Made by a program: the position numbers and the translations under genes. Of a DNA stretch of 64,000 nucleotides, positions 1 through 64,000 are shown one piece after another; the first letter of the stretch is position 1, and each line of letters begins with the position of its first letter. Source of the stretch: a virus; IMG/VR virus record IMGVR_UViG_3300009071_000006, one strand, 5' to 3'. Under the pieces are notes generated by a model that saw only the letters and a program-made list of their open reading frames with translations, did no database searches and was not told where the DNA came from.

Positions 1-1320
1 CTGACCTACATGATCATAAAACCAAAAGCCATCTCCTAGCCAATTCATAGCACCTGTAAGCTCTTCTCTTGAACTAGGTGCGTCTTTCCCTAGTGTTTGT
101 GCAACAAGGCAGGATATTGTCTCTTCTACCCTGATTTCTAATGAAGCAATACAAACTTTATTACCTGTGCTTGCCAAATGACAGCATAAGTAATTTAGCA
201 ACATAGTTTTACCACTACCGCTAAACCCTGTCATTATACTCAACTCGTTCATCCTTATAAAAAAAGGAATGTTGAAAGGTAAAGGAATACCTCTGTAGTT
301 TTTTTCAGGATTAAAAAATCTTTCTGCTAATTCCCCTTCATAAGTTGATGCATTTTTTAAGTTTTCAGGTTCATAGTTTTTTGCATCCTCAATGATTTTT
401 TTAAGATCACCTTCCTTCAGCATAACCTCGTTAGCATCTTTGTATTCGCCAAAATCTACAGACCTACATCTTTCCCTACCTAATCTCTTAACTATTGACT
501 TCGTAGCTGACTCTCCTGCCTCATCGTTATCTAAGGCAAGTATGATAGTTTCAAATCTACTTAAATAATCAAAGTCGTTAGAAATCCACTCGCTATTAGG
601 ATCATTTCCATTCTGCGCTTCCCATTTTGCCCCAAAAGGAACGCTTACTATTCCATGCTCTTCGCTTTTTAACTCTTGCCATAAAGTCATGCAATCAATC
701 TCTCCTTCCGTTATAATAAGTGTATGCGCATTATCAGAAGTAAGGCTTTTTCCAAATAAAGTTTTGGCTGTATTTGAAGATGACCACATTTGCTTCTTTT
801 TGTTGCCTTCTTTTTTTAAAAACTTTGCCATCTCGCAAGTGCCACCATCTGTAGAATAGTACGGAAACATTACCTCCACACCTTTAGTGCTTACACCAAA
901 AGCCTTAATTGTATCTTTTGACATTCCTCTTTTTTCAATCAAGTAGTTCATTCCGTCTGAGTGTTTTATTTTCCACTCTGAGGAAATCTTAAAAGGCTCA
1001 AATTTTGGTTTAGTACCCTTGATGTATTCTTCTTCATATACACCCAAGTATTTTTTTGCCTCTAAGTATGCATCTACAAAACTTATACGTTTAACCTTTG
1101 CCCAAAGCTCTAATAAGTTATTACCCCCATCATCTCCTGCAAAATCTTTCCATGTTCCTATTTTTCTGCCTGAGGTAACTACTTTTAAGCTTCTGCCTTC
1201 TTCTCCTGCAATACTGCCAACACACCAATCGTTTCGTTCTAATTTTCCGTTAGGTAATAGAAGTTCGCATATACTTAAAGCATCATTGTGTAGCATATCT
1301 TTTATTTCACTAGCATCCAT
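1..1320 (-). CDS. DNA primase-helicase (Toprim primase fused to DnaB/T7 gp4-like helicase); 3' end beyond left window edge
   Basis: My own minus-strand translation from the ATG at 1320-1318 stays open to base 1 (440 codons). It is absent from the ORF track because it is truncated. Toprim motifs LIITEGEIDCMTLW and ILALDNDEAGE, then Walker A MTGFSGSGKT. Confidence 0.85.
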   Translation of the reverse strand, partial: MDASEIKDMLHNDALSICELLLPNGKLERNDWCVGSIAGEEGRSLKVVTSGRKIGTWKDFAGDDGGNNLLELWAKVKRISFVDAYLEAKKYLGVYEEEYIKGTKPKFEPFKISSEWKIKHSDGMNYLIEKRGMSKDTIKAFGVSTKGVEVMFPYYSTDGGTCEMAKFLKKEGNKKKQMWSSSNTAKTLFGKSLTSDNAHTLIITEGEIDCMTLWQELKSEEHGIVSVPFGAKWEAQNGNDPNSEWISNDFDYLSRFETIILALDNDEAGESATKSIVKRLGRERCRSVDFGEYKDANEVMLKEGDLKKIIEDAKNYEPENLKNASTYEGELAERFFNPEKNYRGIPLPFNIPFFIRMNELSIMTGFSGSGKTMLLNYLCCHLASTGNKVCIASLEIRVEETISCLVAQTLGKDAPSSREELTGAMNWLGDGFWFYDHVGQ

Positions 1321-2210
1321 TACACTACCTCCACTACTTTTTTAAGATTTTGTACATCGTCAAATCCTACTACTCTGTACTTAGGGTCAGTAAGGTCTAC
1401 CTTCTGTTTGCCACCGCCACCTACTATAATAACCTCAGTTAAAGCTTCTTTCTTTGCTTTCTCCAATGCAAATGACATCCTATCATTGGCATACTTGCCC
1501 TCCATTATTTTCATGGCATTCATCGTGCCATCCTGCCCAAGCTTAAATATCCAAGACCAATCAGGGTCTTTAATTTGCACAGGTGGATTGTGACCATTCC
1601 GTCCCATAAGAAAATCGCTTTCCTCCAATCTGTCACACAGGTCATAAAAACATTGTGTGTCCTTGTTGTTCTCTCTGTAAAATTTGCCTATGTTTTTTTC
1701 AGTAGTTCCGTATTGCTTTCGCCTAATAAACTTCTTGTGTGGTCTCTGCTTAGTAAGGATTGCAATTATTTCTGCAAATGGCGTGCTTTTAGGTCTTTTA
1801 TCAAAAGTTTCAACAGGTACTTCTAATAATAATTTATTATTATTACTTATTCTTTCTTTATTATTATGGTGGTGGTTTTCCACGTGTGGATTTTCCACGT
1901 GTGGGCTTTTGAAGTATGGATAGTCAGCAAAATCGTATTGATATCCACCTATACTACCATCAGGGTTTTTAAGTTGAGTGCCTTGACAGTATCCAAGTTC
2001 CATCAATTCTTTTAAAGCGCTTCTAACAGAACTTTCTCCGTCTGTAGATTTATTAATTATGTCTGCAACTCTGATTTCCCAATTTTCAGGTTTGCTCATA
2101 CAGTAGGCTAATAAGCCTTTTGATTTCCAACTTAGTTTGGAATCATTTAATATTCTGTTTGGTATTCTTGCGTATGGATCAAATATTTTTTCTTTTATTT
2201 TTATTATCAT
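1320..2210 (-). CDS. Putative replication initiator / winged-helix DNA-binding protein
   Basis: ORF track. The N-terminal RIPNRILNDSKLSWKSKGLLAYCMSKPENWEI...SVRSALKELMELGY looks like a wHTH. TAATG overlap with the primase-helicase start. The gene contains a tandem repeat plus an AT tract. Confidence 0.45.
   Translation of the reverse strand: MIIKIKEKIFDPYARIPNRILNDSKLSWKSKGLLAYCMSKPENWEIRVADIINKSTDGESSVRSALKELMELGYCQGTQLKNPDGSIGGYQYDFADYPYFKSPHVENPHVENHHHNNKERISNNNKLLLEVPVETFDKRPKSTPFAEIIAILTKQRPHKKFIRRKQYGTTEKNIGKFYRENNKDTQCFYDLCDRLEESDFLMGRNGHNPPVQIKDPDWSWIFKLGQDGTMNAMKIMEGKYANDRMSFALEKAKKEALTEVIIVGGGGKQKVDLTDPKYRVVGFDDVQNLKKVVEVV
1876..1905. repeat. Tandem 15-bp direct repeat TTTTCCACGTGTGG(A/G) x2, each with a CACGTG palindrome, next to an AT-only tract (1821-1868)
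   Basis: Read directly: 1876-1890 and 1891-1905 are 14/15 identical. They encode PHVENPHVEN in the linker of the initiator-like gene. Confidence 0.8.
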
Positions 2211-2244
2211 TCGATAGTTATTTTGTAGTTATTTTATGGTTACG

Positions 2245-2496
2245 TTATGTGTCTTCTTGAAAGAAGCCTTCTTCTTCTAGTTTGCTTTCTAGGTAAAAAT
2301 CAAGCTTTATTTTTTCAAGGATTCCAATTATTGCCACAAATGGAACATTTTCCTTAGGTCTTATTTGCAAAGACTCTAACTCTTCATCAAGATCACAAAA
2401 TTCAGCAGTATAATGATTGATCATCCCTTGGAGTTCCATTTCCAAGGCATCGCATTTTTTTGCTACATCCCATTCTTCTCCGTTAGGTTCTATCAT
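2245..2496 (-). CDS. Hypothetical protein (acidic, 83 aa)
   Basis: ORF track. Same strand as its neighbours and overlaps the next gene by 4 nt. Confidence 0.55.
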   Translation of the reverse strand: MIEPNGEEWDVAKKCDALEMELQGMINHYTAEFCDLDEELESLQIRPKENVPFVAIIGILEKIKLDFYLESKLEEEGFFQEDT

Positions 2497-3479
2497 CGGT
2501 CAGATAAAAACACTTCAGGGTATATCCCTCTTTTTGTTTTATCATGACTGCTACCCATCCAAGAGATTTTTATCCATGCGGCGCCTAAAGGTTTTGGAGG
2601 AGCGCCTCGCTCTATATGCCATCCTCCGTATCCATCGCCATACTCTTCTTTGTATCCCGCAATCTTGATATGATATTGAGTGTCTTGGTAAAGTGTTCCT
2701 GTGTCTTTAATTCTATCTCTTGCAATAGGCACAATCCATTGATCGTGTGTGTGACCACTTACGCAGAACGAAGGATCGGGGTGGAATACTGCCTCTCGAT
2801 TTGTTCCGATTACACCTCTTGTTACAGGACCGCCTCCACCTGAACCATGAAAATAGTGTAGCCATTTTCCATCTTGAGCGCCATGACTTTTTCCAACTAA
2901 ACGAACCCATCCACCATATCCTCCCATATAAACTCTATGATTACTTCCTTCGTCTTTAAGGTGTCTATTAAGACCAATCCTGAGCCTGTCAGTTAAGTTT
3001 GTTTCATGGTGTTTTAAAATTGCTGTTTCATGATTTCCCTGTCCAAGAATAGCAAACTGTTTAGCATATGGACTATAAAACTTGACCGCTTCATTTACTA
3101 AGCTATCTAGGTAATCTCCATTTTTGTACTCAGGAAGCAAATCATCTTTTGATGCTCTTCTATCAAACTTACCCTGCATTGCATCGTACAAGTCTCCATT
3201 ATCTAGCACAACTGCATTTCTTTTTACCGCTAATTCTAGATGACGCTTTTCCATCGATCTATCACAATGCTTAGAATCGTGATGGGCATCACTTCGCAAT
3301 AAAACCCAAGCGCACTCTTCTTTACTCTTGAAGTCCCAAGTTATTTTGTGAACATTTCTGCTTACTCTTGTAAGCTTCCAAGGGACGCTTTTTTCTGTTG
3401 CCATGACAAATAATGGAACAGCATTATTGTGTGCGTCAAGTTTTGTAAAGCCATACCAATCCTGCACATATAACAACAA
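2493..3479 (-). CDS. Calcineurin-like metallophosphoesterase
   Basis: Motifs LLRSDAHHD, DNGDLYD, GQGNHE, HG, SGHTHDQW in canonical order. The listed start is TTG at 3479; an ATG at 3404 is an alternative. Confidence 0.8.
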   Translation of the reverse strand: MLLYVQDWYGFTKLDAHNNAVPLFVMATEKSVPWKLTRVSRNVHKITWDFKSKEECAWVLLRSDAHHDSKHCDRSMEKRHLELAVKRNAVVLDNGDLYDAMQGKFDRRASKDDLLPEYKNGDYLDSLVNEAVKFYSPYAKQFAILGQGNHETAILKHHETNLTDRLRIGLNRHLKDEGSNHRVYMGGYGGWVRLVGKSHGAQDGKWLHYFHGSGGGGPVTRGVIGTNREAVFHPDPSFCVSGHTHDQWIVPIARDRIKDTGTLYQDTQYHIKIAGYKEEYGDGYGGWHIERGAPPKPLGAAWIKISWMGSSHDKTKRGIYPEVFLSDR

Positions 3480-3503
3480 TAATGCAGAATATGGTAATTA
3501 AGC

Positions 3504-3767
3504 TCAATTTAAATCACATTCAATGTTTTCACCTTTTTTCTCAATAAGCATACAGCACACTATAGCATCAACTTCTATTTCTGCATCTAATTCATGGACG
3601 CCCTCAATCTTCATGTATTCTTTAACTAATTGACTGTATGCACGCTTTCTTAATTTTTTTGCAGTAGCTTCTGATATTAAACTTTTGGTAGAATCACTAG
3701 TAAGAAATATATCCAACAAGGCTACATCTTCATATCCTAGTGACTGCGAATCCATGCCCCTACTCAT
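3504..3767 (-). CDS. Hypothetical protein
   Basis: ORF track. 4-nt overlap with the downstream gene. Confidence 0.55.
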   Translation of the reverse strand: MSRGMDSQSLGYEDVALLDIFLTSDSTKSLISEATAKKLRKRAYSQLVKEYMKIEGVHELDAEIEVDAIVCCMLIEKKGENIECDLN

Positions 3768-4354
3768 AAAAGCTGAGAGGGCATAGATTTTCCAAGGTTT
3801 TGTTTATTTCCCTCAATAAAGAAGCATGAAGTAATAGCCTGAAATTGGTCATCTGTCATATTGGGATATTTAGTTCTTAGCGTGGTTGCTCCTTGTATGC
3901 ATAAATCCATAAGATTAATATTCTGAACCAATGGAACAGGTAGCATAGAAGCAGTTGAACTAGAAGTGTTTTCTGCAACGCTTATAGGTGCTTCTGTAGT
4001 AACTTCAGTCTGATCGCTGTATTCATCAATTTGAACTATCCCTGCTTTGTCTCCTACGTTTAATTCTTTGTTAACTTGCCCTTTGTACTCGTTATCCTTG
4101 ATAGTAAGACCTTTGCCTTGAGAAGTAGGAGTAATTAAAATCTTAGTTCCTTCTCCATATGGAAATTCTGCTCTTCCCCAAAATGCACACCTAATTGAGC
4201 TTCCACTTGTGTCCTTTATAATGACCTTCTGTACACTATTTTCAGAGTCGCCTTTTGAGAAGACAGAGCGTTTATAAATGTTGGATACTTCGCCTTCTAT
4301 TCCTGTGCATACATATCCTTCAGGTGCAGTTAATAGTTGAGATATTTTATTCAT
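3764..4354 (-). CDS. Hypothetical protein, possible OB-fold ssDNA-binding protein
   Basis: ORF track. The beta-rich N-terminal half (VIIKDTSGSSIRCAFWGRAEF...ILITPTSQGKGLTIKD) is followed by an acidic/Ser-rich linker. The gene sits in the replication region. The fold call is tentative. Confidence 0.35.
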   Translation of the reverse strand: MNKISQLLTAPEGYVCTGIEGEVSNIYKRSVFSKGDSENSVQKVIIKDTSGSSIRCAFWGRAEFPYGEGTKILITPTSQGKGLTIKDNEYKGQVNKELNVGDKAGIVQIDEYSDQTEVTTEAPISVAENTSSSTASMLPVPLVQNINLMDLCIQGATTLRTKYPNMTDDQFQAITSCFFIEGNKQNLGKSMPSQLL

Positions 4355-4401
4355 ATTATTTTGTGTTTATTTTGTTATATTTTTCTGACTTAGGTTTAAT
4401 T

Positions 4402-4430
4402 ATTTGTACAAATTGCTTTCTTTCTGTCAA
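4402..4430 (-). promoter_or_regulatory. Sigma70-type promoter (-35 TTGACA at 4430-4425, A-tract UP element) overlapping the 12-bp perfect palindrome ATTTGTACAAAT (4402-4413)
   Basis: Minus strand reads AAAAAAAAGTCTTGACAGAAAGAAAGCAATTTGTACAAATAATTAAACC, upstream of the 4354 start. Confidence 0.4.
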
Positions 4431-4516
4431 GACTTTTTTTTGCCTTTCCATGTATTCCTTGTCTGACTTTTTTGCTGACACTAGAAGAGTGTCGCTTGAT
4501 ATAAAAACCCACGCAT

Positions 4517-5692
4517 TCATGCAACTTTTTCCATGTTTACAGGATATGGCATTACCCATTTGTTTACAGGTATTTTCCTACCTTTACCTGTCCAATAAAT
4601 CCGATATGTGCCACTTCTCCAATGTGGCTTCATCCTTTTATTGCCCATTAGTTTTTCCTGTTTACTGATATACCCTTTGTATTTAGCGCCTAAGAAATTT
4701 GCCGAGTATAAATTTGATACAGTACTTCCTTTATGTTGGAACTTAATTTTCTTAGATTCTGTTTTGTACTCTGTAGCTTTAGAGGACATATACAAAATTA
4801 AAGTAACCACTAGCTTAGTTAGGTTTTGCATTGAACTTACTTCATTGCGTACGCCTTTAATATCATCTAGATTTTTAAGTTTTTCGTTCTCAAAATAAAA
4901 AGTATTATCATAAGATTTTACTATCTCTCCTAGCCCCTTATCTTTTTCTATTGGGTAACAAGTTACACCAATATCACCTGTGTCGTATGCCATAACTACA
5001 CTAAAGCTTGGAACTATTCTGCAAGGCTCACCCATCTGTTGCTCTAAGCCTTCTAAGATAATTTCTTGAGCTTTATGTTGCTGATCTTCTTCTAGTGATA
5101 ATGTCTCTGTCCATAATCTAGATATCTGTGGTAGATAATGGCGTCCGTCTGTAGACTGCAAGCCTTTTGCTTTTGCATTTAACTCTTGGGTCATAGTTTG
5201 AACATCAAATGATCTAGCATATGCAAGTTGAGTAAGGTAGCACTTATTGTATTCAAAAGACGCACCAAGTTTTTCTCTAGGCTTTTCTCTGTCTAAGTCT
5301 GAATATACATCTTGAATCATATTTATAGGCAGAGTAAACAGACAAGAGTCGAATGGGTATTTTATTTTAGCTAAATCTACCTCATTTGTCATCTGAGTCA
5401 TGCCCATAAGTTTTACTAAATCCTTATCTAGAAAGTAATGTGGAAACATATATGTAGATAGCATTTCACCTACCTTAAATGATATGTCTGCTTGAAAACT
5501 ATAATCAGGACTATCTACACCCTCAATTTTCCCACCTGATGTTGCAAGTTGAAGAGTTGAATACCAAGCAGGATTATAATATCCCTTAGGTACTTTATAC
5601 TCTTTTGGGCAATGCTTTTTCCAATCAGGTGTAAGCTTTGCTTTTGATATAATTTTTTCGTGCAACGATAATATTTTGTCTGTCTTGCTCAT
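4517..5692 (-). CDS. Hypothetical protein (391 aa) with basic C-terminal PHWRSGTYRIYWTGKGRKIPVNKWVMPYPV motif
   Basis: ORF track. I moved the start to the ATG at 5692 (MSKTDK), which forms an ATGA overlap with an upstream micro-ORF. Confidence 0.6.
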   Translation of the reverse strand: MSKTDKILSLHEKIISKAKLTPDWKKHCPKEYKVPKGYYNPAWYSTLQLATSGGKIEGVDSPDYSFQADISFKVGEMLSTYMFPHYFLDKDLVKLMGMTQMTNEVDLAKIKYPFDSCLFTLPINMIQDVYSDLDREKPREKLGASFEYNKCYLTQLAYARSFDVQTMTQELNAKAKGLQSTDGRHYLPQISRLWTETLSLEEDQQHKAQEIILEGLEQQMGEPCRIVPSFSVVMAYDTGDIGVTCYPIEKDKGLGEIVKSYDNTFYFENEKLKNLDDIKGVRNEVSSMQNLTKLVVTLILYMSSKATEYKTESKKIKFQHKGSTVSNLYSANFLGAKYKGYISKQEKLMGNKRMKPHWRSGTYRIYWTGKGRKIPVNKWVMPYPVNMEKVA

Positions 5693-5781
5693 AGGATCAT
5701 ATCGATTATGATTGCTAACCACCCTAGTGCAAATAATGCAGGAATTATAATGTTTTCTTTGTTAAGTATTTTATCTGTCAT
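5689..5781 (-). CDS. Micro-ORF, 30-aa single-pass membrane peptide
   Basis: Own translation: MTDKILNKENIIIPALFALGWLAIIIDMIL. Stop overlaps the next ATG (ATGA). Below the ORF-track size cutoff. Confidence 0.3.
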   Translation of the reverse strand: MTDKILNKENIIIPALFALGWLAIIIDMIL

Positions 5782-5880
5782 TGTGTTGTCCTTTATGTTT
5801 ATGTTTACGATTGTATTTTGACTTATCCTTATGAGGACGTGCCTTGGTGAATACAAATGGAATCCTTGCTTTGGCTCTCA

Positions 5881-6030
5881 TTAGCTTGCTCTGCAAATTC
5901 TTAATGCTTCAGCATCCCAAATTTCAGAAAGCCTTGACAGTATCCAAGTCTGACTGTTTTGAACTCTTGCTCTTGTTAAGGCAGAAGTGATTCTTTGAAG
6001 TCTTGGTTGGTGTTGATTTAAGTTGTTCAT
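5881..6030 (-). CDS. Small protein (49 aa), predicted leaderless
   Basis: Own translation: MNNLNQHQPRLQRITSALTRARVQNSQTWILSRLSEIWDAEALRICRAS. The ATG lies exactly 29 nt downstream of the TTGACA at 6065-6060. Confidence 0.4.
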   Translation of the reverse strand: MNNLNQHQPRLQRITSALTRARVQNSQTWILSRLSEIWDAEALRICRAS

Positions 6031-6036
6031 GATTAC

Positions 6037-6065
6037 ACCCTATGAGATGTTTTTCTTTATGTCAA
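6037..6065 (-). promoter_or_regulatory. Sigma70-type promoter: UP A-tract, TTGACA (6065-6060), N17, TAGGGT (6042-6037)
   Basis: Minus strand AAAAAAGTATTGACATAAAGAAAAACATCTCATAGGGTGTAATCATG. Confidence 0.55.
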
Positions 6066-6083
6066 TACTTTTTTAAAGTTTTT

Positions 6084-6488
6084 TTAACTTTTTTCAATTG
6101 CCCACTTACCTTTTTTTAGGCAGTTCATCATAGTCACTATTTCATTTTCAGTAAAACACGCAAAGTCTGCCAATCCAAGATCATGCACCCATAGCTTATA
6201 TCCATTTCTTACTAGCACTTGCGAGTTAGGATATAATAAAGCGTCGTTCGACATTTTAATACACTCGCCCTCAAGTTTTGGTTCTTGTGATTGTCTTAAA
6301 TACATCCTGTCTATACTTCTTTTTATATAAAGTTTTTTTCTTGAATACTGCAAAGCGCTTTTACTTTGATGTAGATAGTGACCTTTTGATGTTTGGTCAT
6401 TTACCCATTGTTTAAATTCGCTAAAAGGAATTGTAGATTCAAACTCTACTTCCGAGAGCCTTTGTTTTAGATATTTTTGATAAAACAT
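6084..6488 (-). CDS. Hypothetical protein (134 aa)
   Basis: ORF track. Start moved to the ATG at 6488, which follows AGAGG and sits just after the stop of the upstream gene (6490). Confidence 0.55.
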   Translation of the reverse strand: MFYQKYLKQRLSEVEFESTIPFSEFKQWVNDQTSKGHYLHQSKSALQYSRKKLYIKRSIDRMYLRQSQEPKLEGECIKMSNDALLYPNSQVLVRNGYKLWVHDLGLADFACFTENEIVTMMNCLKKGKWAIEKS

Positions 6489-6489
6489 A

Positions 6490-6840
6490 TTACCAACCTC
6501 TTGGATGTTCGCCTGTTTTTTGAAAATGGCGTGCTTCTGATACTGAGCATTTAAGATCATCGCAGATATCTGCCAAACGCTCTTCGTCACGCTCTTGTTG
6601 CTGTCTTACTGCTTCGTAAGGATCGTTGTGAGTCTGTGGAAGACTTTGAAGAACCTTCATAAGCTTGTTGAACTTAGCAAAGCTTTTCTTTTGCTCGCAG
6701 TATTTATAAGCAATTTGCTTTAGGCTAAAACCTGTAAGAAAAATTCTTTGTCCGTCAAGGTTTGCATTAAGAGTTACGGATAAAACTTTCTTTCCGTTGC
6801 TTGTGTATTTGTATTCTATTTGGTGTTTAATGTTGTTCAT
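6490..6840 (-). CDS. Hypothetical protein (116 aa), predicted leaderless
   Basis: ORF track. ATGAACAAC start 29 nt after the TTGACA at 6875-6870. Confidence 0.6.
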   Translation of the reverse strand: MNNIKHQIEYKYTSNGKKVLSVTLNANLDGQRIFLTGFSLKQIAYKYCEQKKSFAKFNKLMKVLQSLPQTHNDPYEAVRQQQERDEERLADICDDLKCSVSEARHFQKTGEHPRGW

Positions 6841-6846
6841 GCCTTA

Positions 6847-6875
6847 AACCTACTAAAGAATTTACAACTTGTCAA
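6847..6875 (-). promoter_or_regulatory. Sigma70-type promoter: UP A-tract, TTGACA, N17, TAGGTT
   Basis: Minus strand TTTAAAAAAGTATTGACAAGTTGTAAATTCTTTAGTAGGTTTAAGGCATG. Confidence 0.6.
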
Positions 6876-6903
6876 TACTTTTTTAAAAAAAAATTAAAAA
6901 AAA

Positions 6904-7068
6904 TTAAAGACCCATTTTATTAATCAGATAATTCACGGCTACTTCGCTATTGCCTACTTGCTCTAGTTTATAGCAGTTATCTGATATAATTCCCCAATCT
7001 TGAAGTATTTCGAGTATTTGGCTATCTGAGTATACAGTACCAATTATCCACTTCTGTAAAATATTCAT
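6904..7068 (-). CDS. Small hypothetical protein (54 aa)
   Basis: Own translation: MNILQKWIIGTVYSDSQILEILQDWGIISDNCYKLEQVGNSEVAVNYLINKMGL. ATGA overlap with the stop of the upstream gene. Confidence 0.45.
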   Translation of the reverse strand: MNILQKWIIGTVYSDSQILEILQDWGIISDNCYKLEQVGNSEVAVNYLINKMGL

Positions 7069-7298
7069 GTTAAGACAGCTTTACCTTTTAATAATATAGC
7101 ATTCCCTAGAATTTCAAATCCTGCATATACTGAAGCTTTAACATTAAAGGGCAGATTTAATCTTCGCCCATCTTCATTAATTAGTATCATTTCTTTCTTT
7201 GGGAGATACTGAGCTTCAACATATCCACCTACAAATTCCTGAAGGTATTCTAGGGTAGGTTCTTTGTCATCTTTGGTTTCAAATTTAGGTGCGTCCAT
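7065..7298 (-). CDS. DUF3846-like protein
   Basis: TLEYLQEFVGGYVE...ILINEDGRRLNLPFN matches my memory of the DUF3846 pattern (LQ..VGG.IE...EEG...P.N). Confidence 0.45.
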   Translation of the reverse strand: MDAPKFETKDDKEPTLEYLQEFVGGYVEAQYLPKKEMILINEDGRRLNLPFNVKASVYAGFEILGNAILLKGKAVLT

Positions 7299-7476
7299 TA
7301 TATTTCCTTTCTAGTTCTTTGATTCTTTCCGTAAGAAGTCTTATTTCGTATATAAAATAACTTCTTATGTTTTGAATAGCTACTTCGCTTTCTTTTGACC
7401 CAAAGTATGACCCAATAATAAAACCAATGATTGCAGACACTACAATTGTTGCTACAAATTCAATTATTGTTTCCAT
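7285..7476 (-). CDS. Small membrane protein (N-terminal TM helix, coiled-coil tail)
   Basis: ORF track. Hydrophobic stretch IIEFVATIVVSAIIGFIIGSYFG. Confidence 0.55.
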   Translation of the reverse strand: METIIEFVATIVVSAIIGFIIGSYFGSKESEVAIQNIRSYFIYEIRLLTERIKELERKYNGRT

Positions 7477-7715
7477 ATGCTTAGTTGTTCCTTTGTTAGC
7501 TCAGAAGTCATTCCTAACTCGTTAATATACCACCATACTACATTTTTGGTTTCTCCATTTAAGGCATTAAACCATTCCATGTCACAATCCTGTATAGGGA
7601 TTAAGTCATCTAGTTCCTGTAAGGGCAATCCACTTGCGTTAAGAGTGCCTACGCATCTTTGATGTAAGTAACTACCTATGTCACTTAATACTATCTGTTC
7701 ACTTGCTATTGTCAT
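7464..7715 (-). CDS. Hypothetical protein, predicted leaderless
   Basis: ORF track frame. I prefer the ATG at 7715 (MTIASEQ), exactly 29 nt after the TTGACA at 7750-7745, over the listed GTG at 7724. Confidence 0.5.
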   Translation of the reverse strand: MTIASEQIVLSDIGSYLHQRCVGTLNASGLPLQELDDLIPIQDCDMEWFNALNGETKNVVWWYINELGMTSELTKEQLSIWKQ

Positions 7716-7721
7716 GCCCTC

Positions 7722-7750
7722 CACTAAAAAGGGCTATAGATAGATGTCAA
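7722..7750 (-). promoter_or_regulatory. Sigma70-type promoter: UP A-tract, TTGACA, N17, TTAGTG
   Basis: Minus strand TGTAAAAAAAGTATTGACATCTATCTATAGCCCTTTTTAGTGGAGGGCATG. Confidence 0.5.
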
Positions 7751-7758
7751 TACTTTTT

Positions 7759-8097
7759 TTACAAATTAGGTCTTTTAAAATCCTCAAAGATTTTTTTATT
7801 TTTATTTTCTACCTTATTGCACACGCCTAATGTGTGTATTTGCAGGAAGTCCATAAAGCTATCAAAAACCCAATTTAAAGAAGCTGATGCAAAAGGTATA
7901 TAAATCAATTCTACTAAGTTTCTGTCAGTATAGTATTTTGCACTTGCAAGAGCCAAACCTACCCAAAAGCCTAAGCACAGAGAACATGATAATAATTTCT
8001 TTATTAATCCTATCTTGCATAGCAGTTTTCTTGGTGCGTTAAAAATTGACCCATACATAAGGATCATTGTTATTCCTATAGATGCTAGTAAGATCAT
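7759..8097 (-). CDS. Membrane protein, DUF1360-like
   Basis: Three hydrophobic segments and a CSLCLGFW motif resembling the C.WC..FW signature I associate with DUF1360. Confidence 0.4.
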   Translation of the reverse strand: MILLASIGITMILMYGSIFNAPRKLLCKIGLIKKLLSCSLCLGFWVGLALASAKYYTDRNLVELIYIPFASASLNWVFDSFMDFLQIHTLGVCNKVENKNKKIFEDFKRPNL

Positions 8098-8303
8098 GCC
8101 CTTGCCTCCAATATATCAATAGCCCCTTGAATCATCTTGGCTCTTTCTTTTGGGATTTTTACTTCTCCCCCAAAATCATCTTTAATGACAATGTAATTTT
8201 CTTCCCTAACTTCTACAGAAGGGCAATTAGCTTTACCACAGCAAAGTAAAATTTGATCGCCTTTAATTCTGTAGCTTGTATCTTCAGTTTTATTCTTCTT
8301 CAT
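8094..8303 (-). CDS. Hypothetical protein
   Basis: ORF track. Overlaps both neighbours. Confidence 0.5.
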   Translation of the reverse strand: MKKNKTEDTSYRIKGDQILLCCGKANCPSVEVREENYIVIKDDFGGEVKIPKERAKMIQGAIDILEARA

Positions 8304-9414
8304 AATTTGTTATTCGCCTCGCTATCCATTCTGTACAATGAGATGTAATAGCGTTGCCTAGTATTTTATACCTTTGGTTGTCTGATAAATCAATAGTTCC
8401 ATTTTCTAAAATCCAACTGTTGTCGTCAAGCTTCAGTTTTTTTCCTTTTTTTGTAAAGTTATCAGGAAGCCCCTGCAGTCTTTCGCATTCTATTGGTGTT
8501 ATTTTTCTAACTCCTTCTTTGGTAGCAACTCCTACGCCCTCGCCTCCTTGTTGACTTCTCAATGTCATGCAAACATTGATTGACGATTTTGGAGTAGTAT
8601 CCCCATTCCAACTTACTGCAATTTTAGGACCGCTTCCATGAGTACCACCTACTGCTGTAGTGAGAGTGGAAGCTGTTTCTCCTGTGTGGCATCCGTTGTA
8701 AACATCAACTCCTGTAGAGACATATTTGCCGACTTCAGTAGGTTCTCCTTCAATACCTGAGGCATATTCTCTAACTTTCCTCTTCTCTTCGCCCTCAATA
8801 AGATACCCTTTGCCCCTTTCTCTGAAAGATAATATTTTTGAGATGGATTCTCCACTAATATCTCCGAAAGCGCCAAGTACAAAGATTCTTCTCCTGCGTT
8901 GAGGTACGGCTTGCCTAACTCCTCTTTTGTTGCTCCCTCCACTTTGTGGAAAACTGAATCCGACGTATCTAGAGTCCAATATCGTCCATCCGATTGAATT
9001 ATGCCCGACGTTGAGTAAGTCGTTGATGAGCCTCGCAAAGTCATCCCCATTGTTTGATGTGTGGAGTCCAACGACATTCTCAGCCAAGGAATACCTAAGT
9101 CCTCTAGTTCTGAGATGCTGAATAATTCTGATTGCGTGTTCATAAAGAGTAGATCGATTTCCCTTAAATCCTTTTCCTTTCCCTGCTATGCTTAAATCCT
9201 GACAAGGGAAAGAATAGATTAAGCCGTCGGCATCAGGCAAGTCTGCGGGATCAAGTTTTTGCACATCCGCAAACAAAGGTATATTGGGAAAGTTGTATTT
9301 AGCGACAGCAGAGGCATACTTGTCCCATTCAACCATAGCAACCACTTCATGTCCTGCTCTATGTAATCCTAAGTCTCCACATCCTGCTCCACTAAAGAGT
9401 GAAATCCACTTCAT
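8290..9414 (-). CDS. DNA (cytosine-5)-methyltransferase
   Basis: Canonical C5-MTase motifs in order: I LFSGAGCGDLG, IV SFPCQDLS, VI ENV, VIII QRRRRIFVLG, then TLRSQQGG, and IX/X ITPIECERLQGLPDNFT and GNAIT. Confidence 0.9.
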   Translation of the reverse strand: MKWISLFSGAGCGDLGLHRAGHEVVAMVEWDKYASAVAKYNFPNIPLFADVQKLDPADLPDADGLIYSFPCQDLSIAGKGKGFKGNRSTLYEHAIRIIQHLRTRGLRYSLAENVVGLHTSNNGDDFARLINDLLNVGHNSIGWTILDSRYVGFSFPQSGGSNKRGVRQAVPQRRRRIFVLGAFGDISGESISKILSFRERGKGYLIEGEEKRKVREYASGIEGEPTEVGKYVSTGVDVYNGCHTGETASTLTTAVGGTHGSGPKIAVSWNGDTTPKSSINVCMTLRSQQGGEGVGVATKEGVRKITPIECERLQGLPDNFTKKGKKLKLDDNSWILENGTIDLSDNQRYKILGNAITSHCTEWIARRITNYEEE

Positions 9415-9665
9415 TGAAATATGGAAGAGCGAGGAATATCTATTAACTCACAGGAGTTTTCTTTGTTAACTAAACAAGAGCGCAAAGAATTATCTAACCT
9501 AAGTGCCTCATTATGAATTTCCCTAATATCTTCCTGTAACCTTACAGCATTTCTATCTAAATTATTTATTGATATTTTTGCCTCTAAAGCCCCAAGCTTA
9601 AATGCTTGATCAATAAGTTGCTGTGTTTGTTTATATATTACTTGTGTTATTGTTCCTGTTCCCAT
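9411..9665 (-). CDS. Hypothetical coiled-coil protein, predicted leaderless
   Basis: ORF track frame. The ATG at 9665 (MGTGTITQ) lies 30 nt after the TTGACA at 9701-9696. Confidence 0.5.
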   Translation of the reverse strand: MGTGTITQVIYKQTQQLIDQAFKLGALEAKISINNLDRNAVRLQEDIREIHNEALRLDNSLRSCLVNKENSCELIDIPRSSIFQ

Positions 9666-9672
9666 TGTTAGG

Positions 9673-9701
9673 AACACAAAATAATACTTTAATTATGTCA
9701 A
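9673..9701 (-). promoter_or_regulatory. Sigma70-type promoter (TTGACA 9701-9696; weak -10)
   Basis: Minus strand GGTCTTGACATAATTAAAGTATTATTTTGTGTTCCTAACAATG. Confidence 0.4.
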
Positions 9702-9839
9702 GACCTATTTACTTTTTAATCTTTTGCTTAATTTGGATAATTAAATGAATAATTGTAAGTAGACCGCAAGTTGCACCAATCCAAGGAAGACCATAATTGC
9801 TCATCCAAAAGGTTATACCTGTGCCTGTCGCTCCTAATA

Positions 9840-10043
9840 TTACAGGGAATGATTCTCTGATTGTTTCCATGCTCTAACTTCTTGTTTAATTTTTCCTGAT
9901 TTTTTTTGTGTTATAAGAACAGGAGAAATTTTATGATTCAACACAGATGAAGCTTCTACTAGTTCCTTTGAAAGAAATAAAGCTAAACTCTTTGTATATC
10001 CTATTTTTTTAAACCTGTTGTACAATTGATTTCTCAATCTCAT
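9840..10043 (-). CDS. Hypothetical basic protein (67 aa)
   Basis: ORF track. The ATG lies 30 nt after the TTGACG at 10079-10074. Confidence 0.5.
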   Translation of the reverse strand: MRLRNQLYNRFKKIGYTKSLALFLSKELVEASSVLNHKISPVLITQKKSGKIKQEVRAWKQSENHSL

Positions 10044-10050
10044 GAATACA

Positions 10051-10079
10051 CTTAATCAAAAAAAATTAAATTGCGTCAA
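10051..10079 (-). promoter_or_regulatory. Promoter-like element (TTGACG -35) overlapping the stop of the upstream gene
   Basis: Minus strand TTGACGCAATTTAATTTTTTTTGATTAAGTGTATTCATG. Same -35-to-ATG geometry as the TTGACA set. Confidence 0.3.
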
Positions 10080-10294
10080 TTGGTTTTACCCAAAAGGACA
10101 TCCTCGCACCACTTGGATGCTTCTGCTAATGTTCCAAATTTATTACTCTCAACTATTTCTTCTTCTTTTCTTTTTTCCACTAACCATAATCCCTCATTGT
10201 ATAATAATTCTATTTTACAATTAGTTATTGTAGTTGTAGGTGTCGTTATAGTTGCAGATTCCTTATACCATTTAACATTTAGATTTCTATTCAC
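10076..10294 (-). CDS. Hypothetical protein (72 aa, GTG start)
   Basis: ORF track. The GTG lies 29 nt after the TTGACG at 10329-10324. Confidence 0.45.
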   Translation of the reverse strand: MNRNLNVKWYKESATITTPTTTITNCKIELLYNEGLWLVEKRKEEEIVESNKFGTLAEASKWCEDVLLGKTN

Positions 10295-10300
10295 AAAAGA

Positions 10301-10329
10301 CTAAATCTTTTTTATCTTAAGTACGTCAA
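10301..10329 (-). promoter_or_regulatory. Promoter-like element (TTGACG -35) immediately after a terminator
   Basis: Minus strand TTGACGTACTTAAGATAAAAAAGATTTAGTCTTTTGTG. Confidence 0.3.
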
Positions 10330-10334
10330 ACAAA

Positions 10335-10382
10335 ACCAAAAAAATAGCCCCCTCTCGTCACACCAAGTAAACGAGAGAGGGC
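10335..10382 (-). terminator. Rho-independent terminator
   Basis: Minus strand GCCCUCUCUCG-N14-CGAGAGGGGGC (11-bp stem with one G-U; 10382-10372 / 10357-10347), followed by UAUUUUUUUGGUUUUG. Confidence 0.75.
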
Positions 10383-10829
10383 AGAACAACAACAGTCTTT
10401 AAAATAACTGTGGTTGGTTTTTTATGTCAACGGAATTGGAAAAATTTATAAAAATGATTTCTATGAAAAACCATCTTACCCTGCCCTTCGCTTATCTCCA
10501 TTGAAGGAGTATGGGAATTTTACACACAATTTAATGCATAACCAATTTCACGAAGGACAGGATTTGACGGAAGAAGTAGATCATCAAATTAATGTTTTGT
10601 GGCTTATATTTATGTTTAAGTTTATGATGGAAGGCGCTGATTTTCTCGCTTTTCGATATTTCAATCTCTACTTCTTTTCTTATCTAGTAGTAGCTAATTC
10701 TATACAGTTGTCGTACGTCTTGACTACTTTTAGATAAAGTTTAAAAGTTTTTTTTTGGTTTTGAACTTTTGTTCCCTTCTTATTAGTCGTTTTGCTTGAT
10801 CTGTCGGTCACAAGTCCGTTGCTTAATAT
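10383..10829 (-). ncRNA. Candidate non-coding transcript (~450-490 nt) between promoter 10864-10859 and terminator 10382-10335
   Basis: No minus-strand ORF over 25 codons. Starts with the same ATCATATT sequence as the large RNA. Helices: AAGAAGUAGA (10677-10668)/UCUACUUCUU (10581-10572) and CUGUCCUUCG (10560-10551)/CGAAGGGCAG (10490-10481). Confidence 0.3.
10402..10430 (-). promoter_or_regulatory. Internal promoter-like element (TTGACA 10430-10425, N17, TTATTT) about 40 nt upstream of the terminator hairpin
   Basis: Minus strand CCGTTGACATAAAAAACCAACCACAGTTATTTTAAAGACTG. It shares the TTGACATAAA start with other promoters in the window. Confidence 0.3.
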
Positions 10830-10835
10830 GATTTA

Positions 10836-10864
10836 ATAAAACCATAAGTTATTATTTATGTCAA
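10836..10864 (-). promoter_or_regulatory. Sigma70-type promoter: UP A-tract, TTGACA, N17, TTTTAT, then TAAATCATA
   Basis: Minus strand AAAAAGGGTTGACATAAATAATAACTTATGGTTTTATTAAATCATATT. Near-identical to the promoter at 18401-18373. Confidence 0.55.
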
Positions 10865-10899
10865 CCCTTTTTGATATTTTATTTTAAAAAAGTTTTTCC

Positions 10900-10937
10900 A
10901 AAAGTCCTAGAACCCTTATAAACACTAGGGTTTAGCC
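10900..10937 (-). terminator. Rho-independent terminator-like hairpin after the large RNA
   Basis: Minus strand GGCUAAACCCUAG-UGUUUAU-AAGGGUUCUAGGAC (stem with one bulge), then UUUUGG. Confidence 0.5.
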
Positions 10938-10989
10938 TTTTTATTTTTTTAAAAAAACTTTAATTTTTTATTAAACAATTTGCAGTTTT

Positions 10990-12180
10990 CTAATTTAAAG
11001 AGTGCTAGACAAGGTAGGAGTCGAACCTACAAGAGGATAGATTAGACTGCATTCCGCACCTCTCTTATCACCACCTATTTGCAGTTAAGTTAGAACTTGT
11101 TAGCATATAAAATTGATTCGCCCTCACACTCAGCATTGGATTCCGTGTACTTTGGAAGTCGGCTCTAGTGTAAGGACTTGGACTTTGCCACAGGCAGATT
11201 TGACTGATTACCCTGCGAAGTTCTGATGTTATCTCACGGATTGATTCCGTCCGTCCCATTAAAATGTATCCATTGGCTTATCGTCACCTTGGTCAGATGA
11301 TCCGTTGCCTTGTCTTAACGCTTGCCTCACGTAATGCTCGCTTTCACTAAACGCATAGGAGGATTCTATAAGATAGGCTTAGGTATCTGAGTCAAGTTCA
11401 CTCGATGTAAGCACAACCTCAATGGATTAAAATAATTAGATGGCTCTCTGCGCCTCATGGAGTCGTTCGTTGCTCCATGCACCTTCTTCGATAGGGTGTG
11501 TGACTGAGGGTCAGTTGGCACTTACGCATACCTGTTTTATATCTCCGCTTATTAAGGATTCTCTATAATCCTCTGACCTACGACTTGCTTAACGCTTGTC
11601 TCTCCCGAAGAAGGGAAAGCCTACCATTCACAAGCCTTGGTTATTACCACGCTTTAAAGCGCAGAGAGCCATCTAAAAATTAATTTGCCTTTAGGTATGG
11701 TCTAGTACGACTATCGTGTATCACATTGCTCTAACCTATGAGATGGCATCATGAAAGTGGCAGTATCCACAGACATAACACTTGACTCAATAGGGAGTGT
11801 TTTAACACGAATAGCGTAGGCACATTGACCTAAAGACAAGATATTAACTTAGAGTCTACTTTCGTAGGAGAGTAGCTGATTTTCTCTATCCCTCGGTGTT
11901 TCATCTCTCTAAGCTAATATCAAAGTTACTCAATAAAACCTTCCGTTAGCAGGGGCGCCGTCTTCATCTAGGAGCGTCAAGTGGTATTGCCATAGATAGC
12001 AGGGACAAGCGTTAACTTGTTTGCCTCGTTCGATAAGAAAGATTCCTGTGAGCCTAATCGAAAAGTTTTACTGAATAACTTTTGTTATAGTTTTTGTTTT
12101 GATCGGCTTTTGGCTGATCCCCTCTTTAGTCTTTTTGGTCGTGTTGCCTTTTCTTTAGCTCAAGGTGCTTTGTTGAATAT
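10990..12180 (-). ncRNA. Large (~1.2 kb) structured non-coding RNA candidate, class unknown
   Basis: It has its own promoter and terminator and no credible ORF, and it is GC-enriched relative to its flanks. Helices: an 18-bp perfect helix (11676-11659/11453-11436) and a 15-bp helix (11921-11907/11854-11840) capped by a GAAA tetraloop hairpin, plus many local hairpins. The 3' end is tRNA-like. Confidence 0.6.
11004..11104 (-). ncRNA. tRNA-like module (T-arm plus acceptor-like helix) at the 3' end of the large RNA; not a canonical tRNA
   Basis: Minus strand GUAGG-UUCGACU-CCUAC (11030-11014) is a textbook T-arm. It is followed directly by CUUGUCUAGC, which pairs with GCUAACAAG (11104-11096). 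I could fold no anticodon arm. Confidence 0.4.
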
Positions 12181-12186
12181 GATTTA

Positions 12187-12215
12187 AACCTATTGCTTTT
12201 TTTCATAAATGTCAA
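12187..12215 (-). promoter_or_regulatory. Sigma70-type promoter of the large RNA: UP A-tract, TTGACA, N17, TAGGTT, then TAAATCATA
   Basis: Minus strand AAAAAAAATTTCAAAGTAGCTTGACATTTATGAAAAAAAGCAATAGGTTTAAATCATATTC. Confidence 0.6.
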
Positions 12216-12249
12216 GCTACTTTGAAATTTTTTTTAAAACTTTTTTTCT

Positions 12250-12288
12250 TAAAACGGCTAAGTCCCTGTATTCATAAGGGATTCAGCC
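12250..12288 (-). terminator. Rho-independent terminator-like hairpin after gene 12312..12500
   Basis: Minus strand GGCUGAAUCCCU-UAUGAAUAC-AGGGACUUAGCC (11/12 paired, including one G-U), then GUUUUAAG. Confidence 0.5.
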
Positions 12289-12311
12289 TGTAAAAAAAAG
12301 TTAAATATTTT

Positions 12312-12500
12312 TTATTTTTTTTCTGCACTTTTTGATTTTTCTGCAATTCTTGCTTGATCTATTAAGTTTTTTAGCGTCTCTAGCCTGTGCTTAATATTGC
12401 TCATAACTAAGTCTGACCCATTCCAATTTCTCACTTGCTGACTAAGTGCTTCGCGTTCTTCGTATATTGATTTATCTTTAGGTAAGTTTCTTGCTTTCAA
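12312..12500 (-). CDS. Hypothetical protein (62 aa)
   Basis: ORF track. Last gene of an operon, followed by a terminator. Confidence 0.5.
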   Translation of the reverse strand: MKARNLPKDKSIYEEREALSQQVRNWNGSDLVMSNIKHRLETLKNLIDQARIAEKSKSAEKK

Positions 12501-13080
12501 TGTTTTTTAATATTTGTTTTTGTTCATTTAATAATTCTTCCGCTTTTCTCCAAATTTTCATTCCAAACTGTGCCGTTTTTGTTCCGCATCTTTTTAATTT
12601 GGTAAGATTCCTTAATATTTCTTTATCTGTATATTCTATTATTTCATTTGTAAAAGGCTGTCCTGTAGCTGACTTCATAAGTTCCCCTATAAGGTAATGT
12701 CTAGTATTATAGAAATTATAAACATTTAAAAGCCTAATTAAAAATTGATCATCTAGAAGCTCAGGAAGAAACACATGGCAAAAATCCCATATTTCGCATT
12801 GCAGTAAATTATTTATCACATTATCTGCCTTGTCTGATATTTTCTTGTTTTCTTTTTCTTCAGGTGAAAGACAAAGGTAATCTAGTTTTTCTAGTGCATT
12901 AGATAATTTATCTTCTAGTGATTTTATTTGTTTAGCTTGGTTTTCGTTATCGCTAACAATCTGCTGTAGTTGGCGACTAAGCACCCCTAGCTTATCTCCT
13001 AAAATCGTAGGCATAGGATCGTAATGCTTTGGGTATCCATTGCCTTGGTAGTGGCTGTATGAGTGGCTTGAGTATATCAT
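12478..13080 (-). CDS. Hypothetical protein (200 aa)
   Basis: ORF track. No motif recognised. Confidence 0.6.
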   Translation of the reverse strand: MIYSSHSYSHYQGNGYPKHYDPMPTILGDKLGVLSRQLQQIVSDNENQAKQIKSLEDKLSNALEKLDYLCLSPEEKENKKISDKADNVINNLLQCEIWDFCHVFLPELLDDQFLIRLLNVYNFYNTRHYLIGELMKSATGQPFTNEIIEYTDKEILRNLTKLKRCGTKTAQFGMKIWRKAEELLNEQKQILKNIESKKLT

Positions 13081-13244
13081 TTTATAGCCTTTCTTAAATC
13101 CGCTTCATAGTCTTCTATATGACAAAATGGGCATTTACCATGCCCTTCGTCAGGACAGCACAATTTTCTTTTACAGACTGTAGAGCATGATGTTCCTAAA
13201 AGTATAAAAACTATACCTAGAAGAATCAGATTTATATTAAACAT
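13077..13244 (-). CDS. Small Cys-rich secreted/lipoprotein-like peptide (55 aa)
   Basis: Own translation: MFNINLILLGIVFILLGTSCSTVCKRKLCCPDEGHGKCPFCHIEDYEADLRKAIK. Signal-like N-terminus and 8 Cys residues. ATGA overlap with the next gene. Confidence 0.4.
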   Translation of the reverse strand: MFNINLILLGIVFILLGTSCSTVCKRKLCCPDEGHGKCPFCHIEDYEADLRKAIK

Positions 13245-13539
13245 ACTCTGTCTCTCTTATCTTTTTTTGAATCTCTTTGATAGATGTCGTGTTTTGACAT
13301 ACCGCATCTATGACCTTATTAAGAGTTTCTTTGATTTGTGCAATTTCATCTAGAGATAATACCGCAGAGTTAGATGCAAGCTTGTATGCTCCGTTTACTG
13401 AATGCGAACCTTCTATCTCAGGATGCGTCCATTTGCGTTTTTGTTTTCCGTCTTCTGTAATTATTACTTCAGACCACCCTTGTGATTTTAAATTATCCTT
13501 TTGGGCTTTGAGTTTCTTGTAGTAGCTTTTTTCTTTCAT
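13237..13539 (-). CDS. Hypothetical protein
   Basis: ORF track. Confidence 0.55.
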   Translation of the reverse strand: MKEKSYYKKLKAQKDNLKSQGWSEVIITEDGKQKRKWTHPEIEGSHSVNGAYKLASNSAVLSLDEIAQIKETLNKVIDAVCQNTTSIKEIQKKIRETEYV

Positions 13540-13768
13540 TTTCTATTAAATAATCTAGTTCTGTGTATACTTCGTCTAGAGATTCTCTGTCATTATACTT
13601 TTCCATAAACATAATTGCTGAGTTTAAATTTTTATGGAGTCTGTAAAGTTCTTTTAAAACATCTGCGCGAGCATTTAAATTGTGAGATAGTTGCATTACC
13701 CTACTTGCTTTGTGAGTAGGAGTATATAAGGAACTTGCTATGCGTTGTTTTATATCCATTTTTCCCAA
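13493..13768 (-). CDS. Hypothetical protein
   Basis: ORF track. Confidence 0.55.
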   Translation of the reverse strand: MGKMDIKQRIASSLYTPTHKASRVMQLSHNLNARADVLKELYRLHKNLNSAIMFMEKYNDRESLDEVYTELDYLIENERKKLLQETQSPKG

Positions 13769-13974
13769 GTGTGTGCGCTGTACCTTACACCCTCGTATTT
13801 AAAGGTCAATAAATCCCTACCAAATATGTCTTCTTCTATTCCTAGAAACTCGCAGTTATCTACCTGTACATCTATAAGTTTTCCGTTATGAATCATACTT
13901 ACCATTGCAACTCTTACAGGCTCTGCATTTTGCTCATCAATGTTTTTTTCACTCATGTAGCTCATAATTTCCAT
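13750..13974 (-). CDS. Hypothetical protein
   Basis: ORF track. Confidence 0.55.
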   Translation of the reverse strand: MEIMSYMSEKNIDEQNAEPVRVAMVSMIHNGKLIDVQVDNCEFLGIEEDIFGRDLLTFKYEGVRYSAHTWEKWI

Positions 13975-14192
13975 TCCTTATCTGTTGCAGACCACATGAG
14001 TTTACCAAAAGTTTCTAACTCATGTTGTGCTGTTCTATAATTAAAAACTTCTTCTTCTATTTCATCAGAATCAATTTCTGCTCCTGTGCGAGAAAATAAA
14101 TTTAATACCTTTCCTGTTTCTTCACAGGTGTAAACCTCAATATCGTCATTTACTACAAGGCACTCGCTTTTTGCATCTTCAAATATTTTCAT
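13962..14192 (-). CDS. Hypothetical acidic protein
   Basis: ORF track. Confidence 0.55.
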   Translation of the reverse strand: MKIFEDAKSECLVVNDDIEVYTCEETGKVLNLFSRTGAEIDSDEIEEEVFNYRTAQHELETFGKLMWSATDKEWKL

Positions 14193-14416
14193 ACAGGTAC
14201 TACCCTTCCTACTCTTGCTCCAAAGTTAAACCTACGAAAGTTGTCTACTTCTAAATCATAAACTACTTCTGAGGTTTCGTCTTGTAGTGCTACAACTACT
14301 TTATGAGGGTGAGCGCGAAACTTCATGGTGCGAACCTCTCCGCTTGCTTTGGTGAAAGTTCCTACGTAAACCTTAAACTCGCTAAGGTCAATTTCTGTGT
14401 TGTTGTCTTGTGGCAT
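14189..14416 (-). CDS. Hypothetical protein (75 aa)
   Basis: ORF track frame. Start moved to the ATG at 14416, which is preceded by AAGGAGA with 8-nt spacing. Confidence 0.6.
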   Translation of the reverse strand: MPQDNNTEIDLSEFKVYVGTFTKASGEVRTMKFRAHPHKVVVALQDETSEVVYDLEVDNFRRFNFGARVGRVVPV

Positions 14417-14438
14417 TGTTGTTGTCTCCTTTTTATAA

Positions 14439-14588
14439 TTATTTAATGCGGATAAATTTTGCAATTTGGTAATTAGTGTAAAACTTCCACTCTCCTGTTG
14501 CGATTACTTTGAAGTCTACTCCATGAGAAGTTGCTTTAGTTGCTTGAAGTTTTTCGTTAGTGATTAAGTTGGTGTATGTGTTGCTCAT
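14439..14588 (-). CDS. Small protein (49 aa), predicted leaderless
   Basis: Own translation: MSNTYTNLITNEKLQATKATSHGVDFKVIATGEWKFYTNYQIAKFIRIK. The ATG lies 29 nt after the TTGACA at 14623-14618. Confidence 0.45.
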   Translation of the reverse strand: MSNTYTNLITNEKLQATKATSHGVDFKVIATGEWKFYTNYQIAKFIRIK

Positions 14589-14594
14589 ACCCTT

Positions 14595-14623
14595 AACTAT
14601 ATGGAAGAAATGTTTTCTGTCAA
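14595..14623 (-). promoter_or_regulatory. Sigma70-type promoter: UP A-tract, TTGACA, N16-17, TATAGT
   Basis: Minus strand TTTTTTTAAAAAAGTCTTGACAGAAAACATTTCTTCCATATAGTTAAGGGTATG. Confidence 0.6.
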
Positions 14624-14651
14624 GACTTTTTTAAAAAAAGTTTAAATTTAT

Positions 14652-14975
14652 TCAACTTCTTTTTTTCCATCTGTCATTAATCTTATAGTAAGTAGTTGAC
14701 TTTATGCACTTGCCGTTGTGTGTGCTTGCCACTTGCACTTCTATCATGCCCATTGCTAATAACTGCTTTACCACACTAGTAGGCTTTTCTTCCCTGTCTA
14801 ATAGTGTAGCTACATCATTTGCTACCCAATTAATAATTCTCTCTCGCTCATCTTCTATTGCCTTGAGGATTGTTTTTTCTGTTCTCCAATTCCACTCAGG
14901 TTTTAATAATTCTATCAAAACTCTTCTTTGTAAAAAAGTAAATTCACACAATGATATAGTTTGGTAATTTTTCAT
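14652..14975 (-). CDS. Hypothetical protein, possible winged-helix DNA-binding
   Basis: ORF track frame. The start at 14975 forms an ATGA overlap with the upstream stop. The wHTH idea is only a weak impression. Confidence 0.5.
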   Translation of the reverse strand: MKNYQTISLCEFTFLQRRVLIELLKPEWNWRTEKTILKAIEDERERIINWVANDVATLLDREEKPTSVVKQLLAMGMIEVQVASTHNGKCIKSTTYYKINDRWKKRS

Positions 14976-15205
14976 TTTAATCTTTCTAAGAACATTGCGC
15001 ATTGTTCAATCTGATAAGTGTATTTTAACTTACTGACTATCTCAGTTCCTTTTTCATTATCCTCAAAATGTACATCACCTTCCATTGCTACTAAGATTGC
15101 CTCAAGTCTTTCTATTTCATGCTTTATCATGCTTGCTATGCTTTGACGCGCATCACTTACTCCTCTCTGATACATGACATCGCAGGCAATATCTTCACCC
15201 ATCAT
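14972..15205 (-). CDS. Hypothetical protein
   Basis: ORF track. Confidence 0.55.
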   Translation of the reverse strand: MMGEDIACDVMYQRGVSDARQSIASMIKHEIERLEAILVAMEGDVHFEDNEKGTEIVSKLKYTYQIEQCAMFLERLK

Positions 15206-15543
15206 AACTCTACTCCTTTATATCTCATTGAGTAATCTTCTATTGCTCCTTTTTCTGCGTTTGTAATTTCCATATAATCCATAAGTATATCAATTTCAGT
15301 TTTTGGTATGTGTGAGTCTATTTTTGAATTTCTTAAATCCATCCATGACTCTTTAAAATTAATTTCTCCGTTTTCGATTTTTACATTGAATGGAACTTTA
15401 TCAAAAAACCATTCATCCTTGTAAGTTCTATTTCGAGAATCAGTAACAGATAGAAAAACATGAACTTCTAATTCTTTGTTTCTAGTTAAGTAGGTTTCCA
15501 CTTCTACTTTTTTCCCATTTCTATTTAAGGTTATTACTGCCAT
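15202..15543 (-). CDS. Hypothetical protein
   Basis: ORF track. Confidence 0.55.
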   Translation of the reverse strand: MAVITLNRNGKKVEVETYLTRNKELEVHVFLSVTDSRNRTYKDEWFFDKVPFNVKIENGEINFKESWMDLRNSKIDSHIPKTEIDILMDYMEITNAEKGAIEDYSMRYKGVEL

Positions 15544-15544
15544 C

Positions 15545-15943
15545 TTAATAACTATGGTTGTAATTTACGTAGCAATTTTCTGAACTTAGCTCTCCTTCTT
15601 CTTCGTCTACTATTGGTCTAGCAAGATGTAAAAATCTTAATTCAACGTAAGGCAACTCAACTCCATTAGGATCAAACTGACGAACTTCTGAAATTTCATT
15701 TTCTTGTGCGTATGCCATTTGATGAACTTCTGAAACTTGATCTCCCCAAAGTGATTCTGTTTCTTCTTCCCTTACTCCACCTTCAATCTGAAGCCATCCT
15801 CCATTAAGGTCTGATACTGATGCATCAAAGCCATCTTCTGTTATCTCAATGTCATCTAGTTCTAATCTATCGAACCTTGAGTCATTTACATTTGATGCAT
15901 TTAAGGTTTCTGCGAATGGGCGAATAATTTCTATTAAGTTCAT
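15545..15943 (-). CDS. Hypothetical highly acidic protein
   Basis: ORF track. First gene after promoter 16007-16002. Confidence 0.55.
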   Translation of the reverse strand: MNLIEIIRPFAETLNASNVNDSRFDRLELDDIEITEDGFDASVSDLNGGWLQIEGGVREEETESLWGDQVSEVHQMAYAQENEISEVRQFDPNGVELPYVELRFLHLARPIVDEEEGELSSENCYVNYNHSY

Positions 15944-15978
15944 TTTATTTTATGTTGTTGGTTTTGTTGTCTGTCCTT

Positions 15979-16007
15979 AACCTCTTATATTTATTTCAAT
16001 GTGTCAA
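15979..16007 (-). promoter_or_regulatory. Sigma70-type promoter: UP A-tract, TTGACA, N17, GAGGTT, then AAGG
   Basis: Minus strand ATTAAAAAGGTATTGACACATTGAAATAAATATAAGAGGTTAAGGACAG. This one has a ~35-nt leader. Confidence 0.45.
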
Positions 16008-16039
16008 TACCTTTTTAATATTTTTTCAAAAAAACTTTA

Positions 16040-16105
16040 AAATAAAATAAGTAGTCCCCAAGGGCATCCATTTGTAGAGCGGAATTTGGGATACCCAAGG
16101 GGACT
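16040..16105 (-). terminator. Structured terminator after the amidotransferase gene
   Basis: Minus strand AGUCCCC-UU-GGG ... CCC-UU-GGGGACU (16105-16094 / 16064-16053), followed by ACUUAUUUUAUUUU. Confidence 0.5.
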
Positions 16106-16122
16106 AACAACACAATGTAAAA

Positions 16123-16941
16123 TTATTCTAGAGTATCATCTTCTGCACAATCAAAACCTTCTGACGTGTTACAGTCTAATTGATTTTGCTCCATCTGATC
16201 TTGCACATCTCCCCATAAGTCAACTTGCCCTTGCAGTTCGTCTTCCACTTCATCTATTAAACTTCTACCTGATCGAAGCTTTCCGTAGTTTATTGGCAAT
16301 CCCTGTACAATTTCATTAGGTATAGCCTTAGGCTTGCGAGAAAGGTGCTTATATCCCTTTATAGATTTTCTGCTAGTAAACGAGTGGGATGGGAGATGCC
16401 TCGCCTTGTAGGTCTCGTTTGAGTACCAACATCCCATAGACCAATGCCCCAAGTCTCCATTTATAAAAGTAGGTGTTCCATGATGATTCATGAAAACTAG
16501 TTTATTGGTCTGCATTGAAATCATTCCCTTCATCCAACGCTTGCCATTTGAAGAGTTTACAAAATCGCTTTTAATATTAACCATTGGCTTAACGTATGAA
16601 TGAGCAAATGTCCTAGAGTCTGAACGCTCATGACTAGTACCATCTAAATCCTGTATAGTCCCATTATGAGTCATGACTAGATTTTTATTTATACGAAATG
16701 GATGACAATTAATTTTTTCCTTTTTACCCTTTGTGGCAAATCGAAAATGTATTAAGCAATCAAACTTACTTACCTTGCTGTATTTCTCTAGAAATAAATC
16801 AAAGTCCATTGTTTTGAAGATATGCAACTTTTTCTTGAATGCCCATGAAATTCCGAATCCATGAGGGTTGCGATCCTTAGCGTTGAATAGTCTTTCCAAA
16901 GGAACGGATTTTCCTTTGGGTTTATAAATTATGATACACAT
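16123..16941 (-). CDS. Class-II (Ntn-type) glutamine amidotransferase-like protein
   Basis: N-terminal MC (Cys2 nucleophile), then HFRFATKG, NCHPF, VMTHNGTI, typical of the GATase_4/YafJ-like Ntn fold. Confidence 0.65.
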   Translation of the reverse strand: MCIIIYKPKGKSVPLERLFNAKDRNPHGFGISWAFKKKLHIFKTMDFDLFLEKYSKVSKFDCLIHFRFATKGKKEKINCHPFRINKNLVMTHNGTIQDLDGTSHERSDSRTFAHSYVKPMVNIKSDFVNSSNGKRWMKGMISMQTNKLVFMNHHGTPTFINGDLGHWSMGCWYSNETYKARHLPSHSFTSRKSIKGYKHLSRKPKAIPNEIVQGLPINYGKLRSGRSLIDEVEDELQGQVDLWGDVQDQMEQNQLDCNTSEGFDCAEDDTLE

Positions 16942-16975
16942 TGTGATGTCTCCTTATTTTATTATGTTATAGTTA

Positions 16976-18037
16976 TTAGAACCAAGTGAATGTGGAATTG
17001 GCAATCTTGTCAAGCATTGCACGCTTAGGGTCTTTTGTGTAATTGTAGCGAGTCTCTGCACCACTCATAAGCCTATCCCATTTGCGTGCCATGCGCATTG
17101 ATGTTGCCCACATTCTTGTGAAGTTAGCCTTGTAGATTTCTGAGAAATTAAACATTGCACGTCCATCTTGGTTTTTACGAAAATCGTTTACCAAGTAGTT
17201 TAATGCACGCTGTCCACGTGTAGCATTATCTCCACGATGGATGTGGTTTTGTCTGTGCTTAGTGCAGTTGGTTGGATAACCTTTTGAGCGCCATGCACGA
17301 CGTGCGATATATTCGCAAGTGAACAAGTGACTGAGAAACTTTTGAATGTTAAGAGTCCCTGCACCCCAACGAAACTCTATCGTAGCTTTTCTGTTGATGG
17401 TAGTAAGGTTTAAGAATGAACCTCTTGCACAAGTATTAGCAAAATCTTGAACATCACTTCTATTAAAGCTATTTCCTACGCCATGCTTCTTAGTGCGACG
17501 TGCAATCTTTTGAGTCATGGTATTGATGATATTGCTGTTTACTGCAATCTCTCTAGAGTAGCCATTACGATTCCTGTCAGTTCCTGTTTGTGCATATGCA
17601 CTATACTGAAGGTTTGAACTTTTCTTCATGATCTCTGCAAGAAACATTGTTACCTGTGAAGGAGTTGCTGTGCGTCCTGTAATTGACTCTAATCCTAAAT
17701 GGATATGCTGACCACATGAGCGATTTACTTTGCCACCTACAAGCTTGATGAAGTCAAAAAGGTCTATCATGAACTGACGCCCTTCCTCACCTTTAAGTAT
17801 TGGAGTTACGATTTCTACGCCTACTCTGTTGTAACCTCTAGTGCGAAGGCTTGAATCAGTTTCACACTTGGCACGCTTGCCATTAAATGAAGGAGCTTGA
17901 ACAGTCTCTCCATTGATAGTGTAAGATGCGTCCATCTCTATTCCGTTATGGTATCCACCTACTCTGAAAGGATGGCTTGATGGTAAGATGCATTCGACTT
18001 CTACGCCAAATGTGATTTCGTTAACTTTAGGATTCAT
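16976..18037 (-). CDS. Amidoligase_2-family (glutamine synthetase-like) putative amidoligase
   Basis: FGVEVEC, ETDSSL, GVEIVTPILKG and CGQHIHLG occur in the order characteristic of the putative amidoligase enzyme family (Pfam Amidoligase_2, from memory). Confidence 0.65.
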   Translation of the reverse strand: MNPKVNEITFGVEVECILPSSHPFRVGGYHNGIEMDASYTINGETVQAPSFNGKRAKCETDSSLRTRGYNRVGVEIVTPILKGEEGRQFMIDLFDFIKLVGGKVNRSCGQHIHLGLESITGRTATPSQVTMFLAEIMKKSSNLQYSAYAQTGTDRNRNGYSREIAVNSNIINTMTQKIARRTKKHGVGNSFNRSDVQDFANTCARGSFLNLTTINRKATIEFRWGAGTLNIQKFLSHLFTCEYIARRAWRSKGYPTNCTKHRQNHIHRGDNATRGQRALNYLVNDFRKNQDGRAMFNFSEIYKANFTRMWATSMRMARKWDRLMSGAETRYNYTKDPKRAMLDKIANSTFTWF

Positions 18038-18064
18038 TGTGTTGTTCTCCTTGGTTGTGGTTAA

Positions 18065-18316
18065 TTAGTTAACTGCTACAGGAGCAGTAATTGATGTTGA
18101 AAGGTCGAATCGTGACATTCTCTTTTTTTCGCAATCGTAGAATGAAGCATATCCGCTTGACTTGGTTTCTTGGTCTACCTTCCAAGCAGGGCTTGCGATG
18201 TGGCGTGACTGAACGTCTCCGTTTGCTTTTACGATTGTTACTAACCACTCTTGGTTAGCGTTGAGTTGTCCGTTTGACTTGTTGAACTTGCGAGTTGTGA
18301 TGTTGATTGATTTCAT
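18065..18316 (-). CDS. Small protein (83 aa) heading the amidoligase operon
   Basis: ORF track frame. The ATG at 18316 (MKSINITT) lies downstream of promoter 18401-18373 and a ~50-nt CA-rich leader containing GAGGGAGA. Confidence 0.55.
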   Translation of the reverse strand: MKSINITTRKFNKSNGQLNANQEWLVTIVKANGDVQSRHIASPAWKVDQETKSSGYASFYDCEKKRMSRFDLSTSITAPVAVN

Positions 18317-18372
18317 GGTGTGTAATATTTTGGTGTTTGTTGTTGTGAGGTCTCCCTCGTTGTTATGATTTA

Positions 18373-18401
18373 ATAAAACCATAGATTATGATTTATGTCA
18401 A
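18373..18401 (-). promoter_or_regulatory. Sigma70-type promoter: TTGACA, N17, TTTTAT, then TAAATCATA
   Basis: Minus strand GATGTCTTGACATAAATCATAATCTATGGTTTTATTAAATCATAAC. Near-duplicate of the promoter at 10864-10836. Confidence 0.55.
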
Positions 18402-19069
18402 GACATCTTCAAAAAAAAGTTAAATATTTCTTGTAGCATTATGCTTCATTACGGCTAGAACCCTCTTGTTTACTGACATTGCGAGCTGTTAATTTATTTT
18501 AAAAAAAAGGTAAAAAAATTTTAAAATAGTTTTGCTGAAATTGATTTAAAGCAAAATTCACCTTGTAAATCTAGTATTACATTACTGATTTTCGAGGTAA
18601 GTTATGATAGAAGGGGCAAGGAAGAATACCAATAAAAACTTCCCTGCCCCCCTGTCATGCAAAGGAGCTTTTGGATCATCATTGAGATTTTCTGCCTCAA
18701 CTCGCCTTATCGCTTGCGACCATAATAATAAATAAGAAAGAAATGGTCTCCCATATATAATAGGTCAGGCAAATAGTAAAAGCGCAACCTCTAGAAAAGT
18801 TTTTTTTAAAAATTCCGAAAAAAATAATCTATCCCTACTCTTATATATATGTGTCCCATATAACACAGTTTAAGATAGTGACTCGAATAACGAATGGAAA
18901 CGTCGTAAGGTACAGCTTGCTTGTAGTGATGTCCAAATGGATGAGCCAAGTAAGTCGGTAGGTGCAGTTAGAACTCATTGTAGTTTCCCTGAAACCTTGG
19001 AGGTAATGCAATATCCCTCCCTATCTTTTCTTTCTTTTAAATTTATTTTAAAATATTTGAATAAAAGTA

Positions 19070-19099
19070 TTGACAAGTATATTTGATCCATGCTAAAAT
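19070..19099 (+). promoter_or_regulatory. Strong plus-strand sigma70 promoter: TTGACA (19070-19075), extended -10 TGCTAAAAT (19091-19099)
   Basis: Plus strand AAAAGTATTGACAAGTATATTTGATCCATGCTAAAATCCGAGGG. It is the only plus-strand TTGACA promoter I found. Confidence 0.6.
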
Positions 19100-19124
19100 C
19101 CGAGGGTGGGGAGGGGCTGATCTA

Positions 19125-19514
19125 TTGACGCACACAGGATTTGAATTTCAAAATGTATGTGTGTACTTAGTATTAGATGCTCCTTTATGCTGTCCTCCTT
19201 CTGAGTTGTCATCCTTTAGGGATATTTCTCTCTATGCAAAAATTTGCGAGTATGAGGATATTCTTCTCACAGCAGAAAAAGGGACAAGGTCATATTATTG
19301 GAAGTGGATGAAGAAAAATGGAATCAGGGATTACATATCAGATATAATAACTCCGCAGGAGTTGGAAAATTTTAAAGCCATTAGGCTTTCAGAAGACGGC
19401 ACTCTGCCTTGGGCTGAGATTGGTTTTTTTAATAATGGATTAAGAATTAAGGCTGTCCATCAATTCAATCTAACTGTAATCCTAGAATACATAAGATTAG
19501 TAAATAGCGATTAG
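19125..19514 (+). CDS. Hypothetical protein (129 aa), the only plausible plus-strand gene
   Basis: ORF track frame 19083..19514. I place the start at TTG 19125, 8-9 nt after the GGGGAGGGG Shine-Dalgarno and downstream of the predicted TSS. There is no minus-strand ORF opposite. Confidence 0.5.
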   Translation: MTHTGFEFQNVCVYLVLDAPLCCPPSELSSFRDISLYAKICEYEDILLTAEKGTRSYYWKWMKKNGIRDYISDIITPQELENFKAIRLSEDGTLPWAEIGFFNNGLRIKAVHQFNLTVILEYIRLVNSD

Positions 19515-19537
19515 GAGAAAGTATATATAAATGTCAA
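19509..19537 (-). promoter_or_regulatory. Weak promoter-like element (TTGACA 19537-19532, poor -10), antisense to the plus-strand gene
   Basis: Minus strand ATATATGTCTTGACATTTATATATACTTTCTCCTAATCGC. Confidence 0.25.
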
Positions 19538-19609
19538 GACATATATTATATTTTCCCAAATTGGTAGAAGCTGTTTATTTAAGAAATAAGAATCCAAGTC
19601 GGGGAATTT

Positions 19610-19831
19610 TTACTTAAATCGAGCGTGCAATTCCTTCACGTCACGCCTTCTATCCTCTAGTACCTTCTCTATGTGGCGCATCTGCTCCTGCTGTCTAGCA
19701 TTTAGTATCTGATCTCTTCTTACCTGTTCCTTTAAGTCATCCACCTCTGTCTTTATCTTCTTTAAGAAGAAGCCTAATATGGATAGGGCTACCCCTATAC
19801 CACAAAAGATATATAGAGGCGGTAGTTCCAT
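19610..19831 (-). CDS. Small membrane protein (N-terminal TM helix plus charged coiled coil)
   Basis: ORF track. PPLYIFCGIGVALSILGFFL followed by a K/E/R-rich helix. Confidence 0.55.
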   Translation of the reverse strand: MELPPLYIFCGIGVALSILGFFLKKIKTEVDDLKEQVRRDQILNARQQEQMRHIEKVLEDRRRDVKELHARFK

Positions 19832-19834
19832 CTG

Positions 19835-20311
19835 CTAATCCCTAGCCTTATGTAGCTTACTCATGATGTCAGAGATTTCATCGTCAGTAATTTCCTTCTC
19901 ACTAATCACTTTCATTTCCATAGCACCACCATCTGCTCCTGTCATCTCAACCTTCTCTCTTTTTCCCCAATGATCAGGATCGGATCTTTCCAACCACCAA
20001 GCAGCCGCAGTCCAATTCTTTACGGCGTGCTTTTGTATTATGGTGACGTTCCTAGCCCTTGCTTCTGCTATTGCCTTTTTTATGGACTCACAAAATTGCC
20101 ACGCTTCGCTACCTTCTGAAGCATTCTCTCCTTCTCTCAACCACCTGTAAAATGTTTGCTCAGAGATACTTGCGAGAGAACAGGCATCCTTTTTGGTGCA
20201 TCCTGCCTTTAATGCTTTTGTTATAGCTGATATTACATCAGGGTCTGCTCTCTTATCCCTTGCACCTACTCTTATGTTAGTCACTCTGTTTGTGTTCTCT
20301 ATTATGTCCAT
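19835..20311 (-). CDS. Terminase small subunit-like HTH protein
   Basis: ACSLASISEQTFYRWLREG ... NWTAAAWWLERSDPDHWGKRE resembles the HTH plus W..AWWLER..P..WG pattern seen in many annotated small terminase subunits. Confidence 0.5.
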   Translation of the reverse strand: MDIIENTNRVTNIRVGARDKRADPDVISAITKALKAGCTKKDACSLASISEQTFYRWLREGENASEGSEAWQFCESIKKAIAEARARNVTIIQKHAVKNWTAAAWWLERSDPDHWGKREKVEMTGADGGAMEMKVISEKEITDDEISDIMSKLHKARD

Positions 20312-20898
20312 AGCTGTAATTTGTTTGTAGCTAATTCCGCAAGTTGTCCACTATCTCTGAACTTCTTTCTTAGCTGTATAAATTCTTTCTTTTGTTCCGC
20401 GTTATCAAATATAATACTAGAGCAGTACTTCTCTTCTTGCAAACTATCTGTATCCAACTCCTTTAAAAAATTTTCAATTTTATTTTCATCAAATCCTAGT
20501 AGGTCAACTTCCATGTCGTCTGCCTCATTTACGCTTTGTATAACATTCCTTAGCATATCCTCATCAAACTCACCAAAATGATTATTCAACATATACATAG
20601 CCAAGCAATGATCTTGTTCACTTAGGTCTACCACCCATACGTCGATTTCTTCTATTCCTTTCGACTTATATGCCTTCACACGTTGATGCCCTGAACATAT
20701 GCAATCCAATCTCTCATTCCATACAATGGGCTGTATCGTCCCTAAGGTGTCTATTGATACCTCTAGCTTACCTAATGCCTCAGAGGTAATCCTACGGGTC
20801 TTCTCGTTTAAGGAATGCTCCTTTAGCTCACTTACCTTTTTCTTTATTAGCTTCACTCTTCTGCCATTGATACTATGTGTGGATGTTTGATTCTCCAA
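20302..20898 (-). CDS. ParB N-terminal (ParB/Srx-like nuclease) domain protein
   Basis: LGTIQPIVWNERLDCICSGHQRVKAYKSKGIEEIDVWVV matches the ParBc core (..QP..V....DGHHR..A....G...). Confidence 0.7.
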   Translation of the reverse strand: MENQTSTHSINGRRVKLIKKKVSELKEHSLNEKTRRITSEALGKLEVSIDTLGTIQPIVWNERLDCICSGHQRVKAYKSKGIEEIDVWVVDLSEQDHCLAMYMLNNHFGEFDEDMLRNVIQSVNEADDMEVDLLGFDENKIENFLKELDTDSLQEEKYCSSIIFDNAEQKKEFIQLRKKFRDSGQLAELATNKLQLWT

Positions 20899-21314
20899 AA
20901 CATATCTCTTCTTAACTTAGATGCCTGACATAAATACTCCCTGCATATCTTAGGTCTATCTTCATATATCGTACATCTGTTATCTTCCCCCAATAAATTA
21001 CAGGTATGATTGATAACTACTGATATACTTGTATCGCTATCTTCCTCGCCATCGAAGTGTGCATTAGCAAATGCTTCCATATCTTCTCCACCCTCACTCA
21101 TGGCTTTCTTTACATTTATCTTATGAGTAAAAGCCTTACAGCATAATCCCTTACCCACACAACCATCCCAATCCTGTAATCCTTCTTCTACCTTCTGCAT
21201 TACCTGATCATAGCATTTCTCTATAGATTCAGTTGTTCGTATGTCTCCATACTTTGGAGCAAAGTCCTTACCCATTTCTTTGGTGTAATATTCTACAGCT
21301 TCTTCTTTAGTCAT
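20853..21314 (-). CDS. YkgJ-family (CxxCxGxCC) cysteine-cluster protein
   Basis: CVGKGLCCKAF and NRCTIYEDRPKICREYLC. Start moved to the ATG at 21314. Confidence 0.6.
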   Translation of the reverse strand: MTKEEAVEYYTKEMGKDFAPKYGDIRTTESIEKCYDQVMQKVEEGLQDWDGCVGKGLCCKAFTHKINVKKAMSEGGEDMEAFANAHFDGEEDSDTSISVVINHTCNLLGEDNRCTIYEDRPKICREYLCQASKLRRDMFWRIKHPHIVSMAEE

Positions 21315-21549
21315 TGTTCTTCTCATGCTCCTTTATTGCTTCCTTTAATCCGTGCGTAAGTCCTATGTTAAAGTAATCTTCATCTGTTGCTACTTCCTTC
21401 CCCATATCAACTATGACCTTTATAGCATCTACTTCTCCCTCTATATCCATCTCCACATATGGTATATCTCTTGTTTCCAATATCCTAAGTATAGGTAAAG
21501 GGTTTTCTGTACTTTGCCTAATCTTTCCTTCTAATATGTCATCACTCAT
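21307..21549 (-). CDS. Hypothetical protein
   Basis: ORF track. Confidence 0.55.
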   Translation of the reverse strand: MSDDILEGKIRQSTENPLPILRILETRDIPYVEMDIEGEVDAIKVIVDMGKEVATDEDYFNIGLTHGLKEAIKEHEKNND

Positions 21550-22138
21550 TATTCCATCCTCTCATTGCTTCTAATATTGCGTCAATTGTTCCTGCCCTCT
21601 GCTGAAACTGCTCCCATGCTATCTTCTGATCTAGGCTATCCCACTCCAATACCAACTTATGCTTCTTCTCATATTCATCCAACTCTTCTCTTTCTTCCCG
21701 CTCATCTTTTTCCCATTCTTCCAAAAATAAAAATTTGCCTGTATCGCTCCCAAATCCTGCTAACCCCACTTCTGCCATCTCCTCACTTAAATCTTTTAAG
21801 CTCTCACTAACTCCTTCTTCTATCCATTCCCCATAGCTGTTGTTTAGCGCCACGCTTGCTACTTGCTCTTTCTCACTATCTAGCCATACGCAGTATACAG
21901 GTACTTCATCTTCATCCGATACATCCTCTAGCCTCATATGCCCATCTAGCAGGGTCTTTGTTCTCGCATTCCATGTCAAAGGCTGTAGCCAACCAAAATG
22001 CTCTAATGACTCTCCTGCCTTTCCTTCATTTCTCTCAGGAAGTGTTCTTGGATTCCATTCTGCTCTCCTTATATCTCCTGCCTTCATTACGGCTAGGCAT
22101 GGATATTTATCTTCCTGATTCTCCATTGGTTGACTCAT
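21542..22138 (-). CDS. ParB N-terminal domain protein
   Basis: FGWLQPLTWNARTKTLLDGHMRLEDV...VPVYCVWLD. Confidence 0.65.
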   Translation of the reverse strand: MSQPMENQEDKYPCLAVMKAGDIRRAEWNPRTLPERNEGKAGESLEHFGWLQPLTWNARTKTLLDGHMRLEDVSDEDEVPVYCVWLDSEKEQVASVALNNSYGEWIEEGVSESLKDLSEEMAEVGLAGFGSDTGKFLFLEEWEKDEREEREELDEYEKKHKLVLEWDSLDQKIAWEQFQQRAGTIDAILEAMRGWNNE

Positions 22139-23625
22139 TCTACTTTTAGTGTTGGGTCAAGTTTTAGCATTCTGTTAATAATTACTTGGCAATACTTTGG
22201 GTCTAACTCCATGCCATAGCATTTTCTCTTTAGTTGATGTGCTGATGCCATAGTAGACCCCGAACCCAAAAACATATCAATAACCAATCCGCCAACAGGG
22301 CAACTGCTTTTAATAGCCCTACCACAAAGTGATAAAGGCTTAGGGGTTGCGTGATTACCTACAGCCTCCCTCTCTTTGTTTGATGTCCTGTCGATGTGCC
22401 ACACATTATTCATGTTGTCGTGCATATTATCAAAATATGTCCGTTTGTTATAAAATTCTTGAAGTATTTCATTGGATTCTTCCTCCAACTCTTCGTATGA
22501 CCTCAAGAATGCCTTACCCTTTGAGGCATTTCTAAGTTTGTAATAATGTTCTTTTGTCGGAATGAAAAACTGAGACTTTGTGAAGTAGTGAGATGCGGAC
22601 GACTTTCCTGTTATCTTTATGCAGTCGTTTGTCGTCCATTCCATCTTATCTTTTTCTCCTACAAGATATGTCAACAAAGGCATCCACTCCTTCATAAAGA
22701 AATCCTTATTTTGTCCTGCCTCCTGCTCTCCCATCATGGCAAATAATAAATGCTCTGCGTGTAGGCACTTCTCGTCTGCTGTGGCAAACATACGAGTATT
22801 TTCACTTTTCTGCCCCTGCCCATGTCCCTTGTCCCAAGTTATGAGATTTCTAAATTTTAATTTTTTTTCAATTTGATATGGCTTTAGAATAACATGATAC
22901 ACATCCATAAGTGGCTCGTCTATTCCCCAACAATACCACGATCCGTTTTCCTTAATGTACGAAAACTGCAAAGGAATCCACGCCTTATTAAACTCTAGTA
23001 GTGCATCAAAGTTTAGATTGTCATTCATAACCCCATCTTTTTCTTTCTTCATTCCGTAAGGTGGGTCGTTGTGTGCAAGGTCTGCCCTCTCTTCTCCCAT
23101 AAGTCTCTCGACGTCTTCGGGCTTCGTGGAGTCCCCGCATAAAATTCGATGATCTCCTATTTGTATTAAATCACCCAATTTAATGTCTGTTTCAATTTTT
23201 TCTACTTCTTCAGAAGCTACATCAAAATTATCCTCTTTGATTTCCAAAACTTCGTCGACGGCATAGTCAATCGGAACATCAAGACCCCATTCATTTAAAT
23301 CTTCCGCTTTCCATTCGTTTAAAAGTTGCTCCATATCCCATTCGCCAAAACTAGAGTTGTCCTTAATTATAAACTCTTTCTGCTGATCCTCAGTCAACTC
23401 GCTTGCGCGTATTATAGGTACTTCCTTGAGTCCTGCCTCCACGCAAGCTTTAAGCCTCATATTTCCACCAAGAACTATACTTTCGCTGTTCACTACAATC
23501 GGTCTCAGTTTCAGCATTTCGGGGAAGTCCTTAATGCTTTTCACCAACTGCTTAAATTTTTCATCTTTTATAATTCTAGGATTATCAGGGTTTGGCTTAA
23601 TGTTTTTTATTAGTTCTGTTTTCAT
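22135..23625 (-). CDS. ParB-domain / DNA N6-adenine or N4-cytosine methyltransferase fusion
   Basis: N-terminus: IKPNPDNPR...LRPIVVNSESIVLGGNMRLKA (ParB). Middle: NDPPYG (motif IV). C-terminus: VIDMFLGSGST (motif I). Confidence 0.85.
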   Translation of the reverse strand: MKTELIKNIKPNPDNPRIIKDEKFKQLVKSIKDFPEMLKLRPIVVNSESIVLGGNMRLKACVEAGLKEVPIIRASELTEDQQKEFIIKDNSSFGEWDMEQLLNEWKAEDLNEWGLDVPIDYAVDEVLEIKEDNFDVASEEVEKIETDIKLGDLIQIGDHRILCGDSTKPEDVERLMGEERADLAHNDPPYGMKKEKDGVMNDNLNFDALLEFNKAWIPLQFSYIKENGSWYCWGIDEPLMDVYHVILKPYQIEKKLKFRNLITWDKGHGQGQKSENTRMFATADEKCLHAEHLLFAMMGEQEAGQNKDFFMKEWMPLLTYLVGEKDKMEWTTNDCIKITGKSSASHYFTKSQFFIPTKEHYYKLRNASKGKAFLRSYEELEEESNEILQEFYNKRTYFDNMHDNMNNVWHIDRTSNKEREAVGNHATPKPLSLCGRAIKSSCPVGGLVIDMFLGSGSTMASAHQLKRKCYGMELDPKYCQVIINRMLKLDPTLKVE

Positions 23626-24437
23626 TTTTCTTTTAATTTAAATTCATACTTTTTATTTTTAATCTCATCCCAATCAATATCCTTTCTCCTTATTAATGGA
23701 TGCGTGAATTGATTCCAAGAATTTTTAACAACGTGCTGTGGTCTGCCAAATCTCCATTTAGTTTCCACTAGCTCTTTGCCCCACACTTCTTCCAATGACC
23801 TCGCCATCAATAATCTTCCATCCTTTTCGTAAAGGTCTGTAGTGTTGCCTCCACTTACTTTCATTGTGGTTATCTTCTCTATAAAAAATGTACAGAAGTT
23901 AATAGTGCATAAATTATTGGTCACGCATTGTAGGCATAAGTCTGTGTCATCGTTATAATACAGCCTGTGCTTGTATGGCATCTCGTTGTTTATTAAACTT
24001 GCTGAGTATACCCTTGTGTTAAGTATGTAGGGCTTTTTCTGCCTCGCTACAAACATTCTATAGTTTAATCCGCTCACTCCTATATTAGAGTACCTGTCTG
24101 TAAATTCTTCTACTATAGAAATTGCTTTGTTTGCATTGCACCTAATCCGTTCTCCTTTGTGTAGCCTACCTACATATCTAATGTTGTCATCAAACTGCCA
24201 ATGCCTAGCAAAGCCGTTCTTTAATGAATGCTCTCTGATCCAAAGCCTTGACCCTAATAATCTCAGATTATTTTCAGGTAGCACTAGCATAATATCTTTA
24301 AACTCTTTGTAGTTTTCTACCTGAGATGGCTCTACTACTATCTTGAAATCTACACCATCCTCAAGAAAGCACCTTATCGTGTGTGCTAACTTATGCCTGT
24401 TTTTTGTTGGCACATAAATTGGGTATTTAGGATTCAC
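23622..24437 (-). CDS. Hypothetical protein, tentatively GT-A-fold glycosyltransferase-like
   Basis: PIYVPTKNR N-terminal strand-loop and acidic QFDDNI / YNDDTD (DxD-like) motifs. The gene is flanked by ParB/methylase genes. A weak call that needs HHpred. Confidence 0.3.
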   Translation of the reverse strand: MNPKYPIYVPTKNRHKLAHTIRCFLEDGVDFKIVVEPSQVENYKEFKDIMLVLPENNLRLLGSRLWIREHSLKNGFARHWQFDDNIRYVGRLHKGERIRCNANKAISIVEEFTDRYSNIGVSGLNYRMFVARQKKPYILNTRVYSASLINNEMPYKHRLYYNDDTDLCLQCVTNNLCTINFCTFFIEKITTMKVSGGNTTDLYEKDGRLLMARSLEEVWGKELVETKWRFGRPQHVVKNSWNQFTHPLIRRKDIDWDEIKNKKYEFKLKEK

Positions 24438-25036
24438 TCGTATTTTTTACTTTTCCAATCACCTTTTCCCTTATATGGATACCATGTAGTCCAAGTTTTA
24501 TTTCCTTCTTTTGCGTATGTAAATTCAATGTTCATTTTTTCGGCAAACTCTTTCCTTAGTCCATCGTTTTCAAACTTGACTACAATTTGTAAAGGATCTT
24601 CCTTTGTCTCAAAATCAGGCATACCAACCCACTCTTCATTTTCAAGGTCGTTAACTTTTTCAACTTTCTCTAAGTCTCCCAAGTTTGGCACTTCTATAGC
24701 CCAATCAAATAGTTCCTTTTGCCCAAACTCTTCTAATAATAAATCCCAATCCCATCCACCATATGAAGCATTATCCTTCACTATGAACTCCCTTTCTTCT
24801 TCAGGAGTAAATGACATTATCTTTACCCAAGAATCAGGAATTGATTCGTATCCTAATTGGATTAATGCTTTTAATCTTTGATTACCTCCAACTACCCTCA
24901 TGTCTTCAGTTACAACTAAAGGTCTAGCTTCCATCATTTTTTCAAAGCCTTTTATACTGCTTTTTAATTTATTTAAATTTTCTTGGGAAATGATTCTAGG
25001 ATTCTGCTCGCTAGGTATAAGTGTACTTATGTTCAT
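24434..25036 (-). CDS. ParB N-terminal domain protein
   Basis: LIPSEQNPR...ARPLVVTEDMRVVGGNQRLKALIQLGYESIP. Confidence 0.7.
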   Translation of the reverse strand: MNISTLIPSEQNPRIISQENLNKLKSSIKGFEKMMEARPLVVTEDMRVVGGNQRLKALIQLGYESIPDSWVKIMSFTPEEEREFIVKDNASYGGWDWDLLLEEFGQKELFDWAIEVPNLGDLEKVEKVNDLENEEWVGMPDFETKEDPLQIVVKFENDGLRKEFAEKMNIEFTYAKEGNKTWTTWYPYKGKGDWKSKKYE

Positions 25037-25914
25037 TGGTGCTTGTAGTTTTGGATTATTCGCATTGGGTCTAGTGATAGCCCTATTTTATGTTGGCAAG
25101 CTTTGCGAGAGTCCAAAGTCGTAAAACTTCTTTCCGCTAATCCTTTTGCCCTCATGTCTTCATTAAACTTCTGACAAGTAACATATTTTTTTTCATACCC
25201 TAAAGTGTCTAGTATTTGACTAGTCATCACAGGCACAGGATGCGTTATATTATAAGTTCCAAAAGGAGGATTTAAATTTATGCATTTTATAATGGATACA
25301 CAAAACTCTCCTATGTGTGTAACGCTGTTAATTGCGTTTACTATAGTGTCATACTCTATAATTTTTGAGATAAAATTTTTATTATGTTTTCCCAATCCAA
25401 AAAACATTCTAGGTCTCAAAATCCAACAATCTACATTTTCTAGTTGTTGCTCTCCCTCTATTTTAGTTTGAGCATAATAACTGCCTCTAAAGTTTGGTGC
25501 ATTCCTCTCTGACCAACTATCATGTTGCCAATCGTCTATAGTAAAATGCTTTCCTATGTAATCTGTTCTTTCTCTAAGTCTTCCTGTTCTGCCCTGTCCT
25601 TGATATAGGCATCCGCTAGACACATGGACAAATGGAATGTCTTTACAAAACTCCGCTAATCTTTTTGGAATTTTTACATTTGCTGTATGGACGGCTTCTC
25701 TATTTTCAGGTAATTCGCAAGCGTCTACATTTGGCGTTCCTGCATATCCTGCACAGTTCACTACTGCATCTACATTTTTTAAATAATTATTAAATTCTTC
25801 GTCCATCCAAAATTCTGTCCTGCTTATTGTGTGGCACTCATGCCCTGACCTGTTTGCGTTCCACCACACTTGCTCACCAACCCATCCTGTTGAACCTATA
25901 ATTAAAATTCTCAT
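25033..25914 (-). CDS. NAD(P)-dependent sugar epimerase/reductase (extended SDR, RmlD-like)
   Basis: Rossmann MRILIIGSTGWVG, NCAGY, and catalytic YAQTK (YxxxK). Confidence 0.7.
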   Translation of the reverse strand: MRILIIGSTGWVGEQVWWNANRSGHECHTISRTEFWMDEEFNNYLKNVDAVVNCAGYAGTPNVDACELPENREAVHTANVKIPKRLAEFCKDIPFVHVSSGCLYQGQGRTGRLRERTDYIGKHFTIDDWQHDSWSERNAPNFRGSYYAQTKIEGEQQLENVDCWILRPRMFFGLGKHNKNFISKIIEYDTIVNAINSVTHIGEFCVSIIKCINLNPPFGTYNITHPVPVMTSQILDTLGYEKKYVTCQKFNEDMRAKGLAERSFTTLDSRKACQHKIGLSLDPMRIIQNYKHQ

Positions 25915-27335
25915 GCCATTAGTAATTTCGTTGTTTGCTGTTTAAATACCATACCAAATGCTAAGCTGACCGCATCTACTTGGTCATCATTTTTTGAATC
26001 AGGAAAGGCTCTTAGCTCATCTAAAAAATCATAGTTCCATGAGCCTCTAACCATTTTCACTCTTCCTGCATCCACCATACTTAACCAAGGGTTTGCCCTG
26101 CTTAACTTATCCTTAGATACATTTATATTCTGCACTACATTTTTACCTACTCTATCCTCTTTAATCTGTTCGTAAGATGTGTGAAACCCGCCCACGCTTT
26201 CTATGCCTATTCTGTTCTGCTCTAAGTCTCCGTATCTTCCTATGGCTTGTTTAGTAGCGTGCCAATTAAGCTTATCTCTCATTACGTGACTAATGTAGAA
26301 AATTTCTGTTTCTTTATCATATCCGCATAATGCTGAAGCACTATAATCGCTTGTCTTCTTAGAGGTCGCCGCTAAATCCCAAGCTCTCACTAATTCTACT
26401 TCTGTAGGTATTTCGCTTCTTTCACAGTATTCTATTTTTTCTATATCTACAATGTTACCACCTTTAGAAATAGGATTACCCCTGTATAAGGCATTATACT
26501 CATATTGACCTAATACCTGTCTTCTTCCCTCCAAGAAGTGTACAGGCTTATTCTCGCTCCACAAAGCTTCTCCTTCAACTCTGCCAATAATATCATCTTC
26601 TTCTTCACAGATTGCAGGAAAGTTCCATTGCTCAAATACCTGATCCTCAAAGCCTCTTTCTTTTAAGTCTTCTACATAATGCTTTGCCGTAAGCCTTCCG
26701 CATAAATCGTCCTCATGCCATCTAGTCATAATTAAAATAATTGTAGAGTTTGGAGTTAATCGAGTCATTGCTGTTGATGTAAACCAATCCCATATTCTAT
26801 TTCTATATGTGGCTGACTCTGCCTCTGCTCTGTCTTTGTGAGGGTCATCTATTATTAATGTGCTTACCCTGTTTCCTGTAAGTCCTGTACCCACACCAAC
26901 AGCCTTAACTCCACCACCTACTGAAGTAGTCCAATTTGATTGAGTCCTTGTATCTTCTCCTAAATGGGTATTAGGAAATATCTTTTTATATATCGTAGAT
27001 TTAATGCGCTCCCTTAATTTTTTGCAGTTTTTCGTTGGCAAGTCTAAGCCGTATCCTGCTAAAGCTATATTTTCAGTTGGGTCTTTACCTAAAAGAAAAC
27101 TTGCAAACTCTTCACACACAGCACGACTTTTTCCATGCTGTGGAGGCATATTAATTATTATTCTTTTTTCGCCTTCTTTGCCAACAAGCTCTTGTAGTTT
27201 TTTGAGTAAAAAAGCATGAACTTTTGCTACTTGATATTTAGGATCGTGTGCCAATACATAAGCCAATAAATCATCATGTGCTAATCTAGTTAATGCTAAT
27301 CTTGCTTTGTCTACGTCCTCCACGCAAACAAGCAT
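25911..27335 (-). CDS. terL: Terminase large subunit
   Basis: Walker A-like NMPPQHGKS, Walker B LIIDDPHKD, coupling motif TRWHEDDL, and a C-terminal nuclease acidic motif NDDQVDA. Confidence 0.85.
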   Translation of the reverse strand: MLVCVEDVDKARLALTRLAHDDLLAYVLAHDPKYQVAKVHAFLLKKLQELVGKEGEKRIIINMPPQHGKSRAVCEEFASFLLGKDPTENIALAGYGLDLPTKNCKKLRERIKSTIYKKIFPNTHLGEDTRTQSNWTTSVGGGVKAVGVGTGLTGNRVSTLIIDDPHKDRAEAESATYRNRIWDWFTSTAMTRLTPNSTIILIMTRWHEDDLCGRLTAKHYVEDLKERGFEDQVFEQWNFPAICEEEDDIIGRVEGEALWSENKPVHFLEGRRQVLGQYEYNALYRGNPISKGGNIVDIEKIEYCERSEIPTEVELVRAWDLAATSKKTSDYSASALCGYDKETEIFYISHVMRDKLNWHATKQAIGRYGDLEQNRIGIESVGGFHTSYEQIKEDRVGKNVVQNINVSKDKLSRANPWLSMVDAGRVKMVRGSWNYDFLDELRAFPDSKNDDQVDAVSLAFGMVFKQQTTKLLMA

Positions 27336-27362
27336 GACTTTTTAAACTGCGCCTGTCTACTT

Positions 27363-27677
27363 TTAAATAAGTCCTAACTCGCCTAAAGTGTAACCTTCAA
27401 ATGGAACAAGAACTTCCGCAAGCTTTGCTTGATGCTCCTCTTCTTCCTTTTCTTCCTTCGCTACCCAATCGCACTCTTTGCGTATTTGATCTGCTACAGC
27501 ATCATGCATTTTTGCAATCTCAGATGCTAAAGTTGATAAAGAATAATCTTCTCTACCAATCCAACGAGGGCGAACATTCCATGCATCCTTATACATATCT
27601 GAAAAGTAACCATAGAGGTAGTCCCTTGGGCTTTCCTCCTTTAGTGCGTCTTCTAGTATTTCTTTTTGTAAGCTCAT
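27363..27677 (-). CDS. Hypothetical acidic protein
   Basis: ORF track. AAGGGGGA Shine-Dalgarno upstream. Confidence 0.6.
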   Translation of the reverse strand: MSLQKEILEDALKEESPRDYLYGYFSDMYKDAWNVRPRWIGREDYSLSTLASEIAKMHDAVADQIRKECDWVAKEEKEEEEHQAKLAEVLVPFEGYTLGELGLI

Positions 27678-27687
27678 TGTTTCCCCC

Positions 27688-27858
27688 TTAGTTAACTTCT
27701 CTTATTGAATCGATGTAATCGTAGTTTCCGCTTTCCTTAGCAATCTTATAGATAAGTAATCTTGCTTCGTTCTTGCTAGGAGCTTCTACTGAAATAACTC
27801 TCAAGAAAGTTGGCTTTGCTGTGGTGAAATAAACTCTTCCGTTATATGTGTTGTTCAT
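27688..27858 (-). CDS. Small protein (56 aa), predicted leaderless
   Basis: Own translation: MNNTYNGRVYFTTAKPTFLRVISVEAPSKNEARLLIYKIAKESGNYDYIDSIREVN. The ATG lies 29 nt after the TTGACA at 27893-27888. Confidence 0.5.
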   Translation of the reverse strand: MNNTYNGRVYFTTAKPTFLRVISVEAPSKNEARLLIYKIAKESGNYDYIDSIREVN

Positions 27859-27864
27859 GCTCTT

Positions 27865-27893
27865 AACCTAAGAGAATAAATAATACTTGTCAA
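27865..27893 (-). promoter_or_regulatory. Sigma70-type promoter: UP A-tract, TTGACA, N17, TAGGTT
   Basis: Minus strand AAAGTTTTAAAAACGCTTGACAAGTATTATTTATTCTCTTAGGTTAAGAGCATG. Confidence 0.6.
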
Positions 27894-27980
27894 GCGTTTT
27901 TAAAACTTTTTTTAATATTTTTTTTATTACTTTCGTAAGTTGCTGTTTTTAAGCATTTTACAGGAGAAACTTTTTTTGCT

Positions 27981-28580
27981 TTATTTTAAAATATCTTTGG
28001 TTTTATTGTTATTAATACTAACTTTGTTAAATAGCTGTTCTAGGGTTTTATAATCTAAGGCTAAGTGTTCTTTTAGTTTCTCTCTTTCTTTGCTTGTTAA
28101 CTCATACTCACTAGTACCCTTGTTGTCCCATAGGTCATCAAATTCTTTGCCATACATTTTGCCTAAATCTTCTTTTATTGAATTTGTAAACACTAGTCCT
28201 TTTAATAATTGTGGAGTTAATACTTTTAAATAATTTGCTAAGTACCAATGGTATCCTTCGCCTATGTGGTGTACATAATTTGTCTGCAACTCTTCTAGGT
28301 TGTCGATCAAACTATTTATGTCTTTATGCTTATCTAAAAAATTCTTCTCTCCATTAAATCTTAATTTTTGATTATGGCTTGTCTTTTTCTTTCTCCAATA
28401 AAATGCTGAGCAAAATCTTTCTACAGGATTGCGTATTGGTATTATGCTTTTAAATTGCGAATCTAACATGGGCGCTTGCACATGAATTGCAAAAAAAAGT
28501 ATAGACTGACTTTTAAGCATATTTCTTATAGTCATGCCTCCGCATTTTCCCACATGAATAAATTGTAAATTAGTTTTCAT
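27981..28580 (-). CDS. Family-2 sulfotransferase-like protein (paralogue 5, outside the main cluster)
   Basis: 5'-PSB-like FIHVGKCGGMTI and 3'-PB-like PIRNPVERFCSAFYW. Confidence 0.6.
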   Translation of the reverse strand: MKTNLQFIHVGKCGGMTIRNMLKSQSILFFAIHVQAPMLDSQFKSIIPIRNPVERFCSAFYWRKKKTSHNQKLRFNGEKNFLDKHKDINSLIDNLEELQTNYVHHIGEGYHWYLANYLKVLTPQLLKGLVFTNSIKEDLGKMYGKEFDDLWDNKGTSEYELTSKEREKLKEHLALDYKTLEQLFNKVSINNNKTKDILK

Positions 28581-28812
28581 TTTTTCTTTTATCTATTTCG
28601 CGTTTTTCATTCTCAGGATTTTCTAAATATTTTATTTGCCTGACACAGCTTGTTCTTGTCCAAAAAGCATCATCAAACATTTCCATATTTTCTTCCCTGC
28701 AACTCATTGCCCATTGATTACTTCCATGTTTGGATTGTCTCCATATGCTCCAATCCCTGTCTCTCCAATCTGTATATAAAAAGTGTTCGTCTGCTATTTT
28801 TTTATAGTGCAT
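28570..28812 (-). CDS. Hypothetical protein
   Basis: ORF track. Confidence 0.5.
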   Translation of the reverse strand: MHYKKIADEHFLYTDWRDRDWSIWRQSKHGSNQWAMSCREENMEMFDDAFWTRTSCVRQIKYLENPENEKREIDKRKNEN

Positions 28813-29026
28813 TGTTTGTTTTATTACTCCTCATTCTCAGGAAATCAATTAAGTCATCCATCGGATAAACGTGGTCTACTGTTTGAATAAGCTTATTATG
28901 GATTTGTAATACTTGTATTACCTCTTCCATTTCTTCAGTAAACTCTTCCCATTGTGGTCTGCCTTCGCCTTCGCTTACCATTCCACGAATAGAATGTATG
29001 TGACTATCAAAATTTTTAACTTTCAT
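28802..29026 (-). CDS. Hypothetical protein (74 aa)
   Basis: ORF track frame. Start moved to the ATG at 29026 (MKVKNF) to remove a 125-nt overlap. Confidence 0.45.
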   Translation of the reverse strand: MKVKNFDSHIHSIRGMVSEGEGRPQWEEFTEEMEEVIQVLQIHNKLIQTVDHVYPMDDLIDFLRMRSNKTNNAL

Positions 29027-29447
29027 AATTGAGTGCTTGTGTTCCGTAAACCTCGTCAGACCATCTAGGAAAATTTTTGCAATCCGCAAAATACTCAGCC
29101 CTTTGGTAGTGACCATTCGTAAGCTTGTGAGCCATGTCATCTATCGACTTAGCAAACATTAATGGGTGTGCAGTTTTAATTGCTCTTCGTAAGTTTCTGT
29201 ATATGCCTAACATTCCTTTGTGATTGGTTGGCATAAAAAAGTATTCTGTTTCACTTAACTCACTAAACATATCTATCCTGCCATAATAAAAAAGCTCTGA
29301 CAGGTTGGTGTGTATTTCATCAAGAATCCATTGATACTTACCACCATATTTCTTTGTGCTTACACAATGTTTTTGCAAAAGCTTCATGGCGCAGTAGCAC
29401 CACTTTTGAGAGATGTTAATCCTTCCGTTAGCTTCGTACAGATTCAT
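29016..29447 (-). CDS. Hypothetical protein (143 aa)
   Basis: ORF track. Confidence 0.55.
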   Translation of the reverse strand: MNLYEANGRINISQKWCYCAMKLLQKHCVSTKKYGGKYQWILDEIHTNLSELFYYGRIDMFSELSETEYFFMPTNHKGMLGIYRNLRRAIKTAHPLMFAKSIDDMAHKLTNGHYQRAEYFADCKNFPRWSDEVYGTQALNYES

Positions 29448-29751
29448 TGCTGTGATTTAGTAGTGCGTATCCTTCTTCGCCTTCTTCGTAATAATTTATT
29501 CTACCCTGCAAGGAGCATACTTGGAAATTAAGAGTATCTACTTTTGCTTGCTCTACCCTAACTTGATTGTAAGCATTTTCATAATTGGTAGTGTTTTGCT
29601 CGTTGTAGTCCTTATTAAGAACCTCATACAGCTTAGCACTTAGTTCTCTAGCTTCTAGGAGCTTTGCCCTTGCTCTCTTTAAGTCTTCTAGCATATCAAC
29701 TTTTAAATCAATGAATGCTCTGTGTCTTGAGTCGTAATTTGGTGTTGTCAT
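29428..29751 (-). CDS. Hypothetical coiled-coil protein (107 aa)
   Basis: ORF track frame. The start at 29751 (MTTPNY) lies just after the upstream stop at 29757. Confidence 0.5.
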   Translation of the reverse strand: MTTPNYDSRHRAFIDLKVDMLEDLKRARAKLLEARELSAKLYEVLNKDYNEQNTTNYENAYNQVRVEQAKVDTLNFQVCSLQGRINYYEEGEEGYALLNHSNESVRS

Positions 29752-29756
29752 AATTA

Positions 29757-29990
29757 TTATGCGTTGATGATTGGGGACATTGAGTAAGTTCCTAAAGGTG
29801 AAAAGTATTGCTGTCCGTTGTAGCTTTTTACTGCTCTGCGTTGCACTCCCTTTGTGCATGATCCTGTAAACCATACTGAAGACTTAGATGTCTTTACGAT
29901 ATTAAATGAAAAGATGCAGTCATAATCACAGGCTGATCTAGTTGTGTAAGTTTTTCCTACTTGGAATTGATTTGGTGTTGTGTTGTTCAT
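29757..29990 (-). CDS. Small protein (77 aa), predicted leaderless
   Basis: ORF track. ATGAACAAC start 29 nt after the TTGACA at 30025-30020. Confidence 0.55.
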   Translation of the reverse strand: MNNTTPNQFQVGKTYTTRSACDYDCIFSFNIVKTSKSSVWFTGSCTKGVQRRAVKSYNGQQYFSPLGTYSMSPIINA

Positions 29991-29996
29991 GACTTT

Positions 29997-30025
29997 AATA
30001 ATGCATATCTAAAAATAGATGTCAA
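29997..30025 (-). promoter_or_regulatory. Sigma70-type promoter: UP A-tract, TTGACA, N16-17, CATTAT/ATTATT
   Basis: Minus strand TTTAATAAAAGTATTGACATCTATTTTTAGATATGCATTATTAAAGTCATG. Confidence 0.55.
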
Positions 30026-30058
30026 TACTTTTATTAAAAAACTTTGCTTTTCTTTAAA

Positions 30059-30265
30059 TTATTTTTTTTCGTATTTACTTTCGTCTCCCATTGCTTCTGC
30101 CATCGCTTGCTCTTCTGCTTCTCTCTCATGACGAAAAGGGTCTAACTGATCAAGGGCTTCTTCTTGCTCTATAGGATCATCGTAGGTTTCTGTGCGTTGC
30201 GACTGTGGGCGAACGAAACGATTGCTAGGCGTTCCGTATCCGTAGATGTCTGATAGATTTCTCAT
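30059..30265 (-). CDS. Hypothetical acidic protein (68 aa)
   Basis: ORF track frame. ATG at 30265 after GGAAGG, with ATGA coupling to the upstream micro-gene. Confidence 0.5.
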   Translation of the reverse strand: MRNLSDIYGYGTPSNRFVRPQSQRTETYDDPIEQEEALDQLDPFRHEREAEEQAMAEAMGDESKYEKK

Positions 30266-30435
30266 CCGAACACCTTCCCTTCTATTTTGGTTGTGTACCA
30301 ATTGCCTTTACCTACCATTGCATTTGCAAAAGTCTCAAGGTCTAGTCCTGCCTGTACAGAATCTTTTGCTTCTGTGGTAGCTATGAGGCGCGCGTTTCCG
30401 TTTTTAGTGAATGAGTATAATCCGTATTTATTCAT
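30262..30435 (-). CDS. Small protein (57 aa)
   Basis: Own translation: MNKYGLYSFTKNGNARLIATTEAKDSVQAGLDLETFANAMVGKGNWYTTKIEGKVFG. AAGGAGA Shine-Dalgarno 7 nt upstream. Confidence 0.55.
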   Translation of the reverse strand: MNKYGLYSFTKNGNARLIATTEAKDSVQAGLDLETFANAMVGKGNWYTTKIEGKVFG

Positions 30436-30446
30436 TGTTGTTCTCC

Positions 30447-30665
30447 TTATATTACCATGTTGTTCATTTGTGCTGTAATAAAAGCACCTTCGTTAATTTG
30501 TGAAAGCTCTTCTTCAAAGCATTCGTCTCCAAAGTCTTGTACTAATACTTGTGGCTCAGGAAGTGATGCAAGCGTTTTAAGGATCAACTCACGATCTTCA
30601 AACTCTACGTCTGTGATTCCGAAGGTGTGGGCTGTGCGATCTAATGTATCTGTGTTGTTGTTCAT
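30447..30665 (-). CDS. Small acidic protein (72 aa), predicted leaderless
   Basis: ORF track frame. ATGAACAACAAC at 30665, 31 nt after the TTGACA at 30702-30697. Confidence 0.5.
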   Translation of the reverse strand: MNNNTDTLDRTAHTFGITDVEFEDRELILKTLASLPEPQVLVQDFGDECFEEELSQINEGAFITAQMNNMVI

Positions 30666-30672
30666 GCCCATA

Positions 30673-30702
30673 TATATACATGGAAACATGAATAGATGTC
30701 AA
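30673..30702 (-). promoter_or_regulatory. Sigma70-type promoter: UP A-tract, TTGACA, N18, TATATA
   Basis: Minus strand TTTTAAAAAGGTGTTGACATCTATTCATGTTTCCATGTATATATATGGGCATG. Confidence 0.55.
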
Positions 30703-30773
30703 CACCTTTTTAAAATAAATTTAAATCTATTTCATAAGTAGCTGTTTATAAGCTATATAAAATTTAAAAAAAA

Positions 30774-31085
30774 TTAAGAAAATAAATCCATTTGTTTTAC
30801 TTCATGCATTCTCTCTTCTTTGCTTTTGGCTAATTTAGACCATTTCCAACTTACCAAGCTAAAAGTTTTTCTGCCATCAGGTAGTGGGTATTTGGGCGTT
30901 ATCCCTTGTGCTGTTACTTCGCCCTTGTCTACTTCCTCAGGATGCACAAACCTACTCTCTCCTTCGTGCGTGAACTGAATGCCCATACCGCTTCTCTGAC
31001 AAGCCTCTACTATGTAGCACCTAGCATCTGCTAATCCTCTGTAAATCTTCGTTACCTTTACAGGCATATATCGTACTTCACTCAT
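30774..31085 (-). CDS. Hypothetical protein
   Basis: ORF track. Confidence 0.55.
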   Translation of the reverse strand: MSEVRYMPVKVTKIYRGLADARCYIVEACQRSGMGIQFTHEGESRFVHPEEVDKGEVTAQGITPKYPLPDGRKTFSLVSWKWSKLAKSKEERMHEVKQMDLFS

Positions 31086-32040
31086 GTTCTTGATCCTCCT
31101 CTGCTTCTTGCATTCTTTGTTTAAGTTTTTGCCATTTCTCTTCTGCTGTTTCTTCCTTCACCTCATCCGCATTAATTGCTGTGGCTAAATCTTTATCTAT
31201 TTGCTCTACCTCTTGTGCAAAGTACTCCAATGCTTTGTCTTCTACATTATCCTCATTTACCTCACATCCATTAATAATCGACATTTCTTCTTCTGTAGGG
31301 TTTACAGGAGCAACACTTACCCAATCTTGTGGCGTGCTTTTTATTTCTTGCTTGTCGCATAGTCCTGAGAACTCACAGTACTTGCATTGCCATTCCTCGT
31401 CCTTTTTTAGCTTAGCCTCTGCATCAGGAAGTATATTATTTAATAGCGCTTGATGAAGATCATTAGCTTTCCTCCACAAGTCCTGTAGTGCAAATTTATC
31501 TCTTTTAACTTCAAAGAATGCTGTCTTCAATGTGTTTGGTTCTAGGTATAATATTCCTGCCTTAGCACTTGGTGAAAACATTAAGTAAGGCATTACTTGT
31601 GCTACATGGTGTGGCATAGGCATTGTCTTTCTTCCCCTTGGGCTAGGTATCCTTGCTGTTGTCTTTACCTCAATAATCTCATAACCATCGTCTGTTGTTA
31701 TTAGGTTGTCTATCCTTCCCCTAATAACAAAGTCTTCCCTAAGGTCAGGCATTACTATTGAAACCTCATCCCTAAGAGTTCCACCTATTTGATCTACGTG
31801 CATTCTGAGCCTGTCAGTAATCCATTCGTGCAATAGATTTCCACGCTCAAACACTTTAAGCATCCTGACCTCTTCTTCCCTGTCTGCTTCCTCTAGTTCT
31901 ATGCCTTGATACTTGTACCAAGTTTTACGAATGCAATTACCAAGGTCTGTGCAGTAATACTCGCCTACTTGCCTTTCCCTGTTGTGGCTTTCGTTCTCCT
32001 TGATTAACTGATCGCCAATAATCTTTTCAATATCAATCAT
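31078..32040 (-). CDS. PD-(D/E)XK nuclease, Cas4/RecB-like with Cys cluster
   Basis: N-terminal C (YYCTDLGNC), nuclease core GRIDNLI...IIEVKT, QVMPY, and C-terminal CKYCEFSGLC. This is the Cas4-type four-Cys arrangement. Confidence 0.65.
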   Translation of the reverse strand: MIDIEKIIGDQLIKENESHNRERQVGEYYCTDLGNCIRKTWYKYQGIELEEADREEEVRMLKVFERGNLLHEWITDRLRMHVDQIGGTLRDEVSIVMPDLREDFVIRGRIDNLITTDDGYEIIEVKTTARIPSPRGRKTMPMPHHVAQVMPYLMFSPSAKAGILYLEPNTLKTAFFEVKRDKFALQDLWRKANDLHQALLNNILPDAEAKLKKDEEWQCKYCEFSGLCDKQEIKSTPQDWVSVAPVNPTEEEMSIINGCEVNEDNVEDKALEYFAQEVEQIDKDLATAINADEVKEETAEEKWQKLKQRMQEAEEDQEHE

Positions 32041-32210
32041 TTAATTTTTTCTAGTATTTGACTGCCTTGCATAATTTTATTCTCTAGTAACCTAGACATA
32101 GGTATCCCTAGCTTATCTGCTTCCTCTTTAAGCTTTTCTTTGCACTCTTTCGATAATCGAAATGTATGGCGCTTCTTTTTTAAGTCATTTGGTAGTTTAT
32201 GTCTGCCCAT
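32037..32210 (-). CDS. Ribbon-helix-helix (CopG/Arc-like) DNA-binding protein (57 aa)
   Basis: Own translation: MGRHKLPNDLKKKRHTFRLSKECKEKLKEEADKLGIPMSRLLENKIMQGSQILEKIK. It has a strand-helix-helix pattern. ATGA overlap with the nuclease gene. Confidence 0.5.
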   Translation of the reverse strand: MGRHKLPNDLKKKRHTFRLSKECKEKLKEEADKLGIPMSRLLENKIMQGSQILEKIK

Positions 32211-32213
32211 TGT

Positions 32214-32681
32214 TTATCCTATATTTATGTAGTTTATATCGTTTTCTATAGATTCTGAAAATTCGTGAGTCCACTCATCTGTAAATATACAATCGTCTAA
32301 TTGCATTTCATGTCTCTTACTTGAGTCTAAATAAATTCTGCATGGCAATTGCATTCCTCCCATGTCTATTATCTCTTGATGGGCATGGTAGTGGTGTGGC
32401 GCTCCCTCTAATCTATCTATGGCATTGATGTCTCGCACTGAGTACACTTCGCCTTTTATTTGATGTCCATGAGTTTCCCATCCATCACGATTAGAAACAT
32501 ATGGTAAGCCCCAATGCTTATATAATAAAAATGGCGTTTCTGTTTTTCCTTCCGAAATAAAGGTTTCGTTTTCTAAAAACCTATGATTGTGAAAGGTGCG
32601 TTTAAGTGTCCCATAAACAAACAAAGGTATTCCTCCTCCAAGCTTGTTTAAGATTTCGTTTGTTGTTGGTATTATTGTCAT
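32214..32681 (-). CDS. Gamma-glutamylcyclotransferase (AIG2/GGACT-like)
   Basis: LFVYGTLKRTFHNH...GEVYSV...IDRLEG...Y matches the GGCT-like fold signature (YGTLK ... G.LY ... LD..EG). Confidence 0.65.
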   Translation of the reverse strand: MTIIPTTNEILNKLGGGIPLFVYGTLKRTFHNHRFLENETFISEGKTETPFLLYKHWGLPYVSNRDGWETHGHQIKGEVYSVRDINAIDRLEGAPHHYHAHQEIIDMGGMQLPCRIYLDSSKRHEMQLDDCIFTDEWTHEFSESIENDINYINIG

Positions 32682-32688
32682 GCTGTAA

Positions 32689-32718
32689 ATATATCAACAT
32701 GACTAACTTATTTGTCAA
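32689..32718 (-). promoter_or_regulatory. Sigma70-type promoter (TTGACA 32718-32713 overlapping the upstream stop codon), 31 nt from the GGCT ATG
   Basis: Minus strand AAAAAAACTTTAAAGTCTTGACAAATAAGTTAGTCATGTTGATATATTTACAGCATG. Confidence 0.45.
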
Positions 32719-32897
32719 GACTTTAAAGTTTTTTTAATTCTGTAGTATTTATCTACAGATATGCCAACTTTCCTGCAAGCATCAGTAATTGAAAAGTTTT
32801 TCTTTTCAAGAATACTGTTTACTTTTTTTATTTGTTTTAGCGATTCCTTTAGCCTTTTAGCATCATTAGCTTTTTTAACTGCTCTCGCTTTTTCCAT
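32715..32897 (-). CDS. Small HTH DNA-binding protein (60 aa)
   Basis: ORF track. FSITDACRKVGISVDKYYRIKK is a typical helix-turn-helix. Confidence 0.5.
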   Translation of the reverse strand: MEKARAVKKANDAKRLKESLKQIKKVNSILEKKNFSITDACRKVGISVDKYYRIKKTLKS

Positions 32898-33013
32898 TAT
32901 TTTAGAAGCTCTATAACGCCTATGGCTACAACTAGCCCTGCTATAATAAATATAATCTTTCCTTTATTAGAAAGCTTTGAGTAATAAGATTTTAATAATA
33001 ATAAGTTTTTCAT
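32897..33013 (-). CDS. Micro-ORF, 38-aa membrane peptide
   Basis: Own translation: MKNLLLLKSYYSKLSNKGKIIFIIAGLVVAIGVIELLK. Coupled at both ends (ATGA and TAATG overlaps). Confidence 0.35.
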   Translation of the reverse strand: MKNLLLLKSYYSKLSNKGKIIFIIAGLVVAIGVIELLK

Positions 33014-33486
33014 TTTCGCTCTGAAGGTTTAATTGGGAAGGGTGGGCGTGTCTCAGAGGTTAACTTCTCTAAGTGTTCCCTGTTACTCTTTGAGCATGAC
33101 GTAGCAGTCTTACGCGCTACAAGTATAGGAATGAATAAATATAACACTAATGCAATTGCGGCGACTATTAGCCATTTCTCAACTTTTCCTATAAACTCTT
33201 GAAACTTACCCTCTTGCGACTCCATACCTTTTTCTAAAGCATTCTTTGCTATAGTCTCTACATCTCCTGTAGAAAGTAGTTCAACAGTCTCTTGAAGTTC
33301 TTTATTTTCATCTAACAACTGTGCGCCTTTGCCTACGCCATAACCAATAATTGCACCTCCTCCTGCCATTGCAGGACCGCCTAAGCTTCCCACAACTGCT
33401 CCACCTGTAGCCCCCGCAGGAGCATAAAAAGATGACATCTTACAGCTTGTTAGTAAGATTAACACACTTAACCACCACCACTTCAT
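33010..33486 (-). CDS. Lipoprotein with glycine-zipper region and C-terminal TM helix (u-spanin-like topology)
   Basis: Signal peptide plus lipobox LLTSC. GATGGAVVGSLGGPAMAGGGAIIGYGVGKG glycine zipper. C-terminal WLIVAAIALVLYLFIPILVA. Confidence 0.55.
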   Translation of the reverse strand: MKWWWLSVLILLTSCKMSSFYAPAGATGGAVVGSLGGPAMAGGGAIIGYGVGKGAQLLDENKELQETVELLSTGDVETIAKNALEKGMESQEGKFQEFIGKVEKWLIVAAIALVLYLFIPILVARKTATSCSKSNREHLEKLTSETRPPFPIKPSERK

Positions 33487-33528
33487 ATAATATATTATAT
33501 CACAATACCTTGCTAGGTCAACGGCTGA

Positions 33529-34122
33529 CTATGCCCATGCCATACCCTTCTCACGAAGTAGCTTATAATCTTCTTTGTATAACTGTGCAAGGTCTTGCTT
33601 TAGCGAGTATGGCATTTTTTCTCTGCCTCTTGATCTAGATATGCTTTTTCTCTCAAGCTGTCTATCAAACGGCAAGCTCCACTCATCCACCATCGCTTCC
33701 CAATCGTTTTGTAGGTTGTGAAAATCTAGTAGCCTTAAATCATCTATGCCCTTATACATAAAAGAATATGAAGCAAAATGACAGTAGTGTCCCTTTGTGT
33801 TTTTATTTCTTTTACATATCTGCCAAAAAATTTCATGCATTGTAGTATTTCTTTGTAACGCTATGCTCCTCCAATTGTCATAACCCAAGAACCACTCTGA
33901 CTGTAGCCTCATGACGGGATCTCTTACTACAGAAAATGATTTATCCCACTCTTGCCCTAGTCCTTCAATCTGCAACCCTGTGTAGTGTTGATACCCTTTG
34001 TGTGGACAGTACAGGTATTCCTCTTGGCTCTTCCTTAGTTTTTTTATGCCCATAGCTTTCGTTATGGACGTGCCTCCTGTCCTTGGTATATGAAGAAATA
34101 ATATATTATCTTTTAATGGCAT
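33529..34122 (-). CDS. Family-2 sulfotransferase-like protein (paralogue 1)
   Basis: LFLHIPRTGGTSI and VVRDPVMRLQSEW. The start is uncertain: ATG at 34122, or TTG at 34149 as in the ORF track. Confidence 0.65.
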   Translation of the reverse strand: MPLKDNILFLHIPRTGGTSITKAMGIKKLRKSQEEYLYCPHKGYQHYTGLQIEGLGQEWDKSFSVVRDPVMRLQSEWFLGYDNWRSIALQRNTTMHEIFWQICKRNKNTKGHYCHFASYSFMYKGIDDLRLLDFHNLQNDWEAMVDEWSLPFDRQLERKSISRSRGREKMPYSLKQDLAQLYKEDYKLLREKGMAWA

Positions 34123-34155
34123 TACCTCTTTACTAATGCATGATGTCAATAAGCA

Positions 34156-34416
34156 TCAAACTGAAAGAATTGCGAGTGTTTCTAATTCCTTTTTTAGTTC
34201 GGGATATTTATTAGCTATCTTCCTCATTGCTTTTTTCTCTATTTGATATACTGCCTGTTTTGACATTACGCAATATTCAGCAATCTCTGCACAAGTATGT
34301 GGGTGAGTCATATTATCTACCATCTCTGATAGCTTTTCATTGATCTTCTTCGTCCTAACACCCGTCTTCTTGACGTTTCCTGCGTAACTTCGATTTTCTT
34401 TTCCTCGTTCATTCAT
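34156..34416 (-). CDS. Sigma-70 region-4-like HTH protein (86 aa)
   Basis: HTCAEIAEYCVMSKQAVYQIEKKAMRKI resembles sigma region 4.2 (..eEIAe.lg.S...V..ie.rAl.KL). Confidence 0.5.
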   Translation of the reverse strand: MNERGKENRSYAGNVKKTGVRTKKINEKLSEMVDNMTHPHTCAEIAEYCVMSKQAVYQIEKKAMRKIANKYPELKKELETLAILSV

Positions 34417-35038
34417 TGTTTATATAGCAAATATCTCCGTGTCCATTCTTCTTAAAATATTTATCTTCGTGTACTTTAGAAAAGTTGTTGTTTAACAAGA
34501 AAGCATTTAATTCATTTGCCAAGCACCCACCTTTATAAAATTCTTTTACCGAAGCTTCTACTACTAGCCTTTTAACATTATTTATGTATTCGCCAAAGCC
34601 TTTCAAGGCAAGTAGTTCCGCACCTTGGACATCCAATACTACATCAAGTAACCTGTCCTGCCATTTGGAAGTATCTAATATTTTTTCAATTGTAGTAGAC
34701 GTCAAATCTATAGAGTTAGTCTTTTCAAGCATATATTTCCACGCTTGAAGCTCATAGATAGAAGATGATCCTGCGTGTGAGTCTTTTTTATTTAAAATTA
34801 TATTAAACTGATAACTTTGTCCTGCCTTGTCTGTAATCAACTCATTCAAAGGAATGAAATTAGTTTTATGCATTGCATTGCAATTTTTTACATTGGCTTC
34901 CATGTATTCAAACTCTTCGGGAATAGCTTCTATAATAATTCCGTGACGATATTTTATATACTGACTGACGAATGCAAATCGACTTGACCCAATAAACAAT
35001 AGATCAACTCCATCCCCACTAGGTATTCTTTTATCCAC
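34409..35038 (-). CDS. FkbM-family SAM-dependent methyltransferase
   Basis: DLLFIGSS..., EAIPEEF, and LDVQGAELLALKGF...VVEA, matching the FkbM-type D.QG.E...L.G signature. Confidence 0.55.
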   Translation of the reverse strand: MDKRIPSGDGVDLLFIGSSRFAFVSQYIKYRHGIIIEAIPEEFEYMEANVKNCNAMHKTNFIPLNELITDKAGQSYQFNIILNKKDSHAGSSSIYELQAWKYMLEKTNSIDLTSTTIEKILDTSKWQDRLLDVVLDVQGAELLALKGFGEYINNVKRLVVEASVKEFYKGGCLANELNAFLLNNNFSKVHEDKYFKKNGHGDICYINNE

Positions 35039-35684
35039 AATAAGTCTCCCTTACATACTTCATATATTCTGCGTTCTGAATGTAATCTAAATCCTCGTCT
35101 GTCAAATTGGGTGTTTCTACATCAACTCTTGTGTTTCCTTTATGCGACAAAGTCCATTTAATTTTTTCGCCATTAGACTCATACAAATTTTTGAACCACT
35201 TAGTAAGGTCACCCAACCTTACAACTTCATCAAACATGACTCCCTTTTGCTTCTCTAAAATAAAGAAGTCCTTTAGTCTTGCCTCAACCCATAACAATGC
35301 CTTTCGCACACCTTGCTCGTTACACTCTAATGATCCCCATTGGTTAGGTTTTTCTCCGAATCTTTCATTGTGTTTAACAAACTGATTGAGCAAAGATTTA
35401 CATTGATCTATTGGGTTTCTAACGACTATGTATTTTTTATACTCATCGAATTTTTCTCTCCCATATAATCTGACGAATGCACCTGTGCCTCCATGCCCGT
35501 AATCTCTCGTATCGATGCCGTCACCTTGCTTCCTAAAAGATTCCATAGTGCATTCTTGGGGATGTATATTCTGACGATATGGTGGCTCTTTGTCGTAGTG
35601 AGACCTTGACCAAGTTGCCATCGTTGAACCCCCACATTTAGGATTATGGAACACTAGAAATTTATATTTATCTGATATTATCAT
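35031..35684 (-). CDS. Family-2 sulfotransferase-like protein (paralogue 2)
   Basis: FLVFHNPKCGGSTM and VVRNPIDQCKSLL. Confidence 0.6.
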   Translation of the reverse strand: MIISDKYKFLVFHNPKCGGSTMATWSRSHYDKEPPYRQNIHPQECTMESFRKQGDGIDTRDYGHGGTGAFVRLYGREKFDEYKKYIVVRNPIDQCKSLLNQFVKHNERFGEKPNQWGSLECNEQGVRKALLWVEARLKDFFILEKQKGVMFDEVVRLGDLTKWFKNLYESNGEKIKWTLSHKGNTRVDVETPNLTDEDLDYIQNAEYMKYVRETYCG

Positions 35685-35688
35685 AGCC

Positions 35689-36429
35689 TCAATCTAATTG
35701 AACAAAGTTGCAATTTGGTTTGTAGGATTTCTTAATATACCTGTAAACATTACTTGATCTAGTGCCTATAAATGTGGAAGATTTTTTTGCAATTTCTATT
35801 TCCGCAAAGAACTGTAAAAGTTCTTGTTTTAGGTATATTTTTTTATTGTTCTCTTTTTCTGAGTGTCCATCCTGCGATTCCTTTGTTAAGTGCAAAACTT
35901 TTAAAGATAATTTTTGCCTATCAATAAACTCTTTAGCTTCCTTTATGCTTTTGTAGTCATCTGTCATAAGGAAGATTGTATCTATATTGGTGGGGCAGTA
36001 ATGAATATAATCCGAGGACTCGAATCGCTTTCCCTCAATTACTCCTGTAGTGCTTGCCTGTCTGCACTCCTTTTCTCCTACTTTATCCCCTCTCCTTATA
36101 TGAGCGCATACATAGGAATCAGGAAGGATTAGCTCATTTATTATATTGTCAATTTCAGATTTAAAATTCTCTGTGTAGTCAAAAGTAAATCCGAAAGGAA
36201 AATATTTATGATAAAGCTTCTCTCGTTTGTGTTTAACCAAATCCCTTCTTCCGAATGTAAAATTATTTGGAAATTGAAATAGAGATGAAATGCAGAACTT
36301 TCTAAAATATGGAGAGGCAGACTCTACATGAATTTTGTTTTCTGTGCCATGAATATATTTGTAATAAAATCCAATCAAGTTTTGCAATTCTGCACATAGC
36401 CCACTCCTGCCAATTGTAAATGTTTTCAC
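35689..36429 (-). CDS. Fucosyltransferase-superfamily (GT11/GT23/GT65-like) glycosyltransferase
   Basis: N-terminal GRSGLCAELQN (compare GGLGNQ), CAHIRRGDKV (HxRRGD motif), and C-terminal FIGTRSSNV. Confidence 0.45.
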   Translation of the reverse strand: MKTFTIGRSGLCAELQNLIGFYYKYIHGTENKIHVESASPYFRKFCISSLFQFPNNFTFGRRDLVKHKREKLYHKYFPFGFTFDYTENFKSEIDNIINELILPDSYVCAHIRRGDKVGEKECRQASTTGVIEGKRFESSDYIHYCPTNIDTIFLMTDDYKSIKEAKEFIDRQKLSLKVLHLTKESQDGHSEKENNKKIYLKQELLQFFAEIEIAKKSSTFIGTRSSNVYRYIKKSYKPNCNFVQLD

Positions 36430-37118
36430 ACGAATTTAATTTTCTTACTTTTTATTTTTTCTAGAATAGTAAGAGCTTCTCTTTCTCTTTCCTGCGAATT
36501 GAATTTTTGATTATCCTTATCCCATCGAGTGACTGCGGATCGAAATCCTGCGGTGTGATGATATACGAGGTCTGCATATACTCCAAACATCACAGGATGA
36601 ATGCCCATAGATTTAGTTCTGTAGAGCTTTTTCCATTTAAGATTTTTTTCTTCAACTTGATCCTTTAATACTCCTCCTGTGTCAAATTTCACTTTCCATG
36701 TTAAGCCTTGGTTTCTCCATGTTCCAAATTTGCAAAATGCAAAAGATGGATGCGGAAAAGTGTGATTCATTTCTTTTCTCACAATCGACACAAAGTCATA
36801 TTTACTAATCCAATTTTCTATGAATTTATTTAAGGGTGCTATAGGAAAAGAATCACCATCAAGAAATAAAATTATGTCATCATCTGATGCATCTTTTATT
36901 TCTGACACAAGCTGATCAAGTTTTTTTGCGTGACCTTTGCTTCCGTCAATTTCAATAGAGCTTTGTCCTGTAAATGTAAAATTGATATCATCCAAATCAA
37001 TCTCAATCCCATCAATGTAGCTATAAACTTGGTAATGCTTTAAGTTTTGCTTGAGATAGCTAGTTTGAATAGGAATCCATTGGCTAGACTTGTAATGTAT
37101 TGTTAGGACATAAATCAT
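36426..37118 (-). CDS. GT-A-like glycosyltransferase (DxD)
   Basis: IILFLDGDSFP DxD-type motif after an alternating beta/alpha N-terminus. Tentative. Confidence 0.4.
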   Translation of the reverse strand: MIYVLTIHYKSSQWIPIQTSYLKQNLKHYQVYSYIDGIEIDLDDINFTFTGQSSIEIDGSKGHAKKLDQLVSEIKDASDDDIILFLDGDSFPIAPLNKFIENWISKYDFVSIVRKEMNHTFPHPSFAFCKFGTWRNQGLTWKVKFDTGGVLKDQVEEKNLKWKKLYRTKSMGIHPVMFGVYADLVYHHTAGFRSAVTRWDKDNQKFNSQEREREALTILEKIKSKKIKFV

Positions 37119-37723
37119 TTTTTTATAGCAAAACTACGATCCGAGAATGTTGCGATGTTTTCTTTTATAAATTCACTTCCAAAGAACTCATCTAATGCAT
37201 CCTTTACCCTATCTTCTACGGGAGGATGATAATCATGCCCACAAAGAAACCCACCCTGCTTGATCTTAGGAAGCCAATTCTCAATATCTTTTATCACCGC
37301 ATCCTTTGAGTGATCTCCATCTAAGTAAACAAAATCTAATGAGCTTTCATCTGCTGATAAAGAAGCTCTGTCGGAGTAGTCGTGAAACACTTTGATTATC
37401 GTCTTGTCCTTATACCTTCCAACTCTTTCAATAAATTCTTTTTTTATTTCATCCCAATAAATTTTCTTTTTATCAAACGCCCAATTTGACTGACGATAAC
37501 TTTCATCCTTTCCCCAAATATCCACAAAGGTAGCTTCTTTTGGCTGATGTGATAGAAATACCTCAGAAGAAACTCCCCTAAAAGAACCTACCTCACAGAT
37601 TTTTTTGTCATTAATCCCACCGATATAATCAATTAAATCAAAAAGCCCTTGGGTATGACTAGGTATGTCATTCCCGTTCGGGTTCATTCTTCTTTCATTT
37701 AGCAGTCTTTCTTTAGTATTCAT
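37115..37723 (-). CDS. Class I SAM-dependent methyltransferase (Methyltransf_24/TylF-like)
   Basis: ICEVGSFRGVSS (motif I) and VYLDGDHSKDAVIKDIENWLPKIKQGGFLCGHDY. Confidence 0.6.
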   Translation of the reverse strand: MNTKERLLNERRMNPNGNDIPSHTQGLFDLIDYIGGINDKKICEVGSFRGVSSEVFLSHQPKEATFVDIWGKDESYRQSNWAFDKKKIYWDEIKKEFIERVGRYKDKTIIKVFHDYSDRASLSADESSLDFVYLDGDHSKDAVIKDIENWLPKIKQGGFLCGHDYHPPVEDRVKDALDEFFGSEFIKENIATFSDRSFAIKK

Positions 37724-38297
37724 AATTAAAATATTCTATATCCTTTGCGTATTTTTCCGCAACGATTTGACGAGTTTCATCATCGTAGTATTTAGTGTAA
37801 TGCATATGTGACGATTTGTTTCTATGGGGAAGCTCTTCATCAATACCTACCTTTACGCAGAAAGCCTTGAAGTCTTTTTCTATGTTTTCAAATCTTATAA
37901 AGTTTTTTATTTTGTATTTTTTAGATTCAATCTTATCTAGCAGAGGAGTTGTTTTAAAATTTAATACAAACTGCTTAAAGTCTTTAGGGTCTTGACTCGC
38001 CTTTCTCCTTGTCCATTTCCACCAAGAAACCTCCCTGTCAAAAGGGTTTCGTATAGACACGCATAGATGGTATTCATCTAGTGATCCATATACTTGATCA
38101 TCCCATAATTTTTCATAACGAGACAGGGGTAAATGCTTTGCATATTTAGTTCCAAAACTATCACCAAAATCAAAGCAATCTTTCCGTTGCTCTGTTACTT
38201 TAGAAAAGTCTATGTATTTCCTAAGAGCAGTAACCAAGGAAACCGAACCTGTTTTTTCGGGAGTAATGAGTATAAACTTTTTCTCAAAGCTAATCAT
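37713..38297 (-). CDS. Family-2 sulfotransferase-like protein (paralogue 3, divergent PSB loop)
   Basis: FILITPEKTGSVSL and SIRNPFDREVSWW. Confidence 0.5.
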   Translation of the reverse strand: MISFEKKFILITPEKTGSVSLVTALRKYIDFSKVTEQRKDCFDFGDSFGTKYAKHLPLSRYEKLWDDQVYGSLDEYHLCVSIRNPFDREVSWWKWTRRKASQDPKDFKQFVLNFKTTPLLDKIESKKYKIKNFIRFENIEKDFKAFCVKVGIDEELPHRNKSSHMHYTKYYDDETRQIVAEKYAKDIEYFNYEY

Positions 38298-38949
38298 TTA
38301 AAACCCAAAAGTCATCCTGTGCGCATCCTGCTAGGTTTCCTGCAATCTCTAAAGTGTATCCTTTATCTGATAGGAATTCTCTTTGTATGTTCATCTGCTC
38401 ACCATTATCAGTATAGGCGTTATGCTCTATGGTGATAACTCGAAACTTGTACTTATCCCAAGGGATCAATTTCATAGCAGGAGTAGTTGCTTCCTCAATG
38501 TCAATTGTTAGGTAGTCGATTACTTCGGGGAAACCTTGCTTATTGAACTCTTCTTCGTAATTCAATTCTAATGCATCACAGGGAGCGTATAGCATATCTT
38601 TGTTTCTTACTCCTTGCCAATCCCTTGGAATCCAATCGAGCATATCTATGGATATCCCTCGCCAACCTAAATTACGCTCAAGGAAATATGTGTTTGATAG
38701 AGAAATCGATTGATTGCAACCAATGTCTACCCATACCCCATCTCTTTTTCCGTTTAGATGCTCAACCACAAACTTGTCCTGCCCAAGTTGGGAGTAAAAT
38801 ACTACTTCAGATGGCAATCCTTCTGCATTGACAGGCTGATGCGTTCGCAAAGTTTGATACTTTGGATAAGGTGATGCTCGTACAAAACCATCCCATTCTT
38901 CATTAATAATCGGTGCTTCTAATTTATTTATTTTATATGTGTCTTTCAT
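38290..38949 (-). CDS. FkbM-family (Methyltransf_21) methyltransferase
   Basis: SQLGQDKFV...GVWVDIGCNQSISLSNTYFLERNLGWRGISID and ITIEHN. Confidence 0.55.
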   Translation of the reverse strand: MKDTYKINKLEAPIINEEWDGFVRASPYPKYQTLRTHQPVNAEGLPSEVVFYSQLGQDKFVVEHLNGKRDGVWVDIGCNQSISLSNTYFLERNLGWRGISIDMLDWIPRDWQGVRNKDMLYAPCDALELNYEEEFNKQGFPEVIDYLTIDIEEATTPAMKLIPWDKYKFRVITIEHNAYTDNGEQMNIQREFLSDKGYTLEIAGNLAGCAQDDFWVLND

Positions 38950-39815
38950 CTATAGAATTTTAAATTTTCGGGCTGTCCGTAATATTTCATCTTGTCGTAT
39001 TGTCCGCCAAATACTGATTCGTTAATATATGTATTACCAAATTGTTTTGCATAGTAAATCGCTTTCGTAAATCCACTATGATTTATAAACAAATGAGAGC
39101 ATCCAAGCATCTGTAGGACTTGCCTATCAAAGTCGTGATAGTCCCCAATATCTACACGAACTCGATCTATCTCTCCTAGTTTTAAGAGATCATTACTTGT
39201 TCCTGCCCTTCCTGCATCCGAGGATATTATTGTTATCTTCATTTCTGCACCCGAAGACATAGAGATATTATTTTTTATCCAATCAATTAGACTTACATAG
39301 TAATCATATGTATATCCGCACTCTCTCATATAATCTGATCTATCTCCTCGCCTTACTTGAATAATGACCTCATCAATTTTCTCTATCTCAAATCCATAGT
39401 AAAATAATTTTTGGTATTCTACTTTTGGTCTATTCTCAACTTTCCATTTAATGAGTTTATCGTGATGCCACATATTTAACTTCCAAGGCTCTACCCTTGG
39501 TGTTCCTTTTACTATGCAAAGAGTGCCATCATCGGAGTCTTCTATAGCATTGCAAATTTCTTTAAAGTCTGCATAAGGTAATCCGTTCCATTTAATTGTG
39601 TCTGCAACAATAATTTGTTTATCAAATTCACTCGGTGCCTTCATGTGTTTCTTGCATCCTTCTTCATTGAAGAATCTGCTATGTATTTTATCCCAATAAA
39701 ACTCATTCCACACAGGATGCACACCTGCTTCTTCCGCAAAAGCCCATAATGAATAGAGAGTCCTAGCTTGATCCCCACTTCGTCCACCATGCATATCAAA
39801 TTGTACTCCCTTCAA
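38946..39815 (-). CDS. Fucosyltransferase-superfamily (GT11-like) glycosyltransferase
   Basis: HGGRSGDQARTLYSLWAFA (compare GGLGNQMFQYA), IIQVRRGDRSDY, and C-terminal LGCSHLFINHSGFT. Confidence 0.45.
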   Translation of the reverse strand: MKGVQFDMHGGRSGDQARTLYSLWAFAEEAGVHPVWNEFYWDKIHSRFFNEEGCKKHMKAPSEFDKQIIVADTIKWNGLPYADFKEICNAIEDSDDGTLCIVKGTPRVEPWKLNMWHHDKLIKWKVENRPKVEYQKLFYYGFEIEKIDEVIIQVRRGDRSDYMRECGYTYDYYVSLIDWIKNNISMSSGAEMKITIISSDAGRAGTSNDLLKLGEIDRVRVDIGDYHDFDRQVLQMLGCSHLFINHSGFTKAIYYAKQFGNTYINESVFGGQYDKMKYYGQPENLKFYR

Positions 39816-40471
39816 AACTCAAATCCCCACTTTTCTATATCACGCATAAAATAATCTTCTACAATTTTTTTACTTTCTTCGTTATATGTATCTTGCCTAT
39901 TTGATTTGGTCGAGGATTTATTAACATGACCTAATTTATTTTCTATCTTTAATTTTTTACAGAGTGTATCGTAATCTGCATTTAGATTTTCATATCTTCC
40001 AATAAAATCCATTTCCCTGTCGGCATTATCGAAGAAGGAAACTTGATCGCCCTGCATCCAATCGTAATTTGTTTTTATCCACTCATTAAAATCTACACCT
40101 TTTGTAGACTTTTCTTTTTCTATATAGTGATCATCTCCTTCCTTCCACCTTTCGTAACCCATATCTTCTAAGACTGCCCAATTGACGGGCTTCCAAGGAA
40201 TAATCTTTTCATTCTGATAATATGTCCAAAAAGATAGAACTAAATCCCACGGGTTTCTAATAAATGAAAAGCAAAAATATTCCGACAAATCTATCAAATG
40301 CTCATAGAACCAATCTAATTTAGAATGCTTTCTTATCCACGGATATTTCTCAAATTGCTCATCCCAAGTTAGTTCATCATCTTTGAATGCTTGAGTAAGT
40401 GTATATTCAATTGATGAGGTTGCAGTCTTCGGGACTTTAATGTAGATAAATTTATTTTTTTCCGAGATCAT
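39812..40471 (-). CDS. Family-2 sulfotransferase-like protein (paralogue 4, divergent PSB loop)
   Basis: FIYIKVPKTATSSI and FIRNPWDLVLSFW. Confidence 0.5.
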   Translation of the reverse strand: MISEKNKFIYIKVPKTATSSIEYTLTQAFKDDELTWDEQFEKYPWIRKHSKLDWFYEHLIDLSEYFCFSFIRNPWDLVLSFWTYYQNEKIIPWKPVNWAVLEDMGYERWKEGDDHYIEKEKSTKGVDFNEWIKTNYDWMQGDQVSFFDNADREMDFIGRYENLNADYDTLCKKLKIENKLGHVNKSSTKSNRQDTYNEESKKIVEDYFMRDIEKWGFEF

Positions 40472-42554
40472 TTATCGAGTTGTCACGAAGTATGAATTTT
40501 TTTGGTGATCCTGCAAGCTCCCAATCTTTTTTATTTTGATCCTCACCCATATATTGCGGAACTCCACGATAATGATTATATCTTGCTACCTCCTTATCGA
40601 TCCAAATTATATCTGAACTATCTATCGGATTTGCTTCATGTACATTTAGTCCGTCTTGCATCTTGCCCAAAACTAAATTTTTAGGCATATGAGATTCGTA
40701 TCCCCAATTTATTATATCCTTTACTGCTTTTCCTCTTATTCGTTGATCAAATATTCGTTGCTTAAATTTTATTACTTTAGCATTTGGATATTCATCAATT
40801 AATTCTCTAATGTCATTGTGTTTTTTTAGAACTAAATATTCATCAGGGTCAGCAAAGAACCAAAAGGTCGAAGGTTCTTTGATCGTAGAATCCTTCAATG
40901 ATTCCCATTGACTAAGAGGATAATTATATTCGTGATCTTTTCCTTTTTCCCAAGGAATAACTTCGACATTAGGATAGTCTGCTTCAATCTGTTTTAGCAT
41001 TTCTAATATTTTATCATCTGAAAGATCGTCAAAGTATTCAATGTCGGGTTTTTTCTTCCATCGTTTTTTTGCTTTTTCCTCTTCGGTTAATTCTCTTCCT
41101 CCCTCTGCCCACTCACTATCATCGAATGACAAAGTGCCATTGTCATAGATTCTGATTTTCTCAAATCCTAAATCCATGTGATGATCTATCCATTCCTTTA
41201 GCCAAGGCACTTCAATTCGCCTAAGAATAATTGCTGATAGTCCTGTATTTTCATAACGATTTATTCTTTTTGAATATATAATTTTATCAAAAGGTGGACT
41301 GCCTTCATCCATATATATTTTTTTTCTTGATTGATCTTTGTGATCAAGCGGAGAACCGCAATAATGATATATTTCTATATCATCCCTATCTGCGTAATTG
41401 TGACTATCTCCAACTTTTAAATTATGTATTGTAGAGTTCCTAGATACTTCTCCATCTATTAAGCATTTTCTCATTTTCTCATCCATGCTCCAATTGGTGA
41501 TAGAAGATACAGACTTGCCTATTTTTCTTTCGCTAAACAACTTTGATGGAATCCTGATACTTGAACTATTAATGAGACCACTTTCAGTTAAGTAGCCTTG
41601 TATGTTATTGTGTTTATGTAAGTGTAGAAACTCATCAGGGTCTATGTATAGCCACTTATACTTTATGTCTTTGCAGGAGTCGTACACCATCTGCATTTGA
41701 CTTTCAGGGTAAGGGTAGTCGTGGTTTACTCCCTGCACCCACTCTACTATTTCTACTTCAGGATGTGCATTTGCTATATTATAAAGCTCTCTAGTTGTTT
41801 CTTCGTTATCCTTGTCGGTAATATAATATATGTTTGGTTTTTTGCTCCACTTGTACTGTTTTTCAAATTGATCAAATTCGTTTTCATATTGAGTATCATT
41901 ACTTATGAACCCATTATTATATATTAAAAATTTTGTTACTCCTAATCTTTTATGGTGATTAATCCATTCATTTAACCAAGGTAATTCTATTCTAGGTAAT
42001 ACAATAGTTGCTATACCTATATTAATTTCTTGTGGTGCAAAAGTATGATTATAAATAAAAGTAGTTTTACGAAAGGTTTCTACTTTAGTATTACTTCCAT
42101 TAAAATTAAATAAATTCCAATTGTCTAGTGCATTGTAGTTTTTAAAATCATATTTAGTTAAAGGTTTACTATATATCTTTTTTGCTCTTTTTTCTTCCTT
42201 ATATCTTTTTGATTTTATTAAACTCCATGTTTTCCAAAATTCTTTGTGTAACCTAAATAATTTTATAAATGTTTTTGTATCTTTATGCCTTAGGTCTAAA
42301 CATATTACACCCAAGTCCCACTTACATATAGCAAAAGCTTTGTCATCTAAGTGTATATTTACTTCTTGCTCAGATATCCATTTAACATGATCTTGTATTA
42401 TTATAATTTTGTCATGAGAATAAATAAACTTCTCTAACAAATTAATCAGATTTTTTACCTCACTTGTTACGAGATAAGAATATCCAAATTTTATACAGTA
42501 TTGTAAAACTTGTTTGTTTGACTCTGAAAATACAAATATCGTTCTATCATTCAC
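40452..42554 (-). CDS. Tandem GT92/DUF23-like glycosyltransferase (two catalytic repeats plus N-terminal domain), GTG start
   Basis: Repeat 1: TIVLPRIELPWLNEWINHHKRLGVTKFLIYNNG...YIDPDEFL. Repeat 2: SAIILRRIEVPWLKEWIDHHMDLGFEKIRIYDNG...FADPDEYL. Confidence 0.55.
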   Translation of the reverse strand: MNDRTIFVFSESNKQVLQYCIKFGYSYLVTSEVKNLINLLEKFIYSHDKIIIIQDHVKWISEQEVNIHLDDKAFAICKWDLGVICLDLRHKDTKTFIKLFRLHKEFWKTWSLIKSKRYKEEKRAKKIYSKPLTKYDFKNYNALDNWNLFNFNGSNTKVETFRKTTFIYNHTFAPQEINIGIATIVLPRIELPWLNEWINHHKRLGVTKFLIYNNGFISNDTQYENEFDQFEKQYKWSKKPNIYYITDKDNEETTRELYNIANAHPEVEIVEWVQGVNHDYPYPESQMQMVYDSCKDIKYKWLYIDPDEFLHLHKHNNIQGYLTESGLINSSSIRIPSKLFSERKIGKSVSSITNWSMDEKMRKCLIDGEVSRNSTIHNLKVGDSHNYADRDDIEIYHYCGSPLDHKDQSRKKIYMDEGSPPFDKIIYSKRINRYENTGLSAIILRRIEVPWLKEWIDHHMDLGFEKIRIYDNGTLSFDDSEWAEGGRELTEEEKAKKRWKKKPDIEYFDDLSDDKILEMLKQIEADYPNVEVIPWEKGKDHEYNYPLSQWESLKDSTIKEPSTFWFFADPDEYLVLKKHNDIRELIDEYPNAKVIKFKQRIFDQRIRGKAVKDIINWGYESHMPKNLVLGKMQDGLNVHEANPIDSSDIIWIDKEVARYNHYRGVPQYMGEDQNKKDWELAGSPKKFILRDNSINDLGKK

Positions 42555-42555
42555 A

Positions 42556-45500
42556 TTACTCTGTAAAACATTCGTTTTCTGCTGTGAGAAGCCTTGTGTG
42601 ACTGAATGTATTTATTTCATACCATGATGTAGGAGAAGGTGATCGATTATAATAATCGTTTATCGGATTGTATGGAGGTTCAGGTTTTCTCCATCTATCT
42701 CTCCTATCAGGCATAGTAGAACTGAGACTGTGTGGAAAGTTTTGCCTATAATCATCAAAGTCTCGAAATCCTCCCTGTGTTGTACTTCCATGATCAGGTC
42801 TCGGCCATGCACCATTCCTTGCTTGATTGTAAGGTGCAAGCTCTGCTGATAAACGCTTGTCCTGCACTAGTAGCTTTGTGTTACCCGCTATGTTTTTCCA
42901 TGATGAGCTTTGTGCGCTTGTTGACCATTTAGTAAATGTACTATCATCGGCTGACTGTGTTGTCACTCTTATGTTAACAGGTCTTGAGCTTGATGTATTT
43001 GTTCCTCGTCTTACCTCTCCCCAAAATGCATCTCCTGCACCTGTAGCATAAAAGGAGTGTCCTGACTTTGCTTGATTTCTAGTAAACTCTCTGTGTCCTC
43101 TATGATACTGTCTTCGTTGCTTTGCTATTCGTTGCCTTTGTTCGTAATCTGCCCCTGCAACAACTGCTTCCATGATCTTTCCGTTTTTAAGTTGATCATT
43201 TAAATATTCAAATTCTACAAAATTATTAATTGGGTCATCGCCATATGTGTTTAGTCGTCTATATCTTGCATGATTTCGATCTTCATTTATTTGATCGTAT
43301 CTTTTTGCTATATTTACATTAAATCTATCAGAGTATGCTTCATAAAAGTCATCTTTGTAATTTGTATTAGTGTATGCACTAGGATTGCTTACCCACAATT
43401 GCCCTGTATCTGTTCCTTTATATTGATGCAAAAAGCTAATTCCTTCTGTCTCACTTTTCTCACCGCACAGACCATAATGCTTTATGTCTGTAGAGTCCTT
43501 GTCCATATTTTCGTAACTAAGAGCATTCATCGTAGTAGTAAACGACCCCAATGCTGTAGTTTCAAATGTCCTAATTAAGGTATAATCAGAAGTCTTCACA
43601 AGCTCATACTTCATTGTCTTAAACTCTGTCTCGCCTCCCTTAAATGCCACCTCACTTGTGCTTGCTGTAGATGTAGTGTAATAATCTCCGTAGTACTGTG
43701 ATGTCCCTTCTACTTGAGTAATGTCTGTCGTTGTAAACTCATTTGCTACGGAGTCGTCCTCAAACACACGAAATGTATAAGGAGGTGCAGTTATATCAAA
43801 AACTACATACGATATAATTTCATCAGGCTTGAAGTTTTTATTATCATAAGCACCTAAAGCTAAACTTGAAACTTCTGAAAACTTTCCATATGCTTCAACA
43901 CTTGGGTACTCACTTTTTATTGTGCTACTTGATTGTAGTATTGTCTTCGTAGTAAATGTTTCGTCTACCATTGCGGTATAAGGAAACACATCTCTTATTG
44001 GTGTTACGTATGTCCATGAGCCTCCAAAGTATTTAGGCTTACAACTTACATATGCAAATCCACGAATTTCATTATAGGTTAAAGTAGTTGATCCTGTTGT
44101 TGACTGACTTCCTTCTGCAATAACATCATTCTTTGCGTACAAATTAGTTACTGTGTATGTAATGTCAGACAAAACATGAGCGCCATGACTTATATCTACG
44201 ATTCTACCTGTCATACTATTTAAGTATGTTACATACTTGCCAATATCTTTGGTAGAACGAGGTGAAGTGTAAGCTTTAGGCTTTGACCAAACTGAAGAAG
44301 TTAATTTATGTTCTCCTTGCGCCCCTACAGTAGTTTCGTATGTAAGGCTTTTTACTCCTTTTAAAAATGCATTTAATCTGTTTTTTAATTTATTTCTTCC
44401 TCTGTCCACAGGTGGCACGCAAGGAATTGGAAATATCTCTGCTGAAGAAGTAGGAATGCCAAAAGGACCGTATATATTCCACGTCCAATCAGATTTCGTT
44501 TCCCCTGATTGACCCCATACTGAAAGGGTGTCAGATAAATCTGTACAGTCTGTACCTGTGTTTCCTGATTGATCTGTTGTTACTGTTTCCTGTGATGCAG
44601 TTCCTGCTACCAACTCCGTGCGAAAAAACTGTTCTGTCTGTGGAGTTGTTGCTGTAGTTTCATATATTGTTTCATAGGTGTGACTCCAAAATGTCCAAGA
44701 AACCTGAGTGAAGCAACAAGTAGCAATAGGTGGCTCAATTTCAGGAACATCTTTAGGTGGTTGTTGAAACTTACATTGTTTCCATTTGCCTATTTCTTCT
44801 AATCCATTCAGCCACGGGTATCCATACTTACATCTAAGATAAGAAAAGATGTAAAGCATATCGTCATTTACTTCATCTAGCTTAGTAGGTGAGTATGTAA
44901 ACATACGATTTCCACCATTCTCTGAAAGTAGTTCTTGATCAAAGAACATCCATTCAAAATGCCTAATTCTTCTTTCTTTACTTATGCTTGCTGAATCAAC
45001 TTCGGTAACAGATGATGCATTTCCTATAGTTATATTTTCTGCTGAAAGCGAATAGCATAATTTAGATGTTACTGTATACCAAGCTTGCCCATTGTATGTG
45101 CAATTTAAGCCATTGGCATTTGCTACTATTGCAAATAAGTCTAGCTTTTGAGCATCTAGACCAACTTCAATAGAGTATTCTTTATTAAAAGCTGTTTCGT
45201 CATCTGACTTACCTGATATATCTAACGAGCAATCAGTTTGTGTTGATGACCACCACTTCCCATGTGTTGGCGATATGATATGTGTTGTTACAGCAGGAAA
45301 ACCCATGCTATCCCTGTCACTTCTTTTTAATGTAAATTCATTTGTGCCTTCATTTATGCTCTTTACTACATATTCTTCTGATGCCTGTCCTTCTTTATTA
45401 AAAGGATTAAGAATGTGTACATTACCTACGCTTTTTACAACTCCACTTTTTATTGGCTGTTTTATGCTTTCGTAAAGCTTGATAGTAAACGATCCTACTG

Positions 45501-46353
45501 TGTTTGTTCTATCAAAGTCTTCTAATCTAAATCCAATTGTTGCATTTTTAGTTGCCGTAAAAGATTTGGTATATTCGCCTCCGTTTATGTAGGTTGCATT
45601 GTAGTCACTTATTGGAATCCCTTGAGAGTTTGATATTCCAAAACTTATAACATTAGCCTTCCCGACGTTTCCTTGTGGGATTTGAAAATTGCCATCTACA
45701 ATAGTTCCATCTTCTCTTGTAGCCTTGCCTGTTACCTTAATTGTATAATGGTTGCCCTGCTTTAGCTCTGTAGTGCTGTGTGTATATTCATACTCAGATG
45801 CAGAGTAAGTAATTTCCTCTAAGTAGTTTGACTTAATGTATTCCGCAAAAAAGTCTTCCCTGAATTTTATTTTATCTCCTACTTCAGGTAGGTTTCTTTT
45901 GTATCTTACCTCTATATAGCTTGAGGTCTTTGTTGTGTCGCCCATAAACAACAGAGTTTGATCACCTCCGTCTTTAAGGCTTATCTTACTATCTCCTGTG
46001 CCATGAATTAGCTCAGTAAGCCCTACTGCCATCCAAGAGTCCTTAACTCCTTGTATCGCATCTGTTGATCCTTGTACTCCATCTAGGAAACTTAATGCCT
46101 TTACTGTTCTGCTATGCCCTCCATCAATATCTTTACACGCATCTTCGTGAGTCCATAACTCCCAATTGTTTACTCCCTTAACATTAAGTATACTAGAGTC
46201 TCGTCCTGCCCTGTCTTTTGTTTGTATTTCCTCAAATTTTTCAACGCGCGGGTATTGTCCTGTAAAAACTAGATTATTTGTTTTTGGATTTTGCCTAGTG
46301 TCTCCGCAATGATCTAAGCTGTGAATGTCTATAAGTTCTGTTAAATTACTCAT
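42556..46353 (-). CDS. Giant virion/tail-associated protein (1265 aa)
   Basis: ORF track. Beta-rich and Thr/Ser/Tyr-rich, in the tail module. Shares the C..SWTFWS motif with the 1617-aa protein. Confidence 0.6.
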   Translation of the reverse strand: MSNLTELIDIHSLDHCGDTRQNPKTNNLVFTGQYPRVEKFEEIQTKDRAGRDSSILNVKGVNNWELWTHEDACKDIDGGHSRTVKALSFLDGVQGSTDAIQGVKDSWMAVGLTELIHGTGDSKISLKDGGDQTLLFMGDTTKTSSYIEVRYKRNLPEVGDKIKFREDFFAEYIKSNYLEEITYSASEYEYTHSTTELKQGNHYTIKVTGKATREDGTIVDGNFQIPQGNVGKANVISFGISNSQGIPISDYNATYINGGEYTKSFTATKNATIGFRLEDFDRTNTVGSFTIKLYESIKQPIKSGVVKSVGNVHILNPFNKEGQASEEYVVKSINEGTNEFTLKRSDRDSMGFPAVTTHIISPTHGKWWSSTQTDCSLDISGKSDDETAFNKEYSIEVGLDAQKLDLFAIVANANGLNCTYNGQAWYTVTSKLCYSLSAENITIGNASSVTEVDSASISKERRIRHFEWMFFDQELLSENGGNRMFTYSPTKLDEVNDDMLYIFSYLRCKYGYPWLNGLEEIGKWKQCKFQQPPKDVPEIEPPIATCCFTQVSWTFWSHTYETIYETTATTPQTEQFFRTELVAGTASQETVTTDQSGNTGTDCTDLSDTLSVWGQSGETKSDWTWNIYGPFGIPTSSAEIFPIPCVPPVDRGRNKLKNRLNAFLKGVKSLTYETTVGAQGEHKLTSSVWSKPKAYTSPRSTKDIGKYVTYLNSMTGRIVDISHGAHVLSDITYTVTNLYAKNDVIAEGSQSTTGSTTLTYNEIRGFAYVSCKPKYFGGSWTYVTPIRDVFPYTAMVDETFTTKTILQSSSTIKSEYPSVEAYGKFSEVSSLALGAYDNKNFKPDEIISYVVFDITAPPYTFRVFEDDSVANEFTTTDITQVEGTSQYYGDYYTTSTASTSEVAFKGGETEFKTMKYELVKTSDYTLIRTFETTALGSFTTTMNALSYENMDKDSTDIKHYGLCGEKSETEGISFLHQYKGTDTGQLWVSNPSAYTNTNYKDDFYEAYSDRFNVNIAKRYDQINEDRNHARYRRLNTYGDDPINNFVEFEYLNDQLKNGKIMEAVVAGADYEQRQRIAKQRRQYHRGHREFTRNQAKSGHSFYATGAGDAFWGEVRRGTNTSSSRPVNIRVTTQSADDSTFTKWSTSAQSSSWKNIAGNTKLLVQDKRLSAELAPYNQARNGAWPRPDHGSTTQGGFRDFDDYRQNFPHSLSSTMPDRRDRWRKPEPPYNPINDYYNRSPSPTSWYEINTFSHTRLLTAENECFTE

Positions 46354-48335
46354 GATCTATTGAAAGGTGGAAACTCAAAAACAAATATAGCATCACCTCC
46401 TGCGTTGTTAAACCATATTGGCATCATTGCACCATCTCTTAGATTTTTTGTTAGGTTCATTTTAGATCCGTGACTAAATATTACACTTAGGTTTCTAATT
46501 CTTAACTCTTCATTGTGAGCCTTGAAATAAAAATCTAATCTGTTATTTAAAGTCTCCTCTCCACTAAATGAGCTTTGCGTAGTCCAACCATCGTCCCACC
46601 ATCTATTAGTTTTAATGGTTTGTATGTTTGCTGTTTGAAAGTCATGTAAAAATTCTATCTCAGGATGCCCTAATACCCATTTTAAATCTTGTGTCCCAAA
46701 CTCAGTAAACTGCCATGTGTATTCTTTCCACGCTGTCCACGTGTAAGTAATTTTTCGATTAAAATCAATTGCTCTTCTTATATAGTCTGCTCCCCCAACT
46801 AGATCATCTTGATTTTGTGGATATCTTTTAAACCATGTTATTCTAAAAGTTGGAAGTACTTCTGCATTTCCTATATTCCACGTCTTAAAGTAGGGATAAT
46901 TTGTTTCTGAGAAGTCAGGAGTATTTGTATTTAATTTCCATATATTAGGATAGTATTCCCAAAACTTAAACCTCAAAGAAGAATCCGTTGGTGTATTTGA
47001 GTTTCCTACAGGGTCTTCTAGAGCAGGAGCGGGTCTTATCAACTCTTTCTCTTTTTCCTTTTGGATTTCATCTTTAACTTTTTCTTTTTCTACCTCAAGT
47101 TCGTAGTTGGACTCTTTAGGTTGCAATGGTGATCTATCAAGCTCTTCTATTAGGTTGTTCACACCATCTTGCTTTTCCTCTGACACGTAGGGTTCTGCAT
47201 CTAAGTCATCTTCACTTAACTCATTTTCCGATAATGTGAGTGGATAGTTTCGAGAATTTGCTACTCTTGAACCTATGTCTATTGCTACGCTATCATAGTT
47301 TATATCGTTCTTAGTATCATCATCTATAAAGTAAAATATTTTTTCCGCACTAAATTCAAAAAGTCTAGCCAATGGAATAAGTGCTATATGACCTTCATAA
47401 CCTAATGTGCATGAAGCCTCTGTTAACACACTTGGGCTGTTTGTCCAAAAAGGATCGTCATATGAATTTTCTCTAATTGCATATACAGGATTTGAACCTG
47501 TTCCATATTTTGTAATTACTGCTACATGAGTAATCTCTCCATCTTCATTTAGCTTAACTCCCTGCACTCGTACTCTTACCCAATCTGTAGGGTAAATTAC
47601 TCCGTCTAGTGTTTGAGTCCACTTGTCTTGAATTTCCGTAAACAAAGGAGTGTAGCCTTTGTCGTGAGGATTGTGATGGTTGTATCTCCATAAAAAAGCA
47701 CCACTTACAAAACCCTCTAAGCCTTGATAGATTTTTTGCTTGTTCGATATAGCTGAAATGCTTGATGCAAGCTTCCCTTCGCTAAAATAATTTTTATATG
47801 TTTCTGTTTGTATTCCTGCTTCTAGTATACCTGTTTGCTCTAAAGCTCCTTGATACTCTTCTGTTGCATCATCATTGTATGCATGAATTTTCTTTTTTAC
47901 GCCCCACGCAGGATGCCCTTTGTCTGCCATGTACCATTTTGCTAAACCGCAAACCCCTAAAGGATGCCAAGGCATTGCATTCTCCACTAGGTATGACTGC
48001 TTGTTTTCTATAGGTCTCCACTTCGGAATAGTTTCTGTAAATGTTCCTTTAGTTGTGATTGGTGGATATGTATTAATTGTTGACTTACAAGTCTCGCAAG
48101 TTTCAGATTTTCCTGTAGTTGTAGCTATAGTAGTTCTTGTTACAGGCGGTATTGTAACAGTCTTTGTCTTTGTACAATCTGAGTAAGATGTATACTCACT
48201 ACTAAACTTATCTGAAAAGGTAACAGGGCACTTAGTTTCATGCGTAGTTGTGTCTTCAGTTTTTGTATATGTAACAACAGTATGCTGAATTGCACGCGAG
48301 AAATCTCTAATGCCTTTATTAAGTGGAGTAGGCAT
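46350..48335 (-). CDS. Virion/tail-associated protein (661 aa), Thr-rich N-terminus
   Basis: ORF track. ATGA-type overlaps with its neighbours. Confidence 0.6.
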   Translation of the reverse strand: MPTPLNKGIRDFSRAIQHTVVTYTKTEDTTTHETKCPVTFSDKFSSEYTSYSDCTKTKTVTIPPVTRTTIATTTGKSETCETCKSTINTYPPITTKGTFTETIPKWRPIENKQSYLVENAMPWHPLGVCGLAKWYMADKGHPAWGVKKKIHAYNDDATEEYQGALEQTGILEAGIQTETYKNYFSEGKLASSISAISNKQKIYQGLEGFVSGAFLWRYNHHNPHDKGYTPLFTEIQDKWTQTLDGVIYPTDWVRVRVQGVKLNEDGEITHVAVITKYGTGSNPVYAIRENSYDDPFWTNSPSVLTEASCTLGYEGHIALIPLARLFEFSAEKIFYFIDDDTKNDINYDSVAIDIGSRVANSRNYPLTLSENELSEDDLDAEPYVSEEKQDGVNNLIEELDRSPLQPKESNYELEVEKEKVKDEIQKEKEKELIRPAPALEDPVGNSNTPTDSSLRFKFWEYYPNIWKLNTNTPDFSETNYPYFKTWNIGNAEVLPTFRITWFKRYPQNQDDLVGGADYIRRAIDFNRKITYTWTAWKEYTWQFTEFGTQDLKWVLGHPEIEFLHDFQTANIQTIKTNRWWDDGWTTQSSFSGEETLNNRLDFYFKAHNEELRIRNLSVIFSHGSKMNLTKNLRDGAMMPIWFNNAGGDAIFVFEFPPFNRS

Positions 48336-48339
48336 CTTG

Positions 48340-51300
48340 TTACTTTATTGAACTTGTTACTGTAAATGCTTCTTCATAAGTTCTTACATTACCAATAACT
48401 AACCATGTGTTGCCTGAAGCGTGCCATGTTGCAGTACAAGAGTCTCCGTTATTTTTCATCCAACTAGCACTTGATAAATCTCCTGATACTGCCCATCCTC
48501 CATCAGGAATAACATTGTCAATTGCTCCTCCTGCGTCTTTTGCTAAAATCCTAACAGGGAAATCGTTTCGATTGATAAAATTGCATTGCCATCCATCAGC
48601 AGGATCATACGGAAGAATTAAATCCATCGCATTCACTTTACCATCTGCCAATATTGTTGCTCCATGTGCGCTAACATCTACATCATACTGTGGGTCTATT
48701 CCTGTGGTGAGAAATCTATTGTATGGAGTTTGATCTGCCCATGCTACATCATAGTCTCCTTCGCCTACTTTAATTAGTACCTGTCCCCTTGTTCCTCCTT
48801 GAGTTACAGGTCTAGTTGTTTTATGTGGATGCGTTGAACTGAGGTTATCTGTAAGCCCCCATTTATGAGCAAGGTAGCCTTCTTTCTGTAAAGCTTGAGC
48901 ATCTGTAATGTGAGATAATCCAAGAACCCATTCGCAATGTTTTGATATTGCTGTAGCAGTTTCTGCGGGATCTCCTATTGAAAAATCTTTTGCATTAATT
49001 GATCCTGTTATATCCGCAGATATGGCTGATCCTATTAAGCCACCATTTAACCTGACTTCGTAATCTACAGACCTTGCTTTAATTCCCAAAACAAAAACAT
49101 TTCCTGTAGTTACGGAGGATGCTAAAGTTGTCGTGCTAATTGAGTTAGTGTTACTTGTAGTAGTAAGTTTTAAATTGCCTGTATCTATATGCACCTTAAA
49201 TGATCCTGTGGTGCTTCCATTACCATAATCTATGATTATTCCATCCACAGTATTATCAATTTGAAATACTCCAAATATATTAAAGTCGCCATCAGCAGAT
49301 GCAGGATTTGAATTAGTTTTTAATGTATCAGTTACTCCGTCTAATGTAACAACATTAAGTGCGCTAAATCCTGCTGTTACTCCTGTGTATGAAGCTAATG
49401 CAGGGAAATTAACAATAGATGGATTAACCATATTAACTCCCTGAGCATATGCGTCAGCCCATGTAAGTATACCGCTAACATTAGATGTAATAGTAGAAGC
49501 TTTAGACGAGTCTACCCAAAATTCACTATTTACTTCAGCAGGAGTAAAGTCTGTATCTCCTGTTCCTGTTCCTGTAGTTTCTCCTCCACCGCCTGTAGGT
49601 AATCCTGCGGCGCTTCCGTTTGCTCCTGTATCTCCTTTTAATGAAGATGAAGTAAATTCAGTTCCATCATCTAGAGTTATTGTTATTGAAAATGCGGGTT
49701 TACCTTCTTCCGTTCCATCATTTTCTTCAATAGTAGATACACTTACTCCGTCTGCTCCGCTCGATGTATTAACCCTAACTACCCATACTCCGTTTTCTTT
49801 CCTAGAAATATCTTTAGTTGTGAAGTTAAAATAATAATCTCCATCGCTTCCTAGATCATCAGAAGGTAATGAGTAACCCCCATACCAAGCTGTAGCATCT
49901 AGGGTAGCCAAACCCCATTCCTGAAGCGACTCACTCCATCTTATTAGTTGACCATCAGTTAGCGGTGAATCCGCAAGACGATTAACATTTGTGAGTCCTC
50001 CTAGCGTAAGCCCTTCAGGATTGGCAACATCTACTATTTTATTCCAACAAGTAGTAAGATTTAAATATTTTAAATATGATACAGAAAGATTTACCTCATC
50101 TTTTGTAAGCAGTTGGAAGTGAACTTCAGGATAATCTGAGGTATCACTAAGCTCTTCAAGGAATATCTCGCCACTAAACGCTGAGCCAAAAGATATAGTG
50201 TCTGCCGTTCCTGTGTTTGTGTGAGTGTTACCTTCGGCATCCGACAACGCACCTATTGTTAAGCTCTTTCGCTCAGGGTAAAAATTTAATAAGTTTGTTT
50301 CAGAACGAGTTAAAGTGCTTGGGTCTTCTACTCCTTGTGTTGTTATTTCTCTTACAGCGAATCCTCCGCTTGAGTCCCTGATAGCCCATGCTGTATTATC
50401 CCAAGTAATCCATTTAGAGTTGTTGTTTAAATATGCATTTTTACCGCTTACTTCTGCCAACTGTAATGTGTAAACGCCTTCATAGGCAGAACCAATCCCT
50501 ATACTGTCATCATCTGTAACTACAATATTGTCAGATGTTTTTGCATAAATTAAAATTTCGCAAGCCCCTGTAACTTCTAGATGTACTTTATTAAGCTTCC
50601 AATCTACAGATAAAGATGAGGAATCTTCTACATTTTCTGATGCATCCGTATGTATTGCTCCTGTCATCTTAACGCCATCCGTCGTGTGCGTTACTCCAAA
50701 ATATGGAACACCTCTTACATAGCCTTTTTTCTGCGGAATCGTTAAGGCTGTTTTTACACCTTCATTTACAAAACTCCCTACTTGAGTTACTGCTTTTTCT
50801 TTTAAGAAAATATACTCGTCAGTAGTTTCATTACCTGAAACACTAGGAAGAGTTGAAGAAGGGTAGTTCTGATTCTCAACATCCCATTTAGCTGTATTTA
50901 AATATACACCACATTCTCCATCTATGTTGGCATCAGGGCATCTAGCTAATGGCGGTGGAACAGGATCAGTATTAGATATTAATTCCCATTCGTTTTCCGT
51001 TTCGTCAAATACTATTTTGTAATCAGGAGCAGGATTTCCATTATCTCTATCTAGTGCATACTCTGCTCTTAGCCTTCCATCTACAGTCTCCATGAAGCCT
51101 GTAAATTCATATCGTCCATTTGGGTCTAAAGTGTTGTCATCGCCTGAAAAATCAGCAAAAGAAATTGTGAGTGAACTAACATGAGAAGTCTCCTTTTTTT
51201 GGTAAAGCTTTCCCTCTTCGCTATCTACATGAATTTGCCCTATATCTCCTGAGTCTCTTGTAATTATCTCAGTCCTCGTAAATGTAGTTCCATCAACTCC

Positions 51301-52083
51301 GTCTGCACCTGATGCACCATCTACACCTCTAGGGATAGTAAAGTTTAGAACCTTATTTAGTGCTGTTGAAGAACTATCAAGAGATACACTTGCTGAAGTT
51401 CCCGCACTTCCTGTTGTTACTGTTCCTATAACAATTGTTGGAGTTCCTCCGCTTGCTCCTAAAACCTGTCCTGCATTGATCACATTACCATCACTAAGCG
51501 TAATTACAAGATCGCCTGTCGTTGCAGTTGCGCTTGTTACATCTACGCCATCTTGTCCATTAATGTTTAATGAAGATGTTCCCCATGCACCACCTGCCCT
51601 CGGTCCATAAAAATCTCCTGAGTCTGTATCTACATATAAATCGCCATCTGTGCCTGTTACACCATCCTGAGGCGCTCCTGTTCCTGTAAGATATGTTGAG
51701 GAAGTTCCGTCTACACCTCTTAGGTCTTGTGTTACGACATCTGCATTTCCATTTTCTCCTGTAAATGTAATTTGCCCTGACGTTGCGTCATAAACCGCTC
51801 CTGAGTATCCTGCTCCGTCTACGCCATTAGTTCCTGCAAAGATTCCTTGATCTTGAAAATTACTTGAGGTAGTTGGGGCTAAATTCTTAGGTAATTTCCA
51901 CAACCTAAAGTTACTAACATTTATAGCATATTGATCAAATTGCTCTTGATTGATTATAGCACCACCCACGAAAGGATCACTATCACCAACGCTTGAGTAT
52001 GTTTCTATTGTTGAACCATCTACCCCTGAAGCACCTGTGCCTCCTGCTGTAGTTCCGCTAGTATTTGATAGTGACCAACTCAT
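48340..52083 (-). CDS. Tail fibre protein with G-x-DG repeats and LamG/ConA-like lectin domain
   Basis: Repeated GVDG/GTDG/GADG motifs and DGDLYVDTDSGDFYGP. The C-terminal part has NIFGVFQ...LNGGLIGS...EGYLAHKWGL, typical of Laminin_G_3 domains. Confidence 0.7.
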   Translation of the reverse strand: MSWSLSNTSGTTAGGTGASGVDGSTIETYSSVGDSDPFVGGAIINQEQFDQYAINVSNFRLWKLPKNLAPTTSSNFQDQGIFAGTNGVDGAGYSGAVYDATSGQITFTGENGNADVVTQDLRGVDGTSSTYLTGTGAPQDGVTGTDGDLYVDTDSGDFYGPRAGGAWGTSSLNINGQDGVDVTSATATTGDLVITLSDGNVINAGQVLGASGGTPTIVIGTVTTGSAGTSASVSLDSSSTALNKVLNFTIPRGVDGASGADGVDGTTFTRTEIITRDSGDIGQIHVDSEEGKLYQKKETSHVSSLTISFADFSGDDNTLDPNGRYEFTGFMETVDGRLRAEYALDRDNGNPAPDYKIVFDETENEWELISNTDPVPPPLARCPDANIDGECGVYLNTAKWDVENQNYPSSTLPSVSGNETTDEYIFLKEKAVTQVGSFVNEGVKTALTIPQKKGYVRGVPYFGVTHTTDGVKMTGAIHTDASENVEDSSSLSVDWKLNKVHLEVTGACEILIYAKTSDNIVVTDDDSIGIGSAYEGVYTLQLAEVSGKNAYLNNNSKWITWDNTAWAIRDSSGGFAVREITTQGVEDPSTLTRSETNLLNFYPERKSLTIGALSDAEGNTHTNTGTADTISFGSAFSGEIFLEELSDTSDYPEVHFQLLTKDEVNLSVSYLKYLNLTTCWNKIVDVANPEGLTLGGLTNVNRLADSPLTDGQLIRWSESLQEWGLATLDATAWYGGYSLPSDDLGSDGDYYFNFTTKDISRKENGVWVVRVNTSSGADGVSVSTIEENDGTEEGKPAFSITITLDDGTEFTSSSLKGDTGANGSAAGLPTGGGGETTGTGTGDTDFTPAEVNSEFWVDSSKASTITSNVSGILTWADAYAQGVNMVNPSIVNFPALASYTGVTAGFSALNVVTLDGVTDTLKTNSNPASADGDFNIFGVFQIDNTVDGIIIDYGNGSTTGSFKVHIDTGNLKLTTTSNTNSISTTTLASSVTTGNVFVLGIKARSVDYEVRLNGGLIGSAISADITGSINAKDFSIGDPAETATAISKHCEWVLGLSHITDAQALQKEGYLAHKWGLTDNLSSTHPHKTTRPVTQGGTRGQVLIKVGEGDYDVAWADQTPYNRFLTTGIDPQYDVDVSAHGATILADGKVNAMDLILPYDPADGWQCNFINRNDFPVRILAKDAGGAIDNVIPDGGWAVSGDLSSASWMKNNGDSCTATWHASGNTWLVIGNVRTYEEAFTVTSSIK

Positions 52084-52397
52084 TATTCAAAAACGTACCT
52101 GATTGACCCTGCCTGATTTCCGTAAACTTGAACAGGAGCTTTAACTCTTGTCCCTTCTCTTCTTAAATCAAATGCAAATGTCTCGCCTGACTCTACAGGG
52201 AATCCATTACTTGCATCCACATCTATAATAGCACCAACGCCATCTCTTTCTTCAGTCCATCCTACATAAACTACAAAGGGCGCAGCCGATGTGTTTTTAA
52301 TTATTCCATGAGTAAGAATTTTCTTCTCATTACCTCGTCCACCTTCAGGGATTAATTCATGCATTCCTGCACCTGTAAAATTGTACGCACCTCTCAT
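52083..52397 (-). CDS. Small beta-rich virion-associated protein
   Basis: ORF track. ATGA overlap with the fibre gene. Confidence 0.55.
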   Translation of the reverse strand: MRGAYNFTGAGMHELIPEGGRGNEKKILTHGIIKNTSAAPFVVYVGWTEERDGVGAIIDVDASNGFPVESGETFAFDLRREGTRVKAPVQVYGNQAGSIRYVFE

Positions 52398-52475
52398 AAT
52401 ATATTTGATTTAATTTTAATACCTTATCTTACTTTACATTTATAAAGTAGGTACTCAATTAAATGTGCGTCAAAG

Positions 52476-53669
52476 CTATTTTTTTGGCTTAGCTTTTTTT
52501 GGCTCTTCTAGTACTTCAACTTCGACTGCTTCTACATCTTCAACATTTACTTCTTCAGGTGGAGGATCAGGATATATGCGTCCGTCATTTTCTTCATTAT
52601 ATTTTTCGCCCTGCACAAAAGAATAATGTGGATTATGTCTTTGCCTTAGGTGTCCTGCATAATCTCCCTCAGGTTCATGAAATGCTTGAACATGAATAAA
52701 TTTATTAAAGTCCTGACCATGTTCTTCGTCATTTGAATCTTTTGCCCTAGCTCTAACTACATGATCGCATATCACATGAGTACAAACAGCCATATTCAAT
52801 CCATGAGGATTCCACCAATTCCAACATAAAAATAAATCTTGAGTGCCACCTCCTTGATATCCGTCAAAGTGCGCCATAGCTAACGCTTTTTTACTAAGCA
52901 TTGTGCATCCCATTCCCACCCAATCTGTAGGCAAGATAGCACCCTTACCCAAAGCAGGATATGCCGACTCCATCCACCCTCGCTTTCTCCATCCATGTTC
53001 GCCTATTATTTTAAACACATTATCTTTTGGTGGATGCTTTTTTATTTCATCATGTAGCTCAGCCCTTTCTTTATACCAATCCTCATCAGGTCTAAAATCC
53101 TTGTCTTCCATTTGAGCATCTCTTTTTTCTATTTTCTTTTGAAGCTCTTCAGGTAAATCCCTTTCTTCAGGTAAATAGTCCTCTGCTATTGGATGCTGAT
53201 ACGATCCTCTACCACCCAAGAATGATCCTCCTCCCTGCGAAGGATAGGTACACATTACTACATCATAATATCCGTCATCAAATTTTAATAGTTCCTTGCT
53301 TGTGCTTAATGCATTGTAAGGTACTAGCACATCTGCCTCCACGCTCCAAAGCTTGCTTACGTTTAATTTTCTTGCCTCCGTAAACGCATAGCTTTGCATT
53401 TGTGCAATCATTAACTGAGCATCATTTTTGTAATTCCTTTTTTCCTCGTCATCTATGTCTAAAGGTAAAATAATAGGAATCCACCCTTTTGGTAATGCAT
53501 CAATAATAAATGTTTTTATCACACTATCCATTACTTCGCTTCTGTCTGTCACGAAGATAAAGTATCCTTTTTTCTCGTTTGCGTGTTGAATTGCAGAAAC
53601 AATCCTTCTGCTAAAATTCGGAATGGCGTAAGAATATCTTTTGGTGGCAAAGGTGGCTATAGCTATCAT
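52476..53669 (-). CDS. Glycosyltransferase-like protein (GT-A, GT6-like N-terminal signature) with Lys-rich C-terminal tail
   Basis: MIAIATFATKRYSYAIPNF...YFIFVTD resembles the GT6-type start (..A.gKY...F..S......Y.FTD). Start chosen at 53669, just after the upstream stop. Tentative. Confidence 0.35.
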   Translation of the reverse strand: MIAIATFATKRYSYAIPNFSRRIVSAIQHANEKKGYFIFVTDRSEVMDSVIKTFIIDALPKGWIPIILPLDIDDEEKRNYKNDAQLMIAQMQSYAFTEARKLNVSKLWSVEADVLVPYNALSTSKELLKFDDGYYDVVMCTYPSQGGGSFLGGRGSYQHPIAEDYLPEERDLPEELQKKIEKRDAQMEDKDFRPDEDWYKERAELHDEIKKHPPKDNVFKIIGEHGWRKRGWMESAYPALGKGAILPTDWVGMGCTMLSKKALAMAHFDGYQGGGTQDLFLCWNWWNPHGLNMAVCTHVICDHVVRARAKDSNDEEHGQDFNKFIHVQAFHEPEGDYAGHLRQRHNPHYSFVQGEKYNEENDGRIYPDPPPEEVNVEDVEAVEVEVLEEPKKAKPKK

Positions 53670-53679
53670 ATTTTCTTTA

Positions 53680-56600
53680 TTATTCGGTGGTGTGAAACAT
53701 TGCATATTTGTTAAACTCACTTGTTATGTAATAGTCAAGCCCCGATGGTTGCCTACCGATAGCAGGATGTTTTAATGCTTCAGGCTGAGCGTTTTGTAGT
53801 CTTGCATAATTAGTATCATTTACGTGTACCATGTGGTAATCTACATAATCATCGCCTGTGTTTTGTCTTGTGCTTTGATTTCTTTGTATTCTTCTGTTAA
53901 TTAGCAACTCAGGGTACTCACTCCACTCTCCATATGCTACTTCTTCTATATACGATCCCATAAAAGAATATTGGTTATGTGCATTTAGATATGCTTCTAA
54001 TATATTTACATCTACTCCAATTCTTTCATATTTATCATAAATGCAAGGTCTTTTAATGTGTAAGAAATAATCTATGGTGAAAGTGCTGTGATTTTTCAAC
54101 TCTACGCCAAAAGGTTTGTGTGGATGCATTAGGTACATCTCAGGCACTTCGTATGAAATTATTTCATTATCTAGGCTCATTATATCGCTTCCCGCAGGTG
54201 GTAAGTTTGCAAATAAATCATTATACGACCATGTAGCAACATTCATGGACTTTCTGTATAACCTTATAGGAAGTGGAATGTGATCAAAACTATCAAAGTT
54301 TACGTGAGGAGAAACAGGAAGCATAGCAACAGTCAAGTGTCCACCAATTACATTTTCATGTTTAGCCCTATACTGCCCCCCTATGTCTCTACTAAAGTTA
54401 TCAACTTGACCACCCTTTGTCCACTTCTGCTCGTTAAACGTATGGTATGTTTTACAACCACAACAGTCAGGCTGAACTATTGGAAAAGTTTGTCTATGGA
54501 CTAAGTAATATCTTGGATCGCTTGAGCCTAGTATGAAGTTGCCACTAAGGTAAGTCTTTGATTCGGCTCTTTGTGACTCTATACTAAACGGAATTGTTCC
54601 TGATGTTCCCGATTCTCGTATCGCCCTCCAAACTCCATCATTTCCTGATTTTAGAGTAGAAATTTTTTGACTACTTGTTTTATAAAACCATCTATCTCGT
54701 ATGTTAGGATGTGACCCTGATGAAGTTAAAGTAAAATGCGTGTTTTCTAAATAATCTTTATAAAATCCTGAATCACTTGTAAATCGTGCATCCAAACTTT
54801 CTGTCTCCATTACATAAACATCATTATATGAAGTTGTCTTATCTTCCCTGCTATGTGCTATTGCATATACACCTTTTTGGAAAATTTTCGTTTCTAGGAT
54901 AAGTTTTTTTATTACCCTTCTTCCATCTACCCAATTAGTTCTATACTCAGGATGATTTTGGTACATCTCGTAGTTGTCTCCTTCAGCGCCCATTCCCTGT
55001 GCATAAAATGGTTGAAGGTGACCATTGTATCCTTCGCAATGTTCTGTTCTTGTATATATTTTTTGTGACCTTAGATAAGGCTGAATCAAGTCCTCATTCT
55101 TTATATGCTCATACAAACCAAAATTTAAAGGTTCTGTTCGTGCTTGTAAAAAAACATACTGAGTGTTGTTGAATGATGTATCAAAGAGTCTTAAAGGAGG
55201 CTCACGACCAAAAGCAAATGCAGGAGTTTCACCAACTGCATATTGGGGGAATTGAAAATGATAATTAACTGATCCGATATTCCTGTCGAATATTTTCTGT
55301 ACCCAATCTCCGTGAAATTCTGCATTAGTGTCATTCCAAGGACTAAACCATCCATTCTGAGGAAGCCAAATATCTCCACTTGTGTATCTTGGTACAGGAT
55401 AATGCATTGCCCCATAGTATGACTGCATGCCGTAATAAGGAGGTGCTATATCACTTCCCTCAAGCTTAATACTAACGACTGTGGAGGACTTAATTTCTTT
55501 TGTCATTGTGGAGTGATGAAATGTACTCCAAAATGTCCAAGAATAAGGATCACAAGATGGATCTCTTTTCTGAGGTTGATTATTAGAATTAGGTGGATTC
55601 CAAGGATTGCCAAATTGGTCAAGAACTTGCTTGTCTCCATTGTTATCTATATATGAATATGACTGTAGCTGATTCATTCCACCACTTGACATTCCCATTC
55701 CTGAACTACCCATACCAACTCCAAACTCTTTTGAATTACCGCAGTTATCCATGTATACAACTTGGTAACATCCGTTCATGTTAAAAGGATCGGTTAAGTT
55801 GTTCCAATTAAGCTCTGTTATTACTGTATCGGAATCATAGTCTGATAAACAAAACTCCATCCATCCATCCATATCGTGATATATTGTATGCTGATAGGAC
55901 TCCCAATATGTTACTACTGCATCTGTTAAATATGTTCGTGTTATTATTCCACCGTTTATGGCGCTAAACATAGACCCATTAACCACAGGAGGTTGTGCCC
56001 TGTCACCTTGCTGTCTATACCCTAACTCCCATCCTCCTGTAGTTAGAATTAAAGGGTTTTTATATGCTTTAAAGTCTGAGACTTCAAGTCCTCCATATGC
56101 TAAAACTGAATACACTTGTTCTGATGTTCCACCATAAGTTTCTCCTGTTGTTCTAGCTGAGTGTATAAATACATTTCCGTGATACCCTGAAGAGTACGTG
56201 TGGCAAACTATATAAGGTCTATCCGCGCTCCCTTCCCTACCCCATATTTTTATTTTATAATCATATGAGGTTTTCCCTTGCTTTGTTCTCGTACTTCCTG
56301 CCGTAGCTGTATAATCTGTTTTTTGTGCGTCATGTGATCCATTTTCATCCCCTAAATCTGTAAAACCTTTTACTACTGCGGGAGTTTTTCTACTATTTCC
56401 ACCTTGTGCTTCAAGAGAAGTATAAGAGGCTTTCATATTCTTATATGCTGTTTTAGACGCTCTAGTAGTTACACACGATGCTGTATTTATTTGATATTGT
56501 CCCCACTCTCCACCTACTCCCCATTGTTCAAATTGTTGTGATCCTTTTGATGAGAAATGTTTCGCATACCAAACCTCAGGTGAAGTAGTCTCCTCGCTAA

Positions 56601-58533
56601 AAGAGAATCGATCTCGCTGTCCGTCCTTATATTTTACTGCTTGTCCTCCTGTAGTTACATCTTTAAGATTATAGTGATCAGATGCTTGTACTTTTTTTGT
56701 TGCTGTATATTTTACATAAAAGAGTTCTCTTCCATCCGCATCTGCTGTGTTGCCGTTTGCATCTGTGTATGGCACTTTACTAGGAAGTTCGTATACAGCT
56801 AATGTTTTCTCAAATTGCATCGGATTCTTGTCGTCTATTAATCCGTGATCAAAATTTACTTGAGTTGTTACTCCTGTCGTAGGTAAAACCTGAACCCACT
56901 TTGGTAAATTGACTCCCACGTTAGAACCAACATGAAAGTGTTTTTCTGCTGTTATTTCAGGAATTTCTATAGACTCTATATCTGTAGGGTTTTGATCTCT
57001 TATTATTTCTAAGGTTTCTGCTGTTCGCACAGTTATGGTTATTGCTGAAGAGGAAAAATCAACGCCTGTATAATTACCTTGATCTCTCCATGAACCCATA
57101 TCCCTTGTTGCTTCTTCCGCATAATGCATAGATTTATCCCAAGGGCTGTGCATTGGCATTAATGTAGAAGACATTACTGTAACCTCGCTTTCGCTATTCG
57201 CTATTTCCCTAACCCATTTTCCATTGGTGTCTGATTCCAATCCTCTTCTTGTATGAAATCTCGCCTCGTCATTATTAACCTCTTGATGCATAAAGTCGTA
57301 TGTTACGGCATTATGTGTAGTTCCTCCTCCGCTTCTACCGTCTTCCTTTCTACCATAGAAGGTTCGCATTATGTTTTCCGTTTTTGGGTCATCTGAGTGT
57401 GACCCTGTTGATCCTACAGGTGCTTTTGTTCCTGCATTAGCACCCGTAAACTCGGTTTCTGTTGTAGAAGAAAGTGTTATATTATTTTGTTTTGGTTGCG
57501 TTCTTGTATTTGTTGCTTCCCCTGTAGATCGAAAATATGATCCATCAAAAACAAAAGTACTACTAACTTCACTAAATGCATCAGGAGGATCAGAATCCGA
57601 AAACCAATGGTACAGGGTTGTTTTGTCATATGAATGCTTTGTATGAACGTATACAGTATCTTCGTATGCATCTTCATCATGGTTTGATCGCCTATATGGA
57701 ATTACCTTTAGTTCCACACAACGCATATCTCCTACTCCAAAACTTAGAGTGTTATACTTTAGTATAGTGTTTCCTCTTCTTGTGGTAAGCGTAATGGTTT
57801 CAAAGTCCTGTTGCCTCTCGCCTTTAGAATTGTCCCTTTGAGTGCCTACCTCATATGTTGTTGTATCGTCAGAAGCATCTTTGTGTACTACTATTGTTCC
57901 TTGATAAGTGGGATTCCAAGATGACGAAGTCACATAAGTTTCACCATTTACTTGCTGTCCCCTATTTCCTTGTACTTGGATTGCTTGGCTTGTTATGTAG
58001 TAGGATGCTTGTCCTTTGTGCAATCTTTCTGTTGTAGTATATCCGTCAGTCGTGTATTCAATATTGGTTACTTGTGCAATTTGTACTGTTTGCTTGTTTG
58101 CAAATAAGTTATTATTATGCTCTGTGTCAGGTCTTGATCGAGCAGGGTCTTGAAATGTGTATTTTTCATTTATTTTTTCTTCGCCTCGCTCAATTTCTGT
58201 TACTAATGAACTTTTATACTCTCCACATTGCAATCCGCAAGATACGTCCTCTCCCTTTACGGTTCTTTGTATAGACATATTTTGTATGCGTACTTCTACA
58301 GATTTTGTATACCCTATAGGCACACCCTGTCCGCAATTACTAAATGGTGCTACTGTTACTTTTGTTGTCCCATCATTAGTCTCACTAAACTTGTATGCAT
58401 TTTTTGAATAGTTAGGGTAATTAGCATTTTCTGTAGCACTATGATGGTTACGCTGTGTGTGCGTGCCTGAATATGTGTAGCTTGCTAATGTGTCATCATA
58501 GCTACCTGTAGTTAAGTAAGTTATGTATGGCAT
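53680..58533 (-). CDS. Giant virion/tail-associated protein (1617 aa)
   Basis: ORF track. Tyr/Thr/Ser/Trp-rich and beta-rich. Contains the SCDPYSWTFWS motif. Confidence 0.6.
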   Translation of the reverse strand: MPYITYLTTGSYDDTLASYTYSGTHTQRNHHSATENANYPNYSKNAYKFSETNDGTTKVTVAPFSNCGQGVPIGYTKSVEVRIQNMSIQRTVKGEDVSCGLQCGEYKSSLVTEIERGEEKINEKYTFQDPARSRPDTEHNNNLFANKQTVQIAQVTNIEYTTDGYTTTERLHKGQASYYITSQAIQVQGNRGQQVNGETYVTSSSWNPTYQGTIVVHKDASDDTTTYEVGTQRDNSKGERQQDFETITLTTRRGNTILKYNTLSFGVGDMRCVELKVIPYRRSNHDEDAYEDTVYVHTKHSYDKTTLYHWFSDSDPPDAFSEVSSTFVFDGSYFRSTGEATNTRTQPKQNNITLSSTTETEFTGANAGTKAPVGSTGSHSDDPKTENIMRTFYGRKEDGRSGGGTTHNAVTYDFMHQEVNNDEARFHTRRGLESDTNGKWVREIANSESEVTVMSSTLMPMHSPWDKSMHYAEEATRDMGSWRDQGNYTGVDFSSSAITITVRTAETLEIIRDQNPTDIESIEIPEITAEKHFHVGSNVGVNLPKWVQVLPTTGVTTQVNFDHGLIDDKNPMQFEKTLAVYELPSKVPYTDANGNTADADGRELFYVKYTATKKVQASDHYNLKDVTTGGQAVKYKDGQRDRFSFSEETTSPEVWYAKHFSSKGSQQFEQWGVGGEWGQYQINTASCVTTRASKTAYKNMKASYTSLEAQGGNSRKTPAVVKGFTDLGDENGSHDAQKTDYTATAGSTRTKQGKTSYDYKIKIWGREGSADRPYIVCHTYSSGYHGNVFIHSARTTGETYGGTSEQVYSVLAYGGLEVSDFKAYKNPLILTTGGWELGYRQQGDRAQPPVVNGSMFSAINGGIITRTYLTDAVVTYWESYQHTIYHDMDGWMEFCLSDYDSDTVITELNWNNLTDPFNMNGCYQVVYMDNCGNSKEFGVGMGSSGMGMSSGGMNQLQSYSYIDNNGDKQVLDQFGNPWNPPNSNNQPQKRDPSCDPYSWTFWSTFHHSTMTKEIKSSTVVSIKLEGSDIAPPYYGMQSYYGAMHYPVPRYTSGDIWLPQNGWFSPWNDTNAEFHGDWVQKIFDRNIGSVNYHFQFPQYAVGETPAFAFGREPPLRLFDTSFNNTQYVFLQARTEPLNFGLYEHIKNEDLIQPYLRSQKIYTRTEHCEGYNGHLQPFYAQGMGAEGDNYEMYQNHPEYRTNWVDGRRVIKKLILETKIFQKGVYAIAHSREDKTTSYNDVYVMETESLDARFTSDSGFYKDYLENTHFTLTSSGSHPNIRDRWFYKTSSQKISTLKSGNDGVWRAIRESGTSGTIPFSIESQRAESKTYLSGNFILGSSDPRYYLVHRQTFPIVQPDCCGCKTYHTFNEQKWTKGGQVDNFSRDIGGQYRAKHENVIGGHLTVAMLPVSPHVNFDSFDHIPLPIRLYRKSMNVATWSYNDLFANLPPAGSDIMSLDNEIISYEVPEMYLMHPHKPFGVELKNHSTFTIDYFLHIKRPCIYDKYERIGVDVNILEAYLNAHNQYSFMGSYIEEVAYGEWSEYPELLINRRIQRNQSTRQNTGDDYVDYHMVHVNDTNYARLQNAQPEALKHPAIGRQPSGLDYYITSEFNKYAMFHTTE

Positions 58534-58535
58534 GA

Positions 58536-59138
58536 CTAACTAGCCATTACTTCGTATGACCAATATGCTGAATCGTCTCCACCTATTCTTATTGGATAAA
58601 TTACCAAGTTATGGCATCCAACTATTCTATGAAATGTCATTCCCTTTCTTACCCCTATAACAATCTTTGCTGAAGTTGGGTATGACTGCTCGGGAGCAGG
58701 GGCATCAGGAATGCTTCCTTCTTCTGAAATACTCCAAGTTTCAATTCCTCCCGTAGTTCCAAATGTAACCTCCAAGCATACATACTGTGGACTAGGATTT
58801 TTTGCTGTTGGGTCTATGCCTGTTTTAAGTTCAGTTTCATCCGTTACTGAATTATTTACCCTACCATAAGTCATTACAGCCTTATATGTTGTAGGGTCAC
58901 TATCTTCTTCTGCCTCAAATTTTACATCCCACGGACAGTTACAGTCAGGCGCTCCTGCTCCTCCTTTACCTCCTGCGGGTGTACCATGTAAAATTACTTC
59001 ATCTACCGATTCTTGCTTTCTTAAATTCTCTCCTGCAATTATTTTTTTATGCTTAGGTATCTTATCTAAGTGATCAGCAATCTTATCAAAAGCTTTTTGT
59101 AATGAGTTGTTGTTAAACCTAAACCTTGGTGCTTTCAT
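58536..59138 (-). CDS. Virion-associated hypothetical protein (200 aa)
   Basis: ORF track. Confidence 0.55.
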   Translation of the reverse strand: MKAPRFRFNNNSLQKAFDKIADHLDKIPKHKKIIAGENLRKQESVDEVILHGTPAGGKGGAGAPDCNCPWDVKFEAEEDSDPTTYKAVMTYGRVNNSVTDETELKTGIDPTAKNPSPQYVCLEVTFGTTGGIETWSISEEGSIPDAPAPEQSYPTSAKIVIGVRKGMTFHRIVGCHNLVIYPIRIGGDDSAYWSYEVMAS

Positions 59139-59212
59139 TCTTTAAATATCCAATCTAATATTATTATTCCTATTAGCATAAATATAAACCAAAATATTAT
59201 TGATGCGTCCAT
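59135..59212 (-). CDS. Micro-ORF, 25-aa membrane peptide
   Basis: Own translation: MDASIIFWFIFMLIGIIILDWIFKE. GAGGAAG Shine-Dalgarno 7-8 nt upstream. ATGA overlap with the next gene. Confidence 0.35.
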   Translation of the reverse strand: MDASIIFWFIFMLIGIIILDWIFKE

Positions 59213-59214
59213 CT

Positions 59215-60963
59215 TTAATCTTCCTCGTATAGGCTATCATTGTATCCTCTATTGCCTGACAGTCTGTATGTTGCCGAAACTTTATACCCTGATTCAAAGT
59301 CTGTTGAAACCATCTCCCACTTAACATCTATAAGCAACCAATTTCTTACCCCTGCTGACCTTACTGCACTTTTTACTCTAGGTGGAGATGGATCATCAGA
59401 TTCAGGTTCTTTTATATAGCCTATTTTTTTTAATATATCAATAGATTGACTTACATCTGTGAAGTATTTTTCTTCTGTCCATTCTACTCCTGCTTCTACA
59501 TAGCTTTCTGTTTTTGCCATTGCATTGGGCATATGATCGTCAAGGATTTGATCGCTATCTAGTTTTGTCTTCCACCATGATTGAGAGTCTGAATCTTCAG
59601 GGACAAATGCAGAAAAATTTTGAAATGCTCCTTTCTCATTAAAGTTTGCTCCGTTTTTTGGCTCTTCTAATGTGCCTCCAATTACATCCCCCGAAGAGCC
59701 TCCTTCGTGGAAATTAGGGTGTGCATCAATAGGTTCTATTTGTGTGCTTACTCCCATATTTGGCTTCCATTCTCCTTCTTCTTGAACTCCCGCAAATCTT
59801 ATTTCTACTTGCTCTATTCCTCCTTCTAGCCCTGTTATGGTTACTTGCCTTGCACTTAAAAAAGAATATGGATGAGTATTATTTCCTGTAATCCAATCTT
59901 TTCCTAGCCTCATTCCTTCCCCTGCCTCTACTATATATGTATAACTTCCATTGACGTGCTTATCTTCATCAATCTCATATGTGGAATCTTTTGGCGGGTC
60001 TGAAAGGGATTGAAACTCTCCTGCCATTTTTATTCTTTCATCATTTAAATCTGCTACCGCTGATGTACCCTGACCATATGCTTGCGGGTTTCTTTGCGTA
60101 GCACCAACTGCATCTTTTCCTTTTTGATAAACAAGCTCATTCCATCCGTATATTCCACTAAGCCTCCATTTTCGCGTGAGTATCCCACCTTCTCCCTTAG
60201 GAGTGTAATCTGACGAAACTAAAAGCCAATCTGCCTCATCGTAATCTGATGGTAAAAAATCAGGAATGTCTTTTGTTTTACCTGATGGGGAAATCATCCT
60301 ATCAGGAACTGAGTTAAATCTTTCCCCTAAATTATCTATTAAGTTTTGTGTTGCTGACTGTGTTAATCCATCACCTAATGTTCTCTGCTCAACAAAAACT
60401 ATTTCAGGTCTCAGGTATTGCTCTAAGCCAACTAATGAGTCTGTTTGTCTTCCATTGTTGTCAGTTCCTGTAGTGACAAACCCTTGAAAACTTGCAGAAA
60501 GATCATTTGTATCTGAAAATACTGCTCCTGTATTAGGTACATATCCTATATTTTCATCCATATCGCTAGGCTTCCCTGCTATCTCCGCAAATCTTGGATG
60601 AGTATCTATTGGCTCTTCTGTTAAACTCATCTCTATTGAGCATTTTGAGGCTTCTACATTTTTAAACACTCCTTTATAGGAACAGGTAATAAAAGAAATT
60701 CCAACTTGATGACTAACGCTTGCTTTTTCACAAATTAACCAATCTGCATAGTAGTGCTTTTCTCCTATTGCTTTTAAAGCTAGGTCGTCTGCTTTTTCAT
60801 TTATATTCCCTGATCCTTGCCCGTCTGCTCTTCTTACTGCAAAAGTGTTTGTTGCTTCTGTAGCCCCAAACTCACCCATTTGAATCATCCACCCTGCTTG
60901 AAGTATTCCTTCATCTTCAAAATTCGCTGAATAACCTCCTCCTGCAAACTTTTGTCCGCTCAT
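59215..60963 (-). CDS. Tail/baseplate-associated protein (582 aa) with an internal duplication
   Basis: ORF track. Immediately downstream of the tape-measure-like gene. Repeated EPID(T/A)HP(R/N)F ... GA.F ... F.(G/A)FV segments. Confidence 0.55.
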   Translation of the reverse strand: MSGQKFAGGGYSANFEDEGILQAGWMIQMGEFGATEATNTFAVRRADGQGSGNINEKADDLALKAIGEKHYYADWLICEKASVSHQVGISFITCSYKGVFKNVEASKCSIEMSLTEEPIDTHPRFAEIAGKPSDMDENIGYVPNTGAVFSDTNDLSASFQGFVTTGTDNNGRQTDSLVGLEQYLRPEIVFVEQRTLGDGLTQSATQNLIDNLGERFNSVPDRMISPSGKTKDIPDFLPSDYDEADWLLVSSDYTPKGEGGILTRKWRLSGIYGWNELVYQKGKDAVGATQRNPQAYGQGTSAVADLNDERIKMAGEFQSLSDPPKDSTYEIDEDKHVNGSYTYIVEAGEGMRLGKDWITGNNTHPYSFLSARQVTITGLEGGIEQVEIRFAGVQEEGEWKPNMGVSTQIEPIDAHPNFHEGGSSGDVIGGTLEEPKNGANFNEKGAFQNFSAFVPEDSDSQSWWKTKLDSDQILDDHMPNAMAKTESYVEAGVEWTEEKYFTDVSQSIDILKKIGYIKEPESDDPSPPRVKSAVRSAGVRNWLLIDVKWEMVSTDFESGYKVSATYRLSGNRGYNDSLYEED

Positions 60964-63900
60964 AACTCAGTTCCTGTTATCAGGTTTGTTCCGCTTGAAA
61001 CATTTTGTTGCTGTGCTAGTTGACCGCTTATTTTTGTTAACAATCTGTTAGTTTCATTAATTCGATCATCTCCCCCAACTACAGATTCACTACCTGTGGG
61101 AATAGGTGGAGGTGTCGTTACTTCACCTTCAAACATTCCTGCGGGAGGCGGTGGCAAAGGTGGAGGTGGCATTAATGTAGGGATAGATTTAGGTTCAGAT
61201 GTATCAACAGTTTCACTTGTGCCAACTTCTGTTTTAGAGGCTCTATTTTCTTCAGTTAACTCAGATGGGTCAGGAAGTTGAAATCTTGCTCCATTTCCTT
61301 GCTCCACTCCTTCAGGCATATCCGCTAATGGAGGAAGTGGAGGAAATAAATCCGCAGGAACATCATCTAAACCTTCAGGTAATGGAGGTATTTTACCTAG
61401 TTCATCTTGGAAGTTTTCGTCTTGTATGTCAGGCAAAGGAGGTAACTTAATTGGATCATCTATATTAGGTTCTTCAATTGCCCCTTCTTTTATTGCTTCC
61501 TCTTTTAGGTCTCCCATTTCTCCTAGATCAGGAAGCTCATCTAAGCCTAATGCGAGGTCTGATCCTTTTGCTTTATCTAATGCATTATTAACTCTTTCTT
61601 CAGCTAAAATTTTATTTGCATCATGAAAGTCTAATTCATTAGCTAGTCTGTCTGCCAACATTTCCGCGCCTTGATCCATGTTTCCAATCATGCCTTCAAA
61701 TACGCTTCTTATTTCGTCAGGGTCTATTCCCTCCATAGGGTTTTCGTTTTTGTCACGAATCGTTTCAAATATAGTATCTGCCCTACGTTTCTGCTCGGGT
61801 AAGTCGTGTAGTCCTCCAACCATTCCTCCTTTTAGTGCATTGAACTGATCCTGCACTCCTGCATCTTGAAATTGTGGTGCTTTAGAAGCCTCTGATTTAA
61901 GTAGGTTAATAATGCCCTTATCTGCATCCTCTGCTTCAAGTTTCTTAATTGCAATTATTTGGTTTTTCGCATCGAACTTTTTAAAGTCGTTTACTAGTTT
62001 TTCTACTTGATCGTTATTAATTGCCTTTGGCGCTTCTGCACGCATTTCTGCCTGACCTATGTTTGCGAGGTTTTGCAAGTTTGCAACTTCTGCTAAATCT
62101 GCGTCTTGGTCTTCTTGTGCTAATAATGCACCAATATTCTTTAACGCTTTTTTTCCTTCATCTGCATCTAAACCTATGCCTCCTGCTTTTTTCTGATCAA
62201 CAAGCTCTTTAATTCTTCCTGCTCCCGCAAGTAAGCCTTTTTGATCTTTTATGTCTAACTCCTTAAAGTTAGCTACACCAAATTCATCTTTAGCTATTTC
62301 GTTTAGAACTCTGAGCATTTCTTCATTGATATTTCTTATATCAACCTGAACATCTTTTTTTGTTCCTGCTCCTCGCCCTACTCCACCGCCACCTCCTATT
62401 TTTGCTAGAGATGAAACCCCTGCTTCTCTATCGCCCCCTTTATCTCCTCCTTCTTTTTCTTCTGCTTTTCCTAAAGCGTTCTGAATGAACTCATTTGCTT
62501 GATCCTGCCTACCTTCTCTTTCTTTTTTAAATTTATCTAGTTCTTCTGCAAATGATTTAATTGCTTTATCTACTTGCTCTGCAAATTTAACCTGTTGAAA
62601 AATTCTTTTTTGTTTTTCTATTAATGCCTCGTACTCCGCATTGCTTATTGCCCTAAGGTTGGCTTCATAGTCTGCTAATTCTTTCTTTTTCTGAGTTGCA
62701 TCTTTTGTGTCATCTTTATTTAACTCCGTTCTCTTTATTGCTACTTCTATCTCAGTTGATTTCTCAATTGCATTTTTTAATTTTCTTGCGAACCTTTCTA
62801 TCTGTGCCTCTCCCTCTTTAATCTCTTTTGCTAAATCTATATCTGCCTGTGTTACTCCCCCTGCTCCCATAGCTAGGTTAGCTTCCATTTCTTTTATTTT
62901 TCCTTCCGCTTGTATATCTGCAATGGTTTGCTTTTGCTTTTCTAGCTGTGTGTGCTGTTTTTCTAATTCCTGTGTTCTTTGCCTGTCTAAGTCCCCAAGT
63001 TCTATTGATGCTTCTACTAACTCATCTTGAGCCATCCCTTGTTTTGTCGTTTGCTGTCTTATCGCTTCTGCACTTAACGCAAGAGTTTTAAATATTTGAT
63101 CCAACTCTTCTGCATCTGCTGTTTTAATCAACTCCCTAAATGCGTGTTCAGAAGATGCCACTCCGTTTAATAAGGCTAGTCCAATTATATCTTCTGCATC
63201 ATTTGAGCCATTCCTAATGCTTTCTCTTAATGCTTCTCCTGCTGTCTTAAAACTTCCTCCTTGAGCAAAGTCATCCGCACCTTCTCCAAATGTTTTTGTT
63301 AGCGCCTGTCGTGTTTTTGCTAATCGCTCTATAGTTGATACTGCACGTGATGCTTCTGCTATGCGTTCTGAATGTAATCCTATTTCATCATCAACTTGAT
63401 CTTTAAATCCATCTAGACCTCGTATTGTAAATGAATCAACTGTACTAGTGTCCATTCCGTTTTCTAAGCCTAATTGGTTTAATACATTGCCTACTACTTT
63501 TAATGCATTACCGCTTTTTAATGCAGTTGTCGATGATACTTCAAGCTCTGCGTTTAATGACATAATTTCTAGTTTTGCTTTTGCTATATTAGCTTCAAGT
63601 GTGGCTAGTGGATTTTTACTTACGTCATTAAATTTTATAGTCGCCTGTAGGTCTTCTATGTCTCTTAATTTTTTTATTGAGGCTTCAAAAGCTTTTATAT
63701 CTCCTCCTGCATCTTTAATATCAGCCTTAATAAATTCAAATATTCCTGATCCTCCTGATTTAACACCTTGCATCTCTTGAAGGATCGCAAGTTGCGTTAC
63801 TGCTTTTTTAACTTGCCTACTAGCCCCTTCAGCACCTCCTGCTAATTTTAAAAGTCCTGCTCTTGTTTTTTGTACATTTTCTTCAAATTTAGGAAGTATT

Positions 63901-64000
63901 TTCTCTGCCCCTTCTAGTTCGCCACCTTCTATACCTACTTTTAGCATACCTGTAATGTTGGCAATTTTCGTAATGTCTCCCTTGCTTACTTCTCTTTGAA
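60960..64000 (-). CDS. Tape-measure-like protein (over 1010 aa), 5' end beyond right window edge
   Basis: The ORF track starts at the ATG at 63947, but the frame stays open to 64000 in my own reading. Long coiled-coil, a Gly-rich patch, and a C-terminal Pro-rich PPLP/PPPP repeats. Confidence 0.6.
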   Translation of the reverse strand, partial: QREVSKGDITKIANITGMLKVGIEGGELEGAEKILPKFEENVQKTRAGLLKLAGGAEGASRQVKKAVTQLAILQEMQGVKSGGSGIFEFIKADIKDAGGDIKAFEASIKKLRDIEDLQATIKFNDVSKNPLATLEANIAKAKLEIMSLNAELEVSSTTALKSGNALKVVGNVLNQLGLENGMDTSTVDSFTIRGLDGFKDQVDDEIGLHSERIAEASRAVSTIERLAKTRQALTKTFGEGADDFAQGGSFKTAGEALRESIRNGSNDAEDIIGLALLNGVASSEHAFRELIKTADAEELDQIFKTLALSAEAIRQQTTKQGMAQDELVEASIELGDLDRQRTQELEKQHTQLEKQKQTIADIQAEGKIKEMEANLAMGAGGVTQADIDLAKEIKEGEAQIERFARKLKNAIEKSTEIEVAIKRTELNKDDTKDATQKKKELADYEANLRAISNAEYEALIEKQKRIFQQVKFAEQVDKAIKSFAEELDKFKKEREGRQDQANEFIQNALGKAEEKEGGDKGGDREAGVSSLAKIGGGGGVGRGAGTKKDVQVDIRNINEEMLRVLNEIAKDEFGVANFKELDIKDQKGLLAGAGRIKELVDQKKAGGIGLDADEGKKALKNIGALLAQEDQDADLAEVANLQNLANIGQAEMRAEAPKAINNDQVEKLVNDFKKFDAKNQIIAIKKLEAEDADKGIINLLKSEASKAPQFQDAGVQDQFNALKGGMVGGLHDLPEQKRRADTIFETIRDKNENPMEGIDPDEIRSVFEGMIGNMDQGAEMLADRLANELDFHDANKILAEERVNNALDKAKGSDLALGLDELPDLGEMGDLKEEAIKEGAIEEPNIDDPIKLPPLPDIQDENFQDELGKIPPLPEGLDDVPADLFPPLPPLADMPEGVEQGNGARFQLPDPSELTEENRASKTEVGTSETVDTSEPKSIPTLMPPPPLPPPPAGMFEGEVTTPPPIPTGSESVVGGDDRINETNRLLTKISGQLAQQQNVSSGTNLITGTEL

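Follow-up and report, generated by a model that had tools for sequence, protein, structure and literature searches.

A sulfotransferase-rich island, probably for sulfated and methylated glycan synthesis, in an uncultured North Sea phage

Background

The capsid and tail-tube proteins of mycobacteriophages are decorated by soluble glycosyltransferases that the virus itself encodes (Freeman 2023, as reported in PMC12363180 and PMC12619734). The fibril-glycosylation clusters of the Megavirinae contain a sulfotransferase and a sulfate adenylyltransferase/APS kinase together with methyltransferases (PMC10117803), and the glycosyltransferase and epimerase islands of large cyanomyoviruses are by standard reading devoted to host-surface remodelling (PMC12801897). 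Phage DNA can also bear mono- to trisaccharides, made by repurposed glycosyltransferases of the LPS/teichoic-acid type, and genes for ParB, an epimerase, terminase and structural proteins are found in the corresponding neighbourhoods (bioRxiv 10.1101/2023.12.21.572611; PMC13229309). The function of phage sulfotransferases "remains unclear" (PMC10580990), and a literature search found no paper describing it. The phage island presented here contains both sulfotransferases and methyltransferases. We consider it about 80% probable that this island is a PAPS-dependent module for the synthesis of a sulfated and methylated glycan. A virion protein is tentatively favoured as the acceptor over host envelope glycans and DNA.

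Genome context and organization of the island

The source is an uncultured tailed phage from the North Sea with a genome of ~84 kb, of which a 64,000-nt stretch (the window) was analysed. Its phage origin is borne out by TerL, TerS, portal, HK97-type capsid and tape measure proteins, all of which are encoded. As no integrase was seen in Pfam annotations covering about 80 of 84 kb, the lifestyle appears to be virulent, and the phage is probably siphovirus-like. The 1757-aa tape measure protein carries a PF10145 (PhageMin_Tail) domain; the C-terminal part of its gene occupies 60960-63947 and the gene runs off the window, with the capsid gene located further upstream. It is followed by genes for proteins of 582, 200, 1617, 409, 104, 1247, 661 and 1265 aa. 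The giant members of this series had been described as tail proteins, and they do sit after the tape measure; they are named by position only. Neither Pfam nor PHROG matched any of them, and the 1265-aa protein, the single giant compared with PDB sequences, had no match there. The 409-aa product had been listed as glycosyltransferase-like, an assignment for which neither profile nor PDB sequence support was found. The island starts 1 nt after the last giant protein and is a tightly packed block of ~9 kb whose 12 minus-strand ORFs span 33529-42554, as originally delineated. These ORFs, the flanks and one outlying gene are as follows.

27981..28580, minus strand: fifth sulfotransferase-like gene, 199 aa (Sulfotransfer_1 0.007, Sulfotransfer_2 0.012, both below cut-off)
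33010..33486, minus strand: spanin-like gene, 158 aa, the downstream boundary (lipobox LLTSC and C-terminal transmembrane segment)
33529..34122, minus strand: sulfotransferase, 197 aa (Sulfotransfer_2 1.8e-6, 28.7 bits)
34156..34416, minus strand: helix-turn-helix (HTH) protein, sigma-70 region-4-like, 86 aa (Sigma70_r4 2.1e-4)
34409..35038, minus strand: FkbM-type methyltransferase, 209 aa (Methyltransf_21 7.1e-7)
35031..35684, minus strand: divergent sulfotransferase-like protein, 217 aa (Sulfotransfer_2 E 0.044, below cut-off)
35689..36429, minus strand: minimal fucosyltransferase-fold enzyme (FUT8/NodZ/POFUT-like), 246 aa (HIRRGDK motif; AlphaFold2 and Foldseek)
36426..37118, minus strand: protein with conserved DxD (LDGDSFP), 230 aa (motif only)
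37115..37723, minus strand: class I SAM methyltransferase (Methyltransf_24), 202 aa (Pfam 2.5e-14)
37713..38297, minus strand: sulfotransferase, 194 aa (Sulfotransfer_2 8.8e-6, 26.5 bits; phrog_3347 1.5e-13)
38290..38949, minus strand: FkbM-type methyltransferase, 219 aa (Methyltransf_21 1.1e-4, borderline)
38946..39815, minus strand: GT-B protein of fucosyltransferase-like fold, 289 aa (AlphaFold2 pLDDT 89.4, and Foldseek)
39812..40471, minus strand: sulfotransferase, 219 aa (Sulfotransfer_2 1.2e-12, 49 bits; phrog_3347 3e-19)
40452..42554, minus strand: tandem GT92-like GT-A glycosyltransferase, 700 aa (Glyco_tranf_2_4 3.8e-19, 4 stretches; Glyco_transf_92 4.6e-8)
42556..63947, minus strand: upstream context, tail-tip/fibre proteins by position, after the tape measure

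The genes had been called mostly overlapping, and 9 of 12 junctions (counting that to the 1265-aa gene) do overlap, by 4-20 nt; at the remaining three the genes are 1, 4 and 33 nt apart. Consistent with the reported lack of promoters and terminators, such sites are no commoner between 32 and 47 kb than in shuffled sequence (49 promoter-like sites observed vs 57.9, and 5 terminator-like sites vs 6.8). All window genes lie on the minus strand, so that co-orientation is uninformative about the block, and the junction between tail-fibre and lysis genes is a classic site of unrelated cargo genes; for both reasons the position of the island is weak evidence for a virion acceptor. The 158-aa protein at this junction has a hydropathy peak of 2.98 at residue 106 and a unimolecular-spanin-like architecture. 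No membrane segment was detected in any of the 12 island proteins (maximum 19-residue hydropathy 1.22), so the island contains no polytopic protein such as a lipid-carrier priming enzyme, flippase or polymerase would be.

Sulfotransferases

Motifs of the PAPS-binding type, PKxGxT/S and RNPxxRxxS, are common to all five candidate sulfotransferases in alignment. Among the four copies claimed for the block, three exceed the Pfam cut-off for Sulfotransfer_2 (22 bits), while the 217-aa copy falls below it and is recognized by motifs only; its PKCGGST and RNPIDQCKS line up with those of the other copies, and it has weak matches to sulfotransferases of seven viral loci. The 219-aa enzyme carries PKTATSS and RNPWDLVLS. 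The 194-aa enzyme has a C-terminal YYDDETR...YAKDIEYF motif that marks a large viral subfamily, and its relatives are present in 77/77 IMG/VR loci fetched, with up to 42% identity. The likely start of the 197-aa enzyme is the ATG at 34122, and public assemblies also call the gene at 33529 as 197 aa; the mechanical ORF (206 aa) begins at a TTG at 34149. Its orthologues precede the spanin-like gene in loci L007 (54% identity), L160 (47%) and L161 (33%). The proposed fifth sulfotransferase (199 aa) is an outlier lying some 5 kb beyond the downstream end of the island. Its motifs (GKCGGMT, RNPVERFCS) align with the rest but its Pfam scores stay below cut-off (E 0.007-0.012); it is 30% identical (E 1.6e-28) to genes located within sulfotransferase arrays in L103 and L105. 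The paralogues in the window are closer to copies in other phages (31-42% identity) than to each other (22% or less), which suggests, from sequence comparison, that they are old, specialised subfamilies. As had been noted, the window holds no PAPS-synthesis gene (an APS-kinase query had no homologue there), and none appears in the Pfam annotations covering about 80 of 84 kb.

Glycosyltransferases and methyltransferases

The tandem GT92-like repeat recognized earlier in the 700-aa protein is confirmed, its halves being 34% identical (E 1e-42). The protein scores 33.4 bits against Glyco_transf_92 (cut-off 23) and 69 bits against Glyco_tranf_2_4 in Pfam, and consists of an unassigned N-terminal domain (~1-170) and two GT92-like GT-A domains; a profile of the halves matches the galactan synthase GalS1 (PDB 8d3t, E 0.007). 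Homologues adjoin sulfotransferases in L100, L092, L135, L149, L091 and L178.

Two fucosyltransferase-superfamily proteins with HxRRGD motifs had been proposed. Predicted structure supports both, but the motif is present only in the 246-aa protein, the 289-aa protein having QVRRGD. The 246-aa protein has more than 183 homologues, some with PF19745 or PF10250. Its AlphaFold2 model (pLDDT 89.4, pTM 0.88) was matched by Foldseek to PDB entries with a best E of 3.4e-6 and TM up to 0.65, the top 50 hits all being FUT8, NodZ, POFUT1 or POFUT2. Viral structural analogues annotated as fucosyltransferase occur in Synechococcus phages S-SRM01 and S-SCSM1 and in giant viruses; this distribution over cyanophages and giant viruses alike was counted for a virion acceptor. 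The 289-aa protein has no Pfam match, and its 28 remote relatives share the consensus SIHIRRGD; the two families align by hhalign in the motif region (E 7.8e-5), and the best Foldseek matches of the 289-aa model are AtFUT1 (E 5e-6, TM 0.52) and POFUT1. In the 230-aa protein, described as GT-A-like, the DxD is indeed conserved, but searches of Pfam, PHROG, NCBIfam and PDB gave no match and hhalign gives a probability of 1.7% against the GT92 halves. Homologues occur only in L133 and L142, in both cases immediately after a sulfotransferase, and its identity as a glycosyltransferase is conjectural.

Both FkbM-type methyltransferases pass the Methyltransf_21 cut-off of 22.7 bits, the 209-aa protein with 29.9 bits and the 219-aa protein with 22.9. 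The former also matches TIGR01444 (5.8e-8, under its cut-off) and has a homologue in L135; a homologue of the latter lies within the sulfotransferase island of that locus. The 202-aa protein, previously called TylF-type, is a methyltransferase of the Methyltransf_24 family, with TylF absent among hits at E<=0.1 and a weak match to RMNT_CmcI (0.075). Its homologues adjoin sulfotransferases in L099, L084, L096, L097, L135 and L175.

Sulfotransferase islands in other viruses

The preliminary description treated the island as fused to the tail-fibre operon; comparison with relatives contradicts this. In more distant relatives the spanin-like gene directly follows the giant proteins and the island is absent, and in closer relatives a different gene set occupies the same site. 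The island is therefore accessory and variable rather than a constant component of the tail operon, and since relatives have giant tail proteins without it, it is not needed for such a tail. In L007, the closest relative, the island has genes for RgpF-type rhamnan synthesis together with cytidylyltransferase genes.

Among marine phage contigs of IMG/VR, T4-like myoviruses included, islands holding 3-8 sulfotransferases per 20 kb are common, and the present island is one example of this widespread, unstudied type. At least three copies are found in 29 of 54 viral loci but in 2 of 53 from cells, which makes arrays of sulfotransferases a viral trait. In a census of 149 non-sulfotransferase ORFs within related islands, glycosyltransferases and nucleotide-sugar enzymes predominate, and five other viral islands encode an APS-kinase-like gene, which supports real sulfation chemistry. 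Multiple sulfotransferases had been thought undescribed in tailed phages, and they are essentially absent from cultured ones: a homologue occurs in 50 of 50,697 records, and those listed have one sulfotransferase place each, except one record with two. In the cultured Synechococcus phage ACG-2014f, the island lies among the host-like hli, psbA and ferredoxin genes, and the islands of T4-like contigs do not regularly adjoin structural genes.

Bacterial homologues are mostly single-copy and beside polytopic membrane proteins. A protein with at least four transmembrane segments is present in 24 of 53 bacterial loci, and none was found among the 1131 ORFs that lie no more than 6 kb from a sulfotransferase in the 54 viral loci. 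This difference bears on an unlikely but serious alternative, in which the soluble phage enzymes modify lipid-linked O-antigen, capsule or EPS intermediates of the host at the cytoplasmic face, and the host flippase, polymerase and ligase export a new sulfated, methylated surface glycan. Receptor masking would then lead to superinfection exclusion, with fewer progeny lost on infected cells or debris; alternatively, the effect would be on grazing and aggregation. The gene content of the island varies among close relatives, as it does in bacterial surface-glycan loci, and 142 sulfotransferase-family relatives occur in diverse bacteria, often by polytopic membrane proteins in the manner of polysaccharide loci. 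The RgpF and cytidylyltransferase genes of L007, the setting of the ACG-2014f island, the PHROG class of the sulfotransferase ("moron, auxiliary metabolic gene and host takeover") and the usual reading of cyanomyovirus islands (PMC12801897) point the same way. However, the island and the 54 related viral loci lack polytopic membrane components, and ~12 enzymes imply that a new oligosaccharide is built, yet a polytopic lipid-carrier-priming enzyme is absent. The apparently virulent lifestyle and the far higher sulfotransferase multiplicity in viruses than in cells also argue against host remodelling. We know of no experimentally established case in which soluble glycosyltransferase clusters allow a lytic phage to remodel the polysaccharide of its host.

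Predicted product and acceptor

In favour of a virion acceptor count the exclusively soluble enzymes, the viral bias of sulfotransferase arrays, the 1-nt distance to the last giant protein and the precedents from mycobacteriophages and the Megavirinae. For this acceptor, we infer the following pathway, including its sugar types, reaction order, expression timing and, above all, the acceptor itself. The island would probably be transcribed together with the tail genes or just after them. Soluble enzymes would assemble a short oligosaccharide of fucose/galactose type in the host cytoplasm, with sugars added by both GT92-like domains, both enzymes of fucosyltransferase fold and possibly also the 230-aa protein. 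The three SAM methyltransferases would O-methylate these sugars, and the four to five sulfotransferases, of differing specificities, would O-sulfate them with host PAPS. The glycan would be attached to virion proteins of the phage itself, with the Thr/Ser-rich tail-tip/fibre proteins encoded just upstream as the most plausible targets, giving the particle a negatively charged, methylated glycan coat. Ser and Thr make up 16-21% of the giant proteins, which carries little weight as such a content is ordinary for fibre proteins, commonly Ser/Thr-rich. Counting against a virion acceptor are the L007 genes, typical of cell-wall polymer pathways, the T4-like islands that are not regularly beside structural genes, the metabolic setting in ACG-2014f, and the fact that no initiating protein-glycosyltransferase was identified.

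The epimerase gene at 25033-25914 had been assigned to the same pathway. The gene exists, but it lies within a conserved TerL-epimerase-ParB-TAGT block resembling a DNA-glycosylation module (bioRxiv 10.1101/2023.12.21.572611), to which it more likely belongs. This block raises the question of DNA as the acceptor: the island could extend and decorate sugars placed on hydroxymethylated pyrimidines by the TET-associated glycosyltransferases (TAGTs) of the phage, and the methylated or sulfated DNA glycan would block host nucleases. Besides two ParB_N-TAGT pairs, the genome has genes for a ParB-fused N6/N4 methylase and a C5-cytosine methylase, and the epimerase adjoins TerL, in keeping with the published DNA saccharides and their neighbourhoods (bioRxiv 10.1101/2023.12.21.572611; PMC13229309); in phiRSL1, a sulfotransferase is found with three glycosyltransferases, an APS kinase and a thymidylate-synthase-family gene. 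We nevertheless regard DNA as a very unlikely acceptor. The island is about 9 kb away from the in-window TAGT block, and TerL plus some 20 further ORFs lie in between; the TAGT block is kept in L008, and the epimerase also in L007, while the L007 island differs. No TAGT homologue lies within 10 kb in any of 77 viral sulfotransferase loci, neither the window nor precomputed annotations of the remaining genome revealed a TET/JBP domain, and "sulfo" and "sulfat" do not occur in the DNA-glycan preprint (bioRxiv 10.1101/2023.12.21.572611).

The island genes themselves specify no acceptor, and the product could be another cytoplasmic one: a sulfated glycolipid, oligosaccharide or small-molecule glycoside, acting for instance as a signal, storage/osmotic compound or inhibitor, or else a modified host protein, unrelated to virion surface or envelope. 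Methyltransferases of the FkbM and Methyltransf_24 types and sulfotransferases also tailor natural products and Nod-factor-like molecules, and NodZ is among the structural matches of the 246-aa protein; such a role would accord with a phage sulfotransferase function called unclear (PMC10580990). It is quite unlikely, as Pfam scans of the 12 island proteins revealed no enzyme that would form a scaffold, such as a polyketide, non-ribosomal peptide, lipid or chitin-oligomer synthase, and the ORFs counted in related islands are chiefly those of glycosyltransferases and nucleotide-sugar enzymes.

The small helix-turn-helix protein

The 86-aa protein had been described as sigma region-4-like. It is a small HTH protein, but its Sigma70_r4 score of 21.1 bits is below the cut-off of 24.1. 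It is a possible regulator, kept in the same position in L007 (54% identity) and L160 (46%), and HTH proteins of the GerE and sigma-factor types recur flanking other sulfotransferase islands.

Organization of the island

The twelve minus-strand genes listed in the preliminary description are present as successive ORFs running from 42554 down to 33529. When the junction with the upstream gene for a 1265-aa protein is counted, nine of the twelve junctions are overlaps of 4–20 nt, the remainder consisting of gaps of 1, 4 and 33 nt; a 42-nt spacer separates the last island gene from the ORF at 33010-33486. Within 32-47 kb, matches to consensus promoters (49, versus 57.9 in shuffled sequence) and terminators (5, versus 6.8) do not exceed the shuffled values, in keeping with the earlier remark that neither signal is visible, and an internal promoter or terminator in the island was dropped as a candidate since nothing stood above chance. 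The only strong sigma-70-like site, near-consensus with an extended −10, lies at 33521-33494 and ends 8 nt before the start codon of 33010-33486. Because the minus strand carries every sizeable ORF of the 64-kb window, the co-orientation of the island with the tail genes is uninformative. Recent horizontal acquisition was also considered and dropped, as the GC content of the island (0.345, versus 0.372 for the rest) and its tetranucleotide usage are unremarkable. Hydropathy analysis detected no hydrophobic segment compatible with a membrane span in any of the 12 island proteins. The island contains no nucleotide-sugar gene, and no APS-kinase or PAPS gene was found in the window phage, bearing out the earlier statement that PAPS synthesis is not encoded in the window. 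Island genes other than the 219-, 194- and 206/197-aa sulfotransferases are as follows.

40452-42554, minus strand: 700-aa protein with two GT92-like domains
38946-39815, minus strand: 289-aa sequence orphan, fucosyltransferase-like fold
38290-38949, minus strand: 219-aa FkbM methyltransferase (PF05050), one of two
37115-37723, minus strand: 202-aa Methyltransf_24 protein
36426-37118, minus strand: 230-aa protein, no family match
35689-36429, minus strand: 246-aa protein, fucosyltransferase fold
35031-35684, minus strand: 217-aa candidate sulfotransferase
34409-35038, minus strand: 209-aa FkbM methyltransferase (PF05050), the other of the two
34156-34416, minus strand: 86-aa small HTH protein, sigma region-4-like, sub-threshold

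Sulfotransferases

Four sulfotransferases had been proposed in the island and a fifth outside it. Three of these, the 219-aa (49 bits), 206-aa (28.7 bits; alternatively 197 aa) and 194-aa (26.5 bits) products, score above the curated cut-off of 22 bits for Pfam Sulfotransfer_2 (PF03567), and the 219-aa and 194-aa products also match phrog_3347. The 217-aa product (14.3 bits, E 0.044) and the outlying 199-aa product at 27981-28580 (16.2 bits, E 0.012) fall below this cut-off and are retained as candidates on the basis of their motifs and of homologues located inside sulfotransferase arrays. Both PAPS-binding motifs, the 5'-phosphosulfate loop PKxGxT/S and the 3'-phosphate motif RxPxxRxxS (RNPxxRxxS), align in all five window copies, with R72, P74 and S80 invariant, and K15, R83 and S91 are conserved over 46 viral sulfotransferase homologues. 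The possibility that the PKxGG/RNP proteins belong to another fold finds no favor in a PDB search with the profile of the five-copy alignment, in which the 24 sequences matched were nearly all sulfotransferases, at weak scores (best E 0.0015). A word-indexed protein search with the 219-aa sulfotransferase returned almost no matches, and an IMG/VR scan with the 197-aa sulfotransferase returned none. The window paralogues are nearer to sulfotransferases in other phages (31–42% identity) than to one another (at most 22%), which indicates that they represent old, specialized subfamilies and not recent duplicates.

Glycosyltransferases and methyltransferases

The 700-aa protein exhibits two GT92-like domains that are 34% identical to each other (E 1e-42), preceded by ~170 N-terminal residues without a match. 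Pfam Glyco_transf_92 and Glyco_tranf_2_4 both score above cut-off, PF01697 reaching 33.4 bits over two stretches against a cut-off of 23, and in an alignment of the domains D128 and D130 of the DPDE sequence are invariant, representing a conserved acidic DxD-type motif. These results agree with the tandem GT92-like glycosyltransferase of the preliminary description. The best PDB match to a profile of the two halves is the GT92 galactan synthase 8d3t (E 0.007); an IMG/VR scan with the 700-aa protein gave no match.

Two proteins had been described as HxRRGD members of the fucosyltransferase superfamily, a description that stands for both in regard to fold and for the 246-aa protein in regard to the motif. 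The AlphaFold2 model of the 246-aa protein (pLDDT 89.4) has FUT8, NodZ, POFUT1 or POFUT2 as all of its top 50 PDB fold matches, and in its motif HIRRGDK the residues R112, R113, G114 and D115 are invariant in 48 sequences. FUT8_N_cat scores only 13.9 bits on this protein against a cut-off of 27.6, and some of its homologues carry precomputed PF19745 or PF10250 matches. The 289-aa protein has no Pfam match, and almost no relatives were recovered by a word-indexed protein search, such that a full HMMER scan was needed; its model (pLDDT 89.4) best matches Arabidopsis FUT1 (AtFUT1) and POFUT1, followed by GT9 heptosyltransferases. The family consensus HIRRGD reads QVRRGD in the window copy, with Q in place of H. 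By predicted fold, both proteins are placed in the fucosyltransferase superfamily (GT23 FUT8/NodZ, GT65/68 POFUT, GT37, GT11).

The two proposed FkbM-type methyltransferases score 29.9 and 22.9 bits against the PF05050 cut-off of 22.7, the latter being borderline; TIGR01444, at 33.3 bits, is below its own cut-off of 37.7, and apart from FkbM below threshold no NCBIfam match was found in the first ten island genes. The 202-aa protein was taken previously for a TylF-type methyltransferase, but TylF is absent from its matches at E≤0.1; it is instead a Methyltransf_24 protein (54.5 bits) with a weak match to RMNT_CmcI (E 0.075). The sigma region-4-like character ascribed to the 86-aa protein extends to an HTH likeness, with Sigma-70 region 4 scoring 21.1 bits over 30 residues (E 2e-4), below the cut-off of 24.1. 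A profile of the 230-aa protein matched nothing in the PDB and was not significantly related to the GT92 halves; its sole two homologues are encoded immediately after a sulfotransferase, in other viral contigs.

Read from these families, the island would build a cytoplasmic oligosaccharide during infection, which would then be O-methylated and O-sulfated at several positions with PAPS drawn from the host. We place the probability of this reading at roughly 0.8. Fucose and galactose are suggested as the sugar types by fold and family only. Nothing in the island specifies an acceptor, which leaves a place for a small molecule or a host protein in this role, an unlikely one in our estimation.

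Genome context and island variability

The genome of the window phage (~83.9 kb) has been assembled repeatedly, with differing break points, from metagenomes of the North Sea and other marine sites; because the assemblies (83,876-83,962 bp) end at different points, the genome appears to be complete and either circularly permuted or terminally redundant. Its TerL is at most 33% identical to that of any cultured phage. In order of transcription, the portal gene, the gene for a 526-aa capsid protein and small head and tail genes are followed by the gene for a 1757-aa tape-measure protein (PhageMin_Tail), the C-terminal part of which is the 995-aa ORF at 60960-63947, its start lying beyond 64000. 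Proteins of 582, 200, 1617, 409, 104, 1247, 661 and 1265 aa come next, then the island and the spanin-like gene, and further downstream TerL, a DNA-modification block, TerS and replication genes. The giant proteins have no Pfam or PHROG match, nor does the 1265-aa protein match any PDB sequence, and they are assigned as tail-tip or fiber proteins by position only. No match to the 409-aa protein of the tail module was found in Pfam, PHROG or the PDB, and no homologue in the loci. The 158-aa product of the ORF at 33010-33486, which marks the downstream edge of the island, combines a lipoprotein signal (LLTSC) with a C-terminal transmembrane helix, a unimolecular-spanin-like architecture; it is kept in relatives at 43–75% identity. 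Since a lipobox protein is encoded, a Gram-negative host is suggested.

The island abuts the fiber genes in the window phage, and this is one of the points that favor virion proteins as the acceptor, the assignment that we tentatively prefer while giving it somewhat less than an even chance. To our knowledge, the experimentally established uses of soluble virus-encoded glycosyltransferase clusters all consist of cytoplasmic decoration of the virus's own macromolecules.

In the closest relative, whose TerL is 89% identical (L007), the last three genes occur in the same order, namely the HTH, sulfotransferase and spanin-like genes. Upstream of these lies a different set, consisting of two RgpF-type genes, a cytidylyltransferase, another sulfotransferase, a methyltransferase and a 272-aa protein, together with what we take to be a fragment of a dTDP-glucose-dehydratase-like gene. 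The 272-aa protein (3560-4378), located between the methyltransferase and HTH genes, is rich in Ser, Thr and Gly and has no family match; it could be a small fiber or decoration protein or an acceptor. The upstream gene sets differ again in two further relatives (L160 and L161). In remoter relatives, in which the spanin-like gene is 43–52% identical, that gene directly follows giant proteins of 937–2331 aa and ~675 aa, with no glycan genes. The block is an accessory, variable island, and the earlier description of it as fused to the tail-fiber operon does not hold, as relatives have another gene set or no glycan genes at this place. Such differences between close relatives are also a trait of bacterial surface-glycan loci, and with the cell-wall-type genes of L007 and the usual reading of cyanophage islands (PMC12801897) they speak for host envelope glycans as the acceptor, an assignment we consider possible but doubtful.

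A probable DNA-modification block

The RmlD-like epimerase at 25033-25914, which adjoins TerL, had been counted with the glycan pathway but fits better within a block of TerL, epimerase, ParB_N, TET-associated glycosyltransferase (TAGT) and ParB_N/N6-N4-methylase genes. The block and related genes of the window are as follows.

24434-25036, minus strand: ParB_N protein, weak match
23622-24437, minus strand: TAGT (E 5e-32)
22135-23625, minus strand: ParB_N fused to N6/N4 DNA methylase
20853-21326, minus strand: CxxCxxCC protein
20302-20898, minus strand: further copy of ParB_N
8290-9414, minus strand: C5-cytosine methylase

A second ParB_N-TAGT pair is located outside the window (14077-15802 of L256). 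The arrangement is kept whole in one relative (L008) and in its TerL-epimerase part in L007. Published neighborhoods of post-replicative DNA glycosylation resemble this block (bioRxiv 10.1101/2023.12.21.572611; PMC13229309), and it is likely a DNA-hypermodification system. A TET/JBP dioxygenase partner for the TAGTs was sought and dropped, as neither 39 additional ORFs of the window nor the precomputed annotations yielded a TET_JBP match; the neighboring 198-aa (21542-22138) and 207-aa (L256) proteins, which have no family match, could be candidates for this role.

These genes raise DNA as an acceptor of the island's product. The window genome is similar to phage DNA glycan hypermodification clusters, which comprise a methyltransferase, a 5-methylpyrimidine dioxygenase and a glycosyltransferase (bioRxiv 10.1101/2023.12.21.572611; PMC8256090; PMC13229309), in having two TAGTs, several ParB_N proteins, a C5 methylase and a TerL-adjacent epimerase, but differs in that such genes form a block apart from the sulfotransferase island. 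No TAGT lies inside the island, the two copies being at 23622-24437 and outside the window, and none of 77 viral loci has a TAGT homologue near its sulfotransferases. Because no sulfotransferase island elsewhere carries a TAGT, the DNA block and the island are treated as independent. DNA is thus an improbable acceptor, and sulfated glycans on phage DNA are less probable still.

Sulfotransferase islands in other viruses and in bacteria

One sulfotransferase of the family had 148 relatives in IMG/VR contigs. Among 54 viral loci of at least 12 kb, which were baited with a sulfotransferase and come in some cases from the same or near-identical contigs, the number of sulfotransferase copies was one in 4 loci, two in 21, three in 13, four in 5, five in 6, six in 3 and eight in 2. 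Homologues of the window GT92, fucosyltransferase-like, 230-aa, FkbM and Methyltransf_24 genes are interleaved with sulfotransferases in IMG/VR islands, and a Pfam census of 149 other ORFs in related islands returned mostly glycosyltransferases (GT32-like, GT2, GT92, GT90, GT25, GT77-like and Caps_synth), nucleotide-sugar enzymes and methyltransferases. Many of the related contigs belong to T4-like myoviruses, as their flanks carry genes for tail sheath, sheath stabilizer, clamp loader, PhoH, RNR, DNA polymerase and RecA/UvsX; on the same grounds, the idea that all of these islands are giant-virus fragments was rejected. An APS-kinase-like gene is present in five other viral islands (L096, at 1373-2176, L101, L144, L091 and L133). 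The products share 41–47% identity with phiRSL1 ORF238 over its N-terminal domain, and the one from L096 has PDB matches to APS kinases (E 2e-6), so some phages seem to boost the PAPS supply. In cultured phages, homologues were found in only 50 of 50,697 records, from phiRSL1, DLP_6, the Synechococcus ACG-2014f lineage and two uncultured megaphages, at one place per record among the records listed, save one with two. A megablast search of the window island and two related islands against the same 50,697 records gave no match.

In bacteria, 142 relatives were found at 25–36% identity. A single sulfotransferase copy is present in 46 of 53 cellular loci and three copies in only two, and a protein with at least four membrane segments lies within 6 kb in 24 of 53 cellular versus none of 54 viral loci (0 of 1131 ORFs), the two sets having been retrieved with different queries. 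One of the two three-copy cellular loci (L178; 'Halobacteriovorax sp.' MAG contig PBIO01000024.1, 47 kb) also contains a Methyltransf_24 gene and a GT92 homologue 34% identical to that of the window, and has the appearance of a prophage or phage contig that was binned with the MAG; the top 'Flavobacteriaceae MAG' match (L177, 3.1 kb) may be a similar case. Sulfotransferase-rich islands are a widespread, undescribed class in uncultured marine phages. The role of phage sulfotransferases has been called unclear (PMC10580990), and the literature searched otherwise mentions single predicted sulfotransferases, in giant viruses only (PMC10117803; PMC11625862).

Comparison with known glycan systems

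Bacterial polysaccharide loci share the Sulfotransfer_2 family (25–36% identity) and presumably sulfate sugars with PAPS, but they are mostly single-copy and often include polytopic membrane proteins, in contrast to the multi-copy viral islands, which have none. The polytopic proteins of Wzx/Wzy- or ABC-dependent loci (priming enzyme, flippase or transporter, polymerase) occur neither in the window island nor in the 54 viral loci. The picture is also not that of serotype conversion (GtrABC/Oac), there being no island membrane segment and no integrase in about 80 of 84 kb. The island does show the gene content of virus-encoded virion glycosylation systems, namely soluble glycosyltransferases and tailoring enzymes with no lipid-carrier or export machinery, and the lack of any membrane component in the viral islands favors virion proteins as the acceptor.

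The fibril-glycosylation clusters of giant viruses, which already contain a sulfotransferase and an APS kinase, point to the same acceptor (PMC10117803). In the Megavirinae (Moumouvirus australiensis, Cotonvirus japonicus), soluble single- or multi-domain glycosyltransferases and a predicted sulfotransferase are virus-encoded, the capsid fibrils are glycosylated, with sulfation being predicted, and related Tupanvirus clusters also contain sugar methyltransferases (PMC10117803). These giant viruses infect amoebae, have a single sulfotransferase in each cluster and supply sulfate adenylyltransferase/APS kinase and nucleotide-sugar pathways themselves (PMC10117803), whereas the window virus is an 84-kb tailed phage with four to five sulfotransferases, no PAPS gene and no nucleotide-sugar gene in the island. 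In mycobacteriophages Che8, Corndog and Myrna, phage glycosyltransferases glycosylate the capsid and tail tube (Freeman et al. 2023, as cited in PMC12363180 and PMC12619734). In those accounts the modification is experimentally demonstrated, that of the window phage being predicted from its genes; they mention only glycosyltransferases (two in phage Maravista, PMC11256854) and no sulfotransferases or methyltransferases, and they concern Actinobacteria hosts and a proposed antibody-shielding role that has no marine equivalent.

The islands for 'LPS / cell-wall synthesis and modification' in T4-like cyanophages (P-SSM2, S-SCSM1, S-SCSM2R) are similarly variable, occur in virulent marine phages, and encode glycosyltransferases (including GT11 and GT25), nucleotide-sugar epimerases, cytidylyltransferases and methyltransferases (PMC12801897). 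They are usually interpreted as modifying the host surface, and that article never mentions sulfation (no occurrence of 'sulfotransferase' or 'sulfat') (PMC12801897). In Synechococcus phage ACG-2014f, a single sulfotransferase of the same family, gp234, lies 1.7 kb from a tail-fiber gene, within an island of glycosyltransferase, methyltransferase and epimerase genes; the cyanophages differ from the window phage in being myoviruses of ~200 kb or more that carry no more than one sulfotransferase. The cultured Ralstonia jumbo phage phiRSL1 (ORF232-238) also encodes a same-family sulfotransferase, ORF232, with three glycosyltransferases and two nucleotidyltransferases, but it is a 231-kb myovirus with a single sulfotransferase and its own annotated APS kinase (ORF238), and next to its cluster lies a gene of the thymidylate-synthase family, a hint that DNA may be the target in that phage. 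Virus-encoded glycan islands are known as a kind; new here is that sulfotransferase arrays dominate them, that such arrays occur in several morphotypes of tailed phages, and that they contrast consistently with bacterial loci.

The window locus and dozens of related islands add a distinct chemistry, with up to eight sulfotransferases and sometimes an APS kinase in abundant marine phages, and unlike bacterial polysaccharide loci they consist entirely of soluble enzymes with multi-copy sulfotransferases and no membrane proteins. Virus-encoded glycosylation is established in giant viruses and, recently, in mycobacteriophages, and cyanophage glycosyltransferase islands have stood unexplained for about twenty years. 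It is conceivable, if rather speculative, that many marine tailed-phage lineages, both siphovirus-like and T4-like, coat their virion proteins with sulfated, methylated, fucose-rich glycans by means of their own arrays of specialized sulfotransferases, methyltransferases and eukaryote-like glycosyltransferases. With such coats, a virus-encoded pathway would for the first time be shown to make sulfated glycoconjugates, which would chemically resemble the sulfated algal polysaccharides abundant in spring blooms; virion charge, particle stickiness, decay or grazing could change, and the coat could even act as bait for host polysaccharide-uptake receptors. Were the products located on virions, the particles would bear a sulfated glycan coat, with possible effects on adsorption, on decay, on aggregation with marine gels and on sulfur and carbon flux, and the enzymes would also constitute a toolbox of regiospecific carbohydrate sulfotransferases. 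Were they on the host envelope, a lytic phage would clearly be altering the surface chemistry of its host. Cultured analogues are phiRSL1, Synechococcus phages ACG-2014f and S-SRM01, and Stenotrophomonas phage DLP_6.

Other features of the genome

No tRNA was found in the window. Two stretches, at ~10300-12300 and ~18400-19600, have no minus-strand ORF of at least 100 aa in a genome that is elsewhere densely packed, and could be regulatory regions, origins or non-coding RNA genes. An Amidoligase_2 protein (353 aa) and a class-II glutamine amidotransferase (272 aa) are encoded at 16123-18037, a pair also present in OM43 phages (PMC10580990), and an AIG2/gamma-glutamyl-cyclotransferase-like protein is encoded 14 kb away at 32214-32681. 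The 391/401-aa product of 4517-5722 has a precomputed Pfam AcrVA2-like (PF26125) match in public assemblies and is possibly an anti-CRISPR-related protein.
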